Part shown: piece by piece, positions 1-64,000 of the stretch | How positions within the stretch are numbered: position 1 is the first letter of the stretch | Layout: each line of letters starts with the position of its first letter | Origin: a phage | Length of the DNA stretch: 64,000 nucleotides | Reading direction: 5' to 3' (one strand) | Sequence record: PX880099.1 | Notes under the pieces: model-generated | The model's input: only the letters and a program-made list of their open reading frames with translations | Databases searched by the model: none | What the model was told of the DNA's origin: nothing | Program-made: the position numbers and the translations under genes

Positions 1-1167
1 ACGATCATATTGGATATAAACTCGCTCCTCGGTTACTTGCACGTCTACCACATTTTTAAATGTGTAGGTCTGTTGCGTAGTGTAGAGGACACGAACGACA
101 CTCTTCTTACCTACCGGAGGCTTCTTACGAGGCTTACGGTAACGTGGTTTAGGGTTGTTAGTTGGAAGCCAACCAACAATATCCCGATCATATCCAACAT
201 GACCCCAAGTGAAATGCGTAGCCGATCCACTATCCGTAGTTCCGTCACGAAAGAGAACTTCTACGTGACCACCACAAGGGCGGTGTCCACCATTATTATA
301 GTTGTATTTTGCCGTGCGCGGGAGAATGAAGTATTCTTTAATCGCCCACTCTTCCAGATTGTCGATATTCCAAGTGAATACTGTTCCCTTAGCAACATCT
401 GTTTGACCATTGTTGAAGCGAACCTGCACGAAATCTTCCGAAGGCATAACACCTGTGTTCGGCAGATATTCAAATGCAGTATCTTCCGCTACAAACTGTT
501 CTTCCTCTTGCTCCTCAATACTTGGCACAGGCGCAGCTTCATCGTATTTCGCAGCAAACATATTTTTAAATTCTTGAGCCGTGACTTCTACAAGGCCGCG
601 ATCACCAGTAGCAGCAGAGTGTGGGCGTGGTAAATCCCCAACTTCAATATGCATTGCATCTAAGCCTGCTTGACGATCAAAGAAGATAACCTTGCGGAAT
701 TGTTTATCTTTATATTGTGGCAGTTCATACATACTTGGATCGATTGTCTTCAAACGTTCAGCATCTTCTGGCTTCCAGAAGCTTTTACCTGTTGCAAATC
801 TAAAGTCTACCAGTAGTTTAACAACATCTCCTAATGATAAACTATCTGCATCTACGAAAACGTCTTCGATTCCCAATAACCCTGATTTCTTAAGAATCAA
901 ATCTAACATGTAACCTCCTGTGGTTTGTTCTGCGTCTGGATAACGATCAACACTGGTGCTGGTTACACCGTTTATTTCACCAGTGGAGGCATTGTAGGAA
1001 ATATATGGGAAGGTCATATCGTTCATTGCAAAATCACCTGAACAGGTTGGATCATCTTCTCCCTCCCAGCCATACACCTTCACAATACCTTCACACAATT
1101 TGTCATACACACCAGCGCGACGTGCTGCTTCAGCAACTTCCTGTTTACGGGCAAATTTATTAATCAT
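1..1167 (-). CDS. hypothetical protein, N-terminal 389 codons (gene continues beyond window start)
   Basis: Reverse-strand frame open from ATG at 1165-1167 (AGGAGG upstream) to the window edge, translated by hand without a stop; absent from ORF track because no in-window stop. Confidence 0.55.
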   Translation of the reverse strand, partial: MINKFARKQEVAEAARRAGVYDKLCEGIVKVYGWEGEDDPTCSGDFAMNDMTFPYISYNASTGEINGVTSTSVDRYPDAEQTTGGYMLDLILKKSGLLGIEDVFVDADSLSLGDVVKLLVDFRFATGKSFWKPEDAERLKTIDPSMYELPQYKDKQFRKVIFFDRQAGLDAMHIEVGDLPRPHSAATGDRGLVEVTAQEFKNMFAAKYDEAAPVPSIEEQEEEQFVAEDTAFEYLPNTGVMPSEDFVQVRFNNGQTDVAKGTVFTWNIDNLEEWAIKEYFILPRTAKYNYNNGGHRPCGGHVEVLFRDGTTDSGSATHFTWGHVGYDRDIVGWLPTNNPKPRYRKPRKKPPVGKKSVVRVLYTTQQTYTFKNVVDVQVTEERVYIQYDR

Positions 1168-1717
1168 GATTCCTCCTGTTAATTGCCATAGATGCACGAG
1201 GTTCGGCTATGGCTGTTGCATAAATATATGGATGACCTTGTGGGGACAATCTTGTTCCGAATGACCCTAATTCTAAACCATTCATGTCTTCCACGTCAAG
1301 CCCTATTTCTGTTTCTACAATTCTTGTTTGGACTTTGTAGTAGGTCCAGAAGAAGTATCGCATTTCTTCGGCATACTCTTTCACTTCACCAAAGCTGGGA
1401 TAGAACTCAATCAACTCCAGCTTCAAGAAGATGTTGAAGTGAGAATCATCCAACACTTCCTCTGTGCGGTAACATGGTGTCAGGGCCATGTAGGGATGAC
1501 CAGCGATAAACTCGTAGCCATCCTTTTCCATTTGCAAGAATGATTGCTCGGCACTGGCAACATAAAACTTCCCATTAGGATGCCCCAAAGGAGCATCTTC
1601 TTTGCCAGGTGGCAGTGTGAATGCCAAAATATCTGCATCCACTAAATAAGGAACATCTAACATTTCAGCAAAGCGTCCATAACTCTGGATGGCTTCGGCA
1701 ATCACACCTGTGTTCAT
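1160..1717 (-). CDS. class II aminoacyl-tRNA-synthetase-like catalytic-core protein (function unknown)
   Basis: 185 aa; motif-2-like CYRTEE...ELIEF and motif-3-like GLELGSFGTRL; SD before ATG; start overlaps upstream stop. Confidence 0.4.
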   Translation of the reverse strand: MNTGVIAEAIQSYGRFAEMLDVPYLVDADILAFTLPPGKEDAPLGHPNGKFYVASAEQSFLQMEKDGYEFIAGHPYMALTPCYRTEEVLDDSHFNIFLKLELIEFYPSFGEVKEYAEEMRYFFWTYYKVQTRIVETEIGLDVEDMNGLELGSFGTRLSPQGHPYIYATAIAEPRASMAINRRNHD

Positions 1718-1965
1718 GACCTTCCTCCTGTGCGGAAAGCGCGTTTAGTAATGTTGGACATAATGATTAAATCTTGTAAAGTCATATCTGGGAACTGTTG
1801 TTCTAAAACTCCCTCGACAGCCCCTATAATATCTGACAATTCAACAAGTTGCATTATTTTGCAATCCTGCTCAACAGCATCAAAAAGTTCTTCTACTTCC
1901 TCTTTAATCTTTTCTATGCTGCCATAAGGTTGTTTCTTAATGTCTGTTATGTGATACCCTGCCAT
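1714..1965 (-). CDS. small protein, possibly MazG-like NTP pyrophosphohydrolase fold
   Basis: 83 aa, EEVEELFDAVEQD...LSDIIG pattern; SD before ATG. Confidence 0.3.
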   Translation of the reverse strand: MAGYHITDIKKQPYGSIEKIKEEVEELFDAVEQDCKIMQLVELSDIIGAVEGVLEQQFPDMTLQDLIIMSNITKRAFRTGGRS

Positions 1966-3558
1966 TTAACGATCCTCTCTGATTTGATTAATCTTACGAG
2001 CAAGGGCAGCTATAAGCTTATCTTCTTCAGATACAGGAGCCGTGCTCTTACCTAAACGATGCATGTCTAAAATCTCTTGAACAGTTCGGTTCCATTGCAG
2101 ACATTTAATACAACGTGTATGTGCAACATACAGAAGATTTCGTTCTGATTCTTCAAGACCTACCCACTCACCCTTCTTATCGTAATTAGAAGGGAAGTCA
2201 TTTGCAACAATAACCTGATCCCATTCCAAACCTTTTGATTTGTGGGCTGTAGTTAAAGTAACTTTAGCCGTTGGAGAGTTACGGTGCATACGTAAAGTGT
2301 ATGCAATATTATTAGCTTTACCAGAAACAACAATGTTTAAAAGTCGTTTTGCATCAGGATCTGATTCTGCACACTCTACAAATTCTTCCCAAGAAGTGTA
2401 AGGTAGAACTGTCTCATGCTTAACTTTGTCCAAATCACCTCTACGTAAAGCATTAACACTATCAACCATAGAAATGAAATCTTTGGTATCTACGTTAATA
2501 ATAATCTCTTCTCCGTTAGCGATTCGGTCCATAGCTTCGAGCAACAGGGTCAAATTCTTACGGAAAATAATGGTGTAAGGTTTACTATAATCTACCACAT
2601 CAGAATGAAAACTTCCAGTGACAGTATCATAACCTTTCCCTACCAGCGGATGCTTCAGAGGTGAGCGATCAGAAAGGATCGCATTAGCAATGTCCGCAAC
2701 TTTAGGACCAAAGCGAAAACAAGCTGTCAGAGGCAACTCAACCCCATATGTAGCCGTTTGCTTCATCATGTTCTGGCTTCCACGGAACTGATAAATACTC
2801 TGAAACTCATCACCCACAACAACAATACGTTTAGCCGATTTAGCATTGCGAAGGATAGACAGGAATGCAGGGTTAACATCCTGGAATTCATCTCCAAAAA
2901 TAATATCGTATCCTAAATCTTCTTTACTCAATTCAAAGAGTTTCACATAGGTGTCATGAGTCATAATGGTTTCTGATTTAGGATCAATACGCTCACGCCA
3001 AAGTTGCTTCGCATATTTAACAACTTCGTTAATAAGTTTTTGTTCGTTGATGTTCTTACGTTTAAGATCTGACATATGCACTTTAGGAAAATGTTTATGT
3101 CCAATATGTTCATCGTCAGAAAACTCGTATTTAGCTAAAGTTTGTTTTACCATTAACCCGATCATTGCACGAGTCAGTAGCACTTTACCATTCTTATCAA
3201 TCAAGTTCTGAATCTTGAATTTTTTGGCAATCTCACTACCAGTTCCAGCTACGTTAACATATTGACCTTCTGGACGAGACAATTTGTGTCGAAGGTTTTG
3301 TGGAAGACGCTGGTAACAGATTGAATGTAGCGTTCGGCACATAACATTAGGCGGCATTTTACGTCGAGCTTCCTCTGCCATACTTTTGTTAAACGCCAAG
3401 TATAGAATACTATCATTTGTGCCATTAGCCAACATATACAGCGTTGACGTTTTACCTGATCCAGATTTAGCTTGAATTGTAACGAAACGATTTTCTTGAT
3501 ACCCACTTTCAATAGCGTATTGTTCGTCGGTAGGTGTAAAACTCAATTGTGTAGACAC
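1966..3558 (-). CDS. UvrD/Rep-family SF1 DNA helicase
   Basis: 530 aa; Walker A AKSGSGKT, DEFQD box, VGDEFQSIYQFRGS, KSKGLEWDQV, VAHTRC; GTG start with strong SD. Confidence 0.85.
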   Translation of the reverse strand: MSTQLSFTPTDEQYAIESGYQENRFVTIQAKSGSGKTSTLYMLANGTNDSILYLAFNKSMAEEARRKMPPNVMCRTLHSICYQRLPQNLRHKLSRPEGQYVNVAGTGSEIAKKFKIQNLIDKNGKVLLTRAMIGLMVKQTLAKYEFSDDEHIGHKHFPKVHMSDLKRKNINEQKLINEVVKYAKQLWRERIDPKSETIMTHDTYVKLFELSKEDLGYDIIFGDEFQDVNPAFLSILRNAKSAKRIVVVGDEFQSIYQFRGSQNMMKQTATYGVELPLTACFRFGPKVADIANAILSDRSPLKHPLVGKGYDTVTGSFHSDVVDYSKPYTIIFRKNLTLLLEAMDRIANGEEIIINVDTKDFISMVDSVNALRRGDLDKVKHETVLPYTSWEEFVECAESDPDAKRLLNIVVSGKANNIAYTLRMHRNSPTAKVTLTTAHKSKGLEWDQVIVANDFPSNYDKKGEWVGLEESERNLLYVAHTRCIKCLQWNRTVQEILDMHRLGKSTAPVSEEDKLIAALARKINQIREDR

Positions 3559-3572
3559 GTATTTCTCCTCTC

Positions 3573-4082
3573 TTAATAAAAACTCTTGACAATCCTCATC
3601 ATTTCCTTAGCTCTGCTGGCATAAGGTTCTTTTAGATTAGGTGGCAAATGTGCATTAATGTATCCCATTTGTTTTTCCCATGTCCACTTATCTTTAAATC
3701 TTGGCATGGTATCTCCTGCTAAACTGTTTTCTTTTCGTGTTTGAATAATCCAATTACATGGAAAATGCACACCACCTTTACGGAAGGGAATATAATGTCC
3801 CAATGTGAATGCCTTATTGTTCTTTAAACGTCCAGCTAAATTAAGATTAACAATAAGACTACGAAACACATAGTATTGATAAAGATTGTCAACAGTATAT
3901 ACAGAGTAGTATGCTCTAAGTGCATTATCTCTACTAAGATTACCAACATCCAAACTGCACCAGTTTAAATTACTTGGATCATAGTTGTGATTATCAATCC
4001 ATTCTTCTCTTTCCTCAAATTCTGCATTAACAGCAGATTGCCCTGCTGTAGATACAAAAAGAGAATTTGCATCAAAGAACAT
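3573..4082 (-). CDS. hypothetical protein
   Basis: 169 aa ORF, SD AAGGAGGGAG before ATG. Confidence 0.55.
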   Translation of the reverse strand: MFFDANSLFVSTAGQSAVNAEFEEREEWIDNHNYDPSNLNWCSLDVGNLSRDNALRAYYSVYTVDNLYQYYVFRSLIVNLNLAGRLKNNKAFTLGHYIPFRKGGVHFPCNWIIQTRKENSLAGDTMPRFKDKWTWEKQMGYINAHLPPNLKEPYASRAKEMMRIVKSFY

Positions 4083-4092
4083 ACTCCCTCCT

Positions 4093-4446
4093 TTAGTTTA
4101 CATCGTTTAGAGCATTACCAATCTTTAAGATAATAACATCGTTAAGGGCTTCTTCTCCATTAAGGCCAGAGAAAGCAGGAGTAACGAAAGTTACCATATA
4201 ATAATGGTCTTCTTGTAGGATTGCGATAACGCCGTCTAGTTTAACATCTCCTGTGAAACGAAAAACTTTCAACTTTTGTTCTAAAGGAAGATCTCCTTCA
4301 ACATTTAAAACCATATCTCCAACACCAAACTTTTCTGCCCCGATGTAGATGTAAGCTTGGTCCTCTTTTTTATGATAATACAGTGTTGCTTGTTTGTCTT
4401 GTAGTGTTGTGATACCAAACACATCTACATCAATAATATTTTTCAA
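4093..4446 (-). CDS. hypothetical protein (probable TTG start)
   Basis: Track ORF 4093-4503 overlaps upstream gene by 61 nt; GGAGGAG followed by TTG at 4444-4446 gives a TTGA-coupled start. Confidence 0.4.
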   Translation of the reverse strand: MKNIIDVDVFGITTLQDKQATLYYHKKEDQAYIYIGAEKFGVGDMVLNVEGDLPLEQKLKVFRFTGDVKLDGVIAILQEDHYYMVTFVTPAFSGLNGEEALNDVIILKIGNALNDVN

Positions 4447-4811
4447 AAATTCTCCTCCCAAATCCAATAATTGTCTACATAAGTAGGATGCCTTTTGTCC
4501 CACTCTTTTCTAGCCCAAGCCACGGCTGCTATCAATACATCTCCATGACAAGGTTGAGGGGAGCAGAAGCAAACTAAATCTTTCCCTTCTAGCTCTAATA
4601 AATCTTCAAGAGTGATCTTACCACAACGAATTTGCTCCCACAACCACTCTTTATACCTTTGTATAGTTGATCCTCGTGGTTCATCATCTTTTAACTTAAA
4701 AGGGTTTGCAAACTTGGAGGCTTTTAGTCCCATATGTGGCATTGCTCTACCAATATAAACAGCACCTTCTGGGATTGTTTTGCCTAAATGGTAAAAGTTT
4801 AATACCTTCAT
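4443..4811 (-). CDS. DUF4326-family protein
   Basis: 122 aa; VYIGR...ANPF...CFCSPQPCHGDVL pattern typical of DUF4326. Confidence 0.65.
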   Translation of the reverse strand: MKVLNFYHLGKTIPEGAVYIGRAMPHMGLKASKFANPFKLKDDEPRGSTIQRYKEWLWEQIRCGKITLEDLLELEGKDLVCFCSPQPCHGDVLIAAVAWARKEWDKRHPTYVDNYWIWEENF

Positions 4812-4812
4812 A

Positions 4813-5175
4813 TTAACCTAAACACATACGTGCGATCAGACCTTGAATTAGTTTATCTGCTTCTTCTCGATCATAGTCGGTATCTTCTATACCACCATCT
4901 TCGTCACGATAAACTTTACCTTCCAGGTACCCAGCATCGATCAAACCAATAATCAAATCGAACTGCCAACAAGAATTACCGAAAGGACGTTTTCCACTGA
5001 AACTGTCTTCTTCTTCCCAAAGTGTAGAGAGCAGTCGTCTGAAATATTCACGCACAGTAACAGTGCCAAGATCATCGTCTTCAAAAACAACATCTAAAGC
5101 ATCTGGTTCAGCTTTATCTACAACAGGCACATAACGTTGACCATTAATAACAACATCTACAATCGTTTCTCTCAT
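4813..5175 (-). CDS. hypothetical protein
   Basis: 120 aa ORF, SD GAAGGAGG before ATG. Confidence 0.55.
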   Translation of the reverse strand: MRETIVDVVINGQRYVPVVDKAEPDALDVVFEDDDLGTVTVREYFRRLLSTLWEEEDSFSGKRPFGNSCWQFDLIIGLIDAGYLEGKVYRDEDGGIEDTDYDREEADKLIQGLIARMCLG

Positions 5176-5531
5176 TTTTCCTCCTTCTTGTATTCTAAGA
5201 ACATGTCAACTTCATAAGCTGCCCGTTCATTAAATTTACTAGGATCTACTAAAATAAAAAGTTGTTTATTTATATCTTGAAACTCTTTTACTACAATGTA
5301 AAGGTGTTTCTTACAAGAGAAGCCTGTTGCTTGATAAGCATCGCCCCAATCATCCACACCTTTTAATGTTTCTACATACTTACATTTTATTTTATCTTTA
5401 CCGTCTTGGTAAAGTGCTTCACCTCCGAACCATGTGAAGAATTTAGTGCGATCTGCCCCAACCTTAAAGCCGTCACGAGCAAAAACACCAGTAGAGGCTA
5501 ATAACAGCAAGGCAAACAGCACTTTTCTCAT
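5172..5531 (-). CDS. secreted protein with N-terminal signal peptide
   Basis: MRKVLFALLLLASTGVFA signal-like N-terminus; ATG at 5529-5531 with GAGGAG SD (track start is an upstream GTG). Confidence 0.55.
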   Translation of the reverse strand: MRKVLFALLLLASTGVFARDGFKVGADRTKFFTWFGGEALYQDGKDKIKCKYVETLKGVDDWGDAYQATGFSCKKHLYIVVKEFQDINKQLFILVDPSKFNERAAYEVDMFLEYKKEEK

Positions 5532-5839
5532 CACATCTCCTCGTCGGACTTCAAGGCTTTAGAGAATACTACATTAAACATTTCACCGCAACCATTATTA
5601 ACATAATACATGATGTAATTATCATCTTCGTCTACAGGCGCACGATACTCCAATTCATAACTATACAGATTAGAATTACTTGTGCAACCTTGTGGATACC
5701 AAAAGTAAAGTTCACCACAAGATTCTACCCATTTAAGACCAGTCCGATCTTCAAACACCAATGTAGAAGGGTTTTCTGAATCTTTCACAGCTTCTTCATA
5801 CTGTTGATGTACCATAACTGCTAATGATAATGTACTCAT
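5531..5839 (-). CDS. hypothetical protein
   Basis: ORF with GGAGG SD; start re-picked to ATG (MSTLSL). Confidence 0.5.
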   Translation of the reverse strand: MSTLSLAVMVHQQYEEAVKDSENPSTLVFEDRTGLKWVESCGELYFWYPQGCTSNSNLYSYELEYRAPVDEDDNYIMYYVNNGCGEMFNVVFSKALKSDEEM

Positions 5840-6012
5840 CACGCCTCCAAATAGTGTTTACAAATGACAAAACGCCATGTTTGTTTATAATAGTCTCTTT
5901 TTTCAAGAGCCTCTTTGTAAGAGGGTATACGTTGCGACAGAAGCATCCATTCACAATCTGCACCCATTCTTCCATAAAGCGCGTAACGGATGTTACTTTG
6001 TTTATCTCCCAT
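5839..6012 (-). CDS. small hypothetical protein (57 aa)
   Basis: Hand-translated ORF MGDKQSNIRYALYGRMGADCEW..., AAGGAGG SD; below track length cutoff. Confidence 0.4.
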   Translation of the reverse strand: MGDKQSNIRYALYGRMGADCEWMLLSQRIPSYKEALEKRDYYKQTWRFVICKHYLEA

Positions 6013-6055
6013 AAATGCCTCCTTAATCTTGTTTACAAGTATACCCTCTAATTAG

Positions 6056-6253
6056 TTACACTTTTTCCCAAGTACCAAAAGCACAGGAAGGGTAGATTCC
6101 AACTTGAGGGTTTCCGTTATCATCTTTGAAAGTAAAACTGTTGTTGTCTTTATCAAGAACTGTAGAATAAATCTTACCAACAGTAACGCAGTTGGAAGCT
6201 TGACCCAGTTCAGTAAGAGTAAGACATTTCATTTTCTGTTTCTTTGTAGCCAT
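6056..6253 (-). CDS. hypothetical protein
   Basis: 65 aa ORF, SD AAGGAGAC before ATG. Confidence 0.5.
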   Translation of the reverse strand: MATKKQKMKCLTLTELGQASNCVTVGKIYSTVLDKDNNSFTFKDDNGNPQVGIYPSCAFGTWEKV

Positions 6254-6335
6254 TTATAAAGTCTCCTTAGTAAGTGAATCTTTATTCTCCACAAAGAGCT
6301 TTGCACATGTCAAGTAACTCTTTGTGAGATTAATC

Positions 6336-6605
6336 TTAATGATTGATGATGTTGATGACGATCTTAGTTTCAACCTTAGCCCAACAGGAATCTGCTTCAT
6401 TAAAACGACTATTTGCAATGTATTCTCCTGCACGAGAACCTGTTAAGCAAACTGCACCTGTATCTGTAGCTAAGTAGTAGTCCCGTTCTTGTTCATTTAC
6501 TTCTGAGTTGTAGTAATAGAAAACAGACATAGGTTCAATTTCAGATAAACGGTATAACTTTGGAACAGGGGATTTCTCGATAAACTCAACAGAAGTTTTA
6601 CTCAT
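6336..6605 (-). CDS. hypothetical protein
   Basis: 89 aa ORF, SD AGGAGAA. Confidence 0.5.
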   Translation of the reverse strand: MSKTSVEFIEKSPVPKLYRLSEIEPMSVFYYYNSEVNEQERDYYLATDTGAVCLTGSRAGEYIANSRFNEADSCWAKVETKIVINIINH

Positions 6606-6799
6606 TTGTTTTCTCCTAGATCTAAACTAATTAAGAAGTCACGAAGGATGATCATTTGTTCTGTAGACAATGATAATACACCTTCTCCATAAATATCACC
6701 AGACCATTCAGCAGTTAGATCTAGTGTACCAGTACCAGGAAACCAATCAATAGTGATCTGATTACCATTAGAGTCAGGTAGTATTTCACTGACTAACAT
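6602..6799 (-). CDS. hypothetical protein
   Basis: Start re-picked to internal ATG (MLVSEIL) which has a strong SD AATAGGAGAG; track start lacks SD. Confidence 0.45.
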   Translation of the reverse strand: MLVSEILPDSNGNQITIDWFPGTGTLDLTAEWSGDIYGEGVLSLSTEQMIILRDFLISLDLGENK

Positions 6800-6915
6800 A
6801 ACACACTCTCCTATTATTGTTCTTGATCTTACGATCATCTACCGATAAGAACAAGTACTTAAATCTCTGTTCTTCGAACATCTAACGATAGAGATTAATC
6901 TATTACATAATCTAT

Positions 6916-6972
6916 ACTCGCTATCGCTCGACCCTTCGGGGTTAGGGTAGCATATTTTTTGAAAAAAGTCAA
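6916..6972. repeat. conserved 57-bp element, copy 1 (ACTCGCTATCGCTCG - hairpin - TAGGGTAGCATATTTTTTGAAAAAAGTCAA)
   Basis: About 88 percent identical to 43085-43141; internal hairpin ACCC-TTCG-GGGT differs in sequence but not position from copy 2. Confidence 0.6.
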
Positions 6973-7292
6973 CACTTATTTTTGGTAAGTAGATAAATCA
7001 ATTGTTCACCTGCTTCTGGTGCATATAGTGCTTTAGTATCGAAGTCAAAGAAGTGAGTGACTCCTGTTACTTTGGATGCCTGAATAGATAATCGTGCAAG
7101 CTTAAGCAGATTATCCATTTCTGCAATCTTTGCACGAAACACTGCACGTGTAGCGTCAAAAGCTGCATGTGGCATGTATTTACGATTTAGACTACTACGT
7201 TTAAATTTACGATAATCTGCAATGATCTTGTTACGTTCTTTGTTCAAGTGCTTTACCAGTGCAGTGTATACATGTGGTTCTTTGTTAGCCAT
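6969..7292 (-). CDS. hypothetical basic protein
   Basis: Start re-picked to ATG (MANKEPH) preceded by GAGGAG. Confidence 0.5.
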   Translation of the reverse strand: MANKEPHVYTALVKHLNKERNKIIADYRKFKRSSLNRKYMPHAAFDATRAVFRAKIAEMDNLLKLARLSIQASKVTGVTHFFDFDTKALYAPEAGEQLIYLLTKNKC

Positions 7293-7497
7293 TGTTAATC
7301 TCCTCTTCATATGTTGGTAGTGCATGGTATGCGATCACAGGTGCCAAGTCAAAATAAAAATGACCATTGATAACAGCTATCGTGCCATTGCGTGTTTTGT
7401 TAACTTCACAAAATCCCTTCTTGCCGTTTGCCATGATTACAAGCCACTCTCCGATAGGAACATCCTCGGTACCAGATACTTTAATCCATCCACTCAC
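7285..7497 (-). CDS. hypothetical protein (GTG start)
   Basis: 70 aa ORF, AGGGGAAG SD before GTG. Confidence 0.45.
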   Translation of the reverse strand: MSGWIKVSGTEDVPIGEWLVIMANGKKGFCEVNKTRNGTIAVINGHFYFDLAPVIAYHALPTYEEEINNG

Positions 7498-7751
7498 TTT
7501 ACTTCCCCTTTGTAATCGGACACTATACCAGGTCTTACTTTTGCCTTAAGATGTTTCAACTCTACCATAGGAGTTGCCACTTGTATAGGGCTAACTTCAA
7601 CCTTGTAGATAGTATATTCATAAGTCGCATATTTACCGATGGAATGCAAATACTTAATTGCGTGTTCAGGGGAATCTGCTTCAACATACCCTAAATCTTT
7701 CGTAGTACGACCTTCGGTATCGCCTTCAGTGGTTACGTGATAAAGTGTCAT
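7494..7751 (-). CDS. hypothetical protein
   Basis: 85 aa ORF, SD GAAGGAGG. Confidence 0.5.
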   Translation of the reverse strand: MTLYHVTTEGDTEGRTTKDLGYVEADSPEHAIKYLHSIGKYATYEYTIYKVEVSPIQVATPMVELKHLKAKVRPGIVSDYKGEVK

Positions 7752-8071
7752 AAAACCTCCTTCTGGTTGGCTGCTTCAATCATAACGTTAAGAGTCTCCA
7801 TACCGCTTTCAACTGCTTGAGCAATCTCTTGGAACACTGTTTTCTTAAAGATGTATAAAGATCCTGCCTGTAAGCGTTGCACACAGCATAAGAGGGTTTG
7901 GTGATCCATAACAAAGTCTCCATAAGCACAATCAATTTTCCCTGTGATTGGGTTGTCTCGTGAGCGAGGATCGTATTCTAATGTGATATGCGTTACACCA
8001 GGTAAAGTAACAAACTGACAACGGATGTTGACACGTGGTGCAATTGACACGCTAAACAAACTGTTTGACAT
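7748..8071 (-). CDS. hypothetical protein
   Basis: 107 aa ORF, SD GAGGAGG. Confidence 0.5.
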   Translation of the reverse strand: MSNSLFSVSIAPRVNIRCQFVTLPGVTHITLEYDPRSRDNPITGKIDCAYGDFVMDHQTLLCCVQRLQAGSLYIFKKTVFQEIAQAVESGMETLNVMIEAANQKEVL

Positions 8072-8218
8072 TTAAACCTCCTCGTAGTAAGGCAAAGTTT
8101 TGATCAGCTGTTCTGAAGTGCCATTCTCTGTCCATGTAACCCCGTTGTCAAGAGAAACATACCCTTTCTTATCGATAAATTTACGGAGACAACCAGTGAA
8201 CTTGTTTTTGTAGATCAT
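8072..8218 (-). CDS. small hypothetical protein (48 aa)
   Basis: Hand-translated MIYKNKFTGCLRKF..., fills the gap between flanking genes, ATGA overlap. Confidence 0.4.
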   Translation of the reverse strand: MIYKNKFTGCLRKFIDKKGYVSLDNGVTWTENGTSEQLIKTLPYYEEV

Positions 8219-8649
8219 TTCTTCTTTCCTTTCTTTAATTTGTTGTGACCTTTACCCTTATAAAGCTTGTGATTACGAGCAGATGGGTTATTTTGGTTCT
8301 CCAGTCGGCTAACAGGTGTATTCCAAAGATTTCCTGCTACAAAAGATGCTGCCACAAGTTCTTCCAGGTATACAAAATCCAAAGCAGGTATCTTTGTTTC
8401 CCTCATCTTGCGTTCTACATTAGACAACACGCCTTCTTCCTTACTGTCTTCTTTTTCAATTACAGACCAACCCTCTTCCTGCCAAGCTTCCCCTCTGAAC
8501 CAAGTTTCCATGTTATAACCTTGTTCGTCGAGAATAACACCATCTCGCATCTCAAACCATTCACCACCGCAAAAATAACTGTGCTCAACACGTCTACCTT
8601 CCTTCATTGCTTCTTTAGCTTCGGTCCAAGTCAGTTTGATGTTTTGCAT
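8215..8649 (-). CDS. DUF2829-like protein (possible Tad2-type signal-sequestering anti-defence protein) with basic C-terminal tail
   Basis: N-terminal WTEAKEAMKEGRRV...GEW and later EEGWSVIE resemble DUF2829; first gene after the promoter at 8680-8707. Confidence 0.45.
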   Translation of the reverse strand: MQNIKLTWTEAKEAMKEGRRVEHSYFCGGEWFEMRDGVILDEQGYNMETWFRGEAWQEEGWSVIEKEDSKEEGVLSNVERKMRETKIPALDFVYLEELVAASFVAGNLWNTPVSRLENQNNPSARNHKLYKGKGHNKLKKGKKK

Positions 8650-8679
8650 TTGTTTTCTCCTCTTGTTTTGTATGAGTTG

Positions 8680-8707
8680 ATCTTAACAGGACTAAAAAGC
8701 ATGTCAA
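8680..8707 (-). promoter_or_regulatory. sigma70-type promoter for the minus-strand operon (TTGACA-16-TAAGAT)
   Basis: Reverse complement reads TTGACATGCTTTTTAGTCCTGTTAAGAT, same architecture as the PeSL promoters. Confidence 0.45.
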
Positions 8708-8763
8708 TACTTGATCTGAAATTATTTTCAGGTATCATATATGAACATTAACAAGAGAGGTAG

Positions 8764-9057
8764 ATGATGAACATTACTTTAGCAACTAAGAATATTTCTG
8801 AGACAATTAACGGTTTTGGTGTCATTGTAGCCTTACACGGTAACAACGAGAAATGGTTGGCTTCTTTTGAAGAGGATCGTCAGCACAACATTATTTTAGA
8901 TGCTCCTATAAAAGTTATGCATATCGTTGGTGAAAGCAAAGTGCTCACTTCCTCCCGTTCAAAAGAACAAATTACAAATGAATTAGTAAAACTGCTTGAC
9001 AATGTTCTTAACATGTTTGATAATGCACCCATCGATACAAAACGTGTCTTAATGTGA
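8764..9057 (+). CDS. hypothetical protein
   Basis: 97 aa ORF, SD AGAGAGG. Confidence 0.5.
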   Translation: MMNITLATKNISETINGFGVIVALHGNNEKWLASFEEDRQHNIILDAPIKVMHIVGESKVLTSSRSKEQITNELVKLLDNVLNMFDNAPIDTKRVLM

Positions 9058-9069
9058 GAGGAGAACCAA

Positions 9070-9357
9070 ATGTATTATTCACAAAATGAAGTAGCAAACA
9101 TTAAACTGGCAGTTGGCGATCTTATTGTGTCACCTAACTACCATTGGGATAACACAGACTTGGTTGAAGTAGTAACTCATGTTGGGTTTGAGGGTGTTGT
9201 GCTCTACACCCTGGGTGGAGGTGTTGTTGGGGAAATGGAACGTTATACAACGACCAAGAAACTGGTAAGTTCTTATCGTATGTTCTTGCATCAAGGCTCA
9301 GAAGAGTATGCAACCTTCTTGTTGAAATTGGACGCAGATCGGGAGAAGGCACGATGA
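9070..9357 (+). CDS. hypothetical protein
   Basis: 95 aa ORF, SD GAGAGGAG. Confidence 0.5.
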   Translation: MYYSQNEVANIKLAVGDLIVSPNYHWDNTDLVEVVTHVGFEGVVLYTLGGGVVGEMERYTTTKKLVSSYRMFLHQGSEEYATFLLKLDADREKAR

Positions 9358-9710
9358 AAATTGTACACGATGAAATTCAAATAGAAGAAAGTGACCTGAT
9401 GGATTTGGATGCAGCTTTGGGGAAGGTAATCTATGCAGGAATTAAAGCCTTCCGTGAGAAGGCAAACAATAGCACGTTTGTCATGATCCCCACTAAACTG
9501 ATGCGTGTTTTGTATCCAAATAGAAGTGCGCCGTATACAGATGAAGAAGAGGAGACAGGTAGAAGAGAGTGGTTAAATATTTTAGAAAAGATGGAGAATG
9601 CTTTTATTGATAGTGGTAATCCAGAAATCGTGTATACTGAAGATCAAAGGAAGGCACGGTTAGAGGGCCGTCTTTTATTCGCTAGTTATTTTGATAATCT
9701 TTGGAGCTAA
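9354..9710 (+). CDS. hypothetical protein
   Basis: 118 aa ORF, ATGA overlap with upstream stop. Confidence 0.5.
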   Translation: MKIVHDEIQIEESDLMDLDAALGKVIYAGIKAFREKANNSTFVMIPTKLMRVLYPNRSAPYTDEEEETGRREWLNILEKMENAFIDSGNPEIVYTEDQRKARLEGRLLFASYFDNLWS

Positions 9711-9712
9711 AT

Positions 9713-9889
9713 ATGTCTGAATTCTTCACAATGGCTTTCTTAGGGATCTATCTGATTATTAGTGCTGTTGGCTTAATCATGTCTCTAATAGAGGAAATGG
9801 GAATTAAGTGGAATTGTGCATTCGGTATAGCTCTTATGCTCACTCCGGTTTGGATCTACATCTGCAAAGCAGTTGAACTCATTGGTTAA
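9713..9889 (+). CDS. small membrane protein
   Basis: Hydrophobic MSEFFTMAFLGIYLIISAVGLIM...; start re-picked to ATG after GGAG. Confidence 0.45.
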   Translation: MSEFFTMAFLGIYLIISAVGLIMSLIEEMGIKWNCAFGIALMLTPVWIYICKAVELIG

Positions 9890-9899
9890 TGGAGGTAAT

Positions 9900-10238
9900 A
9901 TGTTTAGTAAAGAAATGAGAGAGGTGATCGCTACTCTGGTAGTAGATCATGGTGTTGAAGTTGAGCGTCACGTTTGGAAAGATGAGCCTCCTTTCTTTGA
10001 TTTGGCATCACGGGCTAAAAGTCACATGTATCTCCTTGAAGATGATAAGGATTTTATTCTGCGTATGCGTTATGATCGAGAGTTTAGAATTCCTCTTGAC
10101 ACAGATCCTGATGATGTAGTATTGTGGTTGGCAGAGCATTTCGCATTTAACGCTCTACATGGAAGAAGTTTTGGTAATGAACGTTGGGATACCATTTGTC
10201 GTAAACATAATATTGAACCAGAATACGGGAGTATGTAA
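9900..10238 (+). CDS. hypothetical protein
   Basis: Start re-picked to ATG (MFSKEM) after AATGGAGG. Confidence 0.5.
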   Translation: MFSKEMREVIATLVVDHGVEVERHVWKDEPPFFDLASRAKSHMYLLEDDKDFILRMRYDREFRIPLDTDPDDVVLWLAEHFAFNALHGRSFGNERWDTICRKHNIEPEYGSM

Positions 10239-10489
10239 TGTTAAGTATCAAACCTAAAATGATTACTGAAGATCAAAAAGATTACATTTATAAATGTGGT
10301 CGGGTGTGGAAAGAATACACTAAAGGTAATGAAGTTATTGTAGTTACGGAACATGCTATTTCTTTATCAGATCTTTTTGGTGATTATTTGCAAGTCATTA
10401 AAATTGGTATTGACAGAGGTTTGGTGCAGGTGTTAACATTATCCCAAGTTGAAGCAGAACACTTAGACAAAATCATTGTCGAGTTCTAA
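10238..10489 (+). CDS. hypothetical protein
   Basis: 83 aa ORF, TAATG overlap. Confidence 0.5.
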   Translation: MLSIKPKMITEDQKDYIYKCGRVWKEYTKGNEVIVVTEHAISLSDLFGDYLQVIKIGIDRGLVQVLTLSQVEAEHLDKIIVEF

Positions 10490-10502
10490 GAGGAGAAAGA
10501 AT

Positions 10503-10667
10503 ATGATCTCTTTAGAATCAATAGCTTTTAAGAAGGGGTATACCGCAGGGTTCAAGTTTGGTATGTTTAATAAAGTAAATCCATATTGTCCAATGACACA
10601 CAAAAAGGAATTCGAAGAATGGGAAGATGGATTTTCTAAAGGCTATCAGGCAAAAGGTTGGTTGTAA
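10503..10667 (+). CDS. small hypothetical protein
   Basis: Start re-picked to ATG (MISLES) after AGAGGAGAAAG. Confidence 0.45.
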   Translation: MISLESIAFKKGYTAGFKFGMFNKVNPYCPMTHKKEFEEWEDGFSKGYQAKGWL

Positions 10668-10676
10668 GGAGAGAAT

Positions 10677-10841
10677 ATGATTTTAAACTTCATCATCAAC
10701 TTGTGTTTGACATTGGGGTTACTCTGTGCAATAGTATCCCCTTTGGTTGGTGAATATTGTTCTGAACTGGCGATGTTTATAGTTCTTGGTGCGGCTATTG
10801 CTAATATGTTTGTCGCTGCGATTTGTATGTTGTGGGAATAG
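10677..10841 (+). CDS. small hydrophobic membrane protein (54 aa)
   Basis: Hand-translated MILNFIINLCLTLGLLCAIV..., SD AAGGAGAG. Confidence 0.4.
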   Translation: MILNFIINLCLTLGLLCAIVSPLVGEYCSELAMFIVLGAAIANMFVAAICMLWE

Positions 10842-10852
10842 GAGGGAAGTTT

Positions 10853-11209
10853 ATGAAAAAACTAATCTTAGCCACATTGCTGGCTACCGTAAGCTTCACC
10901 ACTTACGCTCAAAAATTTGTAGCAGTTAAAACAGATATTGGTAAAGATGTTGTGATCACAGGCAACAAGTTTTACTATACACCTGGGAATGGTGTTCTAG
11001 AAGAGTGTAAAGATGTTGAGGCATATACGGGAAAAGAAGATAACACGGAACGTCCTTTTTATTCGATTATAGCTACTTGCAAAAATGAAATAGTAGCTAT
11101 TAAACAATACAAAGATGCCCCTGGAGGAGAATACTTATTAGTCAAGAATATTAAGAGTGAAAAAACTGCAAAGTTTACAGTAATTATTTTAAAAGGAGAA
11201 ACGTTCTAA
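10853..11209 (+). CDS. secreted protein with signal peptide
   Basis: MKKLILATLLATVSFTTYA signal-like N-terminus; SD GGAGGGAAG. Confidence 0.55.
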   Translation: MKKLILATLLATVSFTTYAQKFVAVKTDIGKDVVITGNKFYYTPGNGVLEECKDVEAYTGKEDNTERPFYSIIATCKNEIVAIKQYKDAPGGEYLLVKNIKSEKTAKFTVIILKGETF

Positions 11210-12348
11210 TGAAATACACTATTTTTGGAGATGTAGCTGTTGTAAATAAGGAATATGGCGTTGAAGCTAATAAACTTCCTGCTGGAGTTTGGGTTGTCAA
11301 CTGCGATCCGCACGGTAACTACTCTTTAGTGCGTGGTGAAAGTTTCTCTCTTCCGAACACTCTTTATGGGGAAACTAAAGATCGCGCCGCACATGTTATT
11401 AAAACATTTGCTCGTCGTAGTAAAGAAGGTAAAAATACTGGGGTGTTACTGACAGGGACAAAAGGCAGTGGTAAGACGATGTTAGCTAAACTTATTAGCA
11501 TGTCTCTAATGTCCACAGAAGGTTTAGGTATTCCAACCATTTTGGTTACACAGCCTTACACAGATGCTGGCTTCTTAGAATTTATGAGTAAAATTACAGA
11601 TCGTGCTGTTGTTTTATTTGACGAATTTGATAAAGTGTACGCTAAGAAAGAAGATCAGGAAGCACTGTTGACCTTGTTGGATGGAACAGGAAGTGGGAAT
11701 AAACTTTACATCCTCACTAAAAATAGTGGTTATATCTCGGAATATTTTGTAAACCGTCCTAGTCGTATCTACTACAGTTTCAATTACGATAAACTGTCTA
11801 GTGAAACTATGTTAGATTACTTGGATAAGAACTTGGTAAATAAAAAGCACGTAGATAACTTCCAACGTTTATGGGATGTTAGCACAGAGTTGTCTTTCGA
11901 TGTTATTCAAGGCATTGTAGAAGAATTGAATTTCTATCCAAAAATGACTTTTAAAGAATGTCTTGAAATGATGGGTATTTCTTTAGGGAACGATGCTAAA
12001 TGGAATGTGGCTTCTATCGTAGCTAATGGCAAAACCTTGAAGGTGAATTGGATCAATAACTGGCACGACTTCACCCCTACTAAGTTTTTGTCGGGCGCTT
12101 GTTCCCTGAACATCTATCTACAAAGTTTGAAAGATGATGAAGTGGAAGCAATGGAAACCAACAGTTATGTTATCCTGGATGAAGATGGTGATCCACATAT
12201 TGATCTATGTGCAACGGCTGATGGTCTAACTTGTGATCTGATTGAAGGTGGTAAGATTCTGGTTATGAGCACTACACCAGGAAACACTTTGCGAGTGGTG
12301 CTGGAGCCTGTAACACAACGTTCCACTACACTTGGTAGCGTGTTCTAA
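11209..12348 (+). CDS. AAA-type ATPase
   Basis: 379 aa; Walker A GTKGSGKT, Walker B VVLFDEFDK. Confidence 0.6.
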   Translation: MKYTIFGDVAVVNKEYGVEANKLPAGVWVVNCDPHGNYSLVRGESFSLPNTLYGETKDRAAHVIKTFARRSKEGKNTGVLLTGTKGSGKTMLAKLISMSLMSTEGLGIPTILVTQPYTDAGFLEFMSKITDRAVVLFDEFDKVYAKKEDQEALLTLLDGTGSGNKLYILTKNSGYISEYFVNRPSRIYYSFNYDKLSSETMLDYLDKNLVNKKHVDNFQRLWDVSTELSFDVIQGIVEELNFYPKMTFKECLEMMGISLGNDAKWNVASIVANGKTLKVNWINNWHDFTPTKFLSGACSLNIYLQSLKDDEVEAMETNSYVILDEDGDPHIDLCATADGLTCDLIEGGKILVMSTTPGNTLRVVLEPVTQRSTTLGSVF

Positions 12349-12353
12349 TAAAG

Positions 12354-12378
12354 ATGCCCCGCAAGGGGCATTTGTTAT
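12354..12378 (+). terminator. rho-independent terminator-like hairpin
   Basis: ATGCCCC-GCAA-GGGGCAT followed by TTGTTAT. Confidence 0.5.
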
Positions 12379-12438
12379 GGAGGGATTTTAGTTATTCTTT
12401 TGTTGTAGGCTCGCACTAATAGCTAAAGGGGGGGAGGT

Positions 12439-13899
12439 GTGCCAAAAATAGTCACTTGGGAACAATATAAAACAGATATAAAACAAGCTTATCAAGGTAA
12501 GTCTTGGACTGTTGTAGATTATATTGAGCCGTGGAACGGCAATAAAACTAAACTTAGATGCATCTGTGCTCTGCATGGAGAATGGAAAACAACAAGCATA
12601 AATACCGCTAAACTAGGGAGGGGTTGTCCAGAATGCGGTAGGGAGATTATAAGTAAAGCAGTATCTATAAACAAATCAAAAACCTGGGAGCAATATAAAG
12701 AAGAAGTGCAAACCACTTACAATCAGGCAGGTAAGTTTTGGACTGTTACAGGATGGCACGGAGAATGGAAAGGATGGAATACTAAACTGGTTTGTTGTTG
12801 TGCTTTACATGGGGAGTGGAGGTCTACTTCTATATCTTCTGCGAAAAACGGGAGTGGATGCAGGAAGTGTATGGGAGAAGCAAACAGAGAAAGAACATCG
12901 ATTGCATGGGAGCAATATAAAGAAGAAGTAGAAGAAGCTTATAAAGAAAAACCCTGGATTGTTAGAGGCTATGTGGAACCGTGGAACGGTTCCCGCACTA
13001 AGTTGATTTGTGAGTGTAAGGTTCATGGTCAATGGTGCACTACCACTGTAAACAGTGCTAAACAAGGGACTGGATGCTACAGTTGTCAAAGAGAAATGAC
13101 GAAACAAAGGAATACAATGGAGGATAAACAACATGTTGAAGATTTTATAAAAGCTTGTCCTGATAATGTAGAGCGTAAATATTATCGTAGCGATAGAGTA
13201 GATAGATTAGGTCGTCAGGTTTACTGGATTGTAGAATGTCCTATATGTGCAGAGGATGATTATTGTAAAGAAGGCTTATGCGATAATAAATTTGAGATGA
13301 AGATGAGTCATTTGAAAAGGGGTGGCCTTCCTTGCCGTTGTTCTAAATATTATCATTACACTCCTGAACAATGGGCCTACCGTATGACCAAAGCTTGCCA
13401 GGAACGAGGGGATCAATTTATAGGATTCATTGATAAGGTAAGCAATAACAGCAAGTTTAAATATCTATGTAGGGAGCATGGAGAGCAAACGATCACACCT
13501 ACCGATTATCTCAATGGGAAAGGTTGTCCAGGCTGTAAGAACAGAAATATGCAAGAATTTTACATCAATATTATTCTTGATGAGTACGGAGAAGACACGG
13601 GAGCTTACAAGTTGGGGATTGCAAAGGACAGTGATATCAGGATCAAAGGGCAGAATGCAAACAACAATTACTCTATGCGCCGTATAGCATTGTTCGATCT
13701 GCCGTCCTACCAAGCTTGCAGGGCGTTAGAGAGTAAGCTAAAGTCTAAGACTGATCAGATTCTACCGTCTATTGGCTGTGTAGAACGCTTGCACATGAAA
13801 GATGGTCATAGTGAAACCTTCCTGCGCGAGGATTTGGCTATCGTCTTAAGTGCTATCAACCAAGCAGGTGGAATAATGAGAGAGGAGGAAACATGTTAG
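12439..13899 (+). CDS. cysteine-rich protein with three tandem about 70-aa modules, probable zinc-binding (GTG start)
   Basis: Module WEQYK...EPWNG..TKL.C.C..HGEW.T......G.GC..C repeated three times, then a Cys-rich C-terminal half. Confidence 0.55.
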   Translation: MPKIVTWEQYKTDIKQAYQGKSWTVVDYIEPWNGNKTKLRCICALHGEWKTTSINTAKLGRGCPECGREIISKAVSINKSKTWEQYKEEVQTTYNQAGKFWTVTGWHGEWKGWNTKLVCCCALHGEWRSTSISSAKNGSGCRKCMGEANRERTSIAWEQYKEEVEEAYKEKPWIVRGYVEPWNGSRTKLICECKVHGQWCTTTVNSAKQGTGCYSCQREMTKQRNTMEDKQHVEDFIKACPDNVERKYYRSDRVDRLGRQVYWIVECPICAEDDYCKEGLCDNKFEMKMSHLKRGGLPCRCSKYYHYTPEQWAYRMTKACQERGDQFIGFIDKVSNNSKFKYLCREHGEQTITPTDYLNGKGCPGCKNRNMQEFYINIILDEYGEDTGAYKLGIAKDSDIRIKGQNANNNYSMRRIALFDLPSYQACRALESKLKSKTDQILPSIGCVERLHMKDGHSETFLREDLAIVLSAINQAGGIMREEETC

Positions 13900-14258
13900 T
13901 TGACGTTCAAATTATGCGCAACGAAAGAATGGACTTCTTTGAAGCAGTAGAGAAACATCTGATCAGATGGGACTATGAATTTGTTCCTGCTGGATGTGGA
14001 CCAGTAGAGCATTTAGCGGAAGACGACGATGTATACATGATCATTCGTCAAGTGTACCAGACAGACCAGTGTGAAGAAACTCCCGAACTGATTTTGTTTG
14101 AGTGTAAAGATCTTGCAAAATATTTTGACTATGGCGGAAAAGAGGGTCATAATCTCTCCAGATACAATAAACGTCTACTTATCTTAGACTACATGCGGAA
14201 CAACAAACACAAACTCATCGACGCAGACGCAGTTTATGGCTACTGGTGGATGGACTAA
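13893..14258 (+). CDS. hypothetical protein
   Basis: 121 aa ORF, SD GAGAGGAGG. Confidence 0.5.
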   Translation: MLVDVQIMRNERMDFFEAVEKHLIRWDYEFVPAGCGPVEHLAEDDDVYMIIRQVYQTDQCEETPELILFECKDLAKYFDYGGKEGHNLSRYNKRLLILDYMRNNKHKLIDADAVYGYWWMD

Positions 14259-14271
14259 CAAAGGAGAAACT

Positions 14272-14451
14272 ATGGCACGTTTAGCAGATCATGAAATCTT
14301 TAAACCTATTCTGAACCACTATGATGAACTTAAAGCAGTGTTGGATTGTTATAGAGAGGATGAAGAACGTTTGGAAGTCAATCTTAAGATAGTTCTGATG
14401 AAAGCTTTTCAAGACGGGCAAGCTAAAGTTTTAGAAGGCATGAAAAAATGA
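14272..14451 (+). CDS. small hypothetical protein
   Basis: Start re-picked to ATG (MARLADHE) after AAAGGAGAA. Confidence 0.45.
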   Translation: MARLADHEIFKPILNHYDELKAVLDCYREDEERLEVNLKIVLMKAFQDGQAKVLEGMKK

Positions 14452-14990
14452 GAATAACTGATGAATATGTATTCTTCTTTTCACATAAAGATGTGTTTAG
14501 TAATTGGTATATTGCACCCTTTACAGAAACTGAACCAGGTTACAATGAGACTTTCTGTTGTGTTGAGCAATATATGATGTGGCGTAAGGCTTTGCTGTTC
14601 AAGGATCATGCGATTGCAGCAGCTATCCTTGATCACTCAACTATACGTGACAACGAGAGGAAACAAGCATACTACAAACGTATGGGTCGAGCGGTATCTG
14701 GTTTTAATAATGATATGTGGGAAGAGAACCGTGAGCGTATTGTTATGCGAGGCTTATGCTTGAAATATGTACAGAATCCAGATTTGTATGCAGACTTACA
14801 CCTTTACCAATACAAAACGTTTGTTGAAGCAAATCCTTACGATAAGGTTTACGGTATTGGAATGGGAATGTATGAACCAGGGGTGCTAAACCCTGCTACC
14901 TGGAAAGGGCAGAATCTTTTAGGCAAATATCATAATAAACTGATCGAAATACTTTTCCCAGACAAAATACCGCAAAGACGATATTTGTGA
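14448..14990 (+). CDS. NADAR-domain (YbiA/DUF1768-like) protein, candidate ADP-ribose-processing enzyme
   Basis: 180 aa; FFFSHKDVFSNWYIAPF, CVEQYMMWRKALLF, W..NRERIVMRGLCLKY.QNPDL, GIGMG...W.GQNLLGK match the NADAR pattern. Confidence 0.7.
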   Translation: MRITDEYVFFFSHKDVFSNWYIAPFTETEPGYNETFCCVEQYMMWRKALLFKDHAIAAAILDHSTIRDNERKQAYYKRMGRAVSGFNNDMWEENRERIVMRGLCLKYVQNPDLYADLHLYQYKTFVEANPYDKVYGIGMGMYEPGVLNPATWKGQNLLGKYHNKLIEILFPDKIPQRRYL

Positions 14991-15233
14991 TATTTTAACT
15001 TTTTTCATTTTTAGAACAAAGGTGTCACTTTGTAGCACAGAAATAAGGCTCCTACAGCACCGTAGAGAGCCTGTTATTTTGTCCTATACAAACCCTTGTC
15101 TTTTTCAGTTTGCATCACTAGGATTCGATCTGAGTGGGTTCCTGAAGGTTTACCAATAAGATTAAAGGTTATATCAAATTCCCACTATCTTTTATCTCAA
15201 AAATCCCTCAAATTATTTAAACTTTTTAAGAAT

Positions 15234-15418
15234 TTACAAAAGTGAAAGTTGAAAACCAAAATTTAAAGTTTAGGAAAATTATCTTAAAATGTTAGATACA
15301 AAACAAAACTCAAAAGTCAAGGAAAATTTTAAAAATTTTGCGCGCCCACAGTATTTAAAGTTTTTTTGCTTTTACAAAAATGAAAGTACAAAAGCAAAAT
15401 TTAAAGTTTACAAAAATT
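15234..15418. repeat. pair of about 48-bp direct repeats (15234-15280 and 15371-15418) in an AT-rich non-coding region
   Basis: TTTACAAAAGTGAAAGTTGAAAACCAAAATTTAAAGTTTAGGAAAATT vs TTTACAAAAATGAAAGTACAAAAGCAAAATTTAAAGTTTACAAAAATT. Confidence 0.6.
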
Positions 15419-15433
15419 TTTATGCAGGTGAAA

Positions 15434-15548
15434 ATGAGAAGAGTTCTCATATGGAAATGCAAATGATAATGATTCGCATTTAAGTTTATAAATGAGATTG
15501 ATTCTTATTTAATAAGGTAAATGACAATCATTCTCATTTAGAGAATGA
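15434..15548. promoter_or_regulatory. cluster of palindromic hairpin or operator-like sites built on ATGAGAA/TTCTCAT and AATGAnAAT..ATTCTCAT (Fur-box-like)
   Basis: ATGAGAA-GAG-TTCTCAT (15434-15450), AAATGC-N15-GCATTT (15455-15481), TCATTCTC-ATTTA-GAGAATGA (15528-15548). Confidence 0.45.
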
Positions 15549-15761
15549 CGCGCAGGGGCGGTGTTTGTCTCGCGCTCCCGTGTCCACTCGCCATGTAATA
15601 AGAATAACAGATCCAGCCAGGAAAGCAAGCGATTATTTTATCTTTACATTTCTTTACAAATATATAGCACCCAGCCTACCGGCGATCAACCTTCCAACCA
15701 GTGCCCCCTGGTATGTTAGCCCCGCCTTTACGCCGTGGGGTGGCGCTTCCTCTTCTGTATG
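15541..15761 (-). ncRNA. candidate structured non-coding transcript from a GC-rich island
   Basis: Strong minus-strand promoter at 15768-15796, then about 220 nt of GC-rich sequence with several short stems and no ORF of 60 aa or more on that strand. Confidence 0.25.
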
Positions 15762-15767
15762 TAAAAC

Positions 15768-15796
15768 AGTATAAGCCCGATCCCTGGGCTTGTCAA
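15768..15796 (-). promoter_or_regulatory. sigma70-type promoter on minus strand (TTGACA-17-TATACT)
   Basis: Reverse complement reads TTGACAAGCCCAGGGATCGGGCTTATACT. Confidence 0.5.
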
Positions 15797-15798
15797 GA

Positions 15799-16065
15799 TT
15801 ATTTTTTGTTTTCTTGCCAGGATAGGACACCTAACCAAAAATACATATCGCCCCGCGCCCCTGGTGGTATCTTGCTTTCCCCGCCGCCACTGCAAGCCCA
15901 TAGATAACCATTTGCGAACGTATCAAAATGATCTATCTCTTCCACCTTATGATCGCCCAGGTTGAGAACGGTTTCAACCTTTAAGCCCGTTGCGCTTGCT
16001 ACCTGGTGCACCGTGCCGCCTTGCCAGCCCAATGAGTGCATAAGGTGTAATGTAGTATTTGTCAT
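15799..16065 (-). CDS. hypothetical protein (GC-rich, compositionally atypical)
   Basis: 88 aa ORF with upstream minus-strand TTGCTA-17-TATTAT promoter and a GCGCC..GGCGC hairpin in the leader. Confidence 0.35.
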   Translation of the reverse strand: MTNTTLHLMHSLGWQGGTVHQVASATGLKVETVLNLGDHKVEEIDHFDTFANGYLWACSGGGESKIPPGARGDMYFWLGVLSWQENKK

Positions 16066-16173
16066 GATATCGCCCTTTCTTTGTTGTGCGCCCTGGTTGG
16101 CGCGGTAGAAAGATAATAGCCCTTTTCTTTATATATAGCAAGCAAAAAGAAAATAAAAAAGATTGAAAAATGG

Positions 16174-16230
16174 TTGACGTTAACCAGGCGGCGGCGTAGT
16201 ATTCATCTTGTAGGGCGGCAATGGTGCCGC
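16174..16230 (+). promoter_or_regulatory. PeSL-like cassette 1: early promoter plus GC hairpin
   Basis: TTGACG-N17-TAGTAT, then GCGGCA-ATGG-TGCCGC. Confidence 0.6.
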
Positions 16231-16251
16231 TCACTATTTGGAGTTAAGATC

Positions 16252-16449
16252 ATGGCAACATTGCACATTGTGGCGAAAGCTGGACAAATCAACGTAGTGG
16301 TAAACGGTTTTACTGAGTTCAGTCACCCCCAGGATGATCATGAAACGGTTTTATCTTTCATTGATTCCCTGTTAGAAATGGGAGTCATTACAGAAGACCA
16401 GCACGCTACAAAATGCAAGCGCGTTAATCAAATTGTAGGAATAGAATAA
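16252..16449 (+). CDS. small early protein
   Basis: 65 aa; start at ATG (MATLHIV); track extension is read-through of the hairpin. Confidence 0.5.
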   Translation: MATLHIVAKAGQINVVVNGFTEFSHPQDDHETVLSFIDSLLEMGVITEDQHATKCKRVNQIVGIE

Positions 16450-16455
16450 AAAGTA

Positions 16456-16515
16456 TTGACAACAAACAACAACCTGATAAGATGTATCACATAGGGCGGC
16501 GGAATGGTCCACCGC
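16456..16515 (+). promoter_or_regulatory. PeSL-like cassette 2
   Basis: TTGACA-16-TAAGAT, hairpin GCGGCGG-AATGGT-CCACCGC, conserved leader CACAACAGAAGAGAGATTATCA. Confidence 0.65.
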
Positions 16516-16540
16516 TCACAACAGAAGAGAGATTATCATC

Positions 16541-16813
16541 ATGGCATCATATAGCGCAACAATGATCGTAGCTGGCACCACTGGTAAACCTATGCGCGGT
16601 GGCGGATCTTTCGCTAATATCAATATTGACGGGCGTTTATCCCTGGACGCAGCGATCACCGTGGCGCGGGAAACATTTAAGAAAGAATGTAAATTCAATA
16701 AACAAGATTATCTCGGTTTTGCTATTGAAAAAACCGCGCGCTTTGTTGATTATAAAAGCCCGAAAATGGTTGACACTACATTAAAAGCGCAAGATGTAGC
16801 GTTTTTGCTTTAA
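16541..16813 (+). CDS. small early protein
   Basis: 90 aa ORF behind PeSL leader. Confidence 0.55.
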   Translation: MASYSATMIVAGTTGKPMRGGGSFANINIDGRLSLDAAITVARETFKKECKFNKQDYLGFAIEKTARFVDYKSPKMVDTTLKAQDVAFLL

Positions 16814-16816
16814 GGC

Positions 16817-16871
16817 TTGACATTAACGAATAATTTGTTAATATGTTACATAAAGCGGGAATAGTTCCCGC
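16817..16871 (+). promoter_or_regulatory. PeSL-like cassette 3
   Basis: TTGACA-16-TAATAT, hairpin GCGGGAA-TAG-TTCCCGC. Confidence 0.65.
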
Positions 16872-16889
16872 TATTTGTAAGGTGGTAGA

Positions 16890-17147
16890 ATGTTTTACAT
16901 CAAATTAAAAGGTCACGTGATCGCGTTCAAAGATAACGCTTTTTACAGATTAGCAAAATATGCGTTAATACATCCCCACTATGTTTATATAAGGGGGCGT
17001 GATGAAATAAATATCTTTGATCAAACAACATGCGAGAACATCGAGATCCGCAAGGTTGGCGTACGTGATTATCGTACATCTTTCTACCCTTGCAAGGATT
17101 CAGCAAGTCTTTTTAAAGTATGCCAATTGTTGAAAAAAGGTGGTTAA
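16890..17147 (+). CDS. small early protein
   Basis: 85 aa ORF. Confidence 0.5.
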   Translation: MFYIKLKGHVIAFKDNAFYRLAKYALIHPHYVYIRGRDEINIFDQTTCENIEIRKVGVRDYRTSFYPCKDSASLFKVCQLLKKGG

Positions 17148-17148
17148 T

Positions 17149-17706
17149 ATGGGCCGCGAATATGTGATCCAGTCTTGGGTAAAACATGAAGCAGATGATC
17201 CGCGCATCATTCCCGATCATCTTATCGATGAATCCACGGGATATAGTGGTGAGCAAATAGGTAACAGATTAGCACGTAGTAACGGCAACGTAAAAGCGCG
17301 TTATGTGCGCCCTGGCTGGCTGGCAAATGGTAACGCTGATTTATCCAGTGCGGAAGATGCGAGCGACGGCGCGAAAGATAATCCTTTGTACAAAGTTGAT
17401 CCAGCTTTTCGTGTCCTGGATGAATACCCCAGCAAGATAGCGGCGCTCGATCAGGCCCTGGAAAGTAAGCGCATCACCTGGACCGCTTACAACATGGCAA
17501 AAAACGTACTTGATGGTAAATTGATTCAAGCTGAAAGAAAATTAGCCAAAATTGCAGCCATAGCCCAGGAGGAAGACGAGGAGACAACGGAAGAGGAAGA
17601 GTACGAAGAGATCCCGCCGTTGTTGTGTGTTGATGCTTTTCCTGATTATCAGCCGACAGAGGAAGAAAAAAGGATCGCACTAGAAAACTTTGAAAATAGT
17701 CTTTGA
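17149..17706 (+). CDS. hypothetical protein with acidic C-terminal tail
   Basis: 185 aa; ATG after AAAGGTGG. Confidence 0.5.
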   Translation: MGREYVIQSWVKHEADDPRIIPDHLIDESTGYSGEQIGNRLARSNGNVKARYVRPGWLANGNADLSSAEDASDGAKDNPLYKVDPAFRVLDEYPSKIAALDQALESKRITWTAYNMAKNVLDGKLIQAERKLAKIAAIAQEEDEETTEEEEYEEIPPLLCVDAFPDYQPTEEEKRIALENFENSL

Positions 17707-17760
17707 CATATCGCCGCCACTGGCATAATATTTACCACGTAGGGCGGCAATGGTGCCGCT
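17704..17760 (+). promoter_or_regulatory. PeSL-like cassette 4
   Basis: TTGACA-17-TAATAT, hairpin GCGGCA-ATGG-TGCCGC. Confidence 0.65.
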
Positions 17761-17788
17761 CATAGTGAAATTATGCAAGAGGCTTACA

Positions 17789-17884
17789 ATGATTAATAAA
17801 GAAAATAGCTTGACGGTTGGAACGATTAACGCTATCATTCTAGCCGTTCCATTTTGGGTTGTAGTAGCGGCTATTATTTTCTAA
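17789..17884 (+). CDS. hydrophobic micro-protein (31 aa)
   Basis: Hand-translated MINKENSLTVGTINAIILAVPFWVVVAAIIF between two PeSLs. Confidence 0.3.
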   Translation: MINKENSLTVGTINAIILAVPFWVVVAAIIF

Positions 17885-17892
17885 AAATATTC

Positions 17893-17953
17893 TTGACAAC
17901 GTTTTTTAATCTGATAAGATGTATCACGTAGGGCGGCGGAATACTTCCCCGCC
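17893..17953 (+). promoter_or_regulatory. PeSL-like cassette 5
   Basis: TTGACA-16-TAAGAT, hairpin GGCGG(C)GGAA-TAC-TTCCCCGCC. Confidence 0.65.
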
Positions 17954-17974
17954 AAAACAAAAAAGGGTAACACA

Positions 17975-18337
17975 ATGAGCAAGCAAATCAATACTATCAT
18001 GTTTAATCTGGTATCTTTCCGCGATGATATGAAAAATTTACCACGTGAAACGGTTGATATTCATGTTTCAGCTTATCGCGCCCTTATTGACATGTTACCG
18101 CTAAAACGTGATCAACATGCCGCTAATATGATGCTTAATGCTATGCTTAAAAAGATGATTCAAACGGATCTTACTCTGGCGTATGAGTATCAAGGGCGCT
18201 TATATGCGACTTACAACAAAGCGGTACCTGGTCTGGGAAGTACCGAAGAGTTGCACGGCTTAAACCTGGATCAAAACACTTGGGATAGTATGCGCCGCGT
18301 TATGGTATGGGCCGAAAGCGGTAAAATTTACGAATAA
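17975..18337 (+). CDS. small early protein
   Basis: 120 aa ORF. Confidence 0.55.
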   Translation: MSKQINTIMFNLVSFRDDMKNLPRETVDIHVSAYRALIDMLPLKRDQHAANMMLNAMLKKMIQTDLTLAYEYQGRLYATYNKAVPGLGSTEELHGLNLDQNTWDSMRRVMVWAESGKIYE

Positions 18338-18343
18338 AAACGG

Positions 18344-18400
18344 TTGACACTGTTTAAACTTCTGGTATAGTTTATCACGTAGGGCGGCAATGGTGCCGCC
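18344..18400 (+). promoter_or_regulatory. PeSL-like cassette 6
   Basis: TTGACA-16-TATAGT, hairpin GGCGGCA-ATGG-TGCCGCC. Confidence 0.65.
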
Positions 18401-18420
18401 AACAATAAAAGGTTAACATC

Positions 18421-18600
18421 ATGGCTATCATTGCAAAAACTGAGATTATAGGTTTAGATTCGATCCTCCTGGCTTATGAGGAAACTTTAAAAATGTATGT
18501 AGTGACCTATGGTGATTATGTGCGTGAATACGAATACATTGATCTTGCTTTCGAATGTTACATTCGCCAGGTCAATAAAGCCTATAATGATTATCGTTAA
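18421..18600 (+). CDS. small early protein (59 aa)
   Basis: Hand-translated MAIIAKTEIIGLDS...; conserved ATGGCTATC start. Confidence 0.45.
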   Translation: MAIIAKTEIIGLDSILLAYEETLKMYVVTYGDYVREYEYIDLAFECYIRQVNKAYNDYR

Positions 18601-18619
18601 AAGTTTTAGTCTTATACTA

Positions 18620-18671
18620 TTGACAATGAGTGATAGTATAAGCATAATAACTTTTATCGGGAATACTTCCC
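18620..18671 (+). promoter_or_regulatory. PeSL-like cassette 7 (shortened hairpin)
   Basis: TTGACA-17-CATAAT, hairpin GGGAA-TAC-TTCCC. Confidence 0.5.
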
Positions 18672-18697
18672 ACTAACCAAAAAGAGAGAGTGACACC

Positions 18698-19063
18698 ATG
18701 GCTATTAATATCAATGTTTCCGCTTATGCTACCCTGGCTAACACGGCTAAAATTGAATTATCCAGCATTGAGGCGGTGCATATTAGCGCCCGTCGCTGGT
18801 TTCAACAGTCCTACGGTAACACATATTTTTCTTTAATGGTTGACGTTGAGATCGGCGGTAAACTGATCGAGGTGGTTAACGTTCCGTTTCAATATGGCTA
18901 TGGTGATCATTTTGATACCGTCGCCCTGGAAGAATTTAGCAAGGTTATCAACCTTGAGGGCAAGGAATTTTCACGCGGCGCGTATCTTTCCCGTTTTTGC
19001 CGTGACAATGGGATCACTGTATACAGTCATGCAAGCGATGTAAAACGTAAAAAAGATTTATAA
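18698..19063 (+). CDS. small early protein
   Basis: 121 aa ORF, MAIN start. Confidence 0.55.
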   Translation: MAININVSAYATLANTAKIELSSIEAVHISARRWFQQSYGNTYFSLMVDVEIGGKLIEVVNVPFQYGYGDHFDTVALEEFSKVINLEGKEFSRGAYLSRFCRDNGITVYSHASDVKRKKDL

Positions 19064-19069
19064 AAAGCA

Positions 19070-19128
19070 TTGACAGCACGAATAAAAAGAGTAAACTGTA
19101 TTACATAGAGAGCGGGAATAGTTCCCGC
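19070..19128 (+). promoter_or_regulatory. PeSL-like cassette 8
   Basis: TTGACA-16-TAAACT, hairpin GCGGGAA-TAG-TTCCCGC. Confidence 0.65.
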
Positions 19129-19152
19129 CTCATTCAAAGAGAGATTATCATC

Positions 19153-19392
19153 ATGGCTATTACTAAAACTTACAACGGTCACAAAAACAAAACTCACTGG
19201 AATGTAAGCCTTTGGATTAATAACGACGAATCATTATATCGGTTGGCGAAAGAATTTATCGCCGCTAATACTAATCGTAATGATGCTGCCCGTGATATGA
19301 TGTTATTCCTGGAACAAACTGGACAAGATAAAACTCCAGACGGTTTCAAGTATAGCACTACAGCGATCCGCGCCGCGATGGTTGGAATGTAA
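19153..19392 (+). CDS. small early protein
   Basis: 79 aa ORF, MAIT start. Confidence 0.55.
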   Translation: MAITKTYNGHKNKTHWNVSLWINNDESLYRLAKEFIAANTNRNDAARDMMLFLEQTGQDKTPDGFKYSTTAIRAAMVGM

Positions 19393-19401
19393 TAAAAACA
19401 G

Positions 19402-19461
19402 TTGACAACGTTTAAAATTAGTGTAAGATGTATCACATAGGGCGGGAAGTGGTTTCCCGCC
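19402..19461 (+). promoter_or_regulatory. PeSL-like cassette 9
   Basis: TTGACA-16-TAAGAT, hairpin GGCGGGAA-GTGGT-TTCCCGCC. Confidence 0.65.
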
Positions 19462-19483
19462 AACAACAGAGAGATTAAAGATT

Positions 19484-19711
19484 ATGGCTATCAATATTGT
19501 TCGCGTATCCGGCACCGTTGGCACTTCCCAGGTTATTGCAGTTGTAACAAACAAAAAGATTAATGATGTATGTGAGATCTTGAATAAGTGGGCTATTGCT
19601 AATTTTGGGGAATATGCAAGCGTCGAGTACATCGAATCCTACCAGGTGCCAACCATCAGCCTGACCGATCTCAACGTTGATCGCCTGTTATGCCTGGATG
19701 AATTAATCTGA
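19484..19711 (+). CDS. small early protein
   Basis: 75 aa ORF, MAIN start. Confidence 0.55.
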   Translation: MAINIVRVSGTVGTSQVIAVVTNKKINDVCEILNKWAIANFGEYASVEYIESYQVPTISLTDLNVDRLLCLDELI

Positions 19712-19720
19712 AAAAGATTG

Positions 19721-19776
19721 TTGACACGGGAAAGAAAAAGAGTAAACTGTATTACGTAGGGCGGCAATAGTGCCGC
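19721..19776 (+). promoter_or_regulatory. PeSL-like cassette 10
   Basis: TTGACA-16-TAAACT, hairpin GCGGCA-ATAG-TGCCGC. Confidence 0.65.
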
Positions 19777-19801
19777 TCACAACAGAAGAGAGATTATCAC
19801 G

Positions 19802-20014
19802 ATGGCTAATATCCGCACACTGTTAAAAAATGCAAGTCAAGTTTTATTTTCTGATCACGATCATTTTAATAAAGATATTACAGGCGTGAAGAATATCAAA
19901 GATGTAAAAAGTGTTATGGGTATATATTGCAATGTTAAACGTGTTGGAACGTTCGGTGATAAAGTATTGTACCAATCAGGTGATTACAATTTTACTTTGA
20001 CGATTATTTCATAA
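19802..20014 (+). CDS. small early protein
   Basis: 70 aa ORF. Confidence 0.55.
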   Translation: MANIRTLLKNASQVLFSDHDHFNKDITGVKNIKDVKSVMGIYCNVKRVGTFGDKVLYQSGDYNFTLTIIS

Positions 20015-20019
20015 AACGC

Positions 20020-20081
20020 TTGCAATACTGCAAAAATAAAGTAAACTGTATTACATCAAGGCGGCGGAATGGTCCACCGCC
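20020..20081 (+). promoter_or_regulatory. PeSL-like cassette 11
   Basis: TTGCAA-16-TAAACT, hairpin GGCGGCGGA-ATGG-TCCACCGCC. Confidence 0.6.
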
Positions 20082-20105
20082 TAACAAAGAGAAGAGGAAA
20101 ATATT

Positions 20106-20273
20106 ATGATCACTTTCGCTACCCGTGAAGCCGCTCGCAACGTTGCACGTAAAGTTAACGCCGCCAACCTGGGCGCTACGCTTAAAGCCCCTGTAAAAGA
20201 TGAATCAGGAAAATGGATCTTCCCTGGTCTACGTCATGCTGACAAGTTAGGTACTTTAAGCCTTAAAAAATAA
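20106..20273 (+). CDS. small early protein (55 aa)
   Basis: Hand-translated MITFATREAARNVARKVNAANLG...; shares its first 16 nt with the gene at 20526. Confidence 0.45.
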   Translation: MITFATREAARNVARKVNAANLGATLKAPVKDESGKWIFPGLRHADKLGTLSLKK

Positions 20274-20276
20274 TCG

Positions 20277-20313
20277 TTGACTTTTCGTTATAGCGCCTTA
20301 TAATGGGCGCTAT
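20277..20313 (+). promoter_or_regulatory. promoter with palindrome overlapping the -10 (operator-like)
   Basis: TTGACT-16-TATAAT; inverted repeat ATAGCGCC-N8-GGCGCTAT spans the -10. Confidence 0.45.
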
Positions 20314-20350
20314 AGAGAAGAGAAACCAGTCACAACAGAGAGAAAATATC

Positions 20351-20512
20351 ATGACCAATAAAGAAAAAGCCATCATTAAAGCACATTATCCACATCTAAC
20401 ATTACGTTTTAAAGCCGATGGATCTGTTATGGCCTCCAGTGGGCGCGGGTATGCTTACGGTTTACTTTACACCGCACAACAAGCGCAAGATCATTTAAAC
20501 GCAGTAAAATAA
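20351..20512 (+). CDS. small early protein (53 aa)
   Basis: ATG (MTNKEKAII) after AGAGAGA; track start is upstream read-through. Confidence 0.45.
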   Translation: MTNKEKAIIKAHYPHLTLRFKADGSVMASSGRGYAYGLLYTAQQAQDHLNAVK

Positions 20513-20525
20513 CAAGGAAACCATT

Positions 20526-20747
20526 ATGATCACTTTCGCTATTGTCGCCGTTGTTGCTGGTCAAGTTTACGTAAATGAGACATTTACTACAGAAGACAAG
20601 GCAGCAGGAGATATAACCGCCGTTTACAATGAGTGCAAGGCAGTAGAAAGGATGTTAGCGCCTTGTATGCTAATGAGTGAACGCCAGGACGGAATAACAG
20701 TATTTACTAACATTGGAACAGGGTACCAAATGGTAGTAACAAAATAA
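20526..20747 (+). CDS. small early protein
   Basis: 73 aa ORF, hydrophobic N-terminus MITFAIVAVVAG. Confidence 0.5.
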   Translation: MITFAIVAVVAGQVYVNETFTTEDKAAGDITAVYNECKAVERMLAPCMLMSERQDGITVFTNIGTGYQMVVTK

Positions 20748-20750
20748 AGC

Positions 20751-20807
20751 TTGACACCGATTTAATTTTTAGTAAACTGTTACAGGTAGGGCGGGAATAG
20801 TTCCCGC
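20751..20807 (+). promoter_or_regulatory. PeSL-like cassette 13
   Basis: TTGACA-16-TAAACT, hairpin GCGGGAA-TAG-TTCCCGC. Confidence 0.65.
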
Positions 20808-20826
20808 TCAAAAAGAGAGAAAGACC

Positions 20827-21180
20827 ATGAAAGCACAAAATGCAATTAAAGAGTACATCCTTGCCGCTATCGATTTTAATGATTACGGTATTACAACCGA
20901 AAAAGAGAAGATCGCGGAATTGATGCGCCGTTTTAATTCCGAGTACTGGTACCCTGATAACCAATCACGTTTTAATTATAGTATTGTTAAAGCACTTGCA
21001 TCATGGTTACAAGGTTTGCCATCAGATATCAATATCGCTTTCGAATATTGGGAAATTGATCGCTTGTTAACATCCTGGGGATACATTAAAGAGAATAGCA
21101 GCGATGATAAAATCCAACGAGAAAGGGAAAATTATTGGCTTTATATTGCAGGCGTGATCCTTGCTTGCTCTTATGAATGA
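20827..21180 (+). CDS. small early protein
   Basis: 117 aa ORF. Confidence 0.55.
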   Translation: MKAQNAIKEYILAAIDFNDYGITTEKEKIAELMRRFNSEYWYPDNQSRFNYSIVKALASWLQGLPSDINIAFEYWEIDRLLTSWGYIKENSSDDKIQRERENYWLYIAGVILACSYE

Positions 21181-21186
21181 TAAACC

Positions 21187-21240
21187 TTGACAATTTTACA
21201 AAACAGTTTAAATTAACAATATAGCGGCAATGGTGCCGCT
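21187..21240 (+). promoter_or_regulatory. PeSL-like cassette 14
   Basis: TTGACA-16-TAAATT, hairpin AGCGGCA-ATGG-TGCCGCT. Confidence 0.6.
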
Positions 21241-21259
21241 CATATGAAGAGGAAACAAA

Positions 21260-21406
21260 ATGAATACATCTAATCGCGCAGAAAAAATTCAATCTTCCAA
21301 GATCCGCAAAGCCTGGAACGAGGAAGTGATCCGCAAAGGCGACAAGCGTAATAAAACAAAGCGCGGGAAGAGTGACAAATATAATTGGATGGATTTAGAG
21401 GATTAA
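21260..21406 (+). CDS. small basic protein (48 aa)
   Basis: Hand-translated MNTSNRAEKIQSSKIRKAWN... Confidence 0.4.
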   Translation: MNTSNRAEKIQSSKIRKAWNEEVIRKGDKRNKTKRGKSDKYNWMDLED

Positions 21407-21414
21407 CATAACAA

Positions 21415-21440
21415 GGGCGCATCAAGCGCCCTTTCTTTTT
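21415..21440 (+). terminator. rho-independent terminator
   Basis: GGGCGC-ATCAA-GCGCCC followed by TTTCTTTTT. Confidence 0.65.
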
Positions 21441-21461
21441 ACATGTAGAGGATAAACAAAA

Positions 21462-21647
21462 ATGACTTTAAACGAGCTTAAAACAGCCTACAACGCAACA
21501 TTAAAAATAGCCGTGCGTTACCGTGATGCGTATGGTTTTATCGCGCAGGGCGTGATCCTGGGCTTTTCTGACGATGGTTTGATCTATGTTGATGCACATC
21601 ACAACAAGGTTAAACCTGAAAACGTCATTAGCATAAAATATCTTTAA
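21462..21647 (+). CDS. small early protein
   Basis: 61 aa ORF. Confidence 0.5.
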   Translation: MTLNELKTAYNATLKIAVRYRDAYGFIAQGVILGFSDDGLIYVDAHHNKVKPENVISIKYL

Positions 21648-21653
21648 AAACGG

Positions 21654-21709
21654 TTGACAGCATAACCAAGTATGATAAGATGTATCACATAGGGCGGGAA
21701 TAGTTCCCG
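21654..21709 (+). promoter_or_regulatory. PeSL-like cassette 15
   Basis: TTGACA-16-TAAGAT, hairpin CGGGAA-TAG-TTCCCG. Confidence 0.6.
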
Positions 21710-21732
21710 ACCACATAAAAGAGAAAAACATT

Positions 21733-21945
21733 ATGACCACTATCACAACAAAACAAGAAAAAATTATTACAGACATTGCCGCAGTAGCCGCTATTGCTAT
21801 TATTGGTACCTACTATGACACCGCGCGACCTTCCTCCTTACATGAGATCGCCGCCGTTGCATCAGTTGGCGTACTGTTTTACGTTGGTAAACGCTATTTA
21901 TCACCAATGATTAACAAGCTGACACCGTGGAAAAATAAAGGTTGA
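21733..21945 (+). CDS. small membrane protein
   Basis: 70 aa, hydrophobic core IAAVAAIAIIGTYY...VGVLFYVG. Confidence 0.5.
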   Translation: MTTITTKQEKIITDIAAVAAIAIIGTYYDTARPSSLHEIAAVASVGVLFYVGKRYLSPMINKLTPWKNKG

Positions 21946-21996
21946 TCCTGTTTTATATTGTGTTATAGTTATCGTGTAGGGCGGCAATGGTGCCGC
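21942..21996 (+). promoter_or_regulatory. PeSL-like cassette 16
   Basis: TTGATC-16-TATAGT, hairpin GCGGCA-ATGG-TGCCGC. Confidence 0.6.
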
Positions 21997-22016
21997 GCCC
22001 CTTTGAGGATGCAATC

Positions 22017-22301
22017 ATGCGTAAAGCTAACACCGTGCTAATGTTTTCCCTGATTAATAATGCCGCTTACTTGTCCAACATGACGCAGGAGGGTAACACA
22101 TTAACGGCAACATTCACCAATAAGCTTGACCGAGTGATCATAATCTCACTGAAAACAGTTAGTAAAGGCTTTTACTCGTTAGCTTATCATTGTATCACTG
22201 ACACCGACGAGACAAGCCAGGACTATAGCGCCCCTTTCCCTGAATCAATGGCACGGGAGATCATCGCCGCCGTTGTAAATGATGGTTTGTTTACTGCATA
22301 A
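22017..22301 (+). CDS. small early protein
   Basis: Start at ATG (MRKANTV); track extension is hairpin read-through. Confidence 0.5.
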   Translation: MRKANTVLMFSLINNAAYLSNMTQEGNTLTATFTNKLDRVIIISLKTVSKGFYSLAYHCITDTDETSQDYSAPFPESMAREIIAAVVNDGLFTA

Positions 22302-22318
22302 AATAATTCAGAAAAGGC

Positions 22319-22375
22319 TTGCAATAATTTTCAGACCGTGTATATTTAATTCATAGGGCGGCGGGAATAGTTTCC
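22319..22375 (+). promoter_or_regulatory. PeSL-like cassette 17 (degenerate hairpin)
   Basis: TTGCAA-16-TATATT, weak GGAA..TTCC stem. Confidence 0.4.
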
Positions 22376-22398
22376 TAAGCAAACGAGAGGATTACACG

Positions 22399-22518
22399 AT
22401 GAGCAAGTATACAGTAGAATACACGGTAGAAAATCCGGCAGTATCCGAAGGTAAAAAGATGACATTTGCCATCAGTATAATCGCTTTCGTTATCACTATC
22501 TTATCAATCATCTTATAA
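22399..22518 (+). CDS. hydrophobic micro-protein (39 aa)
   Basis: Hand-translated MSKYTVEYTVENPAVSEGKKMTFAISIIAFVITILSIIL. Confidence 0.35.
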   Translation: MSKYTVEYTVENPAVSEGKKMTFAISIIAFVITILSIIL

Positions 22519-22528
22519 GGTGCGTACT

Positions 22529-22690
22529 ATGAAAACAACAGACATTATCAAAGAGATCGCCCTTGCCGCTGACGTTGAGATCGAGGAAGTGATCGCGCTC
22601 AACCTTACAGAAAACGATCTGCGCAACTATGAAGCGGAAAGCGTGAAAGCAAGCGGCGCGGTCCTGGCATATAATCCGGCTAACAAGTAA
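22529..22690 (+). CDS. small protein (53 aa)
   Basis: Hand-translated MKTTDIIKEIALAADVEIEEV... Confidence 0.4.
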   Translation: MKTTDIIKEIALAADVEIEEVIALNLTENDLRNYEAESVKASGAVLAYNPANK

Positions 22691-22699
22691 GGGGATAAC

Positions 22700-22810
22700 A
22701 TGAATCCAAAAGATATGCAAGCATGGAAAGGGTACGACGATCTAAGCGCCTTGCGCAATAAGTCAAGCCGTAACCTTAGACGGTTGGAAGCAAAGAAAAA
22801 GAAAAAATAG
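22700..22810 (+). CDS. small basic protein (36 aa)
   Basis: Hand-translated MNPKDMQAWKGYDDLSALRNK...KKKKK. Confidence 0.3.
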   Translation: MNPKDMQAWKGYDDLSALRNKSSRNLRRLEAKKKKK

Positions 22811-22811
22811 T

Positions 22812-22867
22812 TTGACAAGTCCGCCTAGTCTGATAATATGTATCTTGTAGGGCGGCAATGGTGCCGC
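22812..22867 (+). promoter_or_regulatory. PeSL-like cassette 18
   Basis: TTGACA-16-TAATAT, hairpin GCGGCA-ATGG-TGCCGC. Confidence 0.65.
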
Positions 22868-22888
22868 TCACAAGAAGAGAGAAAAATC

Positions 22889-23173
22889 ATGAAAATCACA
22901 AAAAGCCTAACTAATTATGCAGCACGTCGCGGATTATGTTTAACCGTTGAAAACTTAGGGAAAGAAGACTTTTTGTGTTTTTGGGAGCTTGAAAATGATT
23001 GCGAGTGGATGTTTTCTTATTCTATCTGCGAAGATCAAAACGGTTGTTTGTTAACCTGGCGCGGTAATATCTATTTACCGGAAGAAATTAAAGAAGAGTT
23101 ACCAGGTACGATCATGACAGAGAGACAGCTTAAGGAAGTGATCAATTTTGTAGGGCAAAACATTAAAAAATAA
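22889..23173 (+). CDS. small early protein
   Basis: Start at ATG (MKITKSL). Confidence 0.5.
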   Translation: MKITKSLTNYAARRGLCLTVENLGKEDFLCFWELENDCEWMFSYSICEDQNGCLLTWRGNIYLPEEIKEELPGTIMTERQLKEVINFVGQNIKK

Positions 23174-23174
23174 T

Positions 23175-23235
23175 TTGACAGTAGGCAAACAACGTAGTAA
23201 AGTTTATTACATAGAGCGGCGGAATGGTCCACCGC
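23175..23235 (+). promoter_or_regulatory. PeSL-like cassette 19
   Basis: TTGACA-17-TAAAGT, hairpin GCGGCGG-AATGGT-CCACCGC. Confidence 0.6.
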
Positions 23236-23258
23236 TCACAACAGAAGAGAAACAAATC

Positions 23259-23429
23259 ATGATCCCGACTATGTTTTATGTATCGCGCAAAGGTCACAAT
23301 ATTTTTTGGTCTGAAGATTTAAATGAAGCTATGACGTTTGCCCGTGATCGTGTTGCTATCGGTGGCGTTAATATCACCGTGACCGATGAAAACGGCATTG
23401 AATACTATAACGGCGATGATGAAGAGTAA
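23259..23429 (+). CDS. small early protein (56 aa)
   Basis: Start at ATG (MIPTMFYV). Confidence 0.45.
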   Translation: MIPTMFYVSRKGHNIFWSEDLNEAMTFARDRVAIGGVNITVTDENGIEYYNGDDEE

Positions 23430-23473
23430 TCAACAAGGCGGGATTAATTCCGCCTATATTAAAGGGTAATACA

Positions 23474-23611
23474 ATGAAAACTTTCAACGCAACAGCCTCG
23501 ACAATTGGTTATATTATTACAGTGCAAGCCGTGGATCTGGTAGCAGCAGCAAACAAGATTAAAAAGATGATCCCGCCAGGTAGTGAATTTTCCGTTTGGG
23601 AAGTAAAATAA
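23474..23611 (+). CDS. small protein (45 aa)
   Basis: Hand-translated MKTFNATASTIGYIITVQAV... Confidence 0.35.
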   Translation: MKTFNATASTIGYIITVQAVDLVAAANKIKKMIPPGSEFSVWEVK

Positions 23612-23614
23612 ACC

Positions 23615-23676
23615 TTGACAATAATTTGTTATCTGGTAAAGTGTATTACGTAGGGCGGGGCAATGGTGCAACGCCC
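23615..23676 (+). promoter_or_regulatory. PeSL-like cassette 20 (variant hairpin)
   Basis: TTGACA-16-TAAAGT, hairpin GGGCG-N13-CGCCC. Confidence 0.5.
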
Positions 23677-23694
23677 ATTAATGAGGGTAGAATC

Positions 23695-23799
23695 ATGTTA
23701 GAGAAAATTTTCACGGTTGTAATAGTGGGCCTGGCGTTATCGGTTGGAGTGGTTGCAACTATGGCTAACATGATCCTATCTTCCCACGGTATCGGTTAA
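23695..23799 (+). CDS. hydrophobic micro-protein (34 aa)
   Basis: MLEKIFTVVIVGLALSVGVVATMANMILSSHGIG. Confidence 0.35.
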   Translation: MLEKIFTVVIVGLALSVGVVATMANMILSSHGIG

Positions 23800-23809
23800 G
23801 GTGAAACAA

Positions 23810-23971
23810 ATGATCACGAACAAAACAGGCAAAACGGAATTTTTACGCGGCTTACAAGTTGGTAAGCCTGAGATCTGGCATTGCACGAAGTCCGCGCATA
23901 ATGAAATGAAAGATTTCACCGCTACTTTACAACGTGTTAAAATATCTATTACGCAGAAAAAGCCTTATTAG
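23810..23971 (+). CDS. small protein (53 aa)
   Basis: Hand-translated MITNKTGKTEFLRGLQVGKP..., SD AAGGTGA. Confidence 0.4.
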   Translation: MITNKTGKTEFLRGLQVGKPEIWHCTKSAHNEMKDFTATLQRVKISITQKKPY

Positions 23972-24020
23972 TAGTAGAAAACGAGATCCCGCAAACCATT
24001 ATTATTGTCGAGCGTACAGC

Positions 24021-24407
24021 ATGAAAACAGAAATCATTAACGAAATCATCAACGGCTATAAAGAAGCCTTTATTTTTGCTGAATCAGCAAGGGATCATGA
24101 AGGTAATTTTATAGATGACATGACTGATTATGATTTTTCAGATCAAGCCCATCAACGGATCGCCCAGGATGTAACAGCCTTTATTAATGCTAATCTTGCC
24201 GCTATCTCTGAGGCAATGAGCGACGGCGCAACAGCCAACCAGATCGGGAATGATTTACATTTTACCCGTAACGGTCACGGCGTAGGATTTTGGGATCGCC
24301 CTGAAATATACACCACTAACACGGCGAACCGCCTAACAAATGCAGCTAAGTTTATGCCGAACGTGTCGGCTTACATTGGTGAAGATAATTTGATTTATAT
24401 TGAATAA
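24021..24407 (+). CDS. hypothetical protein
   Basis: 128 aa from ATG (MKTEIINEI); weak RBS. Confidence 0.45.
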   Translation: MKTEIINEIINGYKEAFIFAESARDHEGNFIDDMTDYDFSDQAHQRIAQDVTAFINANLAAISEAMSDGATANQIGNDLHFTRNGHGVGFWDRPEIYTTNTANRLTNAAKFMPNVSAYIGEDNLIYIE

Positions 24408-24413
24408 AAAGTA

Positions 24414-24470
24414 TTGACACAGATCGCCAGTGTGCTAATATTTACCACGTAGGGCGGCAATGGTGCCGCC
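24414..24470 (+). promoter_or_regulatory. PeSL-like cassette 21
   Basis: TTGACA-16-TAATAT, hairpin GGCGGCA-ATGG-TGCCGCC. Confidence 0.65.
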
Positions 24471-24488
24471 GATAATGAGGAAAATAAA

Positions 24489-24788
24489 ATGGAAACTATC
24501 GCTATTGTTACCGTAGAAAAACTGGTTGTTGGTGATGTGTTCGCGTTAATGGTGCCTAACAGCAGCAAACTGGGCGCTTATGAAGTGATGGACCATAAAA
24601 ATGAATCATTTGGCGACGGTTGCACAATGGCGGTAAAATCCTTAAAGGATGGAATCATCCGCCAGGCTAACTGGCACAAAGGGAATCAAGTCGGTTTAAT
24701 ATCAGCTAATTTCTTGCCAGAAGAGCAAACGTTAGACCAACTATCAGGCGGTAAGACGTTAGCCGAACTACTGGAAACAGCGATCTAA
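24489..24788 (+). CDS. small early protein
   Basis: 99 aa ORF. Confidence 0.55.
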   Translation: METIAIVTVEKLVVGDVFALMVPNSSKLGAYEVMDHKNESFGDGCTMAVKSLKDGIIRQANWHKGNQVGLISANFLPEEQTLDQLSGGKTLAELLETAI

Positions 24789-24796
24789 TCAACAAA

Positions 24797-24812
24797 GGGG
24801 CGGCAACGCCCC
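24797..24812 (+). other. GNRA-loop hairpin (GGGGCG-GCAA-CGCCCC), intergenic
   Basis: Same design as 25079-25094; no T-tract, so RNA stability or processing element rather than a classical terminator. Confidence 0.45.
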
Positions 24813-24832
24813 ACATCAGAAAGGAAAAGATT

Positions 24833-25069
24833 ATGAGTATTGCAACAGTATTAAACGCCGTTAAAACCGCTGAATCATCCGGCTTGCATGTTGAGCTTAT
24901 AGATCAACCAGGTGGCGATCTCCTTGTCCAGGTTTACCCGCCGAAAGTAGGGGATGATTATTATTGGGCTTATTCTGATACGTTCGAACAAGTAGACACG
25001 AAAGCGATCACGGCTTTTATTTTAAAAGCTATTGAAGAAAATAACTTTCATCATAACATCAATCAATAA
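24833..25069 (+). CDS. small early protein
   Basis: 78 aa ORF, SD AAAGGAAAAG. Confidence 0.55.
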   Translation: MSIATVLNAVKTAESSGLHVELIDQPGGDLLVQVYPPKVGDDYYWAYSDTFEQVDTKAITAFILKAIEENNFHHNINQ

Positions 25070-25078
25070 ACCATAAGC

Positions 25079-25094
25079 GGGGCGGTAACGCCCC
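25079..25094 (+). other. GNRA-loop hairpin (GGGGCG-GTAA-CGCCCC), intergenic
   Basis: Paralogous to 24797-24812. Confidence 0.45.
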
Positions 25095-25123
25095 ATTAAA
25101 CGCAATAGGAAGAGGATAGACGC

Positions 25124-25414
25124 ATGAAAAACATGATCGCAGTAGTTGCCCTAGTTGTTGGTATTAACGCGCCTGTACTGGCTAATGAGTTGTCAGAATC
25201 CATCACGCTAACCGATATCAACGCAATAAACCGGATCGGCGTTAATTATCGCCTATGCCTTGCCGCTAAAACTTTCCAGGACGGCACGACAGAATACCAC
25301 GGATTCGAGGGTATCCGCTGCGGTGAGCTTGCACGCGACCTTAAAGAAGATCCAGACCTTGAGGCCATACCGATGACCGTAAACGGTAAAGCTTACGTAA
25401 ACCGCCAACAATGA
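25124..25414 (+). CDS. secreted small protein (signal peptide)
   Basis: MKNMIAVVALVVGINAPVLA signal-like N-terminus. Confidence 0.55.
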   Translation: MKNMIAVVALVVGINAPVLANELSESITLTDINAINRIGVNYRLCLAAKTFQDGTTEYHGFEGIRCGELARDLKEDPDLEAIPMTVNGKAYVNRQQ

Positions 25415-25545
25415 GAAAGGTAATCATCACAATGGGGATCGTAGTAGCAACGCTGGCGCTTATCCCCTTCATGGTTGAACATGTGCTGATCAGTGTTGTC
25501 CTTGTAGTCAGTGACCTATTGGAAACGGTTGGCACCTGGTTTTAA
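25411..25545 (+). CDS. hydrophobic micro-protein (44 aa)
   Basis: Hand-translated MRKVIITMGIVVATLALIPFMVEHVLISVVLVV..., ATGA-coupled. Confidence 0.35.
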   Translation: MRKVIITMGIVVATLALIPFMVEHVLISVVLVVSDLLETVGTWF

Positions 25546-25719
25546 GATAATAAATAGGGCTTGCAATAGTCCTATTTTTTGTTATACTTATTGAACGGGC
25601 GGCACCTGGGAGCAGGTGAAGATAATCACCGGAAGATCCCGCTATATATCGATAGCTAATACCTATCAAACAACAAAACATCAAAGAGATAAACTATCAA
25701 ATCTTTACAATCCTACCTA

Positions 25720-25778
25720 TTGACACCGGATCACGCTTACATTATTATTTATCACGTAGGGCGGGAATGTTTCCCGCC
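25720..25778 (+). promoter_or_regulatory. PeSL-like cassette 22
   Basis: TTGACA-16/17-TATTAT, perfect hairpin GGCGGGAA-TGT-TTCCCGCC. Confidence 0.65.
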
Positions 25779-25796
25779 TGATTTAGGAGTCATATC

Positions 25797-26030
25797 ATGA
25801 TCGAACAAATTAAAAGCACTAAACCAAATGTTAACGGTAATGTTTCTCACTTTATCGGGGATAATGAAAGAGGTACACCGTACGCCGCCGTAACCGTTCA
25901 ACCGAACGGGGATTATTGGTTTACCGTGTACGGATCTTACTCTTTTGGACGTTCGGCACATGATAAGATCTTGCAAGTGGTTAAGCCTACTGGGAAGAAT
26001 ATCACAGCAGAAAAATTTTATAAAAAATAG
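25797..26030 (+). CDS. small early protein
   Basis: 77 aa ORF, SD AGGAG. Confidence 0.55.
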   Translation: MIEQIKSTKPNVNGNVSHFIGDNERGTPYAAVTVQPNGDYWFTVYGSYSFGRSAHDKILQVVKPTGKNITAEKFYKK

Positions 26031-26031
26031 C

Positions 26032-26089
26032 TTGCTTTATATACCCTGTTAACTTATAGTTATTGCGTAGGGCGAGCAATACAGCAAGC
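26032..26089 (+). promoter_or_regulatory. degenerate PeSL-like promoter
   Basis: TTGCTT-17-TATAGT; flanking inverted repeat GCTTGCT...AGCAAGC. Confidence 0.35.
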
Positions 26090-26108
26090 CCACAAAGAGG
26101 AAAATAAA

Positions 26109-26477
26109 ATGAGCAAATCAGCAATTAAAGCACTTGAAAAAGCACAAGAAGTGATCGCAACGTCAACCACTGGCGCAAAGGTTAATCTCGTTTGTTATCT
26201 GACAGATGAAACTATCCGTAAAAATTGGCGTAATGCTGATTTACTGGCTTGCTTATTGATTAATAGTGTCGCTAATGCTTTCCAGTGTGAAACAGCCGAG
26301 AGCCTGGAGGAAAACTTGTTTGATAATATGGATCAAGCCATTGAAACCTATATACAATCAAACCTGGATAGCTGGAACAGTAAAACATGGCCCGACAATT
26401 TACGCGATACAACTGATCAACTGATCCGCCTTGCCCTGATGGTTGAACGCGATAACGTTTACAACAGCACAAAGTAA
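26109..26477 (+). CDS. small early protein
   Basis: 122 aa ORF, SD AAGAGGAAAA. Confidence 0.55.
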   Translation: MSKSAIKALEKAQEVIATSTTGAKVNLVCYLTDETIRKNWRNADLLACLLINSVANAFQCETAESLEENLFDNMDQAIETYIQSNLDSWNSKTWPDNLRDTTDQLIRLALMVERDNVYNSTK

Positions 26478-26487
26478 GATTATACAA

Positions 26488-26507
26488 GGGCGCACTAAGC
26501 GCCCTTT
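26488..26507 (+). terminator. terminator-like hairpin
   Basis: GGGCGC-ACTAA-GCGCCC followed by TTT. Confidence 0.5.
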
Positions 26508-26542
26508 AACGTAAAGAAATGTAAATAATGCGCTATCCCCTA

Positions 26543-26571
26543 TTGACAGGGGATCGGCGTTATATTATATT
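26543..26571 (+). promoter_or_regulatory. sigma70-type promoter with palindrome over the -35
   Basis: TTGACA-17-TATATT; ATCCCCT-ATTGAC-AGGGGAT inverted repeat. Confidence 0.45.
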
Positions 26572-26616
26572 TAACTTACTGGCAGCAAACAACGAAACGA
26601 AACAAAGGACAACATC

Positions 26617-27036
26617 ATGAACATTAAATCAAATAATCCAGCTTACTCCTTCGATAACGCTTTTTGTCACGGTAGCGCCGCCAAAGGCTTCGAAATCGAT
26701 GGTAAATTGGTTATCGTGAACGTTGACGGGGAAGAGGTTGCAGTGTATCCGGTAAACGATGTTAAAAGCCGTTTACAATGCCGCATGGATGTTACCGCAT
26801 ATCAGCTTGATCCGGTCCGTGTAGTTGCCTTGGTGTTAGAGGAAGAGATCAAAGCAATGCATCACAGTAATAAGTTTATTGGTGACGCGCAGGATAATAT
26901 GAACGTTTGCCGCCATAAAGTTAATGAAGCATTGAAAGAATGCGGTTTTAAGGATCTGATGATTAAACGTGATGAAAAATTCCGCTTTCGTAATGACCTG
27001 GCAAACCGGATCTACTCAATCTATGAAGCGTTATAA
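26617..27036 (+). CDS. hypothetical protein
   Basis: 139 aa ORF, SD AAAGGACAA. Confidence 0.55.
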   Translation: MNIKSNNPAYSFDNAFCHGSAAKGFEIDGKLVIVNVDGEEVAVYPVNDVKSRLQCRMDVTAYQLDPVRVVALVLEEEIKAMHHSNKFIGDAQDNMNVCRHKVNEALKECGFKDLMIKRDEKFRFRNDLANRIYSIYEAL

Positions 27037-27051
27037 TTGACAACAAAACAA

Positions 27052-27077
27052 GGGCGCACCAAGCGCCCTTTCTTTTT
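27052..27077 (+). terminator. rho-independent terminator
   Basis: GGGCGC-ACCAA-GCGCCC followed by TTTCTTTTT; closes the PeSL gene cluster. Confidence 0.65.
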
Positions 27078-27283
27078 GCCCGAACAATATTGATAGCTTT
27101 CGCCTATGAAAAACCGACACAGAACAAAACTGAATAAATCGCGGTATCGAGCTAATCAACCAGCAAACGAATAACCATACCTCCCAGGGTTACAGGCTGT
27201 TAGAGAGCCATTTAGAGCGGTTAAAATCGATCAACAACCAACAACAAACCATCAAAAACACCCTTTTACCTCCTTTCTAGTGC

Positions 27284-27302
27284 AATGATAACCATTATCA
27301 TC
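27284..27302. promoter_or_regulatory. near-consensus Fur-box-like site
   Basis: AATGATAACCATTATCATC, 15 of 16 positions match the core of GATAATGATAATCATTATC. Confidence 0.4.
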
Positions 27303-28037
27303 TACCCATGATTATCTATGCAATATAAGCGCATAATTATAATGTTGATAATAGTTCGCAACAACTAACCAACAAACAACATAAAACAATAAGCAAACTA
27401 ATCATAATCAAAGGAATAATAGCAAGATGATTGATAACGACAAACAATCAAACCATGATGAATACTAAGCAAGATAACGATAACACGACAAAACAACCAA
27501 CTAACGAACAATAACAAACGAAACCATTAAAATAATAACTATTAGCAAAATAGTGCATGAATGAAATCATTACAAAACGAATCATTCATAGAGTCATCAT
27601 TAGCACGCTATGCCGGACACATAGCGAGCTAATAATAAGCCAACTACACCCCAACAATCATAACCATCGGTGATGGTTATTTCTTGTTACTGCGTAGCTT
27701 GCAATAATTGCAAGCGTAATGACGCTTACACTTATTGCGCTGGCTTATTATTAGCATTATATGTAATTACCAAGATCATAACATTAGCGCAATAACAATA
27801 ATCATTGTGGTAATTACGTAAGGAAACAATTAGCATGGCAATAATTATGGGGGCAATGGGAGGATGATTATCATCATTCCGATACATTGCACACTATGCA
27901 CATAATAGAATAAAAAGCAATAATTTTGGGGGCGAAATGTTACCGCCACAGGCGGGAATGTTGAGCAAGTTCTCTTAAACGTAAATAAAATCAGAATAAT
28001 CTTGATTTATTTTAGTTTTTATGTTAATAAACGTTTA

Positions 28038-28056
28038 AATAATAATCATTCTCATA
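28038..28056. promoter_or_regulatory. AATGAnAAT..ATTCTCAT motif copy
   Basis: AATAATAATCATTCTCATA. Confidence 0.35.
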
Positions 28057-28215
28057 TAAATAATAGTCTGCTTGTCATGAGCGGGATTAGTTGACAATGT
28101 TCCGTCATATGATGAGGTTGCCAAGCCATTGATAAATAAGTGTTTGTGTGATTTATAATCAGGTGGCCCACCTTGTCGCTATGTTGGCATGAGCCTTGCA
28201 TAAGTCATTGAATAC

Positions 28216-28236
28216 GAATGATAATTATTCTCATTC
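28216..28236. promoter_or_regulatory. palindromic AATGAnAAT..ATTCTCAT motif copy
   Basis: GAATGA-TAATTATTC-TCATTC. Confidence 0.4.
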
Positions 28237-28576
28237 GCATGATATTTGGGAATTGTCGCTGCGTGGACCTGACGGCCCGAAAATTCGCGTTAAGCACTTC
28301 TTACGTATGCACCATGATTTTTGCCATATCATATTGATTCTATTAGATATTCTTGCCATGATTGCCATGAAACAGGGTGTCCCGAAATAATCTCTCCCCG
28401 TAGATATTTTGGGTTACTTTTTATACAAGAGTGGGGTGTCAAAAATAATCGGTATATATGGGATAATTGATAGGAATCCCCTATGATAATTCGATTGTAA
28501 TTCCCTAAGATTGATCGTATGATGTTGGTGATTAATGATTGCCATGAAAGATGGCTAACGATGAGAGGAGATTATC

Positions 28577-28951
28577 ATGCAAGAGAGTAAAAATGTTCCG
28601 TTGAGCAGTGCAACATTGCTTCGCTTCTATAAAGCATGGATTGCCAACTATCCTGCAATGAATCGCACAACGAGTGGCTTATGTGGTTGTCTGGTAGATT
28701 ATGTAGATGATTTTGTTGGTGAGACAACTAGAGAAGAAGATAGAAGATGGCGTGATCATTTGTTGGACCGTTTGAAATATGAAATGAGGAAACAATTTAC
28801 ATGTGCAGGGTTGGACTACAATCTTCCGTTCAATGCAGATTGCATGGATTACCTTTCAGAGTGTATAAACTTGGCGTGTCATACCAACACGTTACGTCTT
28901 CAATGGGTGAAAGACAGAATTGAAGATGCAAATAATGCTTGCATTGAATAA
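28577..28951 (+). CDS. paralog family A member 1
   Basis: FYKAWI...GLCGCL...NLPF...RLQWVKDRI shared with four other genes. Confidence 0.6.
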   Translation: MQESKNVPLSSATLLRFYKAWIANYPAMNRTTSGLCGCLVDYVDDFVGETTREEDRRWRDHLLDRLKYEMRKQFTCAGLDYNLPFNADCMDYLSECINLACHTNTLRLQWVKDRIEDANNACIE

Positions 28952-29000
28952 AGATGTTTGTATAATGGATGACATAACAGATAGCCAATGAGGAGATGAA

Positions 29001-29210
29001 ATGAAGAATTTGAAAACTGTCACAATGTTCTTGACTAATCCTACACGTGTGCAAGCACTGGCTAAAGCCAGCCGTGTAGCTGTAGAATTCCAAAACTTTA
29101 AGCCGTCCGTTGTGACAGGCAGTGAAACGTGTGTTATCGATTTCATTAACGAATACTTCCGAGGGAATCCGGTTGGTCGTTACTTTATTAAGGGTCTGAA
29201 GGATGCATAG
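29001..29210 (+). CDS. hypothetical protein
   Basis: 69 aa ORF, SD GAGGAG. Confidence 0.5.
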   Translation: MKNLKTVTMFLTNPTRVQALAKASRVAVEFQNFKPSVVTGSETCVIDFINEYFRGNPVGRYFIKGLKDA

Positions 29211-29211
29211 C

Positions 29212-29433
29212 ATGAAACGCATGAAAATTCGTATTGAGAATGATGGTGGTTATAAAGGACTTACCCGTGCAAAATTCCCACTTGTGTTGGAAGCTACGGT
29301 GGAATACAGTGGGCTTGCTCATGTGCGATTCTCGAAGATGATGGAAGTGCAGGAATGGTTTTGGGACGAGATAGATGCACGAGAAGGGGAAGATTATGTT
29401 TTCTTTCCTCACGAATATGAAATTGTTTATTAA
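29212..29433 (+). CDS. hypothetical protein
   Basis: ATG (MKRMKIR) after AAGGA. Confidence 0.45.
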   Translation: MKRMKIRIENDGGYKGLTRAKFPLVLEATVEYSGLAHVRFSKMMEVQEWFWDEIDAREGEDYVFFPHEYEIVY

Positions 29434-29445
29434 AGGTTGTATGCA

Positions 29446-29685
29446 ATGATCACACCACAACAAAATGAAGCAGCAATGGATCTTCTTGATAGTTTGTATT
29501 TCGATAATTGGTACTCTGAATGTGAATGGATGAATATGCAAACTCTGAAAGAGAAGACAAAAGCGTTGATTACAGTAGATCAATTTCTTGCAGAGACGGA
29601 AAGAATGAATTATGATATGGCATCTCGCGCACGACGCGTTTCCATTTTCAATAAAATGTTAGCATTATGGGGAGGTAGAAAATGA
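29446..29685 (+). CDS. hypothetical protein
   Basis: ATG (MITPQQN); track start is TTG. Confidence 0.45.
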   Translation: MITPQQNEAAMDLLDSLYFDNWYSECEWMNMQTLKEKTKALITVDQFLAETERMNYDMASRARRVSIFNKMLALWGGRK

Positions 29686-30143
29686 GACAATTCACTATAC
29701 TGGCAGCTTATGTGCAATGTGTTCACGATTATGTTAGTGCTCATACAGGTTTGCTGGAAGTTACCAGTAAAATTGAAGGTAATATGGGTACTGTCTGTGT
29801 GCAACATACTTTATCCAATGTGCCGTTTAAAGTGTTCACTGTTGTAGCTGCCGATTACAATCGTGTAGATGTGCGTTTCTTGGATCATAATTTTCGTAAC
29901 GCACTAGATAATATCGAAGATTATCTTCCCGTGAAACCTTTGTCATTTCCACCAAGTCGTGCAAATAATGTAGTGACAAATCTTAATGAAAGAAATGTGG
30001 CTATGCACAAAAAAGTCCGTCAACTGAAAATGCTGATGGAAATGCAAGAAGAGATTGAAAAAGAACTGAAAGAAGATTTTGGTATGCTTCCAAAAGACGC
30101 TTTGAAATGGTATGATGAACTAGGAGGAGAAAGTTATGAATAA
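29682..30143 (+). CDS. hypothetical protein
   Basis: 153 aa ORF, SD GGGGAGG. Confidence 0.55.
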   Translation: MRQFTILAAYVQCVHDYVSAHTGLLEVTSKIEGNMGTVCVQHTLSNVPFKVFTVVAADYNRVDVRFLDHNFRNALDNIEDYLPVKPLSFPPSRANNVVTNLNERNVAMHKKVRQLKMLMEMQEEIEKELKEDFGMLPKDALKWYDELGGESYE

Positions 30144-30330
30144 AGGAACTACTGTATATTTAGTGACTAAGAACACCCCAGGTTGGAATCAGTGCACAAC
30201 GACTCCATATAAGATTTGTGCAACACTGGAACTAGCACAACGTGCAGAAGCGGAAGTTGATGCTATGCGATACAGCTACGGGGAGATCATTCCTTTCACT
30301 CTGGAACAAGAAGGAGCACATAGTGTTTAA
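30136..30330 (+). CDS. stand-alone copy of the family-B C-terminal module
   Basis: VYLVTK...LELAQRAEAE...YGEIIPF resembles C-termini of the four family-B genes. Confidence 0.5.
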   Translation: MNKGTTVYLVTKNTPGWNQCTTTPYKICATLELAQRAEAEVDAMRYSYGEIIPFTLEQEGAHSV

Positions 30331-30778
30331 GGTAGGGTTTACTTATAAATTCAAAAGCGTTGCTGACCAAGGAGATATGGCAACACATGACAAAGCAAAT
30401 ATTGCTGTTTGCCAAGCGATTGGAAACGAAGTTTTCAAAGTTATGAATACAGATGATAAGTATGGTCATGTTCTTGAGTTTTATATCAATGGTACCCTCT
30501 ATACAGCAGGTGTTACCCCAGGGTTTAATTCGTATACTTATTTGATTGATAACGAAGAATTTAAATATTTTGAAGAAGTAAAGGAGGAAACAATGGGTAA
30601 AGCAGAACCACAATGGCATGTTGTGATCGTAGGATCAGAGTGTGTAGATGTTTGTTCTAGTTTTGAAAAAGCTTCTGAAGTCGCTACAAAAGCTAAGAAG
30701 GACTATCCGTCGAAGACGGTTGAGATTTACGCTCGTGTTGCAGTAGCAAACGCCACAATCACTATTGATAAGGAGTAA
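30323..30778 (+). CDS. paralog family B member 1 (GTG start)
   Basis: N-terminus (M)FKVGFTYKFKS after AAGGAG; conserved C-terminal VEIYARV. Confidence 0.55.
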   Translation: MFKVGFTYKFKSVADQGDMATHDKANIAVCQAIGNEVFKVMNTDDKYGHVLEFYINGTLYTAGVTPGFNSYTYLIDNEEFKYFEEVKEETMGKAEPQWHVVIVGSECVDVCSSFEKASEVATKAKKDYPSKTVEIYARVAVANATITIDKE

Positions 30779-30783
30779 AGCCA

Positions 30784-31242
30784 ATGTTCAAAGAAGGTCA
30801 TGTCTACCGTTTCCAGGATGAGGATTATATGCGACTATATTCTACCTTTGATAACAGTATTGCGGCTATCATTGGAGAGAATTTTTTCGAGGTGTTGAGC
30901 ACTGATGCAAATGGTAATATCTTGTCAATGGTTGTAATAGGTATGAGAGATGGTATTATCACTGCTGGTGATGGGGATCGTTACATAATCAATTCTGCTC
31001 ATATAGATTATTTTGTTGACGGTGGTGTTCGTGGTGGTCGTGGAAAACCCCAAGAAGAACCTGTTGATACGACAAAAGAAGAGTGGTATGTTGTAATGAC
31101 TGATGACACCTGTATTTCTGGATTTGAAAGTTATGAAGAAGCTTTGAAAGAAGCAGCAGAGCATAAAATGGCTAATCCTACAGAAGAGGTTGAAGTTTAT
31201 AAACGTCTGGTTGTTGCTACCATCGGCGTATCTTTTGTTTAA
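30784..31242 (+). CDS. paralog family B member 2
   Basis: MFKEGHVYRFQ...VEVYKRL. Confidence 0.55.
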   Translation: MFKEGHVYRFQDEDYMRLYSTFDNSIAAIIGENFFEVLSTDANGNILSMVVIGMRDGIITAGDGDRYIINSAHIDYFVDGGVRGGRGKPQEEPVDTTKEEWYVVMTDDTCISGFESYEEALKEAAEHKMANPTEEVEVYKRLVVATIGVSFV

Positions 31243-31254
31243 AAGGGGAATGTT

Positions 31255-32040
31255 ATGTTTAAAGTAGGTTTTGTTTATAATTTCAAATCGGAAGATACCA
31301 AAAAGAATTTTGGTAAAGCTAGTATTCGTAACGCTTTCTTTGTAGGTTGCATTCAAGATAGCAAGTTTAAAGTTTTAGATGTTGATTTTCTAGGTTCTGT
31401 GTCAAAGGTGAAGGTATTAGACACAAATAAGATCATCGAAGGTAGTTCTGGGCTTTTTCCTGAAGGCTATAAGCTTGTAAGTTGTATAGATTATAGTCGT
31501 TTTGAAGAACATCCTCCTGAAGATTATGAGGATTCTCCTACAGGAGGTTGTGTCTTTGTAGAAGGTGGTGTCTATAAGTTTGCAAGTGAACAAGATCGTA
31601 AGCTTTTCGCCAATTATATTGACGGCGGACAAACGACAAACAATGTAAACCGAAAAATTTCCGATCTTATTGGAGATGATCCTTTCGTGATCACAAAGAT
31701 GGTTGGACAAGATGTAACAGCAATCCGTAGGCTTGTATGTAATACAAATCATGTAGCAGGTGAAGGTTGGTTCAAAGAAGCTTGTGCACTGCTAATCAAA
31801 AGCGATAACCCTTACTTTAAAAATATTAAAAATGCTGTTGAGCCTAAACAAGAGGAACCCGCAGCGAATTTTAAACACTATGCTATTGTTAAAGGTATGA
31901 ATGTCCAACTGGTGTCACATTCTTACGAAGAGATCGCCACAGAAGCAAAAAAGATGAAGGAAGAATACCCAATTTCTACTGTTGAGATCTATGAGCGTAT
32001 TGGTGTTGTTAGTATTGAGCCTACTGCGGTAATAAAATAA
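31255..32040 (+). CDS. paralog family B member 3 (internally duplicated)
   Basis: MFKVGFVYNFKS...GGVYKFAS...VEIYERI. Confidence 0.55.
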   Translation: MFKVGFVYNFKSEDTKKNFGKASIRNAFFVGCIQDSKFKVLDVDFLGSVSKVKVLDTNKIIEGSSGLFPEGYKLVSCIDYSRFEEHPPEDYEDSPTGGCVFVEGGVYKFASEQDRKLFANYIDGGQTTNNVNRKISDLIGDDPFVITKMVGQDVTAIRRLVCNTNHVAGEGWFKEACALLIKSDNPYFKNIKNAVEPKQEEPAANFKHYAIVKGMNVQLVSHSYEEIATEAKKMKEEYPISTVEIYERIGVVSIEPTAVIK

Positions 32041-32049
32041 GGAGCTATT

Positions 32050-32487
32050 ATGTTCAAAGCTAATGCTGTTTACTGTTTCAAAAGTAAAGCTGCCTGTGAA
32101 GCTTTCTCTGTGATCTCGGATGAAAATTTCAAAATGGCAGCTTTGATTGAAGGGTCTTGTTTCCGCGTCGAAGATGTTAGTGAATCAGGGTCTGTTTGCT
32201 CATTGACTTTATTGGACAGCGGGGATATTATTGAAGCTGGACAGTATCCGTTCAGAAGTTGGGAGATATTGTTAGCTCGCGGAGAGCGTAACTTTTTTAT
32301 GTGTGTGTCTGCGGGGGAAGTTGTGAAAGAAACTAATGATGTTTCTGTTTACAATTCTGAATTTATAAGTTATAGTGAGTATCAACATCTGGAAGGCATT
32401 GTTGGTCACTTGTTATCTCTGATTGACGTTGAATGTGACCTGCCTGAATCATTGAAAGAAGAATTGAAAGCATTAGATCTGTTATAA
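32050..32487 (+). CDS. paralog family B member 4
   Basis: MFKANAVYCFKS... Confidence 0.55.
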   Translation: MFKANAVYCFKSKAACEAFSVISDENFKMAALIEGSCFRVEDVSESGSVCSLTLLDSGDIIEAGQYPFRSWEILLARGERNFFMCVSAGEVVKETNDVSVYNSEFISYSEYQHLEGIVGHLLSLIDVECDLPESLKEELKALDLL

Positions 32488-32514
32488 TGTTTCGCACAAC
32501 GAAAGGAGAATAAG

Positions 32515-32814
32515 ATGAATCTGACCGAACAGTTACGCCGTATTGCAAAAGAAACTTCCTTCAACTTCCCTGTTGAAGAAGTGATCGAGACATGTTTTGC
32601 TGAAGCACGAGCGGGAAACTTTTCAAGGAATTTCACGCCCTCTGATTTTGGTCTGGATAATTCCCCTACCCACCCAGGGGAGATCTACAATCAGGTGAAG
32701 TGGATGGATGAAGCAGTAGCAATTCTTCGTGAGCGTGGGCTTATTGTTTATAAAGAAATGGATCTGAATGGGGCATACGAGTGGATCACTATTGACTGGT
32801 CGGAGGTGAAATAA
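32515..32814 (+). CDS. hypothetical protein
   Basis: 99 aa ORF, SD AAAGGAGAA. Confidence 0.55.
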   Translation: MNLTEQLRRIAKETSFNFPVEEVIETCFAEARAGNFSRNFTPSDFGLDNSPTHPGEIYNQVKWMDEAVAILRERGLIVYKEMDLNGAYEWITIDWSEVK

Positions 32815-33023
32815 TGGTTACTATCACATTGACAGTTACACAAGAGCAAGCAGAAGAATTACGTGATGCAGTAGCATATATGGGGCGCTCTTATTATATG
32901 CCTCATAAATCACAAGATGTTTTTGCTACAGCCGTTGAGAAAGCTTTAAACAAATACCGAGAAACTCATGCCGTTCCTAAAGTATCAGTAGAAGAGTTTG
33001 GCACTTGGCACGAAGTTCACTAA
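32814..33023 (+). CDS. hypothetical protein
   Basis: 69 aa ORF, SD GGAGGTG. Confidence 0.5.
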   Translation: MVTITLTVTQEQAEELRDAVAYMGRSYYMPHKSQDVFATAVEKALNKYRETHAVPKVSVEEFGTWHEVH

Positions 33024-33033
33024 GGAGGTTTCG

Positions 33034-33267
33034 ATGAAAGGTAACAAGATGAAAGTTAATCAGGTACCGAGCGCATACACTCTGTGGCTTGCGCGAGCGT
33101 TAAACCAGACGATCAAAAATCCTAAGAAGCCAATGAAGAGTGGGAAGAAGTTTATGTCTAAGGGCAAAACAACCTTTGGCTTCACTCGTATGTCTGTTAA
33201 GATGAAAAGACTGGGGTATAAGCCAAACTACGCTCGTTACCCTTCCGAATACAACTGGTTTGATTAA
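33034..33267 (+). CDS. small basic protein
   Basis: ATG (MKGNKMKV) after AAGGAGG. Confidence 0.5.
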   Translation: MKGNKMKVNQVPSAYTLWLARALNQTIKNPKKPMKSGKKFMSKGKTTFGFTRMSVKMKRLGYKPNYARYPSEYNWFD

Positions 33268-33282
33268 AGAGGAGAACAAAAC

Positions 33283-33567
33283 ATGAAAACATCTATTCGC
33301 GTGAAACATGATCCAAACAGCAGTTACCCATACGCGTATGTTGAACGTCATGAAGGAGACTATTACACCATAAAACGTAAAGTCCCAACTGATACAGGGT
33401 TTAACTTCGATGTTATCGCACTGGATGATCAAGGTGTTGATAATCTGGTGAACGCATTACTCGCATTGAAGGAAGTACGACATGAAAATCAGACTAAAGG
33501 TAAAGTGGCTTTCGATTCTTGTGATCGTTTAGCCGAAGAGATTGCCGAATGGCGTGACACTAACTAA
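33283..33567 (+). CDS. hypothetical protein
   Basis: 94 aa ORF, SD AAGAGGAGAA. Confidence 0.55.
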   Translation: MKTSIRVKHDPNSSYPYAYVERHEGDYYTIKRKVPTDTGFNFDVIALDDQGVDNLVNALLALKEVRHENQTKGKVAFDSCDRLAEEIAEWRDTN

Positions 33568-33582
33568 AACAGGAGAAAGATT

Positions 33583-33759
33583 ATGGCTACTTTTCAACAA
33601 CTGAAAGATGTTTCACGTTTAGTAAGAAAAATCCGAGAAGCAGACGCTGCTGTGCGAAATGCACTAACGCCAGCAGAGCGTGAAGATCTTGAAGAGGAGG
33701 TGAAAACAGCCGAGAATGCTTTTGCTGCGTATCTTTCAACACTGTATACAGGAGGTTAA
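33583..33759 (+). CDS. small protein (58 aa)
   Basis: Hand-translated MATFQQLKDVSRLVRKIREAD..., SD CAGGAGAAAG. Confidence 0.45.
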   Translation: MATFQQLKDVSRLVRKIREADAAVRNALTPAEREDLEEEVKTAENAFAAYLSTLYTGG

Positions 33760-34074
33760 ATGTCAGAAGAACTTAAAGAATTTTATCAGGCATATCATAA
33801 CTGGCTATTAGCTGGTGCTCCAGATAATAATCCTTTCTGGCATGATAAAGGGTTATGTAGCTGCCTATATCTTTGGTCTGGTGGTTATGATGACCTAAAT
33901 TATGAAATGCAAATGCAATTCCGCGAAGCAGGTTTGTCTGAAGAATACCCGTTTGATGATGGGGATTGGTTTAAATATGATTTTGCACAAAGAAACGGGC
34001 TGCTACATTTGAATGCTGCTCGTATAAAATGGGTAAAAGATCATGTCACACAGGAGGATGTGCAATGCCTATAG
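33760..34074 (+). CDS. paralog family A member 2
   Basis: FYQAYHNWL...GLCSCL...EYPF...RIKWVKDHV. Confidence 0.6.
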   Translation: MSEELKEFYQAYHNWLLAGAPDNNPFWHDKGLCSCLYLWSGGYDDLNYEMQMQFREAGLSEEYPFDDGDWFKYDFAQRNGLLHLNAARIKWVKDHVTQEDVQCL

Positions 34075-34265
34075 TGTTTGTTTTCTTGGCAATTGTTATG
34101 GTGGTTCTTTTCGCTGTATGGCTTTGGGATTTTGACCCAGGAGCCGCGCAGCAAAGAGCTACAGACTTGAAAGAACAATGTATTGTGCTCAAACATGAAC
34201 GAAATGCGGAGAAATTTCTTGACCTGGAGTGTGATCGCCTTGTAAGATACAAGCAAGATAAATAA
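34065..34265 (+). CDS. small membrane protein
   Basis: MPIVFVFLAIVMVVLFAVWLW after CAGGAGG. Confidence 0.45.
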   Translation: MPIVFVFLAIVMVVLFAVWLWDFDPGAAQQRATDLKEQCIVLKHERNAEKFLDLECDRLVRYKQDK

Positions 34266-34279
34266 CCTTGAGGTGCAAA

Positions 34280-34468
34280 ATGGTAATTGAGATTAAACTT
34301 GAATATGCTGGGGCTGTTGCCTTGATCGCACAAATGCTTGGAGCAAAGATTGAAGAAGTGTATATCAACGCCTGGAGCGTAGAGATTGATGTTCCTATGG
34401 ACAACATTGCTAATCGCTTGCTGGTGGCAGAGTGTGAACGCACCAACATAATCTACAAAGGAACATAA
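34280..34468 (+). CDS. small hypothetical protein
   Basis: ATG (MVIEIKL) after GAGGTG. Confidence 0.45.
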   Translation: MVIEIKLEYAGAVALIAQMLGAKIEEVYINAWSVEIDVPMDNIANRLLVAECERTNIIYKGT

Positions 34469-34469
34469 T

Positions 34470-34691
34470 ATGAAAATTAGAGTTTGTGATGTATTGGGTT
34501 ATGTTGGTTTTGAGAATGTTCAGATTCCTTTTGTTGTTGAAGCACATCTTGTTAGTGAGGATATGACAACATTCTTTGTTACGATAGAAGAAATGTCCAA
34601 AGTTGAGGGATGGGAGTGGTTTGAAGAAGATGTTTGGGAAGGTTGTGATTACGTATTTTTCTCTGACGAAGTGAATGTTCTTGCGGAGTAG
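34470..34691 (+). CDS. hypothetical protein
   Basis: 73 aa ORF. Confidence 0.5.
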   Translation: MKIRVCDVLGYVGFENVQIPFVVEAHLVSEDMTTFFVTIEEMSKVEGWEWFEEDVWEGCDYVFFSDEVNVLAE

Positions 34692-34693
34692 GT

Positions 34694-34900
34694 ATGTCTT
34701 GTTTTACAAAAGCAGTCTCCATATGTAAGAAACAGTATGAAAGTGATTACGGAATATTTAATATTCCAGTAGATCATACAGTGTATTGTTCATGTGGTGG
34801 CAGAATGAAGAAAACAGTGATTTATGCGGATAATGGAGATGAACTTGTTCCAGTTATGGTTTGCAAAGCTTGTCATTCTGTTAAAACATTAAAAGCGTAA
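34694..34900 (+). CDS. small zinc-ribbon-like protein
   Basis: CSCGG...CKACH cysteine pairs. Confidence 0.5.
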   Translation: MSCFTKAVSICKKQYESDYGIFNIPVDHTVYCSCGGRMKKTVIYADNGDELVPVMVCKACHSVKTLKA

Positions 34901-34996
34901 GGAGTCGGGACACCCGACGATTGGAGCTAAAAATTTTGCGTACAACCCTTTCCGCCCAACAGGGGGCGCATCGGGTAAACAAAGAGGAGAGTTTAT

Positions 34997-35395
34997 ATGA
35001 AAAAGATTATCGTAGGTTTATTGTTACTCATTGCATCTCTTGGAACAGCGAATGCATCTCAAGTTTATGAGTGTGTATCAGACGTAGTTGTTAAAAATCT
35101 GAAAGGTGAAGTGATTTCTGGTCCTAAGAAAATGGCTTCTGTTGTCATTAATAAAGACAACTCCTTTATCCTTAAAAATTCGGGTGGTGCTTTGATGAGC
35201 GGTATTCTTCAAAACACAGGAGGAAAGAGTAAAGATGGAAGTTCTATGTACGGTTCACAGCAGTTTATTGGCACTACCGAAGTTGTGATGATGCGCACAG
35301 AGTATCGAGATACTTTAGCTTGGTTTGCATTTCTAAAAAATGATAAAACAATAACGAATGTTCTTACTCTAGAAGCTGATTGTACGCAACGATAA
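34997..35395 (+). CDS. secreted protein (signal peptide)
   Basis: MKKIIVGLLLLIASLGTANA. Confidence 0.55.
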   Translation: MKKIIVGLLLLIASLGTANASQVYECVSDVVVKNLKGEVISGPKKMASVVINKDNSFILKNSGGALMSGILQNTGGKSKDGSSMYGSQQFIGTTEVVMMRTEYRDTLAWFAFLKNDKTITNVLTLEADCTQR

Positions 35396-35403
35396 GGGGA
35401 TTT

Positions 35404-35850
35404 ATGACTAAAGTGAGGCATTACGCTGTAAACTGCAACGATGCTTGGCGTTTGTGTCCTGATGATCCGACAGAAGGCACATTTGTAAGATATGAGGATT
35501 ATAAAGAGTTATCGGATGCTGTGATCGCATTGTTAACTGATATCCGTTCACGTTATCCAGGACAAGATTTCACTTGCCCTCACATCAAACTTCTTGCTTG
35601 TCTGGTAGAAGGTGAGAAAGAAGTGGAAGATGGCTTCAAGCGTGTAGAGTATCAAGGTGAAACTTTAGAGGTTCCTGAATTTGTTAATTATATTGCAACA
35701 GATTCGAGTGGCGAGCGTTATGGCTACAGCCATAAGCCAGAGATTCCTGATTGGATTCCCGCTTGGAGATATTCCGTTAGGACCGGAGACTATATCTTCC
35801 TTGGTGTAGGTAGTAGTAAGGATTGGCGTTTCTCTTTGACAGAGGTTTAA
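35404..35850 (+). CDS. hypothetical protein
   Basis: ATG (MTKVRHY) after AAGGGGA. Confidence 0.5.
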   Translation: MTKVRHYAVNCNDAWRLCPDDPTEGTFVRYEDYKELSDAVIALLTDIRSRYPGQDFTCPHIKLLACLVEGEKEVEDGFKRVEYQGETLEVPEFVNYIATDSSGERYGYSHKPEIPDWIPAWRYSVRTGDYIFLGVGSSKDWRFSLTEV

Positions 35851-35854
35851 TAAT

Positions 35855-36118
35855 ATGGAAGAAACATTACCAGCAGCATATCGTTTGAATGATGAGCGTA
35901 TTTGGGAGTGGACCGACGTTTCTTGTTTTTACCCTGAAATAGTTCAGTATTGGCGAGCGAAAGGGTGTGTTGTAGTTATCAACCCTTGTGGACCAGTGGA
36001 TGAAGATTGCTTGTATCTCGATGGAAAGTGGCACAGTTATTGTCGCTGGCCTTTTGAGTGGATGTGTAAAGAAGATCTCCCAGAGGGTTGGGAGTATCCA
36101 AAAGCAAATAGGAGATAA
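35855..36118 (+). CDS. hypothetical Cys/Trp-rich protein
   Basis: 87 aa ORF. Confidence 0.5.
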   Translation: MEETLPAAYRLNDERIWEWTDVSCFYPEIVQYWRAKGCVVVINPCGPVDEDCLYLDGKWHSYCRWPFEWMCKEDLPEGWEYPKANRR

Positions 36119-36119
36119 T

Positions 36120-36482
36120 ATGTCTAAAGATTTTGTTGAAGTGTTTGTCAAAGATGAAGAAACTGGTTTAGGCACGGGTTTCATTTGTGAAGAAACTTTT
36201 AAACGTGAACAAGAAAAAGCTATCCTTATGCGAAACTATGATCATGCACTAGAACAATGGAAAAATGCAGAACAAAAATGCAAAAACCTTTATGCAGAAA
36301 ATAGAAAACTACAAGATCAAATGGAGTTGTTAGCTATCAGTTTACGATCTCTCATTTTGGCTGTAGAAGATGGTTTTAAAAATCCAGATGGTTTTCCTGT
36401 GAGCGATATTGAACATGATTTGTATCTTGCTCGTGGTGCTTACTTTTATGTTAAACAGAAGTCTGTAGAAGGAGAGAAGTGA
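36120..36482 (+). CDS. hypothetical protein, coiled-coil-like
   Basis: ATG (MSKDFVEV) after AGGAGA. Confidence 0.5.
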   Translation: MSKDFVEVFVKDEETGLGTGFICEETFKREQEKAILMRNYDHALEQWKNAEQKCKNLYAENRKLQDQMELLAISLRSLILAVEDGFKNPDGFPVSDIEHDLYLARGAYFYVKQKSVEGEK

Positions 36483-36679
36483 TGGAAGAAAAACTGGAAC
36501 GTATTATCGAGTTAGCCATGTCTATTGGCTACGACGATTGTTTTCTCCAAACTATTGGAGAAACACAGAACGATTACGACTCTTGGGTGAAAGAGTTGGA
36601 AGAACTCAAAACTTCCTTGATTGCTGACTTTGCTGAAGCAGAGGATAAAGCGGATCGTTACAACTATCTGTGTCGATAA
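36479..36679 (+). CDS. hypothetical protein
   Basis: 66 aa ORF, SD GGAGAG. Confidence 0.5.
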   Translation: MMEEKLERIIELAMSIGYDDCFLQTIGETQNDYDSWVKELEELKTSLIADFAEAEDKADRYNYLCR

Positions 36680-36683
36680 ACCT

Positions 36684-36712
36684 TGACATTTCTTTTATGT
36701 ATGGTATACATA
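36684..36712 (+). promoter_or_regulatory. sigma70-type promoter
   Basis: TTGACA with A/T-rich -10 region (TATACA/TACATA) 15-17 bp downstream. Confidence 0.4.
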
Positions 36713-36740
36713 CATTATCAACACAGATAAGGAGAGAAAA

Positions 36741-37085
36741 ATGATTAAACTCTTATGTGCAGAGTCTTCTGTCGAGTTCCTTAAAGAGGGTAAGCAGTAT
36801 CTAGCTTCCCAAGTTATAGATAATCCAGGTTTGTTTTATATTACAGACGAAGAAGGGGATACCCTGTGTATCTCTTTGATTATGGATTGTGGTCGGTTTC
36901 ATGTAATTGAGGATGACACTATTCGTCTCTTTGAGGTTTCCTACACAAAAGACAATGGTCCTGTCCGTAAATATCAAATTCCAGCAAAATCCGCCTTTAA
37001 CGCATGTGTACGATTAGGTCAAATCTACGGGGACGATAAAGATTGTCGTGAAGATGTATTTATCAACGTGATCGAGGTAAAATAA
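36741..37085 (+). CDS. hypothetical protein
   Basis: 114 aa ORF, SD AAGGAGAG. Confidence 0.55.
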   Translation: MIKLLCAESSVEFLKEGKQYLASQVIDNPGLFYITDEEGDTLCISLIMDCGRFHVIEDDTIRLFEVSYTKDNGPVRKYQIPAKSAFNACVRLGQIYGDDKDCREDVFINVIEVK

Positions 37086-37411
37086 TGAAAACAAGTAAAG
37101 ATTTGATGGAGTTTTATAAAATTTATCTAGCATGGATTGATGTTGGTGCTCCTGATGGTAAACCTTTTCGGCGGGATTGTGGTTTGTGTGCCAACTTGTT
37201 CGATTATGTGCACAGAGGTAATTACAACCCCATTATAACAACCTTGTCAGATGAAATGCACGCACAGTTTTACCATAAAGGGTTGAATCAAGGACTCCCT
37301 TTCAATGAGAACTACGATGCATATGTCTTAGAGTCAGATGCAGATGCCTGTCACCTGAACGTGGACAGAATTAATTGGGTAAGAGATCGTATTGCAGAGG
37401 AGGATGAATAA
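37085..37411 (+). CDS. paralog family A member 3
   Basis: FYKIYLAWI...GLCANL...GLPF...RINWVRDRI. Confidence 0.6.
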   Translation: MKTSKDLMEFYKIYLAWIDVGAPDGKPFRRDCGLCANLFDYVHRGNYNPIITTLSDEMHAQFYHKGLNQGLPFNENYDAYVLESDADACHLNVDRINWVRDRIAEEDE

Positions 37412-37638
37412 TGTCGGATTATAACTGGTATGAACTTGAAGCTGTTTGTCAGTTTTATGATTCAATAGTTCTACGTGATCCAATCTGTCAAGAATTGAGT
37501 CGCCGTGCAAGTGCATTGGCAATCCGTGTTAAAATAAATGGTTGGAACCCAGACTTGGAAAAAGAGTTGGAATTTCTCTTAGAAACAACACGTGTCTTCC
37601 ACAAAGTGTTCCCTGAATGGTTTGAGATGGAAGAATGA
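37411..37638 (+). CDS. hypothetical protein
   Basis: 75 aa ORF, SD GAGGAGGA. Confidence 0.5.
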   Translation: MSDYNWYELEAVCQFYDSIVLRDPICQELSRRASALAIRVKINGWNPDLEKELEFLLETTRVFHKVFPEWFEMEE

Positions 37639-37856
37639 TCATGTGGATTGTGCGTCTTAAGTATGATGGCCCTAATCCTTGGGTGAGAACAGTTTGCGGA
37701 TGTGATACTAAAGAGTCAGCAGATAAAGCTGGAAGAATGATAAGTGCCTTTTATAATAGTAAACCTCTTTGTTTAGAAATGTCTGGTGTGGTTTGTATGA
37801 GCATGTTCGAATACTACTCTTATGAGATCAAAGAACACCAAGGAGAATGGAAATAA
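37635..37856 (+). CDS. hypothetical protein
   Basis: 73 aa ORF, ATGA-coupled. Confidence 0.5.
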   Translation: MIMWIVRLKYDGPNPWVRTVCGCDTKESADKAGRMISAFYNSKPLCLEMSGVVCMSMFEYYSYEIKEHQGEWK

Positions 37857-37860
37857 ATCG

Positions 37861-37889
37861 TTGACAGAAGGATCTGTCTTTGTCATAAT
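37861..37889 (+). promoter_or_regulatory. sigma70-type promoter with GACAGA..TCTGTC palindrome
   Basis: TTGACA-17-CATAAT. Confidence 0.45.
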
Positions 37890-37918
37890 CATCTCATCGA
37901 AACAAAGAGGAGAAAATC

Positions 37919-38332
37919 ATGAAAAAGTTTATTTGCACCCGTTCCACTAACAGTGATATCCTTGTAGGTAAGGTTATCAAAGGAGAACTCTTCCATGCAA
38001 ACGGTAAGAAATATATTCTGCTGAAAGATTCTTTCAACGGGGAATATCCGCGCTGCACTTTCTTCAATTACAACACTCCGTTTGCTTTAGAAGGAGATGC
38101 TTGGGAATGGGCTGAACTCAATCCTTGTTGTGAGGAAGAAGAATCTATGTTCTTAGGTTTAAACGTTTACCGTGTAGATTACACCATGTGCGGAGCGGAA
38201 CATTCTGTTCGCGTAGAAGCCGAATCCAAACTACAAGCACCTTTCAAGGCAGGATTGACTTTGGGTCATTGTTTGGCAAACATTGAAGATGTTGTGATCC
38301 AAAGAGTTGTTTTAGAGAAAGAGGCTATTTGA
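37919..38332 (+). CDS. hypothetical protein
   Basis: 137 aa ORF, SD AGAGGAGAAAA. Confidence 0.55.
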   Translation: MKKFICTRSTNSDILVGKVIKGELFHANGKKYILLKDSFNGEYPRCTFFNYNTPFALEGDAWEWAELNPCCEEEESMFLGLNVYRVDYTMCGAEHSVRVEAESKLQAPFKAGLTLGHCLANIEDVVIQRVVLEKEAI

Positions 38333-38384
38333 GAGAAGACGGCACAATATTTAAATATAAAGATTAACCACAAAGGAGATAGAT

Positions 38385-38684
38385 ATGCAAGTTGAAGACC
38401 TGATCAAAATTTTGAATGAAGCCAAAGAGAAAGGTGCTATCAAGGACTGGAAACGTGAAACAAGTGAAGACCTATCTCACTGTTGCCGAGAATTTTACAT
38501 CGAAGGTATTGCTAACGATCATTATACTATTGAATGGTATATTAACTTAATGACTCTTAAACACGGTTCATTTGAGGTTTGGTTTGATGACATTGATGTA
38601 AATGGTTTTCATCCTGGCTATAAAATCGCTATGCAGTTATCTTATCGTAGAGAAGTTGTAGCACATTTGGGTTTACATAACTAA
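38385..38684 (+). CDS. hypothetical protein
   Basis: 99 aa ORF, SD AAAGGAGA. Confidence 0.55.
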   Translation: MQVEDLIKILNEAKEKGAIKDWKRETSEDLSHCCREFYIEGIANDHYTIEWYINLMTLKHGSFEVWFDDIDVNGFHPGYKIAMQLSYRREVVAHLGLHN

Positions 38685-38694
38685 GGAGAAAAGA

Positions 38695-39018
38695 ATGCAA
38701 GCAGTTGTTAACGAAGCTATTATGAACTTATCCTTCTTGTTAGCTGGTTTAGGAGGTGTTCTCATAGGTTTGGCTCTTATCTGGTGTATTCGTCGATTAA
38801 TCGGGTACCGACAAAAAGGTGTTTCATGTTTTGTATCTTACAATTTTACAACTGCTTACAGCAATGAGGTTGGATCTGGTAATGCTCAAGCATTTTTACC
38901 AACATATCCTCCTACGGTGGAAGATATTCGAAACTTGGAAGTAGAACTTATGGGACTAAGTGATAACTATACATCTCTCGTTATTCAAAATATTTTTCGA
39001 CTAAAACAGGAGGCGTGA
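38695..39018 (+). CDS. membrane-anchored hypothetical protein
   Basis: N-terminal hydrophobic LSFLLAGLGGVLIGLALIWCI. Confidence 0.5.
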   Translation: MQAVVNEAIMNLSFLLAGLGGVLIGLALIWCIRRLIGYRQKGVSCFVSYNFTTAYSNEVGSGNAQAFLPTYPPTVEDIRNLEVELMGLSDNYTSLVIQNIFRLKQEA

Positions 39019-39231
39019 ATGAAGGCACATTACCCTCATCCCTTTGATCCTAAAAACAAAGCCGTAATTCTTCGTCAGTGGCAACGGGTTTGTCGTACTA
39101 AATGTCCAATTAATAGCCAACACAATGTGGACAAGGACTATCTTGGGACATTTGTTGAATACACTTACATAGACAAAAACAAGCGTAAACAACATGTCGA
39201 GGAATACTGTTTAAGAGTAGAATGGCTGTAA
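39019..39231 (+). CDS. hypothetical protein
   Basis: 70 aa ORF, SD CAGGAGG. Confidence 0.5.
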   Translation: MKAHYPHPFDPKNKAVILRQWQRVCRTKCPINSQHNVDKDYLGTFVEYTYIDKNKRKQHVEEYCLRVEWL

Positions 39232-39243
39232 ATAATAAATACC

Positions 39244-39272
39244 TTGACAAGTGTTTATTCGTTTTGTAAAGT
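39244..39272 (+). promoter_or_regulatory. sigma70-type promoter upstream of the recombinase gene
   Basis: TTGACA-17-TAAAGT. Confidence 0.45.
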
Positions 39273-39301
39273 GAGAATACAGCAATGGTTTAGGAGTGGT
39301 T

Positions 39302-39973
39302 ATGAAAAAGTTTGTTGTTTACAGTCGTCTTTCTAAACAGAAAAAAGGTGAGGCACAATATGGTATGGAGAGCCAAGAGAATGATATCCGTTACTTCTTA
39401 GACTCTGTGCCTGATGCGGAAGTTATTGGTCAATTTTCTGAATACTATTCTGGTAAGGGCGATTGGAAGCAACGTAAGGAACTGGTTAAAGCGGTTGAAA
39501 TGTGTAAAGCTACCGGAGCAACTTTATTGGTAGCTAAAGTTGACCGCTTGGGTCGTAACAACGCCTCCGTAGCAACTCTTCTGGAGATGATCGATGTTAA
39601 GATAGCCATCATGCCAGACGCAGATAAAATGGTTATACAGCTTCTATCTGTTCTGGCTGAACAAGAAGTTAGAGGTATTGCTGATCGTATTAAAAAGGGT
39701 CTTGCTGTAGCAAAAAGTAAAGGTGTTTTATTAGGTAGTGCTAATCCTAAAACTGCCGCTGCACGTAGAAAAGGAAAAATGGAATACAACTCTGTTAAAG
39801 CAGACGCTTTTGCAGAGACATTCCGTGAACGCTTGGAGATCCTTAGAGATTTAAATACACCTTACAAAACTATTGCTGAAAAATTCAATAGTAAGAAAAT
39901 AGCAACAGCACGTGGTGGTAAATGGGATGCTAAAACTGTTTCTCGTTTGTGTGCCAGACTTAACATTAAATAG
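39302..39973 (+). CDS. serine recombinase (resolvase/invertase family)
   Basis: 223 aa; VVYSRLSKQ catalytic-serine region, LLVAKVDRLGRN, C-terminal HTH-like segment; ATG after AGGAG. Confidence 0.6.
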   Translation: MKKFVVYSRLSKQKKGEAQYGMESQENDIRYFLDSVPDAEVIGQFSEYYSGKGDWKQRKELVKAVEMCKATGATLLVAKVDRLGRNNASVATLLEMIDVKIAIMPDADKMVIQLLSVLAEQEVRGIADRIKKGLAVAKSKGVLLGSANPKTAAARRKGKMEYNSVKADAFAETFRERLEILRDLNTPYKTIAEKFNSKKIATARGGKWDAKTVSRLCARLNIK

Positions 39974-39981
39974 GAGAGGAT

Positions 39982-40392
39982 ATGAAACAAGAAAATGAAT
40001 CTGTAGATCACTTAATCATGCTGTCAACCCTTTTTGCCGGATGGGACGTATTTTTTGAAAATTTGTTCAATTCTGCTACAGATGGTTCCGATTTTATGCG
40101 GCAGTTTAAACGACGAACTGTTGAGGACTATGCTTTCTATTCAGGTCGGATTGAAAAAGGTTACGAAGATACAAATACAACACTCACCATTAAAGTTTTA
40201 GATGTGATGTTTAGTGTTATAGATGCTATCGACGAAAGTCTTCCGATCCTGGACAATTGTAATACGAAAGCCTATGTTTACAAAATAGCCCGTGCTTATG
40301 TGTCTGCAAACAGTTGTCTTCTTTCCACGCAGATTGCCGTGAACAATCTTGCCAACTTGTTCGACGAAGGAGAAACTTTTTATGACAATTGA
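39982..40392 (+). CDS. hypothetical protein
   Basis: 136 aa ORF, SD AGGAGAGGA. Confidence 0.55.
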   Translation: MKQENESVDHLIMLSTLFAGWDVFFENLFNSATDGSDFMRQFKRRTVEDYAFYSGRIEKGYEDTNTTLTIKVLDVMFSVIDAIDESLPILDNCNTKAYVYKIARAYVSANSCLLSTQIAVNNLANLFDEGETFYDN

Positions 40393-40747
40393 TTTGAAGT
40401 GTAAAAGGATTCTTTTAGATTTCTATAATAATTGGTTAGAACACCTCCGTCTCTTTCCAAGAGAAAGTGGTTACGCTGATGTTGGCTTATGCCGAGGTCT
40501 ACGTATGTATATAAGTGATGAATTTCGGGCCGAGCATTCTTTAGCATATTCTGTTTATGGTATGCAATTAGCCAGTTTTGAAAACGCTGGCTTAGATACA
40601 ACTTTCCCATTTAACACAGCAAAATCTTTTGAGCAAGAGTGTAAGGAAAAACGTTGCATGTTTAATGAAAAACGTGTACAGTGGGTTAAGGATCGAGTTA
40701 AACAACTGGAACAAGAGTTGGATTTCTTCTATGATGAGGCAGAATAA
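40382..40747 (+). CDS. paralog family A member 4
   Basis: ATG (MTIDLKC) after GAAGGAGAA; FYNNWL...GLCRGL...TFPF...RVQWVKDRV. Confidence 0.55.
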   Translation: MTIDLKCKRILLDFYNNWLEHLRLFPRESGYADVGLCRGLRMYISDEFRAEHSLAYSVYGMQLASFENAGLDTTFPFNTAKSFEQECKEKRCMFNEKRVQWVKDRVKQLEQELDFFYDEAE

Positions 40748-41019
40748 TGGATAGACAAACCTTAAAAACAATGGCAGATGCCACTAATTCCCCGTACTTT
40801 GAAAAAGTAAGTAAATTGGTAGCTCAAGCCGCAGAGGAAGGATATTATAACATAAACATCCACAACCCAAGTCTTATACTAGAAATGCCAAGTGATAAGA
40901 AGATACAAGAAAGTATCTGTGAAGGTATTGTTAGTTACTGGCGCGAGCGTGGGTGTGGTGCAAACATGGCTTTAGACAGTGCAAACATTGTAAGATATAT
41001 AAATATTTCTTGGGGGTGA
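40747..41019 (+). CDS. hypothetical protein
   Basis: 90 aa ORF. Confidence 0.5.
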   Translation: MDRQTLKTMADATNSPYFEKVSKLVAQAAEEGYYNINIHNPSLILEMPSDKKIQESICEGIVSYWRERGCGANMALDSANIVRYINISWG

Positions 41020-41023
41020 TTTT

Positions 41024-41635
41024 ATGATTCAATGCACTCATATCCAAATTACTTGGAGAGATGAACTTTACCATTTGGGACAATTTACTGTAGGGGAAAC
41101 ATACCCTATCATTAAACATAATCCTAACATCGCAAACTTTGACAGGATGGTTCTTGTTGAGGACGATCTAGGTCAAACTTATTCTTTAGATCTAAAATAT
41201 CCGTTTTCTTACGGCTACGATTGGATCGTTACTTTTGAAGACGTGGAGGAAAATAAAACAATGAACGAAAAAAATTCTTGGTATTATCGTTGTGAACTGC
41301 CGCCAGTAGGTGAAAAGGTTATCTTTGTTCCTGATTTGGAAAGATATTCTTGGGACAGTTCTTATTCTGTTCCTAAAGAAGGCACCGAAGTTGAAGTTAT
41401 TGCACATCGCACAACTTCGCATGGTAACGATGTAGCAGTTGTTTTCTGGGATGATGAAGGCGCTGCTTGTGCAGGTGGCTTTGTTGCAGGTAATTTTGAA
41501 CCCCTGCCAGATCCTTTGAAGGAGGCAATTTTAGGCGTAGCTTCTTTTGGACTCTCTTACACATCTGCACAGGAGATCGTAGAAGGTATTTTAAACGGTA
41601 CCGTTCCAAACGAAATTTTCAAACAGATTAAATAA
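41024..41635 (+). CDS. hypothetical protein
   Basis: 203 aa ORF. Confidence 0.55.
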   Translation: MIQCTHIQITWRDELYHLGQFTVGETYPIIKHNPNIANFDRMVLVEDDLGQTYSLDLKYPFSYGYDWIVTFEDVEENKTMNEKNSWYYRCELPPVGEKVIFVPDLERYSWDSSYSVPKEGTEVEVIAHRTTSHGNDVAVVFWDDEGAACAGGFVAGNFEPLPDPLKEAILGVASFGLSYTSAQEIVEGILNGTVPNEIFKQIK

Positions 41636-41640
41636 CAGTT

Positions 41641-41668
41641 GCACCCCGTTCTTCGGGGTGTTATTGTA
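41641..41668 (+). terminator. terminator-like hairpin
   Basis: GCACCCCG-TTCTT-CGGGGTG followed by TTATTGTAT. Confidence 0.5.
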
Positions 41669-41686
41669 TACGTAAAGGAGGAGATA

Positions 41687-42025
41687 ATGTATTACACTGA
41701 AGACTACATACTGTATAACTTTTTTAAAGGCTGGTTGAAATGGGCTGAACAAGCTCCTGTCGGAGATTGTGTTTTTCCTTGGGATTCTCGTCAAGGTTTG
41801 TGTCGTTGTTTGGAAGATTGGCTTATAACCACAAACTACAACTCAGAAACTAAGAAATCTACATCACAGAGACTAAAAATGTTATTTGAAGAAGATGGTT
41901 TAGATCCGATTTATCCTTTCGGTGAGGAAAGTTTCCACAATGGTCTTTTCCTTGGCACTCAACATTATGATAAAGATCGTGTAGATTGGGTAAAAGAAAA
42001 GGTAGCACAGTATGAATGGGGTTAA
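41687..42025 (+). CDS. paralog family A member 5
   Basis: ATG (MYYTEDY) after AAGGAGGAG; FFKGWL...GLCRCL...IYPF...RVDWVKEKV. Confidence 0.55.
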   Translation: MYYTEDYILYNFFKGWLKWAEQAPVGDCVFPWDSRQGLCRCLEDWLITTNYNSETKKSTSQRLKMLFEEDGLDPIYPFGEESFHNGLFLGTQHYDKDRVDWVKEKVAQYEWG

Positions 42026-42215
42026 GAATTATCACCGCTGGTTAGAAAGCTATCTTAAGAAATGTGAACTTGGTGTTCCAGGTTATACTTACGACACGGA
42101 CGAGATTCTTGATGAAATGGAAGTTTGGTTTAAAGAGCCTCGTGAACTATTGGCAAATATTCTAATGGCTTGGGATGGTACGGCACAAAGCATCGGAGGA
42201 GGTAGAAATGAGTAA
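42012..42215 (+). CDS. hypothetical protein
   Basis: 67 aa ORF. Confidence 0.45.
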   Translation: MNGVKNYHRWLESYLKKCELGVPGYTYDTDEILDEMEVWFKEPRELLANILMAWDGTAQSIGGGRNE

Positions 42216-42342
42216 GAAATTGTTTAATATTCGTGAGAACCGTGATGGATCGTTCTCTGTAGTCAATGAGTTTAACGTTTCGGTTGGGACTTTTATTACT
42301 AAACGTCAAGCAGAACAAGTAAGAGATACTTTAAACAAGTAA
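42208..42342 (+). CDS. small protein (44 aa)
   Basis: Hand-translated MSKKLFNIRENRDGSFSVVNEF..., SD GGAGGAGG. Confidence 0.4.
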   Translation: MSKKLFNIRENRDGSFSVVNEFNVSVGTFITKRQAEQVRDTLNK

Positions 42343-42359
42343 GTTTTTAAGGGGGACTT

Positions 42360-42779
42360 ATGTTAGGTAACATCAAAGCTTTTTTCAAACGTATTGTTGA
42401 AGGAAGTCCAACAGAAGGTGCATTAGGAAGATCTCTAACAGGAGAACCCCTTGCCATAATTTCTATCAGTCGGCATGGTGGATATTCCATTCGACAAACA
42501 CCTTTAGGTATAGAAGGTAGTATGCTTTCTTGGACAATATCTCAAGTTGGTGATAACAGACTTGCAGCTATAGCGTTACTTCGTGGGGAGTATGACTATT
42601 GTTTATCAGCATCTTGTAAAAAGCACCTCATAGAGCACATTAGAGACAGAGTAGAAAGAGAAGGCGGATACTTCTTCGAAACTAAGAGAAACGAACAAGG
42701 AACTCTTGACTTCACTAAGGTTTACTGGGACAATCATACTCGTCAAACTGTTGAACAACTTCTGGAGGAAAGATGTTAA
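42360..42779 (+). CDS. hypothetical protein
   Basis: 139 aa ORF, SD AAGGGGGA. Confidence 0.55.
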   Translation: MLGNIKAFFKRIVEGSPTEGALGRSLTGEPLAIISISRHGGYSIRQTPLGIEGSMLSWTISQVGDNRLAAIALLRGEYDYCLSASCKKHLIEHIRDRVEREGGYFFETKRNEQGTLDFTKVYWDNHTRQTVEQLLEERC

Positions 42780-42982
42780 AAGCTTTTGCTGTATACTCTA
42801 CTGTAGGATTCTTTTATTGGATTATAGTTATTGTCGGATGTTGGTTAGGTTCTTGTGTTGTGATGGGAGAATGGTTAACATACAATGTATTCGAATGGGA
42901 TGTAGTTTGTAGATCATTACTTGTTATATGGACTGCTATTGTTTGTTGGATAACTGTTAGTCTAACATTAGATCTATATTGA
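42773..42982 (+). CDS. small membrane protein
   Basis: Hydrophobic FAVYSTVGFFYWIIVIVGCWLGSCVVMG. Confidence 0.5.
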   Translation: MLKAFAVYSTVGFFYWIIVIVGCWLGSCVVMGEWLTYNVFEWDVVCRSLLVIWTAIVCWITVSLTLDLY

Positions 42983-43084
42983 TTAATAGATGGTAGATAG
43001 ATGATCATAGTTTATCTACCTTCACTTACGTTTCATACCTCACTATCGTGAGTAACATGAAACATTATTATATAGAAATCTACT

Positions 43085-43141
43085 ACTCGCTATCGCTCGT
43101 AAACATATGTTTAGGGTACCATACTTTTTTGAAAAAGTCAA
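43085..43141. repeat. conserved 57-bp element, copy 2
   Basis: ACTCGCTATCGCTCG - AAACAT/ATGTTT hairpin - TAGGGTACCATACTTTTTTGAAAAAGTCAA; matches 6916-6972. Confidence 0.6.
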
Positions 43142-43275
43142 TGGTGACTCACCTATCAATTATCTGTTTAAGATAAGTCTTACCTATCAATCTAACTCTT
43201 AACTAGTATTGCACCTATAGTAAGACTATTCCTATAGTTATTAACCCTCTTCTTCTGTAGAATGTAATTAGATCC

Positions 43276-43304
43276 TTGACAAACTCACAAAACTTGTGTT
43301 ACAT
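43276..43304 (+). promoter_or_regulatory. sigma70-type promoter
   Basis: TTGACA-17-TTACAT. Confidence 0.4.
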
Positions 43305-43342
43305 TGTGTCTCACAGGTGAATAATACCGAACAGGAGGAAGA

Positions 43343-43558
43343 ATGAGTTCCAATTTTCTATACAAAGCAAAAGATTCACGAGATGGAGAGAACCATTGGT
43401 GGTTGATCACAGAAGATGGTGTTATCATCCTACCGTGGGACGGAGAGACGAAAGTTCAAATATTAGAGAAAGTAAAAGGTGTTAGTTTTAATGTTAGTCA
43501 TGACATAACAACTTTCAAAGCTTTTGCTGTGAATCCTAGTCTTGTTGCTGAATGGTAA
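43343..43558 (+). CDS. hypothetical protein
   Basis: 71 aa ORF, SD CAGGAGGAAG. Confidence 0.55.
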   Translation: MSSNFLYKAKDSRDGENHWWLITEDGVIILPWDGETKVQILEKVKGVSFNVSHDITTFKAFAVNPSLVAEW

Positions 43559-43571
43559 TCCAGGAGAAAAT

Positions 43572-43790
43572 ATGACTAAAATGTATGCAGCCGTTGATAA
43601 GCTGGATGGGTCTGATTCTGTTTTTATTTTGAATAAAATGGGTGTCTTAGTTTATGCCCGAACTTCTCAAAACATAGAACACCAAGTGGAAGCAGCACAA
43701 ATTTTAGAGCAAATAACCCCTCCATACCTATACTCAAATGTTGAGCGTTTTAACGATGCACTTGGTTTGACGTTAATAGCGGAATGGTAA
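43572..43790 (+). CDS. hypothetical protein
   Basis: ATG (MTKMYAAV) after CAGGAGAAAA. Confidence 0.5.
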   Translation: MTKMYAAVDKLDGSDSVFILNKMGVLVYARTSQNIEHQVEAAQILEQITPPYLYSNVERFNDALGLTLIAEW

Positions 43791-43792
43791 TA

Positions 43793-43978
43793 ATGGCGAA
43801 AATGTTGGAAATTGATAATGTCGTAACAATCAACTTTACGTCCATACCTTGCCCCTATTGTGGTGGTGCAGGATATGTTATGGCGGATGTAGGTCAAATT
43901 TACGAGTGTAACCCGTGCAAAACCACAGGCTATATCGAAATAGAATCAGAGGAGAAACACTATGAGCCAAAACGCTAA
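43793..43978 (+). CDS. small zinc-ribbon-like protein
   Basis: CPYCGG...CNPCK. Confidence 0.5.
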   Translation: MAKMLEIDNVVTINFTSIPCPYCGGAGYVMADVGQIYECNPCKTTGYIEIESEEKHYEPKR

Positions 43979-44411
43979 AGAAAAAGAAGTAATCACGGTA
44001 ATCCGTCAGATGGAAGGTGCCGAAAACAACGCTTTTGTTACTAAGATTCTTCTTAATATCTTTGAAGATATTATTTTAAACAATCCTGGTCATAAAGATT
44101 ATCAGTATGATGTTATGATGGGTGCTTTGCTTGAGATTAACAAAAACACTTTTGCTGAATATGAGCAACACATGCTTTTACCAGAGGAAGATCAGGATTA
44201 TTTGTTATCTGGTGCTTTAAGTGCACAAGAAAATTTCTACCACGTTCTTAATATGGCTTATGCAGATGAACTTGCTGTTTCCCTTGAAGAGCGTATTCAA
44301 ATGGTTCGTGATGTGATGAATGAACAAATCCAAGAAGTTGAAGACTTGGTAGCAGAACCTTTAGCAGAAATTCGTGCAGCTATTGAAAAACAAAAAGGAA
44401 CTCAATCATGA
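43962..44411 (+). CDS. hypothetical protein
   Basis: 149 aa ORF, SD AGAGGAGAAA. Confidence 0.55.
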   Translation: MSQNAKEKEVITVIRQMEGAENNAFVTKILLNIFEDIILNNPGHKDYQYDVMMGALLEINKNTFAEYEQHMLLPEEDQDYLLSGALSAQENFYHVLNMAYADELAVSLEERIQMVRDVMNEQIQEVEDLVAEPLAEIRAAIEKQKGTQS

Positions 44412-44575
44412 TGCAAGTAGGTGATGTGGTTTGCCTTAAAGGTGCAAACAAACAAATGACAGTAATAGAAAGTTATGGTGAATCTTGTAAAGTAACTTGG
44501 TTCGATGAAAACGGGGAATTGCAACACGCCATATTCGATCAAAAAGCTTTGAGGAAGGTTGAAGAAAAAGAATGA
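44408..44575 (+). CDS. YodC/DUF2158-like small protein (55 aa)
   Basis: Hand-translated MMQVGDVVCLKGANKQMTVIESYGE... Confidence 0.45.
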   Translation: MMQVGDVVCLKGANKQMTVIESYGESCKVTWFDENGELQHAIFDQKALRKVEEKE

Positions 44576-44835
44576 GCCATCCGTCAATATTTTTCTGTTT
44601 TGTAGATCTTGAAAACGAGTCTTTAATCGTTGATAGTGAGGGTTACTTCACTTATTGGGAATCCGAGCACGAAACTATAAGTGTAGTGAAAGAAATTATG
44701 CAAACCAATCCAAGCCTACCAGCGCATAAGTACGGTATTGCAAAAGTGTTTGTTACTAAAACAGAGTACACAAAAGAGCGAAGCACTTTGTACCATAATA
44801 TTGAAGTGATTCACTATTTCAAAGATGTTATTTAG
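44572..44835 (+). CDS. hypothetical protein
   Basis: 87 aa ORF, ATGA-coupled. Confidence 0.5.
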   Translation: MSHPSIFFCFVDLENESLIVDSEGYFTYWESEHETISVVKEIMQTNPSLPAHKYGIAKVFVTKTEYTKERSTLYHNIEVIHYFKDVI

Positions 44836-44843
44836 GAGGTTAT

Positions 44844-45452
44844 ATGGAAGAGAAGATTTGGGATGGTAAAGATCCTTTAGAAGTTGGACACGTAGCGCGT
44901 GTCAAAAAATCTACTACGGGTCCTGGTTTTTCTGGTTTGTATCATATACCAGAAGAAGGTCAGCACGTTACAATTTTGGCTCGTGACAAACAAAACGGAG
45001 CAACGCCTGTGTGGATTGTTCGTTGGTATGACAAAGATCTTAACATTTGCTTGTCACCTATTATGGCTCATTTGCTGGAAGCCCCTTGCTCTGAAGAAGC
45101 TCTCATTTTTGTTTCTGCTTTTCAGAAAGCCACAGGTTTAACATTAGATGCAAAAGATGTGCAAAAAGCACTTGACATTATTGAGGAAGACAACGATACT
45201 ACATCTAACGACGAACTGGTTGAAGTTACAATATTATCTTCAGCAGATATCCGAGAGATTGAGAATTGTGATTTTCCAATCACATTTAAAATGTCGCAGA
45301 AAGACGTGCAGTCATCTGGAAGTTGTTTTGGCATACCTCGTTGGTTTTTTGATTCTATCAAAAATTCTACTACAGAGGGATCAGACTATGATCAAGATGA
45401 CATGCTTTGGTTCTTAAAAAACCGAGAGATTGTTCTCTCACCACTTAAGTAA
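44844..45452 (+). CDS. hypothetical protein
   Basis: 202 aa ORF, SD TAGGAGGTT. Confidence 0.55.
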   Translation: MEEKIWDGKDPLEVGHVARVKKSTTGPGFSGLYHIPEEGQHVTILARDKQNGATPVWIVRWYDKDLNICLSPIMAHLLEAPCSEEALIFVSAFQKATGLTLDAKDVQKALDIIEEDNDTTSNDELVEVTILSSADIREIENCDFPITFKMSQKDVQSSGSCFGIPRWFFDSIKNSTTEGSDYDQDDMLWFLKNREIVLSPLK

Positions 45453-45461
45453 GGAGAAATA

Positions 45462-45563
45462 ATGGTTTCATTTATCGTAGGTGTAGTTGTAGGCTATCTT
45501 ATTAACAAATATCAAGACGTTATCACGGCAAAAGTAAAAGACATTTTAGACTCATCTAAATAA
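45462..45563 (+). CDS. micro-protein (33 aa) with hydrophobic N-terminus
   Basis: Hand-translated MVSFIVGVVVGYLINKYQDVITAKVKDILDSSK, SD AAGGAGAAA. Confidence 0.35.
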   Translation: MVSFIVGVVVGYLINKYQDVITAKVKDILDSSK

Positions 45564-45572
45564 TCTATCAAA

Positions 45573-45600
45573 GCTGCATCTTCAATAGGTGCAGCCTTTT
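45573..45600 (+). terminator. rho-independent terminator
   Basis: GCTGCA-N11-TGCAGC followed by CTTTT. Confidence 0.5.
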
Positions 45601-45615
45601 AAAAGGAGATATGGC

Positions 45616-45789
45616 ATGACTAAACGCACTGATTTTAAATGTATGCATTGTGGGAAATCTTTTGGGGATCATCAAGCTCGCACATTCAACTGTCCACGTA
45701 AAGGTCGCGGAAATTTTAAAGGTTTTAATCCCGCACATGTTTATTCTCCAGATTACGATAAGCCAGAAGAAGAAAAATTTGTTATTTAA
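45616..45789 (+). CDS. small zinc-finger-like protein
   Basis: ATG (MTKRTDF) after AAAAGGAGA; CMHCGKSF...H...CPRKG. Confidence 0.45.
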   Translation: MTKRTDFKCMHCGKSFGDHQARTFNCPRKGRGNFKGFNPAHVYSPDYDKPEEEKFVI

Positions 45790-45801
45790 TAAGGAGGTCA
45801 T

Positions 45802-46083
45802 ATGGAACTCGTTCAAGAATTGTATAATGCTTTAGGAGCAAAAGGAAAAGATTGGCCCGAACATGCGCTTATTGCTATAAGAGACTCCGATGGTGAGATT
45901 AAGTTTTCAAGCGTAAGTAAAGAGCACATCGTAGAAACAAAACTGGGTATTTACATGCGTGGAACTTATTGCTTATTCAACACCAGAATGGTAGAAGCCC
46001 CTGTTATCGAGGATGGAACAAAAGGTTGCCCCACAATCGTAACAAAATCTGAATATGAGAAGTTTTTCTACGCTAAGGCTTGA
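45802..46083 (+). CDS. hypothetical protein
   Basis: 93 aa ORF, SD AAGGAGGT. Confidence 0.55.
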   Translation: MELVQELYNALGAKGKDWPEHALIAIRDSDGEIKFSSVSKEHIVETKLGIYMRGTYCLFNTRMVEAPVIEDGTKGCPTIVTKSEYEKFFYAKA

Positions 46084-46127
46084 CACAGAAACAATACTAT
46101 AGGATAGTGATCCTATCGTAGCAATAG

Positions 46128-46150
46128 AACCCGCTTCGGCGGGTTTTTTC
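46128..46150 (+). terminator. strong rho-independent terminator
   Basis: AACCCGC-TTCG-GCGGGTT followed by TTTTT; same hairpin recurs at 50869-50890 on the other strand. Confidence 0.7.
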
Positions 46151-46174
46151 ATATCTGTAGCAATAGGAGGTCGT

Positions 46175-46405
46175 GTGTTAAATAAAATCGAAGAAGGTTG
46201 TATGGCATTTTTGGTAGATAACCCGTTTCCCTTTATGGTTAAGGTCCATGTAGGAGAGTATTTAGGTTATGACGAATGGGATTGTAGTATCAATAGTGAA
46301 ATGCACCACTACCAACCAACAATACTTAAGACGGATCAAATGGCGCGTATTACAGTAGAGGATGAATTGATCATTGAGTTATACGAGAGAGCACTACACA
46401 AGTAA
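46175..46405 (+). CDS. hypothetical protein (GTG start)
   Basis: 76 aa ORF, AGGAGG before GTG. Confidence 0.45.
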   Translation: MLNKIEEGCMAFLVDNPFPFMVKVHVGEYLGYDEWDCSINSEMHHYQPTILKTDQMARITVEDELIIELYERALHK

Positions 46406-46450
46406 GCTAGAACCCACCTAAATCGAACAGAGACGCTCTAAAATAGAAAA

Positions 46451-46479
46451 GGCACCCACTTGGGTGCCTTTGTTTTATT
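46451..46479 (+). terminator. terminator at the convergence of plus and minus blocks
   Basis: GGCACCC-ACTT-GGGTGCC followed by TTTGTTTTATT. Confidence 0.6.
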
Positions 46480-46747
46480 CTTCGTTAGATTGCGTCTCAG
46501 ACGCGTTAAATTCGGTTTCAGTACAACTTGCTAGGTAACTTATATTTTGCATCACTACGACTACAGGTGTTTGAAGTTTATCTTCTAGCCCCGCAGCCAC
46601 TTGAGCCAAGGCATTATCAATATTTGATTTCCTAACGCCTGTTCCATGTCCTGTTGCCAAGTAAAGATTACCTTCCCCTTTTTGTGTAGCATTAGCAAAG
46701 TAGTAAACGTAATGTGCAAGGTAGTAATCACGGATTTCTTCAGTCAT
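46475..46747 (-). CDS. hypothetical protein
   Basis: 90 aa ORF, SD AGGAG. Confidence 0.5.
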   Translation of the reverse strand: MTEEIRDYYLAHYVYYFANATQKGEGNLYLATGHGTGVRKSNIDNALAQVAAGLEDKLQTPVVVVMQNISYLASCTETEFNASETQSNEE

Positions 46748-46758
46748 TTTATTCTCCT

Positions 46759-46781
46759 AATAAGAAAGGGGCCGAAGCCCC
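46759..46781 (-). terminator. terminator-like hairpin GGGGC-CGAA-GCCCC
   Basis: On the minus strand followed by TTTCTTATT; identical stem-loop recurs at 58868-58886. Confidence 0.5.
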
Positions 46782-46790
46782 TTGAGTGGT

Positions 46791-47606
46791 TTATTTGTTT
46801 AAGTGGTCTTCGACCATTTTAATGAAACCTTCATTGCTGAAGGCTGTTGCAGCTTTTTCTCGGTAAACAAAAACTCCACGATCTTCATAGAGAAGTGTTT
46901 CTTCGTAATTAACTCCAGGGTTAACTACAACCATTTTTGTACCCATACTAAGCGCAGGGAATAATTCCCAATTAAAATTGATAACTTGGTTTGAACATCC
47001 TACTACTACAACCAAATCTTGCATGGTCAAAGTATCGAACAAGTGAGCCATATCTGCATACAAAGGTGCAGCCTCACCAAAAAATACAACATTAGGCTTC
47101 ACCCAGTTATAATCATCTATGTTTATACTATTGTAACCAATATCTACCAGTGTTTTGTAATCTCCAGGATGCATACGGTAAACTACTTCAGGAAGATATC
47201 CGTGCACGTGAATAACAGAATCTCTGTCTACACCTGCTCGCTCTAATAGATCATCAACGTTTGTCGTCAAGTTTACTACTTGGTTAGGATATTCCTTAAA
47301 CCACTTTGCTATTTGAATATGTGCAGCATTAGGTTGTACATCTTTAAGCTCAACACGTCTTTTGTTATAAAATTCGTGTGTTTTGGCATACAAATCCATA
47401 CCGTTCTCGTCTACACCACCGACCACTGGAAGATCTGGAGATGTTCTAACACGATAACCTGCTTGGAAAGCTCCAATATCGCAGACCTCTTCTAAATCAT
47501 ATTCTTCCCATAAGGCACGACCACTATCGGTGTCTGTTCGGAATGTTCTAATCCCACTATCTGCACTTAAACCTGCACCGCTTACAAAAATCACTCGTCT
47601 TGGCAT
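46791..47606 (-). CDS. Sir2-family (sirtuin-like) NAD-dependent enzyme lacking an obvious zinc ribbon
   Basis: 271 aa; FVSGAGLSADSGIRTFR, TTNVDDL, VIHVHG, VVFFGE, VVVVGCS. Confidence 0.7.
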   Translation of the reverse strand: MPRRVIFVSGAGLSADSGIRTFRTDTDSGRALWEEYDLEEVCDIGAFQAGYRVRTSPDLPVVGGVDENGMDLYAKTHEFYNKRRVELKDVQPNAAHIQIAKWFKEYPNQVVNLTTNVDDLLERAGVDRDSVIHVHGYLPEVVYRMHPGDYKTLVDIGYNSINIDDYNWVKPNVVFFGEAAPLYADMAHLFDTLTMQDLVVVVGCSNQVINFNWELFPALSMGTKMVVVNPGVNYEETLLYEDRGVFVYREKAATAFSNEGFIKMVEDHLNK

Positions 47607-48082
47607 TCTTCCTCCTCATAATCATCATAATCTTCGTCATCCAAATCGTACACTTCGTCTTGAGAATAACTCACTTCAAAGTAAATATCAAACTCCGCAA
47701 ACAAACGTAGAATGTTGGACATGCTATAATAATTATCGTAGGCAGATTCAGCTTCATAGTAAACATAAAGCAAATGGTTAGCCTTATCATCTTCCAAATA
47801 TTTCCCGTCTGCATACGCATAGTCTGCATATGCTTTACCTGCATCTTCCACAAGAGAACGATCAAGCAGAGTAGGAAATGGTTTCTCTTTTTCTTTTAGT
47901 TTGCTCACCAACCAGTGTGCAATATCATGCCAATCTGCATCCTCTCCGCTGAAGCAGCTTGCGATTTCGCCAAACTTGGCATCTCCTAAGTCTCCGCTAA
48001 TAGTGATCATGGTTGAACTATTGTAACCACAAGTTTCGCAATTTGAACAACTGTTGTGCACATGAATTTCTACTTGAAACAT
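47591..48082 (-). CDS. hypothetical protein with Cys-rich N-terminus and acidic C-terminal tail
   Basis: 163 aa ORF, SD AGGAGGGAAT. Confidence 0.5.
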   Translation of the reverse strand: MFQVEIHVHNSCSNCETCGYNSSTMITISGDLGDAKFGEIASCFSGEDADWHDIAHWLVSKLKEKEKPFPTLLDRSLVEDAGKAYADYAYADGKYLEDDKANHLLYVYYEAESAYDNYYSMSNILRLFAEFDIYFEVSYSQDEVYDLDDEDYDDYEEEECQDE

Positions 48083-48140
48083 ATTCCCTCCTATAAAAGA
48101 AAAGCCCCCTGAAACAGGAGGCTTTGTTCAGATATCGGCA

Positions 48141-48794
48141 CTATACCAGACTTTCAAGGTATTTGTCAAGGGCTTCTTGATCACCTTGACAAACATAGCA
48201 ACGGAAGTCTTGAGCCGAAGGTTGTTTATTTTCATCCCAGTCCCAATAAACATTACCCTTATAACGTGAACCAGGAAACTCAAAAGAGGCTGTATGTGTA
48301 ATGTATCCTGGGCCACCAGTGAAATCACAGAATGAGAATTGGGGGTATGCCGCCTTTACTGCCTCAATAAACCAAGCTTTACGATCTAAAGCTTCATTGA
48401 TGCTATACGCATGTCTCTCCATTTCTTCCCACGTTTTCCAGACACTTCTTTCATCAGGAGAAAAGACAAGCCATTCTGGAAGGTAGAGAGTGTCATAGTA
48501 ATCATCATATTCGATCTCGGAGGCGCACGAGGCTGACTCCTCCAGTCTTGAGTAATCAAAAGCAGAATATACCCACCAACCATCTTCCAGTAAGGCTTTG
48601 ATAGGGACGAAGCCTTTATCAGCATATTGATCGAATTGTTTGACACGGTGGCTTGTGCAGTCTTCAAACTCACATTCTAAACGATATGACCCTTTTCGAC
48701 GAGCCTCAAGACCGTGTGTACTGAAAATAACAACACTTCCTTCACCATCATTACGATCTACTTGATAAGCAACTACTGGTTTTGAATTTGACAT
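48141..48794 (-). CDS. hypothetical protein
   Basis: 217 aa ORF, SD AAGGAGAAA. Confidence 0.55.
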   Translation of the reverse strand: MSNSKPVVAYQVDRNDGEGSVVIFSTHGLEARRKGSYRLECEFEDCTSHRVKQFDQYADKGFVPIKALLEDGWWVYSAFDYSRLEESASCASEIEYDDYYDTLYLPEWLVFSPDERSVWKTWEEMERHAYSINEALDRKAWFIEAVKAAYPQFSFCDFTGGPGYITHTASFEFPGSRYKGNVYWDWDENKQPSAQDFRCYVCQGDQEALDKYLESLV

Positions 48795-49477
48795 TATTTC
48801 TCCTTATCTAGAAGATTATTAGACAAAAACACTGCACGGGCAAAACCACGTGCTGTTAGTGATCTAAGTTGTTTTGTTTTTGCACTAGCTCCACCTAAGC
48901 TTTTCCAACCCCAGAAGCAGCCTATATGATCTACTGGTTTCTTCACTGGTTGAACAAAACCATTGCCGTGCCAAATACAAGTTTTCTTTGTATACCCATC
49001 ACGGGTAGGCATTTTAGGATGAAAGCTTCCTTCCTCTTCAAACAAATACCCACCATACTCATAAGGATCAAAGTAAAAATCGGGTTTACGCCATAAGGTT
49101 GAAAGTTTACCTACTGGGTTCTCAATCATCCAAGGAACATTATATTTGTTACCCAAAGCTTCCACTACACGAATATTAGCTAAAGCTTCATCTAATTCCT
49201 CTGTGCTACGTTCGTGTTTGCTACCACTACCTGCTAACATAGTGCAAGGTGGAAATCCAAAAATAATATCGGGTTTAGGTATCCCATAATCTTCAGGGTT
49301 GAATGTAGAATCTATCCAGGCATTCACATAGGTTATGTTTGGGTGCTCCATCCTAACCTCGTATTTACCGTGATCCCCTTCATCAGCGTTTACACAAAAA
49401 CACTTGTGACCTGCTTCGGCATAACGTAACACCATGATCCCAGATCCGTCAAACATAGACAAAACTGTTTTACTCAT
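48794..49477 (-). CDS. compact DNA (cytosine-5)-methyltransferase-like protein
   Basis: 227 aa from ATG (MSKTVL) after GGAGGGG; motif I LSMFDGSG, motif IV FGFPPC, ENPVG. Confidence 0.55.
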   Translation of the reverse strand: MSKTVLSMFDGSGIMVLRYAEAGHKCFCVNADEGDHGKYEVRMEHPNITYVNAWIDSTFNPEDYGIPKPDIIFGFPPCTMLAGSGSKHERSTEELDEALANIRVVEALGNKYNVPWMIENPVGKLSTLWRKPDFYFDPYEYGGYLFEEEGSFHPKMPTRDGYTKKTCIWHGNGFVQPVKKPVDHIGCFWGWKSLGGASAKTKQLRSLTARGFARAVFLSNNLLDKEK

Positions 49478-49865
49478 TACCCCTCCATTCAAGACAAGCC
49501 ATAACTTTACGCCAATCACTTTCTGTAAGAAAAATCTCGTTTGCTTTCTTCCACAAATCTAAATCGTGAAGGGTTGGAATACGATATGTTAGTTCACAGA
49601 ATCTATGCTCTTCTTCTGTAATATAACCAAAATGCAGAGCCACATCGTGAAACCAACACCAACCATGCATCTCTCGAACAACATGGTCATGTTGAGACAT
49701 TGTTTTATGCCGTAAACCTAACCAACAAGGAACGGATACTTTAGTAGTCTTTAATCTGTGATCAACAGTATTAGAGTATTCAATAATAGCTGTCAGTTTC
49801 AATCGTGCTTTTTCTAAATCCTCATGCGTCACTTTGAAATAACTTTCTGAAAGATATCCACACAT
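49470..49865 (-). CDS. hypothetical protein
   Basis: ATG (MCGYLSE) after GAAGGAGG; track start is TTG. Confidence 0.5.
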   Translation of the reverse strand: MCGYLSESYFKVTHEDLEKARLKLTAIIEYSNTVDHRLKTTKVSVPCWLGLRHKTMSQHDHVVREMHGWCWFHDVALHFGYITEEEHRFCELTYRIPTLHDLDLWKKANEIFLTESDWRKVMACLEWRGNE

Positions 49866-49866
49866 A

Positions 49867-50808
49867 TTAATAACCTCCTTCAAAAGGCTTTACTACATGT
49901 TGATTAGCTTTAAAACGTTCAACATAGTCGTTTTCACCCATGTTTTCATATAGTTTAGTAACAACATAAAAGTTTTCCCAAGCATATTCCCTAAACCAAC
50001 CACTAGTGATGGATGTGCAGACTTTAGATAAAGCCATTATAAAACTTTGCTTAGGGGTTGGACCTCCGATCTCTTCACCGAAAGGAATTTGTGAACGTTC
50101 CAAAGCCAAAACACACGCTTCTTCATAAACACCTAACAGGCGCACATGTTTTGGTTGAGCAAAAAACTTTTCTTTGCTGGTCATAACTTCACTTCCATCT
50201 TTCATATAAGATTTATATGCTGGAGCATCCATTACCGCGATTGCTTCATGGATAGAATCATGATCATAAACATACGGAACCTCATCACCTTTAAAGAAGT
50301 CTTTACTTTTTACGTTTAAGTTTGGATGAGAGTAAGTGTATGTTTCTTTCTCACGCAACTCATAAATACTCTTAAGATTTTCTGGGATCTTTGCGCCCAG
50401 TGATCGCATGAAATGAATATCTTTCATAGTTTTAAAGAAGTGAGGACTATCCTTTTTAAAACGATGACTCATTTTAAGAAGGTAGAGCACATCTAAAGGA
50501 GCAACAACGTGTCCAGCGTAAGTTCGACGAATATCATCAGAGTCTTCACAATAACTAATCAAAGCTTCTGTGCTATCTCCTTGAGAAGCAATATCGTATT
50601 CCAAATGTGCACCAGCTATCATTTTGACATGGCCTTTGTTCCCTTTACGTTCTACAAGTTCAACAAACTCATCTTGAGAGAACATTTTTGATAATTCTTC
50701 CCACTCTTGTTCTGTACACAGGTAATCTAGATCTACACAAGGGCGATACAAGTCTTTTCCCATGTCCATAGCATGAATTTGTAATGCACGGCTACCAATT
50801 AACACCAT
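49867..50808 (-). CDS. hypothetical protein, fold unassigned
   Basis: 313 aa ORF, SD GAGGAGAAA; N-terminal IGSRAL...DLD loosely reminiscent of a nucleotidyltransferase motif. Confidence 0.5.
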   Translation of the reverse strand: MVLIGSRALQIHAMDMGKDLYRPCVDLDYLCTEQEWEELSKMFSQDEFVELVERKGNKGHVKMIAGAHLEYDIASQGDSTEALISYCEDSDDIRRTYAGHVVAPLDVLYLLKMSHRFKKDSPHFFKTMKDIHFMRSLGAKIPENLKSIYELREKETYTYSHPNLNVKSKDFFKGDEVPYVYDHDSIHEAIAVMDAPAYKSYMKDGSEVMTSKEKFFAQPKHVRLLGVYEEACVLALERSQIPFGEEIGGPTPKQSFIMALSKVCTSITSGWFREYAWENFYVVTKLYENMGENDYVERFKANQHVVKPFEGGY

Positions 50809-50838
50809 AATATTTCTCCTCTATTGGTTGATAGGTTA

Positions 50839-50868
50839 AGTTTATCAAGCTTCCAGATTCCTGTCAAT
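50839..50868 (-). promoter_or_regulatory. sigma70-type promoter (TTGACA-17/18-TAAACT) on minus strand
   Basis: Reverse complement TTGACAGGAATCTGGAAGCTTGATAAACT just downstream of the terminator. Confidence 0.45.
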
Positions 50869-50890
50869 AAAAAACCCGCCGAAGCGGGTT
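50869..50890 (-). terminator. rho-independent terminator (ACCCGC-TTCG-GCGGGT plus T-run)
   Basis: Same sequence as the plus-strand terminator at 46128-46150. Confidence 0.65.
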
Positions 50891-50898
50891 ATTATTTA

Positions 50899-51171
50899 CT
50901 AACACATTGAGGAAGAAGAGATCCAAACACCTCTTGTGGTTAAACCATTTTCATCCAACTCTACACCATAATCTTCACAAATGAAATCAATATAGTGATC
51001 TGCGGCTGGCGTTCCTGTAGGGTAATAAGTTTCTCCGTTACCGTAGTCACCTATCCAAGCTTGTTCCTGGAACTGTTCACAAAGTTCTTCAATTTCCTTA
51101 CGAAACTTTCTTTGTGCTTGTTCCATCTCTTTAACTTTCTTTTTTATCAGCAGTTCGCCTTCAGATTCCAC
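50899..51171 (-). CDS. paralog family C member 1, small acidic protein (GTG start)
   Basis: C-terminus GVWISSSSMC shared with two neighbours. Confidence 0.5.
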   Translation of the reverse strand: MESEGELLIKKKVKEMEQAQRKFRKEIEELCEQFQEQAWIGDYGNGETYYPTGTPAADHYIDFICEDYGVELDENGLTTRGVWISSSSMC

Positions 51172-51180
51172 AATCTCTCC

Positions 51181-51399
51181 TTAACAGCTACTACTGTGCC
51201 AAACGCCTTGAGAATTAACGACGAAACCATCATCACCTTCACCATAACAAGAAGAGGATTGCCAATCTTCAAAACAGATTGCGTCATTTTCTAAACTAAG
51301 ACCAAAACCAGCATCTTCAGCTTCTTTTGTAAGTTCGTCCACTAAAGCCATAATAGCTTGGGCTTTTTCAGTTAATTCTTCAACATTACGATCACTCAT
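51181..51399 (-). CDS. paralog family C member 2, small acidic protein
   Basis: ATG (MSDRNVEE) after GGAGGAG; C-terminus GVWHSSSC. Confidence 0.5.
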   Translation of the reverse strand: MSDRNVEELTEKAQAIMALVDELTKEAEDAGFGLSLENDAICFEDWQSSSCYGEGDDGFVVNSQGVWHSSSC

Positions 51400-51674
51400 T
51401 AGTATTTCTCCTCCGGTTGGAAAACTGAACGACAAGCCCACATACTAGCTTCTTTTAAATGTTTAATAGCACAACGGATTTGATCAATACGTTCGTATGC
51501 AAGATCTAATTCTTTTTCTGTGCCGTCAAAAGACCCATGATATGCTTCACAATACTCTTCCTCTAAAGCTTTGAAGATTAAACCTAAACGCTCTTCTGCA
51601 TCTTTAATAGCGTTAACCTTGCCAATCTTATCGTCAGTATGCGCCTTATAACCTTTGATATCTTCGATTCCCAC
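51399..51674 (-). CDS. hypothetical protein (GTG start)
   Basis: GTG after TAGGAGG; track start is TTG. Confidence 0.4.
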   Translation of the reverse strand: MGIEDIKGYKAHTDDKIGKVNAIKDAEERLGLIFKALEEEYCEAYHGSFDGTEKELDLAYERIDQIRCAIKHLKEASMWACRSVFQPEEKY

Positions 51675-51685
51675 TTTACCTCCTA

Positions 51686-51883
51686 TTAACAACTTAAAGA
51701 AGATGGATGCCAATTTGTTCCAGTATTCTCATTTTCATCTTCTGGATCATAATAACCACCCATCCCATATTCAGGGGAGAAACGGAAACCTTTACCAGTC
51801 TCATCTGCTAACTGCTCTGCTTCCGCTAAAGCCTCATAAGCTGCTTTTACGGCTTCTTCTACTGTTTTAAACTTGGTCGTCAT
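51686..51883 (-). CDS. paralog family C member 3, small acidic protein
   Basis: C-terminus NWHPSSLSC; SD GGAGAGGAG. Confidence 0.5.
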   Translation of the reverse strand: MTTKFKTVEEAVKAAYEALAEAEQLADETGKGFRFSPEYGMGGYYDPEDENENTGTNWHPSSLSC

Positions 51884-52157
51884 AAAATTTCTCCTCTCCT
51901 AAAGACATGTTGACATGAAATGCACGATATGTAAATTCGTTGTCCGTTGTGTTTGAATAAAACTCAAATTGAACAACACCGTCTTGAGAAGACAGATACA
52001 TGCCAATTTGAACTGTTCCTTCTGGTACCAGGTAAGCATACTCTGGACGTAGTGTTACATTGTAAAAATAAAGTTCCCCAACACCCATTTCATCCCAAGC
52101 TTCCCAAGCGGTAACGAAGTTACTTTCAAAACTTGTTACTGATCCGAACTCTGCCAT
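51867..52157 (-). CDS. hypothetical protein
   Basis: 96 aa ORF, SD GAGGAGG. Confidence 0.5.
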   Translation of the reverse strand: MAEFGSVTSFESNFVTAWEAWDEMGVGELYFYNVTLRPEYAYLVPEGTVQIGMYLSSQDGVVQFEFYSNTTDNEFTYRAFHVNMSLGEEKFYDDQV

Positions 52158-52648
52158 AAAACCTCCTCAATCTTGTAGTTTGACTCCATCTCCAACACAT
52201 TTCCACGAACGTCTCTCCGAAGAAAGGCATAAGCTTTATTAGGTATTGTAGACTCATATTTAACCATATCTGGCACAGCAAAAGATACTACTACTCCTGC
52301 TGGGCTTCTGTCAAGAGCCTTATTAATATTTCTAAGGATATCGTTAGCCAAGATTTCTGCCAATTCTCCAAGAACAGTTTCGGTTATATCTTTATATCCC
52401 ATTAAGTATTTGTTGATATCTTTCATCTCTGTATTGTTCAGAGTATAGTCCAAAGGATAGAAATTCAAAGCGGAGTCACTTTTATGTGTCCACATGAAAT
52501 GCACCCGATCCGAGCAGAATCGTAACCCTCTGTGAAGAATATCTTCTACAACAGGGAGAATTTCTTTTGTCACATCATTAACCATGTTGTAATCTAAGAT
52601 TTCTGCCAAGTTTGTTCTTTGTTCACCACGTTTACGTTTAGGAATCAC
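52136..52648 (-). CDS. hypothetical protein (GTG start)
   Basis: 170 aa ORF. Confidence 0.45.
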   Translation of the reverse strand: MIPKRKRGEQRTNLAEILDYNMVNDVTKEILPVVEDILHRGLRFCSDRVHFMWTHKSDSALNFYPLDYTLNNTEMKDINKYLMGYKDITETVLGELAEILANDILRNINKALDRSPAGVVVSFAVPDMVKYESTIPNKAYAFLRRDVRGNVLEMESNYKIEEVLWQSSDQ

Positions 52649-53219
52649 TTGTTATTGCCCTCATTACCAAAGGTCGTAGAAAATCGTAAATCTCTTGTTT
52701 TGTTTTCCCACGAATGTTTAAACAAGGAACATTATTGGCTTTAGCTATCTTCCAAGCCGTAGCTGTTCCACCTTTTGCATCTCCATGTTTATCAGTATTA
52801 GCACAAGCCAACAAGAAACATGATGGAGCAGGATTCTCCAAATCTCTACCTAACACTTGATGCACATTACGTTGGTGCAATTTTCTAGCACCCTGCTTAA
52901 GCTTTTCATAGGCTGGGTGAACATCTTTGATCCATTGCACAGAGATAGCATAGTTCATTGTATCTGGTTTTGCAAGAACAATAACATCCCCTGGAATCTG
53001 ATTACCTTTGAAATTTTCCCAAGGAACATAAATCTCCTTGTTAGTAGGATTTTCAGACTCTTGGACACCTGTTTCAAAAGCAGAATCACTACCCTCTGCC
53101 TTCCCAGACCTTAATTTAAACCCAAGGTTTGAAAGCCATTTCCCTATGCCTACCATCAAAGCCCACTCTTCTTCGGATATGTCTCTACTTCCAACTCCCG
53201 TATAGAACAGTTCTGCCAT
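52638..53219 (-). CDS. DprA/SLOG-like Rossmann-fold protein
   Basis: ATG (MAELFYTGVGSR) after GAGGTG; TGVGSRDIS and LRSGKAEGSDSAFETG resemble the DprA nucleotide-binding core. Confidence 0.4.
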   Translation of the reverse strand: MAELFYTGVGSRDISEEEWALMVGIGKWLSNLGFKLRSGKAEGSDSAFETGVQESENPTNKEIYVPWENFKGNQIPGDVIVLAKPDTMNYAISVQWIKDVHPAYEKLKQGARKLHQRNVHQVLGRDLENPAPSCFLLACANTDKHGDAKGGTATAWKIAKANNVPCLNIRGKTKQEIYDFLRPLVMRAITSDS

Positions 53220-53226
53220 AATCACC

Positions 53227-53535
53227 TCAACAAGTAATTTCAAAAGGTGTATAGGGTTCCGTATTTCTCATGATCCAAGGACTGCTAGGATTGCTCGGAT
53301 CATAAGGACCGAAAGGTTTTATGGTAGGTTGTGTTTCTTTCTTCTGAATCTCTTCAAAAATACGACGAAGTTCAGAATATTCTTGATCCACCATAAGATT
53401 CGGTGCATCTGATTCTACAGCTTGCAGGTTATTTTCCTTAAAAACAACCTCACGAACAAGATTAACATCCTCTGTTTCTAAGATAACTTCTTTACGGATA
53501 TTACCTACACTTTGAATAATTGTAATCTTATACAT
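53227..53535 (-). CDS. hypothetical protein
   Basis: 102 aa ORF, SD GAGGAGG. Confidence 0.5.
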   Translation of the reverse strand: MYKITIIQSVGNIRKEVILETEDVNLVREVVFKENNLQAVESDAPNLMVDQEYSELRRIFEEIQKKETQPTIKPFGPYDPSNPSSPWIMRNTEPYTPFEITC

Positions 53536-54278
53536 TAATCCTCCTCAAGAGTTGAATAAAATTGAAGACCACCGTCCATATCGAAATAAGCAAATGTTAA
53601 GTTATTATTGAACACAGATCCAGTATCCATATAAACACGATTCGCATTGATAATAGGTGTTTTTACATAAGAGTGTCCATGAAACACATAATCCACACCC
53701 ATCACAACAGGAAGTTTCATTCCCTCTTTAGCACAGTCTACCATGTCTCTGTCCCACATAAGTGCTTCAGCAAAACGGTTTTCCTGTGTTTTTGTCATCT
53801 TCAAAATGTATTCTGGAATATCTGTTACAGGGAGATATTCCAAAGAAGATGGATACCCACCATGAATAAACGCAAGTTTCATGCCTCTGTAGTTAACAAT
53901 GAGAACAACAGGTAAATCTTCTGTCATCATTGCTAAGGCTGTAGCTCCTTCTTCACCACATTCTTCAAGGACCGTATATCCTCCATTTTGATACCAACAC
54001 TCGAAGTAGCTACGATCTCCTTCCAGCATACCTTTAATCATCATATCTTCATGATTTCCACGAACAGCGTAGCGATTGTGTTTACGAGTAAATTCTAAAA
54101 CACAACGAAAGTTTTGCTTTCCACGGTCAGTAAGATCTCCTAAAGATACAACTACATCTGTATCTCGGATACCTAACTTTGCCTTTCCTTTTTCATACAA
54201 ATTATAACAACCGTGTAGATCTCCAATTATAAAAAGATCTTGATCGCTTTTAACAGTAATTTCTCTGTGTATGATCAC
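53535..54278 (-). CDS. Ser/Thr protein phosphatase (calcineurin-like metallophosphoesterase)
   Basis: GDLHG, GDLTDRG, GNHE motifs; GTG start after GAGGAGGA. Confidence 0.8.
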   Translation of the reverse strand: MIIHREITVKSDQDLFIIGDLHGCYNLYEKGKAKLGIRDTDVVVSLGDLTDRGKQNFRCVLEFTRKHNRYAVRGNHEDMMIKGMLEGDRSYFECWYQNGGYTVLEECGEEGATALAMMTEDLPVVLIVNYRGMKLAFIHGGYPSSLEYLPVTDIPEYILKMTKTQENRFAEALMWDRDMVDCAKEGMKLPVVMGVDYVFHGHSYVKTPIINANRVYMDTGSVFNNNLTFAYFDMDGGLQFYSTLEED

Positions 54279-54604
54279 TTATCCTCCTCAAAATCTAAGA
54301 AAATAAAAATATTTACCTTTCCTTCAATCTCTTGTTCTAAAACAAGATCGGCAAATTCTGCATAAGCTTTCTCTTCAACTTTTTCAATATGTTCTGCGGC
54401 ATCTTTAAAAGGTGTATCCCCATCCACCTTTACTAATAAGAAAAGAGATCGCATTTCGACGCTTTTACTGTTACGAGGAAGGAAATCTACAGCTTCAACA
54501 ATTCTCCAACCCAAATAGCCAGGGGTTTTATGAATCTCCCCTAAATACTTTTCTAAGATTTTACGACCCTCGTCGATAAGGGCTTGTTCTGTAGTAATTT
54601 CCAT
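54275..54604 (-). CDS. hypothetical protein
   Basis: 109 aa ORF, SD GAGGAGGAAGG. Confidence 0.5.
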   Translation of the reverse strand: MEITTEQALIDEGRKILEKYLGEIHKTPGYLGWRIVEAVDFLPRNSKSVEMRSLFLLVKVDGDTPFKDAAEHIEKVEEKAYAEFADLVLEQEIEGKVNIFIFLDFEEDK

Positions 54605-54614
54605 TCCTTCCTCC

Positions 54615-55205
54615 TCAAATTATTAACGAAACCGCATGACTAAATCTTGGTTCAGATATAACCTCTGCTACAGTCACATATGTATCGTGCAGCCAAAAAG
54701 ATTCTACTCTACAAACACAAATACCGTTGATAATGAAATCTACACAGGATTTATTATTTTCGCACACCTGTTGACTATAAACAACCCCTAAAGAGTCATA
54801 AAGTGATCTCACTGTTGCTATCATTTCATCTGTTTCGTCTTCCTGTGAAACAAAGAAAACGAATACAGACAAGTTATTAGCGAAAGTATTGCTATTCTCT
54901 ACTTCAACCGACTTACAAGGTAAAAAGGAGTAATATTTACCGCTAGGTATCAATTTCGCCTCAACCTGGTTAAGTATGCTTTGAGATGGTTTTGTTACAT
55001 AAAAAAGATTTTCTGTTGGGTTTTCAACATTACTCCTTACTATGCAACGAGTGGGGTTCGAAGGATCAAAAACATGATCGAAATCGACACACACAGGTAA
55101 GTTAACAACTTTAAACTTTTTGCTAAGAATGCTTACTGCTGTAAAAATCAAACCAGCATTTATTTTGCCAGTGAAAGTTGAACGCATAACTACTCCTCGG
55201 ATCAT
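54615..55205 (-). CDS. hypothetical protein
   Basis: 196 aa ORF, ATGA-coupled. Confidence 0.5.
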   Translation of the reverse strand: MIRGVVMRSTFTGKINAGLIFTAVSILSKKFKVVNLPVCVDFDHVFDPSNPTRCIVRSNVENPTENLFYVTKPSQSILNQVEAKLIPSGKYYSFLPCKSVEVENSNTFANNLSVFVFFVSQEDETDEMIATVRSLYDSLGVVYSQQVCENNKSCVDFIINGICVCRVESFWLHDTYVTVAEVISEPRFSHAVSLII

Positions 55206-55396
55206 TCTACCAAAGAGAATTCCGCCTCTTCCAGGTAGATTACAGACCTTGTTGCATGATATTTAACGCTCCAGAAATTACCTTCGCGCCGTAAAAGTAT
55301 CTCATTCACATCAAGATTGCTTAGAAAAACCATATAACTTAAAGCTTGTTGACGCGTTGAGAATTGTTTCTCTAAAAGTTCTTCTCCGCTCTGCAT
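55202..55396 (-). CDS. hypothetical protein
   Basis: 64 aa ORF, SD AAGGAGGG. Confidence 0.5.
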   Translation of the reverse strand: MQSGEELLEKQFSTRQQALSYMVFLSNLDVNEILLRREGNFWSVKYHATRSVIYLEEAEFSLVE

Positions 55397-55407
55397 AATC
55401 CCTCCTT

Positions 55408-55434
55408 AAAATACTCCCTCCGAAAAGGGAGTAT
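55408..55434 (-). terminator. terminator-like hairpin
   Basis: ATACTCCC-N8-GGGAGTAT; followed on minus strand by ATTTTAAGG. Confidence 0.4.
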
Positions 55435-55441
55435 AAGTATA

Positions 55442-55645
55442 TCACGTAGTTGTTATGTTGTCTTCTTGGATACTAGAATCCACTTCTGCAAACATATCTT
55501 CTGCACTGTAATTATTTCCAGTCCAGCGTGATAAAAGGACAGCACCAATCTCTTTTGCATGAGATTCGGACTCCGCATAAACGTTAGTCCCAGTGTCACC
55601 TTTTTTCTTTTCATGTGCATAAATGCAGTAATAATTGTAAGCCAT
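55442..55645 (-). CDS. hypothetical protein
   Basis: 67 aa ORF. Confidence 0.5.
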   Translation of the reverse strand: MAYNYYCIYAHEKKKGDTGTNVYAESESHAKEIGAVLLSRWTGNNYSAEDMFAEVDSSIQEDNITTT

Positions 55646-55881
55646 TAGTCTTCCCAGTCATTGTCCTCGGTAGAGTGAACCAAAGCTCGCACGATACCAC
55701 CGTAATCTACTGCCTGATTTGCAGCATGTTCGGCATAAACTTCAATGGCTTTTTTGAAGAAAAGAGCAGTAGCTGCTTCAATATTATCCATTTCGCCATC
55801 TACATCAGTAGAAAGTGAAAGGTTGAGGCTTTCATCTACTTCATCAAAATCAATAGCCACTGTCATAATTAGTTTACCCAT
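55645..55881 (-). CDS. hypothetical acidic protein
   Basis: 78 aa ORF, SD AAGGAGTG. Confidence 0.5.
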   Translation of the reverse strand: MGKLIMTVAIDFDEVDESLNLSLSTDVDGEMDNIEAATALFFKKAIEVYAEHAANQAVDYGGIVRALVHSTEDNDWED

Positions 55882-55893
55882 AGTTCACACTCC

Positions 55894-56403
55894 TTAAACA
55901 AAATAAAATGGTTGAGAGAGGCCCAAACGATTCTTTGGGTCGTATACATACCAAGCGTATGCTGTCTTATCTGTTCCACCTGCAACAAACGAAGGCCGTT
56001 CTGAAAGGACTATAAGGTTCGTTGGTGGATTCTTTTGATGGAACTCTCGTCGTTTCTTTGACTCCAAGAAGCCCAACCGAAGAAGATAAATACAAACATC
56101 CGCCTCTTTTAAGCTCTTTTCCAAGAACTCCATTGCTAACTTGAATGGAGGATTTGTGATTATAATGTCGGGACGATTTTCCCATTCATGACTAAAATAA
56201 TCTTTACCTTCTTCAAGTTCACAATATTCTGAACCTTCAGGAAAATGGCGATAAATCGCTTCAGCTTCACCTCTACAAGGTTCTGCAAAAACCCAACCTT
56301 CTTCCTTTAGATTTTTGAAATCTATAACACTAAACAAACTATTGATTGCTTTTTGCGGTGTCGGATAATAATCGCTCGTTGGGCGATCATAATCTAATGC
56401 CAT
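55894..56403 (-). CDS. small SAM-dependent methyltransferase-like protein with NPPF motif (candidate N6-adenine or N4-cytosine DNA MTase)
   Basis: 169 aa; IIITNPPF catalytic-type motif; SD AGAGGAGA. Confidence 0.45.
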   Translation of the reverse strand: MALDYDRPTSDYYPTPQKAINSLFSVIDFKNLKEEGWVFAEPCRGEAEAIYRHFPEGSEYCELEEGKDYFSHEWENRPDIIITNPPFKLAMEFLEKSLKEADVCIYLLRLGFLESKKRREFHQKNPPTNLIVLSERPSFVAGGTDKTAYAWYVYDPKNRLGLSQPFYFV

Positions 56404-56821
56404 CTAAAATCTCCTCTTTTGTAATATTATCCAACTCTTTAAAGGATGAAATCTCATTTAATAATCCTATTTGATCAGCCTCTAGAGGATAAGTGTTTTT
56501 ATCTGTTTTTCTAGACAGAATATCTTCAACAAACTTATCAATAGCCAAAGAAGAATCATAAAATTTTAAAAGTTGGTAATCCATAGGAGATATTTTGTCA
56601 TCTCTTAGAAATATTTCTAACATGTTTTCAGGAGTATCGTGGTTTAGTTTATGTTCACCAAAAATATTAACTTCGTAAACATCTTTGCCAAACCAACGTT
56701 TTTTCTTTTCAACAGTATAGGTTTTTGCCACCAGACCATCTAAACAGTTTCTTGCCCTCTTACATGTTTGACGGTAAGAGTGGATAGCGCCTTCAACAAA
56801 CTTAGCAGGAACTTGTAACAT
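56387..56821 (-). CDS. hypothetical protein
   Basis: 144 aa ORF, SD TAGGAGA. Confidence 0.5.
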   Translation of the reverse strand: MLQVPAKFVEGAIHSYRQTCKRARNCLDGLVAKTYTVEKKKRWFGKDVYEVNIFGEHKLNHDTPENMLEIFLRDDKISPMDYQLLKFYDSSLAIDKFVEDILSRKTDKNTYPLEADQIGLLNEISSFKELDNITKEEILDGIRL

Positions 56822-56837
56822 TATTAATCTCCTATGT

Positions 56838-56861
56838 TTAAGAAATGCCCCCGAAGGGGCA
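56838..56861 (-). terminator. terminator hairpin GCCCC-TTCG-GGGGC (minus strand)
   Basis: Followed on minus strand by TTTCTTAAA. Confidence 0.5.
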
Positions 56862-56866
56862 GTTTG

Positions 56867-57559
56867 TTAAATAGCGGTTCCTTCGAAATCCGCCACATTT
56901 ACGAGATTAATATTTTCAGATTTAGAAGTCAAGTTGTTTTCTGCAACAGATTTTTCTTCAGTATCCGCCTCGTTACCTGCCACGTTACGAGGTTCTTCTT
57001 CACCGTAGGGATTACCGAATTTCAAAAGATTGATTAATTCTTCTTTGGAGAAGTTTTCTAAATCATCGTCTGTTAATTCAATAATCTCGTCTTGTTCTTC
57101 AATAAATGTTTCACCACCAGAAAAAGCATCTCGCTTTTTAGCTACTTCCATAGCCTGTTCTGGTGTTGCCCCTGCATCAAGAGCAGCTAAAGCAAAGTCT
57201 GACCCACTCCCCACTGCATAATATTCTTCATCAATCGGATATGCACGTGTTGGGTTGTTACCTTCGTGCAGGAAAATACGTCCGTCTGGATGAACAACAA
57301 GTGCAATAAACTCTTCATCTTCTTTGTCTGGATCAGAATGAATCATCAAACCAGGGACAGCATCGCGTGCTGCTTCGCACTGTAGATTTTGTTCAAACCA
57401 TTGAAAGAAAGAAAGCACGGAGGTCAGACGACCAGCACCACCTACAAGGTAATCTCCAATTTTTCGGACCTTTTTGAAATTAATAGAATCTACACGTCCA
57501 CCAAAAGTTACCTTACCATCACTCAAAATCTTATTTTTGGTTGCAATAATTGTCGTCAC
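56867..57559 (-). CDS. HslV/proteasome-beta-like Ntn hydrolase with acidic C-terminal extension
   Basis: N-terminus M-TTIIATKNKI (Thr right after initiator), KVRKIG, GGAGR, VGSGSDFALAA pattern; GTG start after GAGGAGG. Confidence 0.55.
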   Translation of the reverse strand: MTTIIATKNKILSDGKVTFGGRVDSINFKKVRKIGDYLVGGAGRLTSVLSFFQWFEQNLQCEAARDAVPGLMIHSDPDKEDEEFIALVVHPDGRIFLHEGNNPTRAYPIDEEYYAVGSGSDFALAALDAGATPEQAMEVAKKRDAFSGGETFIEEQDEIIELTDDDLENFSKEELINLLKFGNPYGEEEPRNVAGNEADTEEKSVAENNLTSKSENINLVNVADFEGTAI

Positions 57560-58059
57560 TATTCTTCCTCCTCTGTTAATGTTTTAAGAACCGCTTTCCC
57601 GCCATTCACATATTTGCAGATGTATTCTATCGCACGTAGTGTCTCTTTGTCAACAAAAATTTGATCAGACGTTGCGAGCGGGTTATTAAGAAGATCACTG
57701 CAATCACGAACAAGCAGTGCTTTCTTATTAAACAAATTACTTAAGAACAGTAACTTCGCCTCTTCTTCTGTTATATGCAGAAGGCTAGGATCGGAGCCAG
57801 CTATTCCTATTATACAATCAAACAAGCTTTCTTTACTATCAGAAAGTTCTTGAAAATGGTTTAAAAGCCAATCTTCTCCTAGACACCAACATTTAAACAT
57901 TTCCAGTTTATCTCGGAGGGTCATATTCTCTAAAGTAAGAGCAATCTCTTTTTCAATATGGTTTACACAAATTTGACGAAATTCGTTAGGTTTTACGAGT
58001 CCCGTTTGATAGCACTCATCTATACCGCTTCTTCCGATAGCTATTGTTGCTACACCCAT
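57559..58059 (-). CDS. hypothetical protein
   Basis: ATG (MGVATIA) after AAGGAGG; track start is TTG. Confidence 0.5.
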   Translation of the reverse strand: MGVATIAIGRSGIDECYQTGLVKPNEFRQICVNHIEKEIALTLENMTLRDKLEMFKCWCLGEDWLLNHFQELSDSKESLFDCIIGIAGSDPSLLHITEEEAKLLFLSNLFNKKALLVRDCSDLLNNPLATSDQIFVDKETLRAIEYICKYVNGGKAVLKTLTEEEE

Positions 58060-58094
58060 CAATCCTCCTTATAAATGGCTTCCCTGCCATGTTA

Positions 58095-58853
58095 TTAAAT
58101 AAACACTTCAGTAATCAGTTTAGACAAACGTCCACGTTTATTATCGTCCGTTGTCAGTTCAACGTATCCAATAAAATCTACAATTGGCTCACGAACACCT
58201 TCTTCATTTTCTGGATACAAAAGTTCCAAAATTTGATGCAGACCATTGCTACGTTTTTTAATTGCATATGTCTGGCGAACATCGCCTAATACAATAACAT
58301 GCGTATTAATACCTGCACGTTCAATAAGAAGTTTAAGTGTTTCTGTTGACATAAGTTGTGCTTCGTCAATAATGACGATTGTATTATCCAGGGTAGCCCC
58401 CAACAAATAGTTAGGAATATTCAATTCGATCTTACCTGATCCAATATCGTTTTCCAATTTGTTGGCTGTCATGAATTGCTGGAAAATACGTTTTGTAGAT
58501 TCATAGTGTGCTGCTAGTTTATCTGTTTTATCCCCAGACAAGAAACCAATCTGGTCATCTCCGACTTCAGTAGGGTTCTTAATAAAAAGTAGTTTACGGA
58601 AGTCTCCTGAACGAAGCATCTGCAAAGCTTTCCATAAAGCAACAGAGGTTTTACCAGTCCCTGCCGGAGCATTTACAACAGTCAGATCATTCCAAATCAT
58701 ACTTTGAACAATCTTATTTTGGTCCCCTTCAGGCATAAATTCATCTAAACGGTAATCGTCATTACCTACCGCTTTTGCTGCATAACGGCTTTCAATCTTT
58801 GCTGAATTAGCCAGTTTCTGCCGTTGTGTTTTAGCTGCGGTTTTATTTCCCAT
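58095..58853 (-). CDS. phoH: PhoH-like ATPase
   Basis: APAGTGKTSVAL Walker A, IVIIDEAQLMS Walker B; ATG (MGNKTAA) after AAGGAG; track N-terminal extension overlaps a terminator hairpin. Confidence 0.8.
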   Translation of the reverse strand: MGNKTAAKTQRQKLANSAKIESRYAAKAVGNDDYRLDEFMPEGDQNKIVQSMIWNDLTVVNAPAGTGKTSVALWKALQMLRSGDFRKLLFIKNPTEVGDDQIGFLSGDKTDKLAAHYESTKRIFQQFMTANKLENDIGSGKIELNIPNYLLGATLDNTIVIIDEAQLMSTETLKLLIERAGINTHVIVLGDVRQTYAIKKRSNGLHQILELLYPENEEGVREPIVDFIGYVELTTDDNKRGRLSKLITEVFI

Positions 58854-58867
58854 AGTAGCACTCCTTT

Positions 58868-58886
58868 TAGAAGGGGCCGAAGCCCC
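58868..58886 (-). terminator. hairpin GGGGC-CGAA-GCCCC downstream of lysozyme gene
   Basis: Identical stem-loop to 46759-46781. Confidence 0.45.
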
Positions 58887-58890
58887 TTTA

Positions 58891-59391
58891 TTAGTTGTAA
58901 GCATCTAAAGTTCCAGAAGTCAGAACTTTAATTACTCGTTCAGCACGGTTTGGCGTCTGGCTATACCATCGGCTTTTACGCATGTTTTTACCTGCTTGAG
59001 TATAATATGCATTGCTGATTAAAGTCAAGCTATTTTGAAACCCTTCAGCACCTTTTAACCCCAACTGGAAAACCATGTTGATTATTCCCAATTTACGAGT
59101 ATCACTAACCTTATCATAGATTGGTGATAAGATAGTACTGTTTTTTATGTCTCTCTTCACTTTTGCAACATCGTCAGCAAAGATTTGACGGGCTTCTTTT
59201 TCTGTGATAACTCCATTAGTCTTACGACCAAGAAGATTATCTAAGATTTGAATAGCCTTTGCTTTATCTTTTATTTTAGTCAGAAGGTGTCCTATGCCGA
59301 CTGTCCAATAACCAAGATGGTCTTGATAAACAGTAAGCTTCAGTCCTTCATCGACTCGTAGCATATCAAACTCATCTACTACTTTAGCCAT
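58891..59391 (-). CDS. T4-type lysozyme (endolysin, GH24-like)
   Basis: LRVDEGLKLTVYQDHLGYWTVGIGHLLTK, INMVFQLG, KSRWYSQTPNRAERV closely parallel T4 lysozyme. Confidence 0.85.
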   Translation of the reverse strand: MAKVVDEFDMLRVDEGLKLTVYQDHLGYWTVGIGHLLTKIKDKAKAIQILDNLLGRKTNGVITEKEARQIFADDVAKVKRDIKNSTILSPIYDKVSDTRKLGIINMVFQLGLKGAEGFQNSLTLISNAYYTQAGKNMRKSRWYSQTPNRAERVIKVLTSGTLDAYN

Positions 59392-59398
59392 TTACTTC

Positions 59399-59548
59399 CT
59401 ATTCGTCGTCTCCTACTCCGTGATCCAACTCGTTAAACAACAGATGTTCTGGAGAAGTTTCACGTTTTGGTTTCGTTTTCTTTATGTTGGACTTCAGCTC
59501 ATTTGCCAAAGCACGAGAAAAGATCTTACGTTTCTGTTTACTTTTCAT
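59399..59548 (-). CDS. small basic protein (49 aa)
   Basis: Hand-translated MKSKQKRKIFSRALANELKS..., SD GGAGTAA. Confidence 0.4.
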   Translation of the reverse strand: MKSKQKRKIFSRALANELKSNIKKTKPKRETSPEHLLFNELDHGVGDDE

Positions 59549-59553
59549 AATTG

Positions 59554-59814
59554 TTACTCCGCAATTTGAGCCATGAGATCACGCAGTTCGGTAAAACCGC
59601 CTACGTATGTTACCTCCCCGTTCACTTCAGACAGAATTTGTGGAAATGTGCGTGGAGGAACTCCGGTAAGATCAACAACTGTTTTAGTCATTGATTCTAA
59701 ATCATAGTCTTGGTCAAGACTTAAATATTCAAACTGTTTATTGCGCATAGTCAATAGTTGTTTTGACATTTCACAAAATTGACAGTTAGGTTTACCAAAA
59801 ATTACAAATTCCAT
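59554..59814 (-). CDS. nrdC: glutaredoxin-like protein (NrdC-type)
   Basis: 86 aa; CQFC active-site CxxC, GGF..LR C-terminal region. Confidence 0.7.
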   Translation of the reverse strand: MEFVIFGKPNCQFCEMSKQLLTMRNKQFEYLSLDQDYDLESMTKTVVDLTGVPPRTFPQILSEVNGEVTYVGGFTELRDLMAQIAE

Positions 59815-60656
59815 TACCTCTCCTTATTAAGTAATACTGCTAAAGACTGTTCAATACCTTTATTTAAATCTGATTTTGTAAGATAGTGACTGGTTACTAG
59901 TTGTGACTTCACCGGACGTGCTGCTGGAGCATTATAGGTTGAAGCTGATACCGCCGATATCTTAACAGGTTCTGGCATCTGTGTCAAGATCTTTTCCGCA
60001 AACTCCGCCCAAGAAATAAGATGGCTTCCTGCAAAATGGTAAGTCTTAACAGACCTTGACCAACCTGTTTTTAATACTTCAAAAATAGCTTCTGCTAAAT
60101 CTGGAGCATATGTTGGACAAGAGAACTGATCAGCAACAATAATAAAATCACGTTGTCCATCATTATAGCGAGACAACATGGTTTTTAGAAAGTTATTTCC
60201 AAATTCGCTATATACCGAGGCTGTTCGAATAATATATGCATTTGGGTTAACTCCTCGCACCATTTTTTCACCAAGTTCTTTCGTATACCCATAATTGTTT
60301 ATTGGGTTAGGTGTAGTATCTTCAAAAATAGGATGAGAATAATTAAAAATATAGTCTGTGGAAATATGCACAAAATCAATTTTAAGTTTGCTGCACACTG
60401 CCGCAATATTTGCAGGGCCATAAGCATTAACAGCCAAAGCAGTAGCAAAATCTTGTTCGGCTTTATCTACAGCCGTATAAGCGGCGCAATTAATAACACC
60501 ATCTACATAATCTTCAATAATAGCGTTTCGCACAGCTTCAAAATTTGTAATATCTACACGTTCTTTAGGATAAATTAAAGATACATTTGCAGGGGCAACT
60601 TTACGTAAAGCTTGTCCCAGTTGTCCATTACCACCCAATACCAAATATGTTAGCAT
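59814..60656 (-). CDS. rmlD: dTDP-4-dehydrorhamnose reductase
   Basis: LVLGGNGQLG Rossmann N-terminus, overall RfbD/RmlD pattern; last gene of the four-gene operon. Confidence 0.85.
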   Translation of the reverse strand: MLTYLVLGGNGQLGQALRKVAPANVSLIYPKERVDITNFEAVRNAIIEDYVDGVINCAAYTAVDKAEQDFATALAVNAYGPANIAAVCSKLKIDFVHISTDYIFNYSHPIFEDTTPNPINNYGYTKELGEKMVRGVNPNAYIIRTASVYSEFGNNFLKTMLSRYNDGQRDFIIVADQFSCPTYAPDLAEAIFEVLKTGWSRSVKTYHFAGSHLISWAEFAEKILTQMPEPVKISAVSASTYNAPAARPVKSQLVTSHYLTKSDLNKGIEQSLAVLLNKER

Positions 60657-61216
60657 ACACCCTCGCTACGTAACTGTTGAAAAGATTTAGCCATTGCATC
60701 TTTTGTTGATAGGATAGGTTTAAAACCTTCATCAAAAATCATATCGAAGCCCCAATCGATCCCTATATCAGGATCATCCCAACGTAAACTTTGTTCACTA
60801 GAAGGGTCGTATGGAGTTGTGCATTTGTATTCAAAGATAGCATCCATACTCAAAACTATAAAACCATGTGCCAAACCAGGTGGAAGCCAAAACTGCGTAT
60901 GGTGTCGTGCACGAAGAACAACACCGTCCCAAGCACCGTAAGTAGGACTATCTTTACGTAAGTCTACAGCGAAATCCAATACTTCACCACTTACACAACG
61001 AACAAGCTTACCTTGCGGATTATTTGTTTGAAAGTGCATTCCTCGCAAAACACCGAAGTTTGATTTAGACATGTTATCTTGAACGAAAGTTTGTCTACCA
61101 ATAATATCTTCGTATTTTTGTTCATTATATGTTTCTAAAAAGAAACCACGGTCATCTTTATAAACGTCTGGTTTGATAATTACCGCACCTTCAATTTTTG
61201 TTTTTTCTACTTTCAT
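60650..61216 (-). CDS. rmlC: dTDP-4-dehydrorhamnose 3,5-epimerase
   Basis: ATG ([10 protein letters not shown]) after GGAGGGAAA; [24 protein letters not shown] cupin motifs. Confidence 0.85.
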
Positions 61217-62091
61217 TTTCCCTCCGCTAATTTGAGTAGGTATTGCCCGTACTCTGTTTTCTTCAGTGAGTTTCCATGATAGACCAAAGTCTCTAAAGAA
61301 ATCCACCCTTTTTTGAAAGCAATTTCTTCCAGGCACGCAATCTTCAATCCTTGACAGTTCTCAATAGTCTGCACGAATTGACCAGCTTCCATCAGACTGG
61401 CGTGTGTTCCTGTGTCAAGCCAAGTAAATCCTCGTCCGAGAACTTCTACTTGTAACTTCCTGTCTTCGAGGTAGCTGCGATTGATATCGGTGATCTCCAG
61501 TTCTCCACGCGCGGAAGGGGTTACTTCTAATGCACGTTGAATAACAGAGTTATCATAGAAATACAAACCTGTGACAGCATAATCTGATTTAGGATTTTCA
61601 GGTTTCTCTTCAATAGAAATAACTTGACGATTACTCCCAAATTCAACCACACCGAATCGTTCAGGATCTTTCACCAAACACCCGAAGATACAAGCTCCGC
61701 CCCAAACATCTACCATCTCACTAGCGTTAATCAGTAGTTTACCAAAGCTTTGTCCGAAGAACAGGTTGTCACCTAAAATAAGAGCAACAGAGTCTTCTCC
61801 GATAAAATCTTTACCGATGATGAAAGCGTCCGCAAGACCTCGTGGCTCGGATTGGATTGCGTAAGTGAGTTTTATCCCAAACATAGACCCATCTCCAAGA
61901 AGATGCTCAAAGTCTTCCTGATCGCCTGGTGTGGTGATGATTAAGATATCCTTAATGTCAGCCAACATCAATACCGATAAAGGGTAGTAGATCATGGGTT
62001 TGTCATACACAGGGAGCAATTGCTTGCTCACACTGCGTGTTACCGGATGAAGGCGGGTTCCACTTCCTCCCGCCAAAATAATACCTTTCAT
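61213..62091 (-). CDS. rmlA: glucose-1-phosphate thymidylyltransferase
   Basis: [18 protein letters not shown]...LGDN, full-length RmlA pattern. Confidence 0.9.
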
Positions 62092-62099
62092 AACCCTCC

Positions 62100-63092
62100 T
62101 TAAATCTTCTCACTCCACCATTGAGGGTTGTTTAAGTACCATTCAATCGTTGAGTAGAGATCTTGTTCAAATGTAGAGTTTGCACTCCAACCCAGTTCAG
62201 ACTCTATTTTAGAAGGATTGATTTCATAACGCAAGTCATGTCCTTTACGATCTTCAACAAAAGTTATCAAGTTGGAAGAAGGGTAGGTTCCTGCTTCTGG
62301 ATGTACAGCATCCATGTAGTCACAAACCATATAGATGATCTCCATATTGGTTTTGGGATTACGTGTTCCAACATTATACGTTTGACCTGGTTCTCCACCT
62401 GTTGCCACTTGAAGAATAGCTCGCGCATGATCCTCAACAAAAAGCCAGTCTCGCACCTGATCGCCTTTACCATACACCGGAATCTCTTTATTCGTCAAGA
62501 TACTTGTGATGATTTTTGGGATCAGCTTTTCTGGATGTTGATAAGGTCCAAAGTTATTGGAGCAGTTGGTTATCACAACAGGTAAACCGTAGGTACGGTA
62601 CCAAGCTTTCACAAGATGGTCAGATGCTGCCTTAGACGCACTGTACGGGCTTGAAGGGGCATAAGCTGTCTCTTCGGTAAAGGGAACGCCAGAGTCTGCC
62701 ATATCGCCGTACACTTCGTCTGTGGAGACGTGTACGAACATCTTCAGTTTATTTTTTGGGAGGAGCCTTGCAGCTTCCAATAAATTGTATGTGCCAATAA
62801 TATTGGAGTCGATGAAAACTCGTGGATTCTTGATAGAATTATCCACATGACTCTCTGCCGCTAAGTGAATGATGAAATCGGGATTGCACTCTACTACTAA
62901 ACTTTTGACCTGGGTTTCGTTTGCCAAATCTGTTATGCTTAGTTTAACGTGAGTGATATCGCCTACATTCTCAATATCTGCTGCATAGCCCATCTTATCA
63001 ACGACAAAAACTTCGTTATTGGGATCTTGACAAAGAGAGCGCACCACGGCACTCCCAATAAAACCAAGACCACCTGTTACCAGATAGCGCAT
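62100..63092 (-). CDS. rmlB: dTDP-glucose 4,6-dehydratase
   Basis: [22 protein letters not shown] catalytic triad region. Confidence 0.9.
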
Positions 63093-63101
63093 CAGTTCTC
63101 C

Positions 63102-63428
63102 TTACCAGACATGTTGAGAAATAATAGTTTCCGTTTTAATGTTATATTTTTCAAGTAGCTTTGCATAGGCTTCTTTTGCATTCTCATTCAATTGCTCAAG
63201 ATCTACAGCTATGCTTCCTTCTCCGCCTTCTAAATCAAGGCCATATATGCAATAAGACTCATCCGCATCGTAGAAAGGAGAGATGCGGCTTAAGTCAAGA
63301 CCTTCTTGTAAGAACCAGTTAAAATCTCCGTCAAATTCTTCTTCAATTCTAGGATCTTCTCCTACAGCCTCTTCCCACTTATTAAAAGGTGCACCCTGTA
63401 ACATACGCCATTCGATATCAATACCCAT
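63102..63428 (-). CDS. hypothetical acidic protein
   Basis: 108 aa ORF. Confidence 0.5.
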   Translation of the reverse strand: MGIDIEWRMLQGAPFNKWEEAVGEDPRIEEEFDGDFNWFLQEGLDLSRISPFYDADESYCIYGLDLEGGEGSIAVDLEQLNENAKEAYAKLLEKYNIKTETIISQHVW

Positions 63429-63582
63429 TTTTCATCTCCTCCTCTTCTTGAGCAGCTTTAATAATTGCTTCATAAATATCGTAAGCAATGCCTCCACAAC
63501 ATCTAGCTTCGAAAGCTATTGCTTCTGCAATGTGATCTGTTAATTCTCGTGGAATGCGAACATACTCTTTTTCACTCTCCAT
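63418..63582 (-). CDS. small protein (54 aa)
   Basis: Hand-translated MESEKEYVRIPRELTDHIAEAIAFEARCCGG..., SD GGAGG. Confidence 0.4.
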   Translation of the reverse strand: MESEKEYVRIPRELTDHIAEAIAFEARCCGGIAYDIYEAIIKAAQEEEEMKNGY

Positions 63583-63724
63583 CTTCTACCTCCAACCCTT
63601 CTTTTTCAAAGACTACTACTCGTCCCTCACCATGACAATTCAGGCAAGGAAATGTTACCATAATTTCCACTTCCATCTGTCCCGTCCCACCGCACACAGG
63701 ACAAAAAATAAGTTTTTCAGCCAC
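63572..63724 (-). CDS. small zinc-ribbon-like protein (50 aa, GTG start)
   Basis: Hand-translated (M)AEKLIFCPVCGGTGQMEVEIMVTFPCLNCHGEG..., AAGGAGG before GTG. Confidence 0.35.
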   Translation of the reverse strand: MAEKLIFCPVCGGTGQMEVEIMVTFPCLNCHGEGRVVVFEKEGLEVEDGE

Positions 63725-63933
63725 TATTCCTCCTTAATTATTTCAAATTTGGCAACACCATTTACAATAATATGACCACAAGACATAACTCCTAGCCAAG
63801 GATCGCCGTTTTTCTTCAGGCGTTTACCGAATACATCACAAAAACCATTCTTCATTTCAGAGGCTTCATAAGAAGCCCCTTTATCAAAAACGTCTTTGAA
63901 TGTGTCAATTATACCAACACATTTCAAAATCAT
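63724..63933 (-). CDS. hypothetical protein
   Basis: 69 aa ORF. Confidence 0.5.
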   Translation of the reverse strand: MILKCVGIIDTFKDVFDKGASYEASEMKNGFCDVFGKRLKKNGDPWLGVMSCGHIIVNGVAKFEIIKEE

Positions 63934-64000
63934 TCGAAGTCAAGCTCCTCATCATCAGAGAGATCTTTGTTAGCTGAATTCAATTTGTAGTTAGTTAACT
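63930..64000 (-). CDS. 3' end of a gene that starts beyond the window end
   Basis: Reverse-strand frame open from the window edge to a stop at 63930-63932 (...DDEELDFE*). Confidence 0.3.
   Translation of the reverse strand, partial: LTNYKLNSANKDLSDDEELDFE

Follow-up and report, generated by a model that had tools for sequence, protein, structure and literature searches.

Two overlapping genes on the minus strand of a phAPEC8-like Escherichia myovirus encode an obligate pair of proteins, a trimmed catalytic core of a bacterial-type seryl-tRNA synthetase (SerRS) and a small HisE/MazG-like protein. The pair is a new finding. At 67 of 70 loci, from 25 divergent clades of large phages, its two members are same-strand neighbors or a single fused gene, and no description of it was found in a literature search without most subscription journals. 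Both genes are located in the window, i.e., the whole 64,000-nucleotide stretch of DNA analyzed here (PX880099.1). Both open reading frames (ORFs) are real: the small protein (83 aa, all-α, NTP pyrophosphohydrolase type, PHROG 6408) is encoded at positions 1714-1965, and the aaRS-like core (185 aa, a minimal SerRS-derived class II catalytic core, PHROG 4806) at positions 1160-1717. Their translational coupling (1714-1729) was read directly from the letters, as an AGGAGG Shine-Dalgarno at 1724-1729 and an ATGA stop/start overlap at 1714-1717. Scanning the window with Rfam and for tRNAs revealed no RNA element beside the module, and neither protein matched a known defense-system component in PADLOC. 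The identity and the pairing of the two proteins are assigned with high confidence.

The SerRS relationship of the 185-aa protein is visible only via family profiles and structure. Single-sequence searches against Pfam and PDB gave no match, and no Pfam aaRS family was significant. The profile of the core family matched Aquifex SerRS with E = 4e-5, and the matches of this profile comprised SerRS, AspRS, and PylRS. HisRS or HisZ, proposed as the closest relative by the PHROG 4806 and RefSeq labels, did not appear at E ≤ 10 and was rejected as such. The original prediction of a class II aaRS-like catalytic core was borne out by these matches, by the class II fold, an antiparallel β-sheet flanked by helices, and by the proline of motif 1, the fRxE...F of motif 2, and the arginine of motif 3. 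Among the class II paralogs suggested for comparison, HisZ was not recovered.

Conservation in the core was counted over 253 unique family members. The C-terminal half was placed by profile-anchored L-INS-i, as simple pairwise MAFFT and global hmmalign misplace that half. Motif 1 (AEMLDVPYLVD, 1637-1669, minus strand as all features below) aligns with VPYLVN of E. coli SerRS (EcSerRS); its P23 corresponds to EcSerRS P196 and is present in 243/253 members. The equivalent of the serine-binding 'TxE' is VASAEQSF (1538-1561), with S55 = T237 and E57 = E239 found in all 253 members. The CYRTEE...EF segment, initially described as motif-2-like, is a true motif 2 with a shortened loop (ALTPCYRTEE-VLDDSH-FNIFLKLE, 1415-1486). 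It aligns with EcSerRS through R84 = R268, E86 = E270, F97 = F287, K99 = K289, and E101 = E291; R84 and F97 are conserved in 253/253 and E101 in 252/253 members. The segment GLELGSFGTRL had been taken for motif 3. In the profile-anchored alignment it is instead the Mg/ATP-binding strand (GLELGSFGTR, 1250-1279), with E149 = E355 (251/253), S152 = S358 (252/253), and R156 = R368. The true motif 3 is YATAIAEPRAS (1190-1222), with T168 = S391 and R174 = R397, both in 252/253 members. HMM and profile-anchored alignments gave the equivalences of S55, E57, R84, E86, F97, K99, E101, E149, S152, T168, and R174, and the mapped SerRS ligand positions are kept in 251-253 of the 253 members. The set that binds seryl-adenylate (S55, E57, R84, E101, T168, F97, and R174) is kept in 252-253.

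In EcSerRS, T237, E239, R268, E291, and S391 contact the seryl moiety and F287 stacks on the adenine, while Glu349 of SaSerRS, equivalent to EcSerRS E355, is a Mg2+ ligand (Cain et al., bioRxiv 10.1101/586255). The core keeps every SerRS residue for holding serine, the adenine ring, the α-phosphate, and Mg2+, and it is a trimmed bacterial-type SerRS catalytic core with the class II fold and motifs 1-3 retained. A regulatory pseudo-synthetase resembling HisZ/HisG, in which the core would sense serine and/or ATP and exert allosteric control over NTP pyrophosphohydrolysis by its partner, is quite improbable. A sensor would not need the motif 2 Arg, the motif 3 Arg, or the Mg-binding Glu/Ser, all kept in 251-253 of 253 members, and the profile matches lead to SerRS, AspRS, and PylRS, not to HisRS/HisZ.

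Elements for recognition of tRNA-Ser are absent from the core. Its alignment begins at about EcSerRS residue 173, and the 173 N-terminal residues, including the coiled-coil arm that binds the variable arm of tRNA-Ser, are gone; 21 residues precede motif 1, vs. 194 in EcSerRS. The motif 2 loop, full-length in a functional SerRS, has shrunk from the 16 residues of EcSerRS to 10 in the core of the window; 95% of the family have a loop of 9-10. Inter-strand loops and the C-terminal tail are also shortened (185 aa vs. about 260), and the absence of an anticodon-binding domain, already noted in the original prediction, was confirmed. Net charge was dropped as an argument against nucleic-acid binding because the catalytic domain of EcSerRS is acidic as well, like the core family (median net charge -8).

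Current annotations describe the core as 'hypothetical' or as a histidyl/seryl-tRNA synthetase. Read literally, the latter would make it a functional synthetase aiding host translation, as implied by the PHROG 4806 label 'histidyl tRNA synthetase' and the GenBank labels 'putative seryl-tRNA synthetase'; the SerRS label was accepted at face value in one paper (PMC8953757). The 185-aa core has no tRNA-recognition module of any kind, no significant Pfam aaRS family, and no HisRS match in the profile search, and such a function leaves the obligate HisE-like partner unexplained. Thus, the database labels are unsupported, and this function is extremely improbable.

The small protein carries two acidic motifs on consecutive predicted helices (residues 17-32 and 36-57). 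The first, K19 with E22-E23-x-x-E26 (1888-1911), is a putative metal/triphosphate-binding motif (K19, E22, and E26 in 94/95 copies, E23 in 95/95); this EExxE segment is the part matched to positions 32-61 of the PRA-PH profile. The second, E42-L-S-D45 (1831-1842), has E42 in 94/95 and D45 in 95/95 copies. Additionally, the family has motifs of its own, an N-terminal G-Y-H (1951-1959; Y4 and H5 in 94/95) and a C-terminal T-K-R-A-F-x-x-G-x-R, and only three helices are predicted across the 83 aa. PRA-PH (Pfam) matched 12 of 23 members (best E 1e-3, 17 bits vs. the 21.3-bit cut-off), and NCBIfam HisE matched 9 of 23 (best 2.8e-4, under threshold). HisE-type matches therefore agree across two libraries, always below the threshold. 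For the neighbor suspected to be MazG-like, the EExxE...ExxD signature held, whereas the HisE/PRA-PH profiles gave sub-threshold matches only. The nearest profile matches of the small protein, and tentatively its nearest fold matches, are the HisE/MazG all-α NTP pyrophosphohydrolases.

Coiled-coil noise was all that the small-domain alignment retrieved in a sequence-profile search of PDB. No further domain was recognized in longer ORFs with the small domain (e.g., RXM g119), several of which have lengths over-extended by ORF calling. Tandem-duplicated single-chain forms with a degenerate second copy were found (P0221 and P0222), and they indirectly support a dimeric active unit.

A carrier-protein identity, which calls for an invariant phosphopantetheinylated serine, was also considered for the small protein and rejected: its invariant residues are acidic and its profile and fold matches are to MazG/HisE. 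S44 of the 'LSD' segment, the sole conserved serine, is found in 78/95 copies and replaced by Ala (13), Cys (3), or Thr (1) in the other 17, and is therefore not a phosphopantetheine attachment serine. This replacement argues against an amino acid:carrier-protein-type ligase, in which the core would put serine on the small partner or on another protein, as aa:CP ligases or PoxA (acting on EF-P) do. In addition, the five invariant acidic residues of the partner look like an enzyme active site rather than a carrier, the existence of both fusion orders would make the reaction a single-turnover self-modification, and the serine site of the core is of the bacterial TxE type, whereas aa:CP ligases stem from the methanogen Zn-type SerRS. 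Such a ligase is very improbable.

Fusions of the two proteins occur in both orders. The two proteins occur in 269 vs. 273 phage genomes with matching taxa. The core family has about 1,600 clusters at 50% identity, and the partner family about 2,000 at 90%. Carriers include phAPEC8/phi92-like coliphages (BASEL phages among them), Acinetobacter T4-like therapeutic phages, phiCbK-like Caulobacter phages, Microcystis phage Ma-LMM01, and jumbo phages. A search for cellular homologs, by a pattern-limited scan of genome contigs that divergent copies could escape, gave only 4 loci, all in phage-like MAG contigs. No copies of the module were found in plasmids. The pair appears to be restricted to viruses.

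No third conserved gene was found at the 70 loci by all-vs-all ORF clustering and a Pfam tally of 284 neighbor ORFs from 25 clades. None of the best candidates (RlaP-type nucleotidyltransferase, NADAR, DUF4326, NAMPT, R2K ATP-grasp, and RNR) is seen in more than 4-6 clades, and HisG is absent from the module neighborhoods. Genes for dNTP metabolism are frequent around the module, and the fused form in Ma-LMM01, gp131, belongs to the middle expression class (B5).

We propose that the two genes specify one virus-specific two-component enzyme. The core would form seryl-adenylate from serine and ATP, and the seryl group would probably be transferred to a nucleotide-type acceptor, either a free nucleotide, at its hydroxyl or amine, or a terminal adenosine, and not to tRNA-Ser as in normal charging. 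Such an acceptor is probable because the core lacks the elements for tRNA-Ser recognition and its constant companion is of a type that acts on nucleotide triphosphates. The HisE-like subunit is probably a dimer; by analogy with HisE, which converts PR-ATP to PR-AMP, it would split the α-β pyrophosphate bond in the substrate or product when this is present as a triphosphate. The pair is probably produced during the replication/nucleotide-metabolism phase of infection. This coupling of a seryl-adenylate-forming ligase with an NTP pyrophosphohydrolase, directed at a nucleotide-type acceptor, is the most likely of the functions considered but is suggested tentatively, as a mechanism that is plausible without yet being probable. 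It is comparably tentative that the pair performs virus-specific chemistry new for aaRS paralogs, either yielding a seryl-nucleotide metabolite or signal, or repairing or protecting tRNA 3'-ends as counter-defense or host takeover. In the seryl-nucleotide version, the core would esterify or amidate a nucleotide or a terminal RNA adenosine, with the HisE-like pyrophosphohydrolase in the same complex. The initial suggestion of a nucleotide- or nucleic-acid-modifying enzyme is partly supported, and the observation behind it is partly confirmed.

Some gene neighborhoods are consistent with a tRNA-directed activity, in which the mini-core would serylate tRNA non-canonically and the HisE-like partner would provide an accessory or repair activity. 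The targets could be phage tRNAs, damaged or uncharged 3' ends of host tRNAs, or tRNA-Ser held on the arm of the host SerRS in a heterodimer, which is possible because SerRS binds tRNA across its dimer; translation would be shielded during infection or from tRNA-targeting defenses. A tRNA gene lies within 1 kb of the module in 5 of 25 clades (rough binomial P of 0.007-0.1, depending on the assumed background), and the module is located within tRNA arrays at L030, L036, L038, L037, L053/L005, and L070. However, most loci, this 64-kb window among them, lack a nearby tRNA, and small accessory genes generally collect in the tRNA regions of large phages. In favor of a tRNA role, the neighbors in some clades include a class I aaRS, EF-G, RNA ligases, RlaP, R2K ATP-grasp, and a Swiss-army-knife HAD domain, and some members have Zn-ribbon-like basic tails. 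The acidity of the family speaks against it, though EcSerRS is acidic too. The complete and invariant SerRS catalytic machinery and motif 1, a dimer-interface element nearly identical to that of E. coli, also favor a tRNA substrate, but the tRNA-binding arm and anticodon-binding domain are missing, the motif 2 loop, which reads the acceptor stem, is truncated, and an NTP pyrophosphohydrolase has no obvious part in tRNA charging. A tRNA-directed role is unlikely, with an appreciable chance nonetheless.

Genes for RNR, ThyA/ThyX, DHFR, dNMP kinase, and a MazZ-like protein adjoin the module in several clades, and expression is of the middle class alongside nucleotide-metabolism genes. Both features would suit DNA hypermodification, in which the MazG-like enzyme makes dNMP from dNTP and the aaRS-like ligase adds serine to the base, which then enters phage DNA. 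MazG-type enzymes are known to feed nucleotide-modifying enzymes, as in MazZ/PurZ and the T4 dCTPase; T4 gp56 and MazZ convert dNTP to dNMP. Nevertheless, no conserved kinase or other step was found that would return the modified dNMP to the dNTP pool, and the module is shared by T4-like, phiCbK-like, cyanophage, and jumbo phages of differing DNA chemistry. Moreover, Vequintavirinae and their relatives, including the module-bearing phi92-like phages, are 'exceptionally susceptible' to RM systems (PMC8594841). Hypermodification is improbable.

The pair is widespread, uncharacterized, and misannotated in well-studied phage groups and is expressed during infection, and the synthetase label has already been echoed in papers as a translation function. 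The pairing of a SerRS core with a HisE/MazG-like protein provides a testable hypothesis, serine-dependent adenylation with NTP pyrophosphohydrolysis, and the natural fusion proteins are suited to biochemical and structural work. If the acceptor is indeed a nucleotide or a tRNA end, the pair would stand for a kind of chemistry new to phages, in an auxiliary or counter-defense role.

Among known systems, the nearest to the core is bacterial SerRS (E. coli SerS; PDB 2dq0, 6ote, 1ser), from which it differs by the absent N-terminal 173 residues, the short loops and tail, the pairing with a HisE/MazG-like protein, and the seemingly virus-only distribution. The aa:[carrier protein] ligases (e.g., Bll0957, PDB 3mey) are also SerRS-like, but they descend from SerRS of the methanogen type and load the phosphopantetheine arm of a carrier protein, whereas the phage core is of the bacterial TxE type and its partner has no invariant Ser. 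In the HisZ-HisG-HisE system, HisZ is HisRS-derived and catalytically dead; the phage core is SerRS-derived, with intact catalytic residues and no neighboring HisG. The small protein shares EExxE...ExxD, a small helical subunit, and a likely dimeric state with MazG/HisE enzymes, including phage MazG and the MazZ of Z-genome phages, and differs from them by its three predicted helices, its GYH and C-terminal motifs, and scores below the Pfam/NCBIfam thresholds. MazZ/PurZ is likewise phage-encoded and coupled to a nucleotide-ligating enzyme, of the PurA type there and of the aaRS type here. YadB/GluQRS, PoxA/EpmA, and AsnA follow the same concept of an aaRS core without tRNA-anticodon recognition that acts on a non-canonical acceptor, such as a modified base in tRNA, a lysine of EF-P, or ammonia. 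Truncated aaRS paralogs of this kind (AsnA, HisZ, PoxA, YadB, and the aa:CP ligases) have repeatedly exposed unexpected biochemistry.

The 185-aa class II aminoacyl-tRNA synthetase (aaRS) core protein is encoded on the minus strand (1160-1717), downstream of the gene for an 83-aa protein (1714-1965, minus strand). The tested 3.2 kb of the window is 100% identical to the Escherichia phages phAPEC8_ev052, ESCO13, and ESCO5, all belonging to the genus Phapecoctavirus (Stephanstirmvirinae). Both genes are located in a long minus-strand block in the order UvrD-type helicase, 83-aa ORF, 185-aa ORF, 461-aa ORF, nrdD, and nrdG. The pair is translationally coupled: the TGA of the 83-aa ORF overlaps the ATG of the 185-aa ORF (ATGA), and an AGGAGG Shine-Dalgarno sequence lies within the 3' end of the 83-aa ORF. 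An 8-nt overlap connects the 185-aa ORF to the next gene, the 461-aa ORF (minus strand, window 2..1167, corresponding to L001:6783-8168), which runs off the window start. Labels given to this ORF are "class III ribonucleotide reductase" and "ribonucleotide reductase" (PHROG 15930). Neither Pfam nor PDB sequence searches gave a match, and the ORF occurs only in coliphages of the phAPEC8-like group and related ones. The two genes that follow encode NrdG and the genuine NrdD (full PF13597 match), and the ribonucleotide reductase label looks unsupported. The protein at 4443..4811 (minus strand), which PHROG labels "ribonucleotide reductase NrdA-like," matches DUF4326 in Pfam (E=1e-21). No tRNA genes or Rfam families at the gathering threshold were found in the whole window (1..64000), although phAPEC8-group phages are tRNA-rich in other parts of their genomes.

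The E. coli seryl-tRNA synthetase (EcSerRS, serS) was aligned to the core by HMM and by profile-anchored L-INS-i. Core residue P23 in motif 1 corresponds to P196 (VPYLVD in the core vs. VPYLVN in EcSerRS), S55/E57 of the TxE serine motif to T237/E239, D141 to D342, E149/S152 to E355/S358, R156 to R368, T168 to S391, and R174 in motif 3 to R397. The original prediction placed motif 2 correctly, as R84/E86 and F97/K99/E101 align to R268/E270 and F287/K289/E291. The segment GLELGSFGTRL (residues 147-157), which it had read as motif 3, is the Mg/ATP strand; the true motif 3 is YATAIAEPRAS (residues 166-176). In the EcSerRS-SerSA crystal structure, the seryl moiety is contacted by T237, E239, R268, E291, and S391, F287 stacks on the adenine, Mg2+ is coordinated by the Glu equivalent to E355, and the conserved segment of motif 3 ends with R397 (Cain et al., bioRxiv 10.1101/586255). 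Core equivalents of the seryl-, adenine-, and Mg2+-binding residues are kept in 251-253 of the 253 unique members, and the predicted SerRS-type active site is under strong purifying selection. This invariance of the catalytic residues disfavours a regulatory, HisZ-like role for the core, which is not a degenerate domain of the HisZ kind.

The core lacks the full equipment of a canonical SerRS. The first 173 residues of EcSerRS, with the coiled-coil arm that binds tRNA-Ser, have no counterpart in the family. In 95% of members the motif 2 loop has 9-10 residues where EcSerRS has 16, a loss of six; the two segments preceding motif 3 are shorter by about 16 and 17 residues, and the C-terminal tail by 22. 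By these alignments, the tRNA-Ser recognition elements have been lost, which would leave essentially a bare seryl-adenylate site. Deposited names of the protein include "hypothetical," "putative seryl-tRNA synthetase," and "putative tRNA synthetase." Many RefSeq and pharokka annotations have inherited "histidyl tRNA synthetase" from PHROG 4806, and "seryl-tRNA synthetase" is used in other records. Neither HisRS nor SerRS proper is supported, as the protein fails the defining features of both. In one phage genome paper, "SerRS" and "MazG" are carried over as two unconnected functions, and the core gene is taken as a translation function (PMC8953757).

By exhaustive profile search, the core family comprises 1,585 clusters at 50% identity, nearly all of 175-200 aa. 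Fusions to the 83-aa domain occur naturally among the few longer members; the domain precedes the core in P0192 and follows it in P0148, P0157, P0160, P0169, P0182, and P0190. Of 70 loci (65 from IMG/VR and 5 from GenBank; 25 clades at 45% identity), 67 have the small domain either fused to the core or as its immediate neighbour on the same strand, mostly upstream and sometimes downstream. Ma-LMM01 (gp131), locus L059, and two contigs assigned by binning to giant-virus MAGs carry fused forms. A search of 50,697 phage genomes gave 273 records with the core and 269 with the small protein, and the taxon counts of the two agree. With 2,019 clusters at 90% identity, the family of the small domain is just as large. 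The two proteins thus form one system, an obligate pair physically coupled through fusions. A pattern-limited scan of genomes from ~185,000 species revealed only four module loci, all in phage-like MAG contigs, and a plasmid search found none. The contigs binned as giant-virus (NCLDV) MAGs, L064 and L067 (IMG/VR GVMAG-S-...), belong either to true eukaryotic viruses or to mis-binned phages. In another contig, L077 (JGI 3300034072, Ga0310127_000002; 1,042,066 bp), the module (8001-8838, an 89-aa gene followed by a 193-aa gene) sits among very large ORFs, one of them collagen-like, and adjoins an R2K_3 ATP-grasp gene. At 1.04 Mb, this contig would be a virus of exceptional size or else a cellular genome that harbours a phage island.

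The small protein is probably HisE/MazG-like, an assignment that was sub-threshold and matches the label given by a few depositors. It carries an apparently intact acidic site of this type: among 95 unique copies, E23 and D45 are present in 95, and E22, E26, E42, and K19 in 94. Two observations speak against a carrier-protein role: the Ser of the "LSD" motif varies, being Ala, Cys, or Thr in 17 of the 95 copies, which excludes a phosphopantetheine carrier, and fusions occur in both domain orders. Two metagenomic proteins, P0221 and P0222 (154-164 aa), have the domain duplicated in tandem. EExxE/ExxD is retained in the first copy, which has no C-terminal TKRAF.G.R motif; in the second, this motif is present and the acidic residues are gone. 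Such a single-chain pseudo-dimer with divided labour is consistent with a dimeric HisE/MazG-type unit.

We tentatively propose that the core forms seryl-adenylate and that the seryl group is passed to an acceptor other than canonical tRNA-Ser. A nucleotide-type molecule would be the most plausible acceptor because the partner is HisE/MazG-like. The small protein's part would be to split a triphosphate substrate or product at its alpha-beta bond, by analogy with HisE acting on PR-ATP.

No third conserved gene was found across the 70 loci and 25 clades. Three loose themes are seen among the neighbours. The first is dNTP metabolism: NrdD/NrdG in the window, thioredoxin/glutaredoxin in KARL-1, and elsewhere class I RNR, ThyA, ThyX, DHFR, dNMP kinase, and a MazZ-like gene. 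Transcription of the fused gp131 of Ma-LMM01 falls into "middle" class B5, along with replication and nucleotide-metabolism genes (PMC5780444). The second theme, translation and RNA repair, includes RNA ligases, RlaP, a Swiss-army-knife HAD domain, class I aaRS, EF-G, and R2K ATP-grasp, the last adjoining the module in two further clades besides L077. Recurrent NADAR, NAMPT, NUDIX, and DUF4326 (the latter in 3 clades) suggest a third, NAD/ADP-ribose theme in accessory regions. DNA hypermodification is disfavoured, since no conserved step would return the product to dNTPs and the module is carried by phi92-like phages, which, with Vequintavirinae and relatives, are exceptionally restriction-sensitive (PMC8594841).

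tRNA genes were found within 7 kb of the module in 14/60 loci. In 5 of 25 clades the distance is below 1 kb, often inside a tRNA array (rough binomial P 0.007-0.1, depending on the background assumed). This proximity and the RNA-repair neighbours favour the main alternative, in which phage tRNAs or the 3' ends of tRNAs would be the target of non-canonical action by the module, possibly in a heterodimer with a host SerRS subunit that lends its arm. So do the Cys-rich, partly basic C-terminal extensions of four core members (P0063, P0070, P0075, and P0136; 235-251 aa), which resemble zinc ribbons, stand in place of the HisE-like domain, and may hint at nucleic-acid or protein binding. This alternative is weakened by the loss of tRNA-binding elements from the core and by the nature of its partner, and we consider it the less likely of the two. 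Separately, two jumbo-phage contigs have tRNA genes with a CUA anticodon close to the module (L035:48-204 and L036:971-1044). These amber suppressors, called "Pyl" by ARAGORN, may point to stop-codon recoding in these phages.

Within the literature covered, which is incomplete, the pair was found nowhere described, including a jumbo-phage survey by the Aravind group (PMC7824862) and a review of aaRS paralogues (PMC9437257). The pair belongs with the known stand-alone aaRS catalytic-core paralogues, and what appears new in it is an unprecedented obligate partner predicted to be NTP-pyrophosphohydrolase-like.

Follow-up and report, generated by a model that had tools for sequence, protein, structure and literature searches.

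What kind of site is the 57-bp element that occurs twice, in the same absolute orientation, in the 64-kb stretch of phage DNA analyzed here (the window)? The original prediction placed one copy inside a block of minus-strand genes and the other inside a block of plus-strand genes, and took this to indicate a DNA-level site for recombination, nicking or homing, or a strand-specific small RNA. Both copies are confirmed, at 6916-6972 (copy A) and 43085-43141 (copy B). The element looks like a regulatory cassette rather than a recombination site. Judged by its sequence, it is most likely a conserved bacterial-type promoter on the opposite (minus) strand, whose transcripts would begin with a small and very stable hairpin.

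The window belongs to a Phapecoctavirus resembling phAPEC8 and ESCO13, which is a member of the Stephanstirmvirinae with a genome of ~150 kb. Identity to Escherichia phage ESCO13 and other Phapecoctavirus genomes is 99.9% for the region containing copy A, and identity to the same group is 97-99% for that containing copy B. Position 5000 of the window corresponds to position 127882 of ESCO13, so the window spans the arbitrary start of the circular ESCO13 record.

The 15-mer ACTCGCTATCGCTCG occurs exactly twice in the window, compared with 0.5 matches expected by chance when up to three mismatches are permitted, and the 25-nucleotide block TAGGGTA...GAAAAA is found there only at the two copies (0 expected by chance). 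When the window was searched with a profile HMM built from 22 family members, the only matches were those at 6972-6910 and 43141-43082 (E ~1e-15); after these, the best E-value exceeds 4. The description of the element as having two copies is thus valid for the window but not for the genome. Beyond the window, ESCO13 has a third copy (copy C) in the opposite orientation, on its plus strand at 56253-56315.

Copies A and B do reside in the minus-strand and plus-strand blocks, but neither is inside a gene: copy A occupies a 169-bp gap between minus-strand genes, and copy B a 360-bp gap between plus-strand genes. Additional palindromes adjoin each copy, as was originally noted. Copy C occupies a gap between divergent genes: on one side is the minus-strand block that ends at gp129, and on the other are gp130-132, plus-strand genes with ten tRNA genes behind them. 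Downstream of copy C are GTACT repeats and long AT-rich palindromes, and the regions upstream of copies A and C are AT-rich. Structural genes follow the tRNA cluster on the same plus strand.

On the minus strand, both copies in the window consist of TTGACT, 17 bp of spacer, TGn-TACCCT, AA, 12-13 variable nucleotides and then CGAGCGATAGCGAG (Table 1). The family shares this layout: TTGACT, a spacer ending in TGn, TACCCT, AA, 10-14 variable nucleotides, and a segment termed the box, CGAGC-(GAUA/GAA/GCA/GGGA)-GCGAG. The -35 hexamer is TTGACT, which agrees with the consensus at five of six positions, in 17 of 23 distinct pattern matches, and the rest have TTGACA, TTGATT or TTTACT. Twenty-two of these matches were accepted as members, and all 22 have a spacer of 17 or 18 bp; the one doubtful match (L176) has 19 bp. 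The center of the spacer varies freely, both among orthologues and among paralogues. TGn is located at -15/-14 and the -10 hexamer is of the TAnnnT type, with TG(C/G/A)TACCCT found in all members.

Table 1. Features of copies A and B and their surroundings, in window coordinates.
Feature	Position	Strand	Remarks
Copy A, putative -35, TTGACT	6967-6972	-	Overlaps TGA stop of the upstream minus-strand gene 6969-7292
Copy A, putative extended -10, TGC TACCCT	6944-6952	-	17 bp from -35; AA next, at 6942-6943
Copy A, variable palindrome ACCCCGAAGGGT (the hairpin of the original prediction)	6931-6942	-	Spans the predicted start, ~6937
Copy A, box CGAGC-GAUA-GCGAG	6917-6930	-	Sense-strand hairpin: two G-C pairs, tandem G.A, closing C-G
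Copy A, structured 5' leader, ~117 nt	6800-6916	-	Stem-loops at ~6861-6895 and 6812-6850
Copy B, putative -35, TTGACT	43136-43141	-	
Copy B, putative extended -10, TGG TACCCT	43113-43121	-	17 bp from -35
Copy B, variable palindrome segment AAACATATGTTTA	43100-43112	-	Spans the predicted start, ~43106
Copy B, box CGAGC-GAUA-GCGAG	43086-43099	-	Extended by pairs UUA/UAG
Copy B, predicted antisense transcript body	42985-43085	-	AU-rich linker; stem-loops at 43030-43063 and 42992-43020
Two direct repeats, CT(C/T)ACCTATCAAT	43148-43191		Just upstream of the copy B -35; kept in phiWec-like phages
Sigma-70-like promoter, TTGACA, 18 bp, TG-n-TACATT	43276-43305	+	Next plus-strand unit; back to back with copy B

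Conserved hexamers at a fixed spacing around a variable spacer are expected of a sigma-70 extended -10 promoter, and the element satisfies the sequence criteria for this class. TACCCT agrees with TATAAT at only three of six positions, although these are the three most important, and a simple consensus scan consequently missed the promoter. However, the total invariance of TACCCT and of the trailing AA asks for more than sigma-70 recognition, which is a point against a plain promoter. Among metagenome members this invariance is partly imposed, because the search patterns required TACCCTA, whereas members derived from BLAST were collected without this requirement. GCTACCCTAA may resemble sigma-S-type -10 regions. 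The distance from the -10 hexamer to the box ranges from 12 to 16 nucleotides across the family, and this variability fits an RNA element better than a DNA site that must be in register with polymerase. We infer both promoter activity and the start site from this arrangement, and the three copies are very probably promoters.

Two readings on the plus strand were rejected. A terminator is not indicated because the palindrome lies 12 nucleotides from the T-run, and the sole terminator-like call (6931-6948) is specific to copy A. A plus-strand promoter was discarded because no -35/-10 pair is conserved on that strand. No tRNA was found in the window at the element, and Rfam 15 covariance models gave no match in the window at their gathering scores and only chance-level matches at relaxed thresholds. 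GenBank records have no promoters annotated at the sites of the element. A search of the promoter and transcriptome literature on phi92, phAPEC8 and the Stephanstirmvirinae returned nothing on the element and no transcript or start-site data.

The element contains two potential hairpins. The one emphasized originally is a palindrome located between the -10 hexamer and the box, spanning about -5 to +8 as counted from the expected start. It does differ in sequence between the copies, as claimed (ACCC-TTCG-GGGT versus AAACATATGTTT), but it is not a covarying hairpin that defines the family. When the variable segments of 19 distinct members were folded and compared with shuffled sequences, a stable structure was found in only six, so the palindrome is not a defining feature. 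Its minimum free energy is -4.0 kcal/mol in copy A and only -0.1 kcal/mol in copy B. The summed fold energy of the 19 segments is better than that of shuffles (P ~0.006), a result driven by a few related copies of type A. Moreover, the palindrome straddles the predicted start, so most of it would not be contiguous in the RNA. The 12-nucleotide start-site palindrome is probably incidental.

The conserved structure is the box, CGAGC-loop-GCGAG, predicted to lie at about +4 to +25 of the transcript. Its loops are GAUA, GGGA, GAA, GCA and, once, GAAU. Folds of single sequences repeatedly produce ((..((loop))..)) together with extra flanking pairs. Under a six-pair model, 89.5% of cells are paired in the 19 distinct sequences, versus 79% in shuffles (none of 500 reached the observed value) and 28-50% when the partners are slid; because the sequences are related, the shuffle control overstates significance, and these counts are supportive rather than conclusive. 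Three pairs exhibit changes on both sides, and the outermost flanking pair tested is retained in all 19 sequences as UG, UA, CG or GU. The flanking extension is unpaired (U/U) in copy A of the window. When the complementary strand is read instead, only 78.9% of cells pair, and pyrimidine mismatches replace the tandem G.A. This drop indicates that the hairpin belongs to the promoter-sense strand, either as transcript or as non-template DNA.

The second of these forms raises the possibility of a transcription-coupled DNA signal, wherein the box would fold as a DNA mini-hairpin on the displaced non-template strand. An R-loop might be stabilized in this way, or the hairpin might be a priming or helicase-loading signal, which would make the three copies origins of replication or sites of single-strand initiation. 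In some copies, the start-site palindrome with its GAA loop would also fold. The core of the box is GCGATAGC, GCGAAGC, GCGCAGC or GCGGGAGC in 18 of 19 members, which corresponds to the motif GCGNAGC/GCGNNAGC; as DNA, this motif has greater stability than its RNA equivalent (reviewed in PMC13037366). These 18 of the 19 distinct boxes fit the mini-hairpin rule GCG-N(1-2)-AGC, and they do so on one strand only; copy A of Tr1 (GCGAATGC) fails. DNA mini-hairpins of this sequence are found at the G4 complementary-strand origin, at ssiA and at the N4 early (virion-polymerase) promoters, and the known examples act in single-stranded DNA (PMC13037366). By contrast, the motif in the element belongs to double-stranded DNA immediately past a sigma-70-type promoter, and the stem flanking it uses many G.U-type pairs.

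A DNA signal would account for the presence of copy B where there is no gene to transcribe, and for palindromes that are whole only in the non-template strand and not in the RNA. The repeats and palindromes following copy C would also be in keeping with such a signal, and the phage encodes a Pol I-type polymerase and a primase/helicase. However, the best-kept flanking pair is U.G or G.U in nine of 19 members, and further wobbles are present, which is typical of RNA and poor for DNA. Also, the start-site palindrome is missing from most members, and GC skew tracks gene orientation only, with no independent signal of an origin. We regard a DNA signal as unlikely, and we lean toward the view that the box acts as RNA. 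We infer a function for the hairpin, and any particular RNA function that might be assigned to it is plausible at best.

The regions downstream of copies A and B differ in their coding content. The structured leader of copy A ends at a Shine-Dalgarno sequence and the ATG of the next minus-strand gene, 6602-6799. The corresponding leader in phi92 folds far better than shuffled sequences (z-score -4.25). Below copy B, no minus-strand ORF is conserved (64 amino acids in the window versus 22 in phiWec190), and a short noncoding antisense RNA is therefore expected. A coding function for copy B was rejected, since the overlapping minus-strand ORF is not conserved whereas the plus-strand gene is. This gene, which ends at 42982, encodes a conserved small membrane protein with 47% identity to its phiWec counterpart. 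The hypothetical protein annotated over copy B in several GenBank records is probably spurious.

The RNA predicted for copy B has structural features of its own. It folds better than shuffled sequences (z-score -2.6), and the outer stem of its first hairpin, GUUUCAU/AUGAAAC in the window, is replaced by UUGC/GCAA in the phiWec lineage, which is a compensatory change. When a 2.5-kb query was used, only ~200 bp around copy B (42992-43198) matched phiWec-like phages, with 82% identity. It is possible, if doubtful, that copy B is chiefly a gene for a small RNA that functions in trans or as a cis-antisense RNA, and that it shares only its promoter type with copies A and C. This proposal is compatible with the explanation that we prefer for the family. 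Along with the conserved segment and the compensatory change, it draws on the lack of a conserved minus-strand ORF and on the antisense placement kept in Tr1 and PD06. However, the RNA past the box is not homologous between genera, and it matches no Rfam family. The last hairpin lacks a U-tract, so the 3' end of the transcript cannot be placed, and the hairpins could equally be the terminator of the plus-strand operon. Indeed, the stem-loop at 42992-43020 is annotated as such a terminator in phage ASO2A. The suggestion of a strand-specific RNA was nearer the mark than that of a DNA-level site, in that the element fits the promoter and 5' end of minus-strand transcripts.

The ACCTATCAAT repeats are located between copy B and the plus-strand promoter at 43276, and are candidate sites for a regulator. 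Related GATAGG/CTATC motifs are found upstream of copy B in Tr1 and PD06.

A search of the genome and its relatives for more copies, which uncovered copy C, also revealed that the element is present across Stephanstirmvirinae relatives. BLAST searches identified the same architecture in phi92 (Justusliebigvirus), in two places in Citrobacter phage Tr1, in Klebsiella phage phi1_175008 and in the phiWec/PsgM04F lineage, and further members came from pattern scans of IMG/VR and metagenomes. The remaining matches from these scans were mostly due to chance, apart from two unrelated families with the same box hairpin, and they are no guide to function here. Phapecoctavirus, phiWec-like phages, Justusliebigvirus, Tr1 and phi1_175008 all retain the element, even though the flanking genes cannot be aligned as DNA.

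The copy number is exactly three per genome: three copies, two co-oriented and one opposite, are also present in PD06 (a phi92-like phage), in a phiWec-like IMG/VR genome and in a Klebsiella-phage-like IMG/VR genome. The copies occupy corresponding positions in four lineages, with A and B in one orientation and C in the other. The gene context of the third copy was established except in the Klebsiella-phage-like IMG/VR genome, and copy C points toward the tRNA cluster in the three lineages in which tRNA genes were found nearby. Copy A also faces downstream genes in phi92, Tr1 and phi1_175008. Copies A and C face their downstream genes across gaps that are unusual for tightly packed operons. 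In the window, Tr1 and PD06, the genes on either side of copy B run antisense to it. An arrangement of like-oriented copies in opposing transcriptional contexts, which was the basis of the original prediction, is therefore real for copy B, across genera, but is not a property of the family.

These comparisons bear on the proposal that the element is a DNA site for the serine recombinase of the phage, or for a nicking or homing enzyme. The recombinase encoded at 39302-39973 is genuine (Pfam Resolvase, 5e-18). Like the element, it is present throughout the Stephanstirmvirinae, although its conservation across the subfamily means that co-occurrence with the element proves nothing. A dyad formed by a T-run and an A-run is also present in the spacer of most copies. 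However, the invariant blocks TTGACT, TGCTACCCTAA and CGAGC..GCGAG are asymmetric and are not reverse complements of one another, and the dyads that do exist vary in sequence and length, which is the opposite of what is found at crossover sites of serine recombinases. If the direct copies A and B recombined, 36 kb would be lost. Copy C is inverted relative to A and B, yet the relatives are collinear.

Relatives with discordant strand calls (WPEC4 and WPEC6) served as a check on rearrangement, and one rearranged relative, WPEC4, was examined. Its breakpoints correspond to window positions ~21845 and ~54601, away from the element, and the 2.5 kb around copy B is intact. A target for recombination, nicking or homing thus finds no support, given blocks without dyad symmetry and a rearranged relative that breaks elsewhere. 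Because a promoter also explains the whole architecture, we consider this the weakest of the alternatives, and most improbable. We take the element to be a promoter-plus-leader-hairpin cassette specific to the Stephanstirmvirinae, and the DNA-level interpretation originally favored to be wrong.

Each genome carries the element three times, and we consider it probable that the copies are such cassettes, with a 5' RNA hairpin in each, and that those in the window act on the minus strand. In this model, host sigma-70 RNA polymerase would bind TTGACT, the 17- or 18-bp spacer and TGnTACCCT, and would initiate ~7 nucleotides downstream, at minus-strand positions close to 6937 and 43106. The transcript would begin with 3-7 free nucleotides followed by the box hairpin, which would comprise 1-4 variable flanking pairs, the closing C-G pair, tandem G.A/A.G, the G-C and C-G pairs, and a GNRA or GNA loop. 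The box would form at the 5' end of the RNA and act there, most likely as a protective or recognition stem-loop. It might resist decay that depends on the 5' end, or it might be a handle for an RNA-binding factor of the phage or host.

The three cassettes would serve different transcription units. Copy A would be an internal promoter of a tightly packed minus-strand operon, with a structured leader of 140 nucleotides that precedes genes running toward a helicase and an anaerobic ribonucleotide reductase. Copy C, in its divergent gap, would be directed at three small genes and the tRNA cluster. Copy B would fire against the plus-strand early operon and yield a noncoding RNA of ~90-125 nucleotides, which would be complementary to the 3' end and terminator region of that operon. 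This RNA may have an antisense or insulating role where two plus-strand units adjoin. That copy B has no gene to serve is a point against the promoter-leader model.

Alternately, the box in the nascent RNA might recruit a factor or act directly on polymerase to cause antitermination. The boxB hairpin of the lambda nut sites and the HK022 put sites are small promoter-proximal RNA hairpins near the start of long phage operons. The element likewise has a small hairpin of five pairs with a GNRA-like (GNRA or GNA) loop just downstream of its promoter, and copies A and C are near the heads of two large converging gene blocks. In addition, the invariance of the sequence across genera suggests specific recognition. 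However, in contrast to nut sites, there is no conserved linear element resembling boxA adjoining the box, the sequences on both sides of which vary, and the stem contains tandem G.A. Moreover, terminator-resistant transcription from copy B would in that case oppose the early operon, an unsupported possibility. Antitermination, which is proposed here by analogy, appears quite unlikely.

A broader proposal is that the three cassettes represent a dedicated control point of the Stephanstirmvirinae infection program, either as origins or priming sites or through a hairpin signal. Such a control point could involve transcription-activated origins or priming sites, with the DNA mini-hairpin on the displaced strand. 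It could instead involve a new hairpin signal for antitermination or RNA marking that is read by a phage protein, in which case the antisense copy B could shut down or insulate the early operon. We consider this proposal rather unlikely. If the box does prove to be a protein-recognized RNA or a DNA mini-hairpin signal, it would constitute a new regulatory mechanism for the Stephanstirmvirinae.

Therapy against pathogenic E. coli is a common reason for isolating Phapecoctavirus and phi92-like phages, and the invariant three-copy cassette marks likely key control points across genera. One is where the DNA-metabolism block begins, another is where the plus-strand block with the tRNA genes begins, and the third is an antisense unit in the early region. 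The cassette sequences provide defined targets for mutation, or compact promoter-plus-leader parts for reuse.

The predicted cassette resembles several known systems. The T5 early promoters are an example, from virulent coliphages, of sigma-70 extended -10 promoters in which the initially transcribed region is conserved. The element resembles promoters of this type in having a consensus-like -35 hexamer, a 17- or 18-bp spacer, TGn, TAnnnT and a conserved sequence just past the start. However, its -10 hexamer, always TACCCT with AA after it, is GC-rich and bears little resemblance to TATAAT, its downstream box is a defined hairpin, and it is found in only three copies at positions that are fixed across genera.

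The hairpin at the 5' end of ompA mRNA exemplifies the 5'-terminal stem-loops that stabilize bacterial and phage mRNAs. The hairpin of the element similarly begins a few nucleotides from the predicted 5' end. Unlike ompA-type structures, it would be preceded by a single-stranded tail of 3-7 nucleotides, which is at or beyond the length usually considered protective, and its sequence does not vary, although structure alone would not demand this.

Among named composites, the nearest to the element are the PeSLs (promoter-early stem-loops) of T4-like phages, which are composites of promoters and terminators that are numerous, concentrate in hyperplastic regions and are linked to gene shuffling (PMC2839356, PMC4122927). 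Like a PeSL, the element is a short composite of a sigma-70-like promoter and a stem-loop that is repeated in the genome of a large virulent myovirus. In contrast to PeSLs, its stem-loop is downstream of the start, lacks a U-tract and does not resemble a terminator, and its three copies are syntenic and have no associated indels. Because two defining features of PeSLs (a terminator-like stem-loop and many copies in plastic regions) are lacking, we do not assign the element to this class.

A second and unrelated class of promoters is found at 16.4-25.8 kb of the window, where a scan for strong sigma-70 matches detected at least 11 copies. These have TTGACA, a spacer of 16 or 17 bp and (TG)nTAAnAT, followed ~11 nucleotides later by the stem-loop GGGCGGC-AATGGT-GCCGCC, a Shine-Dalgarno sequence and a small ORF. 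In both classes, the stem begins 11-14 nucleotides past the -10 hexamer, at about +4 to +7. Because the second class also has a stem-loop at about +4, the combination of a promoter with a 5' hairpin appears to be a general design in this phage, which favors the idea that its transcription units are built with a promoter-proximal RNA stem-loop. This second class is a closer analogue of PeSLs than is the element.

Two pairs of direct repeats fall in the interval between the promoter of copy B, a copy of the 57-bp promoter-and-hairpin element, and the plus-strand promoter that diverges from it at 43276. Of these, the CT(C/T)ACCTATCAAT pair is retained in phiWec-like phages, and in Tr1 and PD06, GATAGG/CTATC motifs are found upstream of copy B. 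These upstream repeats and motifs could be a binding site for a regulator. A hypothetical protein spanning copy B appears in several GenBank records (phAPEC8_0059, ASO2A_058). Because of the conservation pattern of the promoter and hairpin, this predicted coding sequence is probably spurious.

Downstream of copy C, the third copy of the element, is a 260-nucleotide untranslated stretch. Within it are the motif GTACT/GTACAG, repeated approximately eight times, the palindrome GATCTATAGATC and a long inverted repeat rich in A and T (AGATTAATAATTATT...AATAATTATTAGATCT). The stretch looks like a possible origin.

Another repeated promoter cassette is present in at least 11 copies. Each consists of an A-rich upstream region, TTGACA, a spacer of 16 or 17 nucleotides and (TG)nTAAnAT, after which come the stem-loop nTATCACGTAGGGCGGCAATGGTGCCGCC, a Shine-Dalgarno sequence and a short ORF. 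This cassette is a closer match than the reported 57-bp element to the promoter-early stem-loop (PeSL) cassettes of T4-like phages.

The sequence TATTAGAATGAATCTA-TACCCTATCCCCCCC(A/T)A-CGAGCGAAGCGAG occurs as a divergent pair, with about 100 bp between its members, in small viral contigs that form an unrelated group. Besides the three listed in the table, this group includes about 25 more IMG/VR contigs of 4-20 kb. Its box hairpin (CGAGC-loop-GCGAG) and TACCCTA are identical to those of the phage element, but, unlike that element, the pair has no sigma-70-like -35 sequence. The likeness may be coincidental, because the search pattern itself selected for the combination of box hairpin and TACCCTA.

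The widespread bacterial repeat GTCATTCC-GAGCGAAGCGAG-GAATC, found at metagenome loci such as L171, L100, L141, L143, L130 and L132, has a core identical to that of the box hairpin (tandem G.A, GC stem and GAA/GAUA loop) and an outer stem of 5 bp. It belongs to the REP-like elements of bacteria from soil and fresh water.

In WPEC4, approximately 33 kb runs in the orientation opposite to that in the window and in every other relative, and WPEC6 probably shares this arrangement. The inverted segment adjoins about 6.6 kb without a match, in which many tiny ORFs are called on mixed strands. The arrangement could reflect a true inversion or an error of assembly; its breakpoints do not coincide with the reported element.

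The serine recombinase is retained throughout Stephanstirmvirinae, at identities from 100% down to 55%, and has relatives of 30-38% identity in ICP1-like and other Vibrio and Shewanella phages of about 130 kb. It occurs in strictly lytic phages.

Positions of the features discussed (window coordinates unless another record is named)
Feature	Position	Strand
CT(C/T)ACCTATCAAT (twice) and CCTATAGT (twice)	43148-43160, 43179-43191, 43214-43221, 43231-43238	
Hypothetical protein over copy B	43048-43176	plus
Untranslated stretch downstream of copy C	ESCO13 56299-56529 (L017, part of ESCO13, 26300-26530); outside window	
Second promoter cassette, region	16446-25809	plus
Second promoter cassette, starts near	16456, 16817, 17703, 17893, 18344, 21654, 22812, 23175, 23615, 24414, 25720	plus
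Divergent pair, small viral contigs	L023 2024-2161; L031 1675-1813; L026 4971-5109	
Apparent inversion in WPEC4 (L021, PV682947.1 15000-64999)	about 21845-54601	
Serine recombinase	39302-39973

Follow-up and report, generated by a model that had tools for sequence, protein, structure and literature searches.

A phAPEC8-like phage protein with a predicted minimal Tad2-fold domain and an essentially phage-specific basic C-terminal tail

Few known phage sponge families are as versatile as Tad2 (SPO1 Gp34.65; PF11195, formerly DUF2829; represented also by AcrIIA7/HgmTad2, ModTad2 and SptTad2). The extended β2-β3 loop that bears helix α2 constitutes the interface of the V-shaped Tad2 dimer (10.1101/2023.05.01.538930), and known signal sponges in general are short proteins with positively charged pockets between the protomers of a homo-oligomer (PMC12265669). 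Tad1, Acb2, Acb4, Sequestin, Lockin and TadIV-1 resemble the protein described here in being short, often early and promoter-proximal, modular and frequently fused (PMC12265669), but they have unrelated folds, positive interface pockets and proven ligands. For its C-terminal tail, the nearest described counterpart is that of SecA (SEC-C, PF02810), which is defined by the signature CXCX8C(H/C) and, as the metal-binding domain of SecA, attaches to ribosomes and to SecB via its positive charge (PMC6620043).

The window analysed here, a stretch of 64,000 nucleotides from a phAPEC8-like E. coli phage, carries a 144-aa open reading frame at 8215..8649 (-) with an ATG start codon and a TGA stop codon at 8215-8217. 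A profile search identified it as a complete member of PHROG 22208 (phrog_22208, residues 1-144, E 1.2e-99), and a 99.9% identical sequence is annotated in Phapecoctavirus genomes as a hypothetical protein. The preliminary description had proposed a gene at 8215-8649 without giving its strand; the open reading frame is real and lies on the minus strand. A Shine-Dalgarno sequence, GAGGAG, can be read at 8657..8662 (-), 7 nt 5' of the ATG, and is kept in both a 73%-identical relative (L004) and Justusliebigvirus muut (L002). Further upstream lies the σ70-type promoter that had been reported for this gene, TTGACA-16-TG-n-TAAGAT at 8680..8707 (-), with the -35 hexamer at 8702-8707, the -10 hexamer at 8680-8685 and a TG two bases ahead of the latter (scan score 10/12). 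By consensus alone the match does not exceed chance, as 26 promoter-like sites occur over 5000..12000 where 21.6 are expected. The -35 hexamer and the 16-nt spacing are identical in L004 and muut, where the -10-like hexamer reads TATGAT and TAATCT, respectively. The position claimed for the gene, first after the promoter, is borne out as well: it heads a leftward run of ~21 genes, the last of which encodes the anaerobic ribonucleotide reductase, and we infer that it is expressed early. At two further related loci, L005 and L006, the gene for the N-terminal domain is second in the operon, not first.

The N-terminal domain of the protein is matched by phrog_3474 over residues 4-65 (E 2.1e-30). 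With the 144-aa protein, a Pfam hmmscan returned no family, PF11195 included, even at E≤10; NCBIfam and PADLOC searches with the whole protein gave no match, and phmmer and hmmsearch comparisons with PDB sequences, including one with the family profile, gave chance matches only and no Tad2 chain. Among 147 family relatives, 20 weakly touch PF11195 (best E 2.9e-4), and apart from PF11195 and SEC-C no Pfam family recurs. Structure prediction nevertheless yields a Tad2 fold. The AlphaFold2 model of the domain (pLDDT 86.7) has the N-terminal helix α1 packed on an antiparallel β-sheet, and its top 12 Foldseek matches in the PDB are all Tad2 (TM 0.66); the full-length model (pLDDT 61) is of insufficient quality for such a comparison, and with it Tad2 again ranks top but only at E 0.8 and TM 0.27. 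Profile-profile homology is detectable too. An hhalign comparison of a 99-sequence family alignment with 14 tested Tad2 proteins (Table S2, 10.1101/2025.08.24.671296) gave a probability of 93.4% and E 2.4e-7 over 35 columns, and relaxed settings gave 90-94% over 60 columns, end to end. We therefore conclude that residues ~5-65 (8455..8637 (-); helix 8-16 and strands 20-23, 32-35, 38-41 and 61-64) adopt a minimal Tad2 fold and are a remote homologue of DUF2829/Tad2. Of the DUF2829 pattern seen by the preliminary description in the N-terminus, the fold and the remote homology thus stand over the first ~65 residues, while membership of PF11195 does not.

The domain shares with Tad2 an N-terminal pattern, in which a helix is followed by G-K-K-V, a basic residue, x and an aromatic. 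Like Tad2 it has aromatics where the two main contacts with the ligand are made, and it occurs in a small phage protein encoded in an accessory-gene region. It is ~25 residues shorter because the β2-β3 loop with α2 is missing: the end-to-end hhalign alignment has a 25-residue query gap here, and the model shows just a tight hairpin at residues 36-37. We compared the Tad2 residues that contact gcADPR (W25, N26, W73 and D79 in SPO1 numbering). W25 aligns with F26, which is F or Y in 99/99 family sequences, and W73 aligns with W50, a position that is F or W in 82/99 and lies in the C-terminal half of the alignment, which is of low confidence; position 51 is aromatic (W, F or Y) in 87/99. C27 stands opposite N26, at a position that is T, S, C or A in the family, and D79, in the same low-confidence half, aligns with the variable A55; neither polar contact persists in this alignment. 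With the α2 loop deleted and the equivalents of N26 and D79 unconserved, the protein may thus be unable to build a Tad2-type tetramer with pockets at its interfaces. The Tad2 motif 'R-x-G-W-N-G-K-G' becomes 'H-x-Y-F-x-x-x-E' in the family, whose own near-invariant residues are H23 (90/99), E30 (97/99) and E42 (92/99). The 62-aa domain is acidic (pI 4.66, 14 D/E against 8 K/R), and it is followed by ~80 residues made up of linker plus basic tail, an extension that no characterised Tad2 possesses.

The family to which the domain belongs (PHROG 3474/22208) is distinct, minimal, below Pfam detection and widespread in virulent enterobacterial phages, with 483 phage records that span T5-like, T4-like, Felix O1-like, rV5-like and phAPEC8-like phages. 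A word-indexed homologue search with the N-terminal domain alone returned one fragment. Two giant matches from the representative search (P0053 and P0161) were dropped, being repeat proteins that match by composition or through Tudor-like repeats. No fusions to Acb4, Sequestin or Tad2 domains occur among the 147 relatives, and the 64-kb window holds neither a paralogue of the N-terminal domain nor a canonical Tad2 elsewhere.

Between the two ends of the protein, residues 66-90 (8380..8454 (-)) form a linker, acidic or of mixed charge, whose length varies. The alignments show indels and little conservation here, and the full-length model has a pLDDT below 50 over residues 67-88. The flexible linker contains one short conserved helix, at residues 91-107 (8329..8379 (-)), which is the second conserved element of the protein. 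Its motif, D-[FY]-x-x-L-E-x-x-V-A-A, is apparent from alignment and model; across all tail-bearing relatives, even those of 35-45% identity, L95 and E96 never vary and D91 hardly does, and the full-length model places the helix, with low confidence, at residues 92-104.

The preliminary description had correctly noted an extension with a lysine-rich tail, but it missed that no other part of the protein, the N-terminal domain included, is as conserved or as unusual as this tail. The tail (residues 126-144, 8218..8274 (-)) reads N-H-K-L-Y-K-G-K-G-H-N-K-L-K-K-G-K-K-K, with the consensus KLxKG[KR]GHNKL[KQ]K+KKK; of its 19 residues, 9 are K/R and none is acidic (pI 10.6), and all are invariant in 18/18 phapecoctavirus homologues. 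Compared with L004, its 19 codons have 0 non-synonymous and 4 synonymous changes, against 16 and 11, respectively, in the N-terminal domain. By these codon changes, no part of the protein is under stronger purifying selection than the tail.

We observed C-termini with this motif in three otherwise unrelated phage families, PHROG 22208, 27594 and 21279, the latter two in Vequintavirinae, with one copy per genome. The uncharacterised proteins of PHROG 27594 and PHROG 21279 (e.g. the 102-aa protein of Klebsiella phage KNP2 and Cronobacter phage CR8_104) end in [DE]-[YW]-x3-[KR]-[LI]-x-[KR]-G-[KR]-G-H-N-K-[LF]-K-[KR]-basic, and hhalign of the C-terminal modules in this comparison gave a probability of 97%, the confident alignment being confined to the last ~20 residues. 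Their N-termini are wholly unlike that of the present protein: some are coiled, others are regions of 330 aa that include a V-V-L-G-C-G-like stretch, and none has a Tad2 fold. In an Erwinia tail-bearing protein, the 'VVLGCG' stretch weakly resembles methyltransferase motif I (E 0.024). A word-indexed search with the tail region found three fragments, all of the same family, and one degenerate DNA pattern for the tail hit only one contig, a consequence of codon choice. Across 596 Gb of genomes from bacteria and archaea there were 10 pattern matches, of which one, on a 541-bp phage-like contig, is real; mimicry of a host sequence was rejected on this ground, and the tail is essentially phage-specific. 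Its distribution marks the tail as a portable module that is passed among unrelated phage proteins. In KNP2, the gene for the N-terminal domain and the tail-bearing gene are separate, ~0.8 kb apart in one operon. We set aside the Rosetta-stone idea that the tail binds the N-terminal domain, since such proximity is seen in KNP2 only and not in other Vequintavirinae.

Where the tail sits in the present protein, four relatives of the N-terminal domain (P0096, P0103, P0120 and P0125) carry a true SEC-C motif, and four others (P0051, P0061, P0093 and P0104) carry different basic tails. As in SecA, the globular part is followed by a flexible linker that leads to a short, positive C-terminal motif. 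The tail has no metal ligands, however: it contains zero cysteines, lacks the SEC-C signature and does not match Pfam PF02810. The similarity is in position and charge only. We use the SEC-C parallel for its role as an analogy.

Given the fold and the remote homology, the retention of W25 and W73 as F26 and W50, and the great functional diversity of the Tad2 family (10.1101/2025.08.24.671296), the protein might be thought a canonical Tad2, that is, a homotetrameric DUF2829 protein able to sequester 1''-3' gcADPR and to block type I Thoeris. We consider this very unlikely, as PF11195 is unmatched, the Tad2 HMM scores just 8.2 bits, the α2 loop is deleted, N26 and D79 are unconserved, and the family has near-invariant residues of its own. 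Because there is no PF11195 match and no α2 loop, N26 and D79 are not conserved, and the domain is acidic where known sponges have positive pockets, sequestration of cADPR-type signals, which the preliminary description had suggested, is treated here as a hypothesis, if a plausible one. Loss of the dimerisation loop, and the presence of invariant glutamates in an acidic domain in place of a basic pocket, would also suit a host-takeover adaptor. In such an adaptor the Tad2-fold domain would contact a protein of host or phage and the tail would bind nucleic acid or the ribosome, so that a host machine is redirected or inhibited early without sequestration of a small molecule. The N-terminal domain is highly modular, being fused to many unrelated C-terminal regions and to SEC-C; in phage muut its fusion partner is a homologue of the window's open reading frame at 9873..10238. 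The tail, the best-conserved part, is common to proteins of 102 to 399 aa without a Tad2 domain. Yet every relative of the fold with a solved structure is a small-molecule sponge, aromatics are kept at both Tad2 pocket positions, and stand-alone proteins of 60-70 aa, like the known sponges, make up most of the family. On balance we regard an adaptor as somewhat unlikely.

Two other explanations concern the tail itself. A 48-aa open reading frame downstream (8072..8218 (-)) begins at an ATG that shares bases with the stop codon (ATGA), and its likely ribosome-binding site, a plausible Shine-Dalgarno sequence, falls in the final codons of the tail (AAAGGAAAGAAGAAATGA); by its arrangement it is translationally coupled to the 144-aa frame, and the same small gene lies 3' of the N-terminal-domain gene in L005 and L006. 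The extension could then be a by-product, the tail being kept solely for this ribosome-binding site and overlapping start, and the linker being functionless. But L005 and L006 differ in codon choice and keep the amino acids, the changes relative to L004 are four synonymous and zero non-synonymous, conservation reaches at least 14 residues upstream of any ribosome-binding site, and proteins whose downstream genes differ end in this peptide too. Codon choice and the synonymous and non-synonymous counts largely refute the by-product explanation, to which we give almost no credence. The tail might instead serve turnover or regulation, as a degron for a host AAA+ protease (ClpXP or Lon) or as an autoinhibitory peptide that folds onto the acidic N-terminal domain, limiting activity to a short time window. 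It lies at the extreme C-terminus, is predicted to be disordered and is sequence-specific (G-H-N-K-L is invariant); its charge is opposite to that of the N-terminal domain; and the fusion here of genes that are separate in the KNP2 operon hints at a functional link. To our knowledge, the tail matches no known degron. Such a tag is improbable, since the tail-bearing gene of Erwinia, Certrevirus and SSBI34 phages has no gene for the N-terminal domain within 3 kb, and since the N-terminal domain family is far commoner than the tail.

Our own reading, which we offer tentatively, is that the protein is a promoter-proximal Tad2-fold binding module that is tethered by its basic tail to a polyanionic host structure. 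It would be transcribed from the conserved σ70 promoter soon after infection. The N-terminal domain would act as a small binding module, with a pocket at the same sheet edge that accommodates gcADPR in Tad2; this pocket would be lined by the retained aromatics F26 and W50 together with the family-specific H23, E30 and E42, the clustering of these five residues having been deduced from strand topology. The ligand would most likely be nucleotide-derived or another small host signal, unlike the known Tad2 ligands. The disordered basic tail may tether the module to the ribosome or other RNA, to DNA, to an anionic membrane or to an acidic chaperone such as SecB, and would in this way concentrate it at the place of need. 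A more specific version, which we hold with low confidence, is that the tail is a so far unrecognised portable targeting signal of phAPEC8-like and rV5-like phages that directs a variety of early proteins to a single specific host structure (e.g. the ribosome), converging functionally with SEC-C; in phapecoctaviruses it would localise a minimal Tad2-fold ligand-binding domain, making this a spatially targeted sponge or inhibitor and not a freely diffusing one. With its Tad2-type fold joined to such a tail, the protein is a good candidate for a counter-defence or host-takeover factor.

A Tad2 relative invisible to Pfam would widen the searchable space of anti-defence proteins, including that in phages that are therapeutic candidates, and the N-terminal domain may point to a new ligand because its pocket chemistry (His/Glu/Glu plus aromatics) differs. 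If the tail is a targeting signal, it would offer a handle on a host structure that is addressed early in infection, as well as a simple tool in the form of a peptide that can be fused to a reporter. Even if neither idea holds, the annotation is corrected: the protein is neither a 'tRNA methyltransferase', an annotation in phAPEC8_ev052 that we found to be unsupported and of which the weak 'VVLGCG' resemblance in the Erwinia protein is the sole trace, nor a canonical DUF2829 protein.

Other identities were considered and rejected. Atd1, the phapecoctavirus anti-TIR gene, encodes a MazG-like enzyme and is not the open reading frame at 8215..8649, and TadIV-1 (T4 vs.3) belongs to an unrelated family found in Straboviridae only. 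A link to an AAA ATPase was likewise dropped, as there is no detectable relationship between the ATPase in the window and the MoxR-like ATPase beside the Vequintavirinae homologues. The gene neighbours are small DUFs throughout. Some homologues lie in the T5-like terminal region, adjoining a gene annotated as the nicking endonuclease for the abasic sites that host Ung leaves behind, and others lie in the T4-like nrd-gp55 small-ORF region.

The 144-residue protein encoded at 8215..8649 on the minus strand had been proposed to be a DUF2829/Tad2-like sponge for immune signals. Formal membership of DUF2829 fails: a Pfam hmmscan of the protein gave no match even at E ≤ 10, NCBIfam and PADLOC returned none, and sequence searches of the PDB with the protein and its family profile found no Tad2 chain. 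Its PHROG matches, phrog_22208 over the full length (1e-99) and phrog_3474 over residues 4-65 (2e-30), are both uncharacterised. HMMER, run exhaustively over 1.84 billion representative proteins, yielded 173 relatives at E ≤ 1e-3, nearly all of which align only to profile positions ~5-65 (the N-domain), the majority being stand-alone proteins of 60-70 residues. Scanned one by one, 20 of 147 relatives matched PF11195 (DUF2829) weakly (best E 2.9e-4), and SEC-C was the sole other recurring family. Against 14 Tad2 proteins that had been tested by experiment (Table S2 of 10.1101/2025.08.24.671296), hhalign gave a 99-sequence alignment of the N-domain family a probability of 93.4% over the helix and first hairpin and, under relaxed settings, of 90-94% in an end-to-end match of 60 columns. 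A template-free AlphaFold2 model of residues 1-70 from the 99-sequence alignment has a pLDDT of 86.7 and a pTM of 0.70. The Tad2 structures date from 2023-2025, later than the AlphaFold2 weights. Foldseek against the PDB placed Tad2 chains (SPO1, ModTad2, SptTad2) at all of ranks 1-12, the best with a TM of 0.66/0.61 and probability 0.99 but an E-value of only 0.19, and the next fold at a TM of 0.40. Because the weak PF11195 matches, hhalign and AlphaFold2/Foldseek agree, we consider the fold assignment, which bears out the N-terminal Tad2 fold suggested earlier, to be solid: the N-domain is a remote, minimal Tad2 relative. One relative, P0046 (175 residues), carries the Tad2-fold domain duplicated in tandem. 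The weak tail of profile matches is not clean, since the giant proteins P0053 and P0161 (2489 and 2128 residues) are false positives that scored through many short repeats, Tudor-like (GDRVEARFKGG...) in one and D/G/K-rich in the other.

The domain nevertheless differs from Tad2 where Tad2 binds and assembles. In the end-to-end alignment a 25-residue deletion falls exactly at the Tad2 β2-β3 loop, which carries helix α2 and makes the V-shaped dimer interface. Of the chief gcADPR contacts in SPO1 Tad2 (W25, N26, W73 and D79), W25 aligns with F26 here (F or Y in 99/99 family sequences), W73 with W50 (F or W in 82/99), N26 with C27 (T, S, C or A in the family) and D79 with A55, a variable position. 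Conversely, the near-invariant H23 (90/99), E30 (97/99) and E42 (92/99) are without Tad2 counterpart; from strand order and topology we deduce that they lie at the same sheet edge as the β1-β2 loop, the site of the Tad2 pocket. A11, G18, G44 and W61 are also near-invariant. Known sponges have positively charged interface pockets in common (PMC12265669), while the N-domain is acidic (pI 4.66). Given the loop deletion, the residue changes and this acidity, a binding pocket may be kept with changed chemistry, and a Tad2-type tetramer cannot be assumed.

The extension with its lysine-rich tail, also described previously, is present and is conserved in a manner opposite to model confidence. Only the N-domain is confident in the full-length model, which beyond it shows two tentative helices (72-84, 92-104) before the chain becomes disordered; yet invariant positions among 18 homologues lie mostly in the C-terminal third, where K-G-x-G-H-N-K-L-K-K-G-K-K-K is identical in 18/18 (one with N at x). 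Relatives with only 35-45% identity in the N-domain still keep D-[FY]-x-x-L-E (L95 and E96 invariant) and a tail K-[LI]-x-K-G-[KR]-G-H-N-[KR]-L-[KQ]-K-[RG]-K-K-K. Compared with its 73%-identical IMG/VR relative, the gene has 0 non-synonymous and 4 synonymous changes in the 19 tail codons, against 16 and 11 in the N-domain and 19 and 12 in the middle region; at another homologue locus (L005) and in Klebsiella phage KNP2 (L006), tail codons have changed and the peptide has not. Since the changes are synonymous and different codons encode the same peptide, we read the constraint on the tail as acting on the protein, beyond the ribosome-binding site of the next gene that overlaps it. The downstream 48-residue ORF has its ATG overlapping the stop codon (ATGA), but the same codon changes largely exclude that the extension is kept only for translational coupling, to which we assign a negligible likelihood. 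A putative gene at 22691..22810 on the plus strand also has a lysine-rich C-terminus (...NLRRLEAKKKKK), without the G-H-N-K-L core.

The tail is portable. In KNP2 the Tad2-fold domain is a gene of its own (~61 residues), and four genes downstream a 102-residue protein (4958..5266; phrog_27594, 8e-69) ends ...DVDYAKFKIVKGRGHNKLKKKKKKKK. Other bearers are a 183-residue protein of Erwinia phage pEp_SNUABM_01 (2503..3054), the 399-residue Certrevirus proteins CR8_104/POP15_120, whose C-terminal end is related to phrog_21279, and a 327-residue protein of Salmonella phage SSBI34. The Vequintavirinae tail loci, namely those of KNP2 and pEp_SNUABM_01 with L010 1873..3072, L011 2089..3072 and L012 1876..3072, encode proteins of 102 to 399 residues (PHROGs 27594 and 21279) sharing a basic terminal motif K-G-[KR]-G-H-N-K-[LF]. 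An hhalign comparison of the C-terminal modules gave 97% probability, with confident columns in the last ~20 residues only. By tblastn there is one tail per genome, in 71 phapecoctavirus-type and 38 Vequintavirinae-type records, and the 64-kb window has a single copy. Because the sole true match among 10 pattern matches in 596 Gb of bacterial and archaeal genomes was a 541-bp phage-like contig, the motif is phage-specific and copies no host protein. It is the most distinctive feature of the protein, and was underrated in the preliminary description. In the Vequintavirinae proteins a V-V-L-G-C-G / V-A-I-V-G-G-G-G stretch ~40-60 residues before the tail is similar to motif I of methyltransferases or to a glycine loop of Rossmann type; Pfam gives no more than a weak MTS match (E 0.024) for these proteins. 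About 1 kb downstream of the pEp_SNUABM_01 gene, a 169-residue ORF (3995..4504) looks, by eye only, like a putative macro (ADP-ribose-binding or hydrolysing) domain protein.

Four N-domain relatives (P0096, P0103, P0120 and P0125) terminate in a true SEC-C motif of the SecA type (zinc/iron-binding), and P0051, P0061, P0093 and P0104 have other basic C-terminal tails. SecA itself carries its metal-binding domain at the C-terminus on a flexible linker, and this positively charged module binds SecB and the surface of the ribosome (PMC6620043). The parallel with these relatives and with SecA suggests that the tail may anchor the protein to a polyanionic host structure.

We thus observe a minimal Tad2-fold domain, a conserved linker helix and a strongly constrained, portable, phage-specific basic tail, behind a conserved sigma-70-type promoter. 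We tentatively favour, at somewhat below even probability, the hypothesis that the N-domain would be a sponge-like, ligand-binding module of changed specificity which the tail would tether to a polyanionic host structure. That the protein is instead a host-takeover adaptor and no sponge we find somewhat less probable; that the tail is a degron or autoinhibitor is improbable, and a canonical gcADPR-binding Tad2 is a shade less probable again. The earlier observation is therefore confirmed, and its interpretation finds partial support: the fold was right, DUF2829 membership was not, and sponge activity is hypothetical. Identity with Atd1, a MazG-like enzyme, or with TadIV-1, which is T4 vs.3, is ruled out. 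We regard the protein as a worthwhile experimental lead.

By tblastn the N-domain occurs in 483 phage records, annotated in every one as hypothetical protein, which include Klebsiella, Escherichia and Salmonella phages of Stephanstirmvirinae, Vequintavirinae, T4-like, Felix O1-like and T5-like types. In T5-like phage SH9 the end of the genome is 1.5 kb away from its gene, presumably in the T5 pre-early region, and one member of the surrounding small-gene block is annotated as an endonuclease nicking the abasic sites that host Ung produces; in T4-like phage Moon it is found with the small ORFs that separate the nrd genes from gene 55. Distribution and gene context fit an accessory, host-directed role. 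In Justusliebigvirus muut (NC_052657.1, 3001..3552) the Tad2-fold domain is joined to a homologue of the window ORF 9873..10238 (plus strand, 121 residues) in place of the tail; as the junction falls directly after the domain, comparison with the window shows that recombination has taken place at the edge of the domain, downstream of the same conserved promoter.

The window comes from the genome of a Phapecoctavirus (phAPEC8/ESCO13-like) and is 99.9% identical over 7000-10000 to several such phages. For the full 144-residue gene, the identical copy in phAPEC8_ev052 (LR597654.1, 9216..9650) is labelled 'tRNA methyltransferase', a name that no profile library supports and that the other listed annotated records, all hypothetical protein, do not share. 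The promoter reported upstream is present on the minus strand (TTGACA at 8707-8702, then 16 nt of spacer and a TG-n-TAAGAT whose last base is 8680), and the ATG follows a GAGGAG Shine-Dalgarno sequence by 7 nt. The match by itself is no proof, since consensus-like sites in the region (26) are about as numerous as in shuffled sequence (21.6 ± 4.1); orthologue upstream regions do keep the -35 hexamer, the 16-nt spacing and a -10-like hexamer (TATGAT in the 73%-identical phage, TAATCT in muut). The gene also proved to be the first after the promoter, heading in phAPEC8_ev052 a leftward run of ~21 genes that ends with class III ribonucleotide reductase, while a rightward block of small genes diverges from it; at L005 and in KNP2 one other gene precedes the N-domain gene in its operon. 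We infer that early expression is plausible; a search for transcriptomes of this group of phages gave none. Neighbouring small genes at 7748..8071 (minus), 8764..9057 and 9070..9357 (both plus) belong to recently defined Pfam families (DUF7247, DUF7325, phage Tudor domain) whose function is not known. Since two weaker plus-strand promoter-like sites within 8683..8738 (TTAACA-17-AATACT and TTGATC-16-TATCAT) point toward the genes that run rightward from 8764, the 114-bp spacer has the look of a divergent promoter region; relatives keep the sequence around ATTTCAGATCAAGT.
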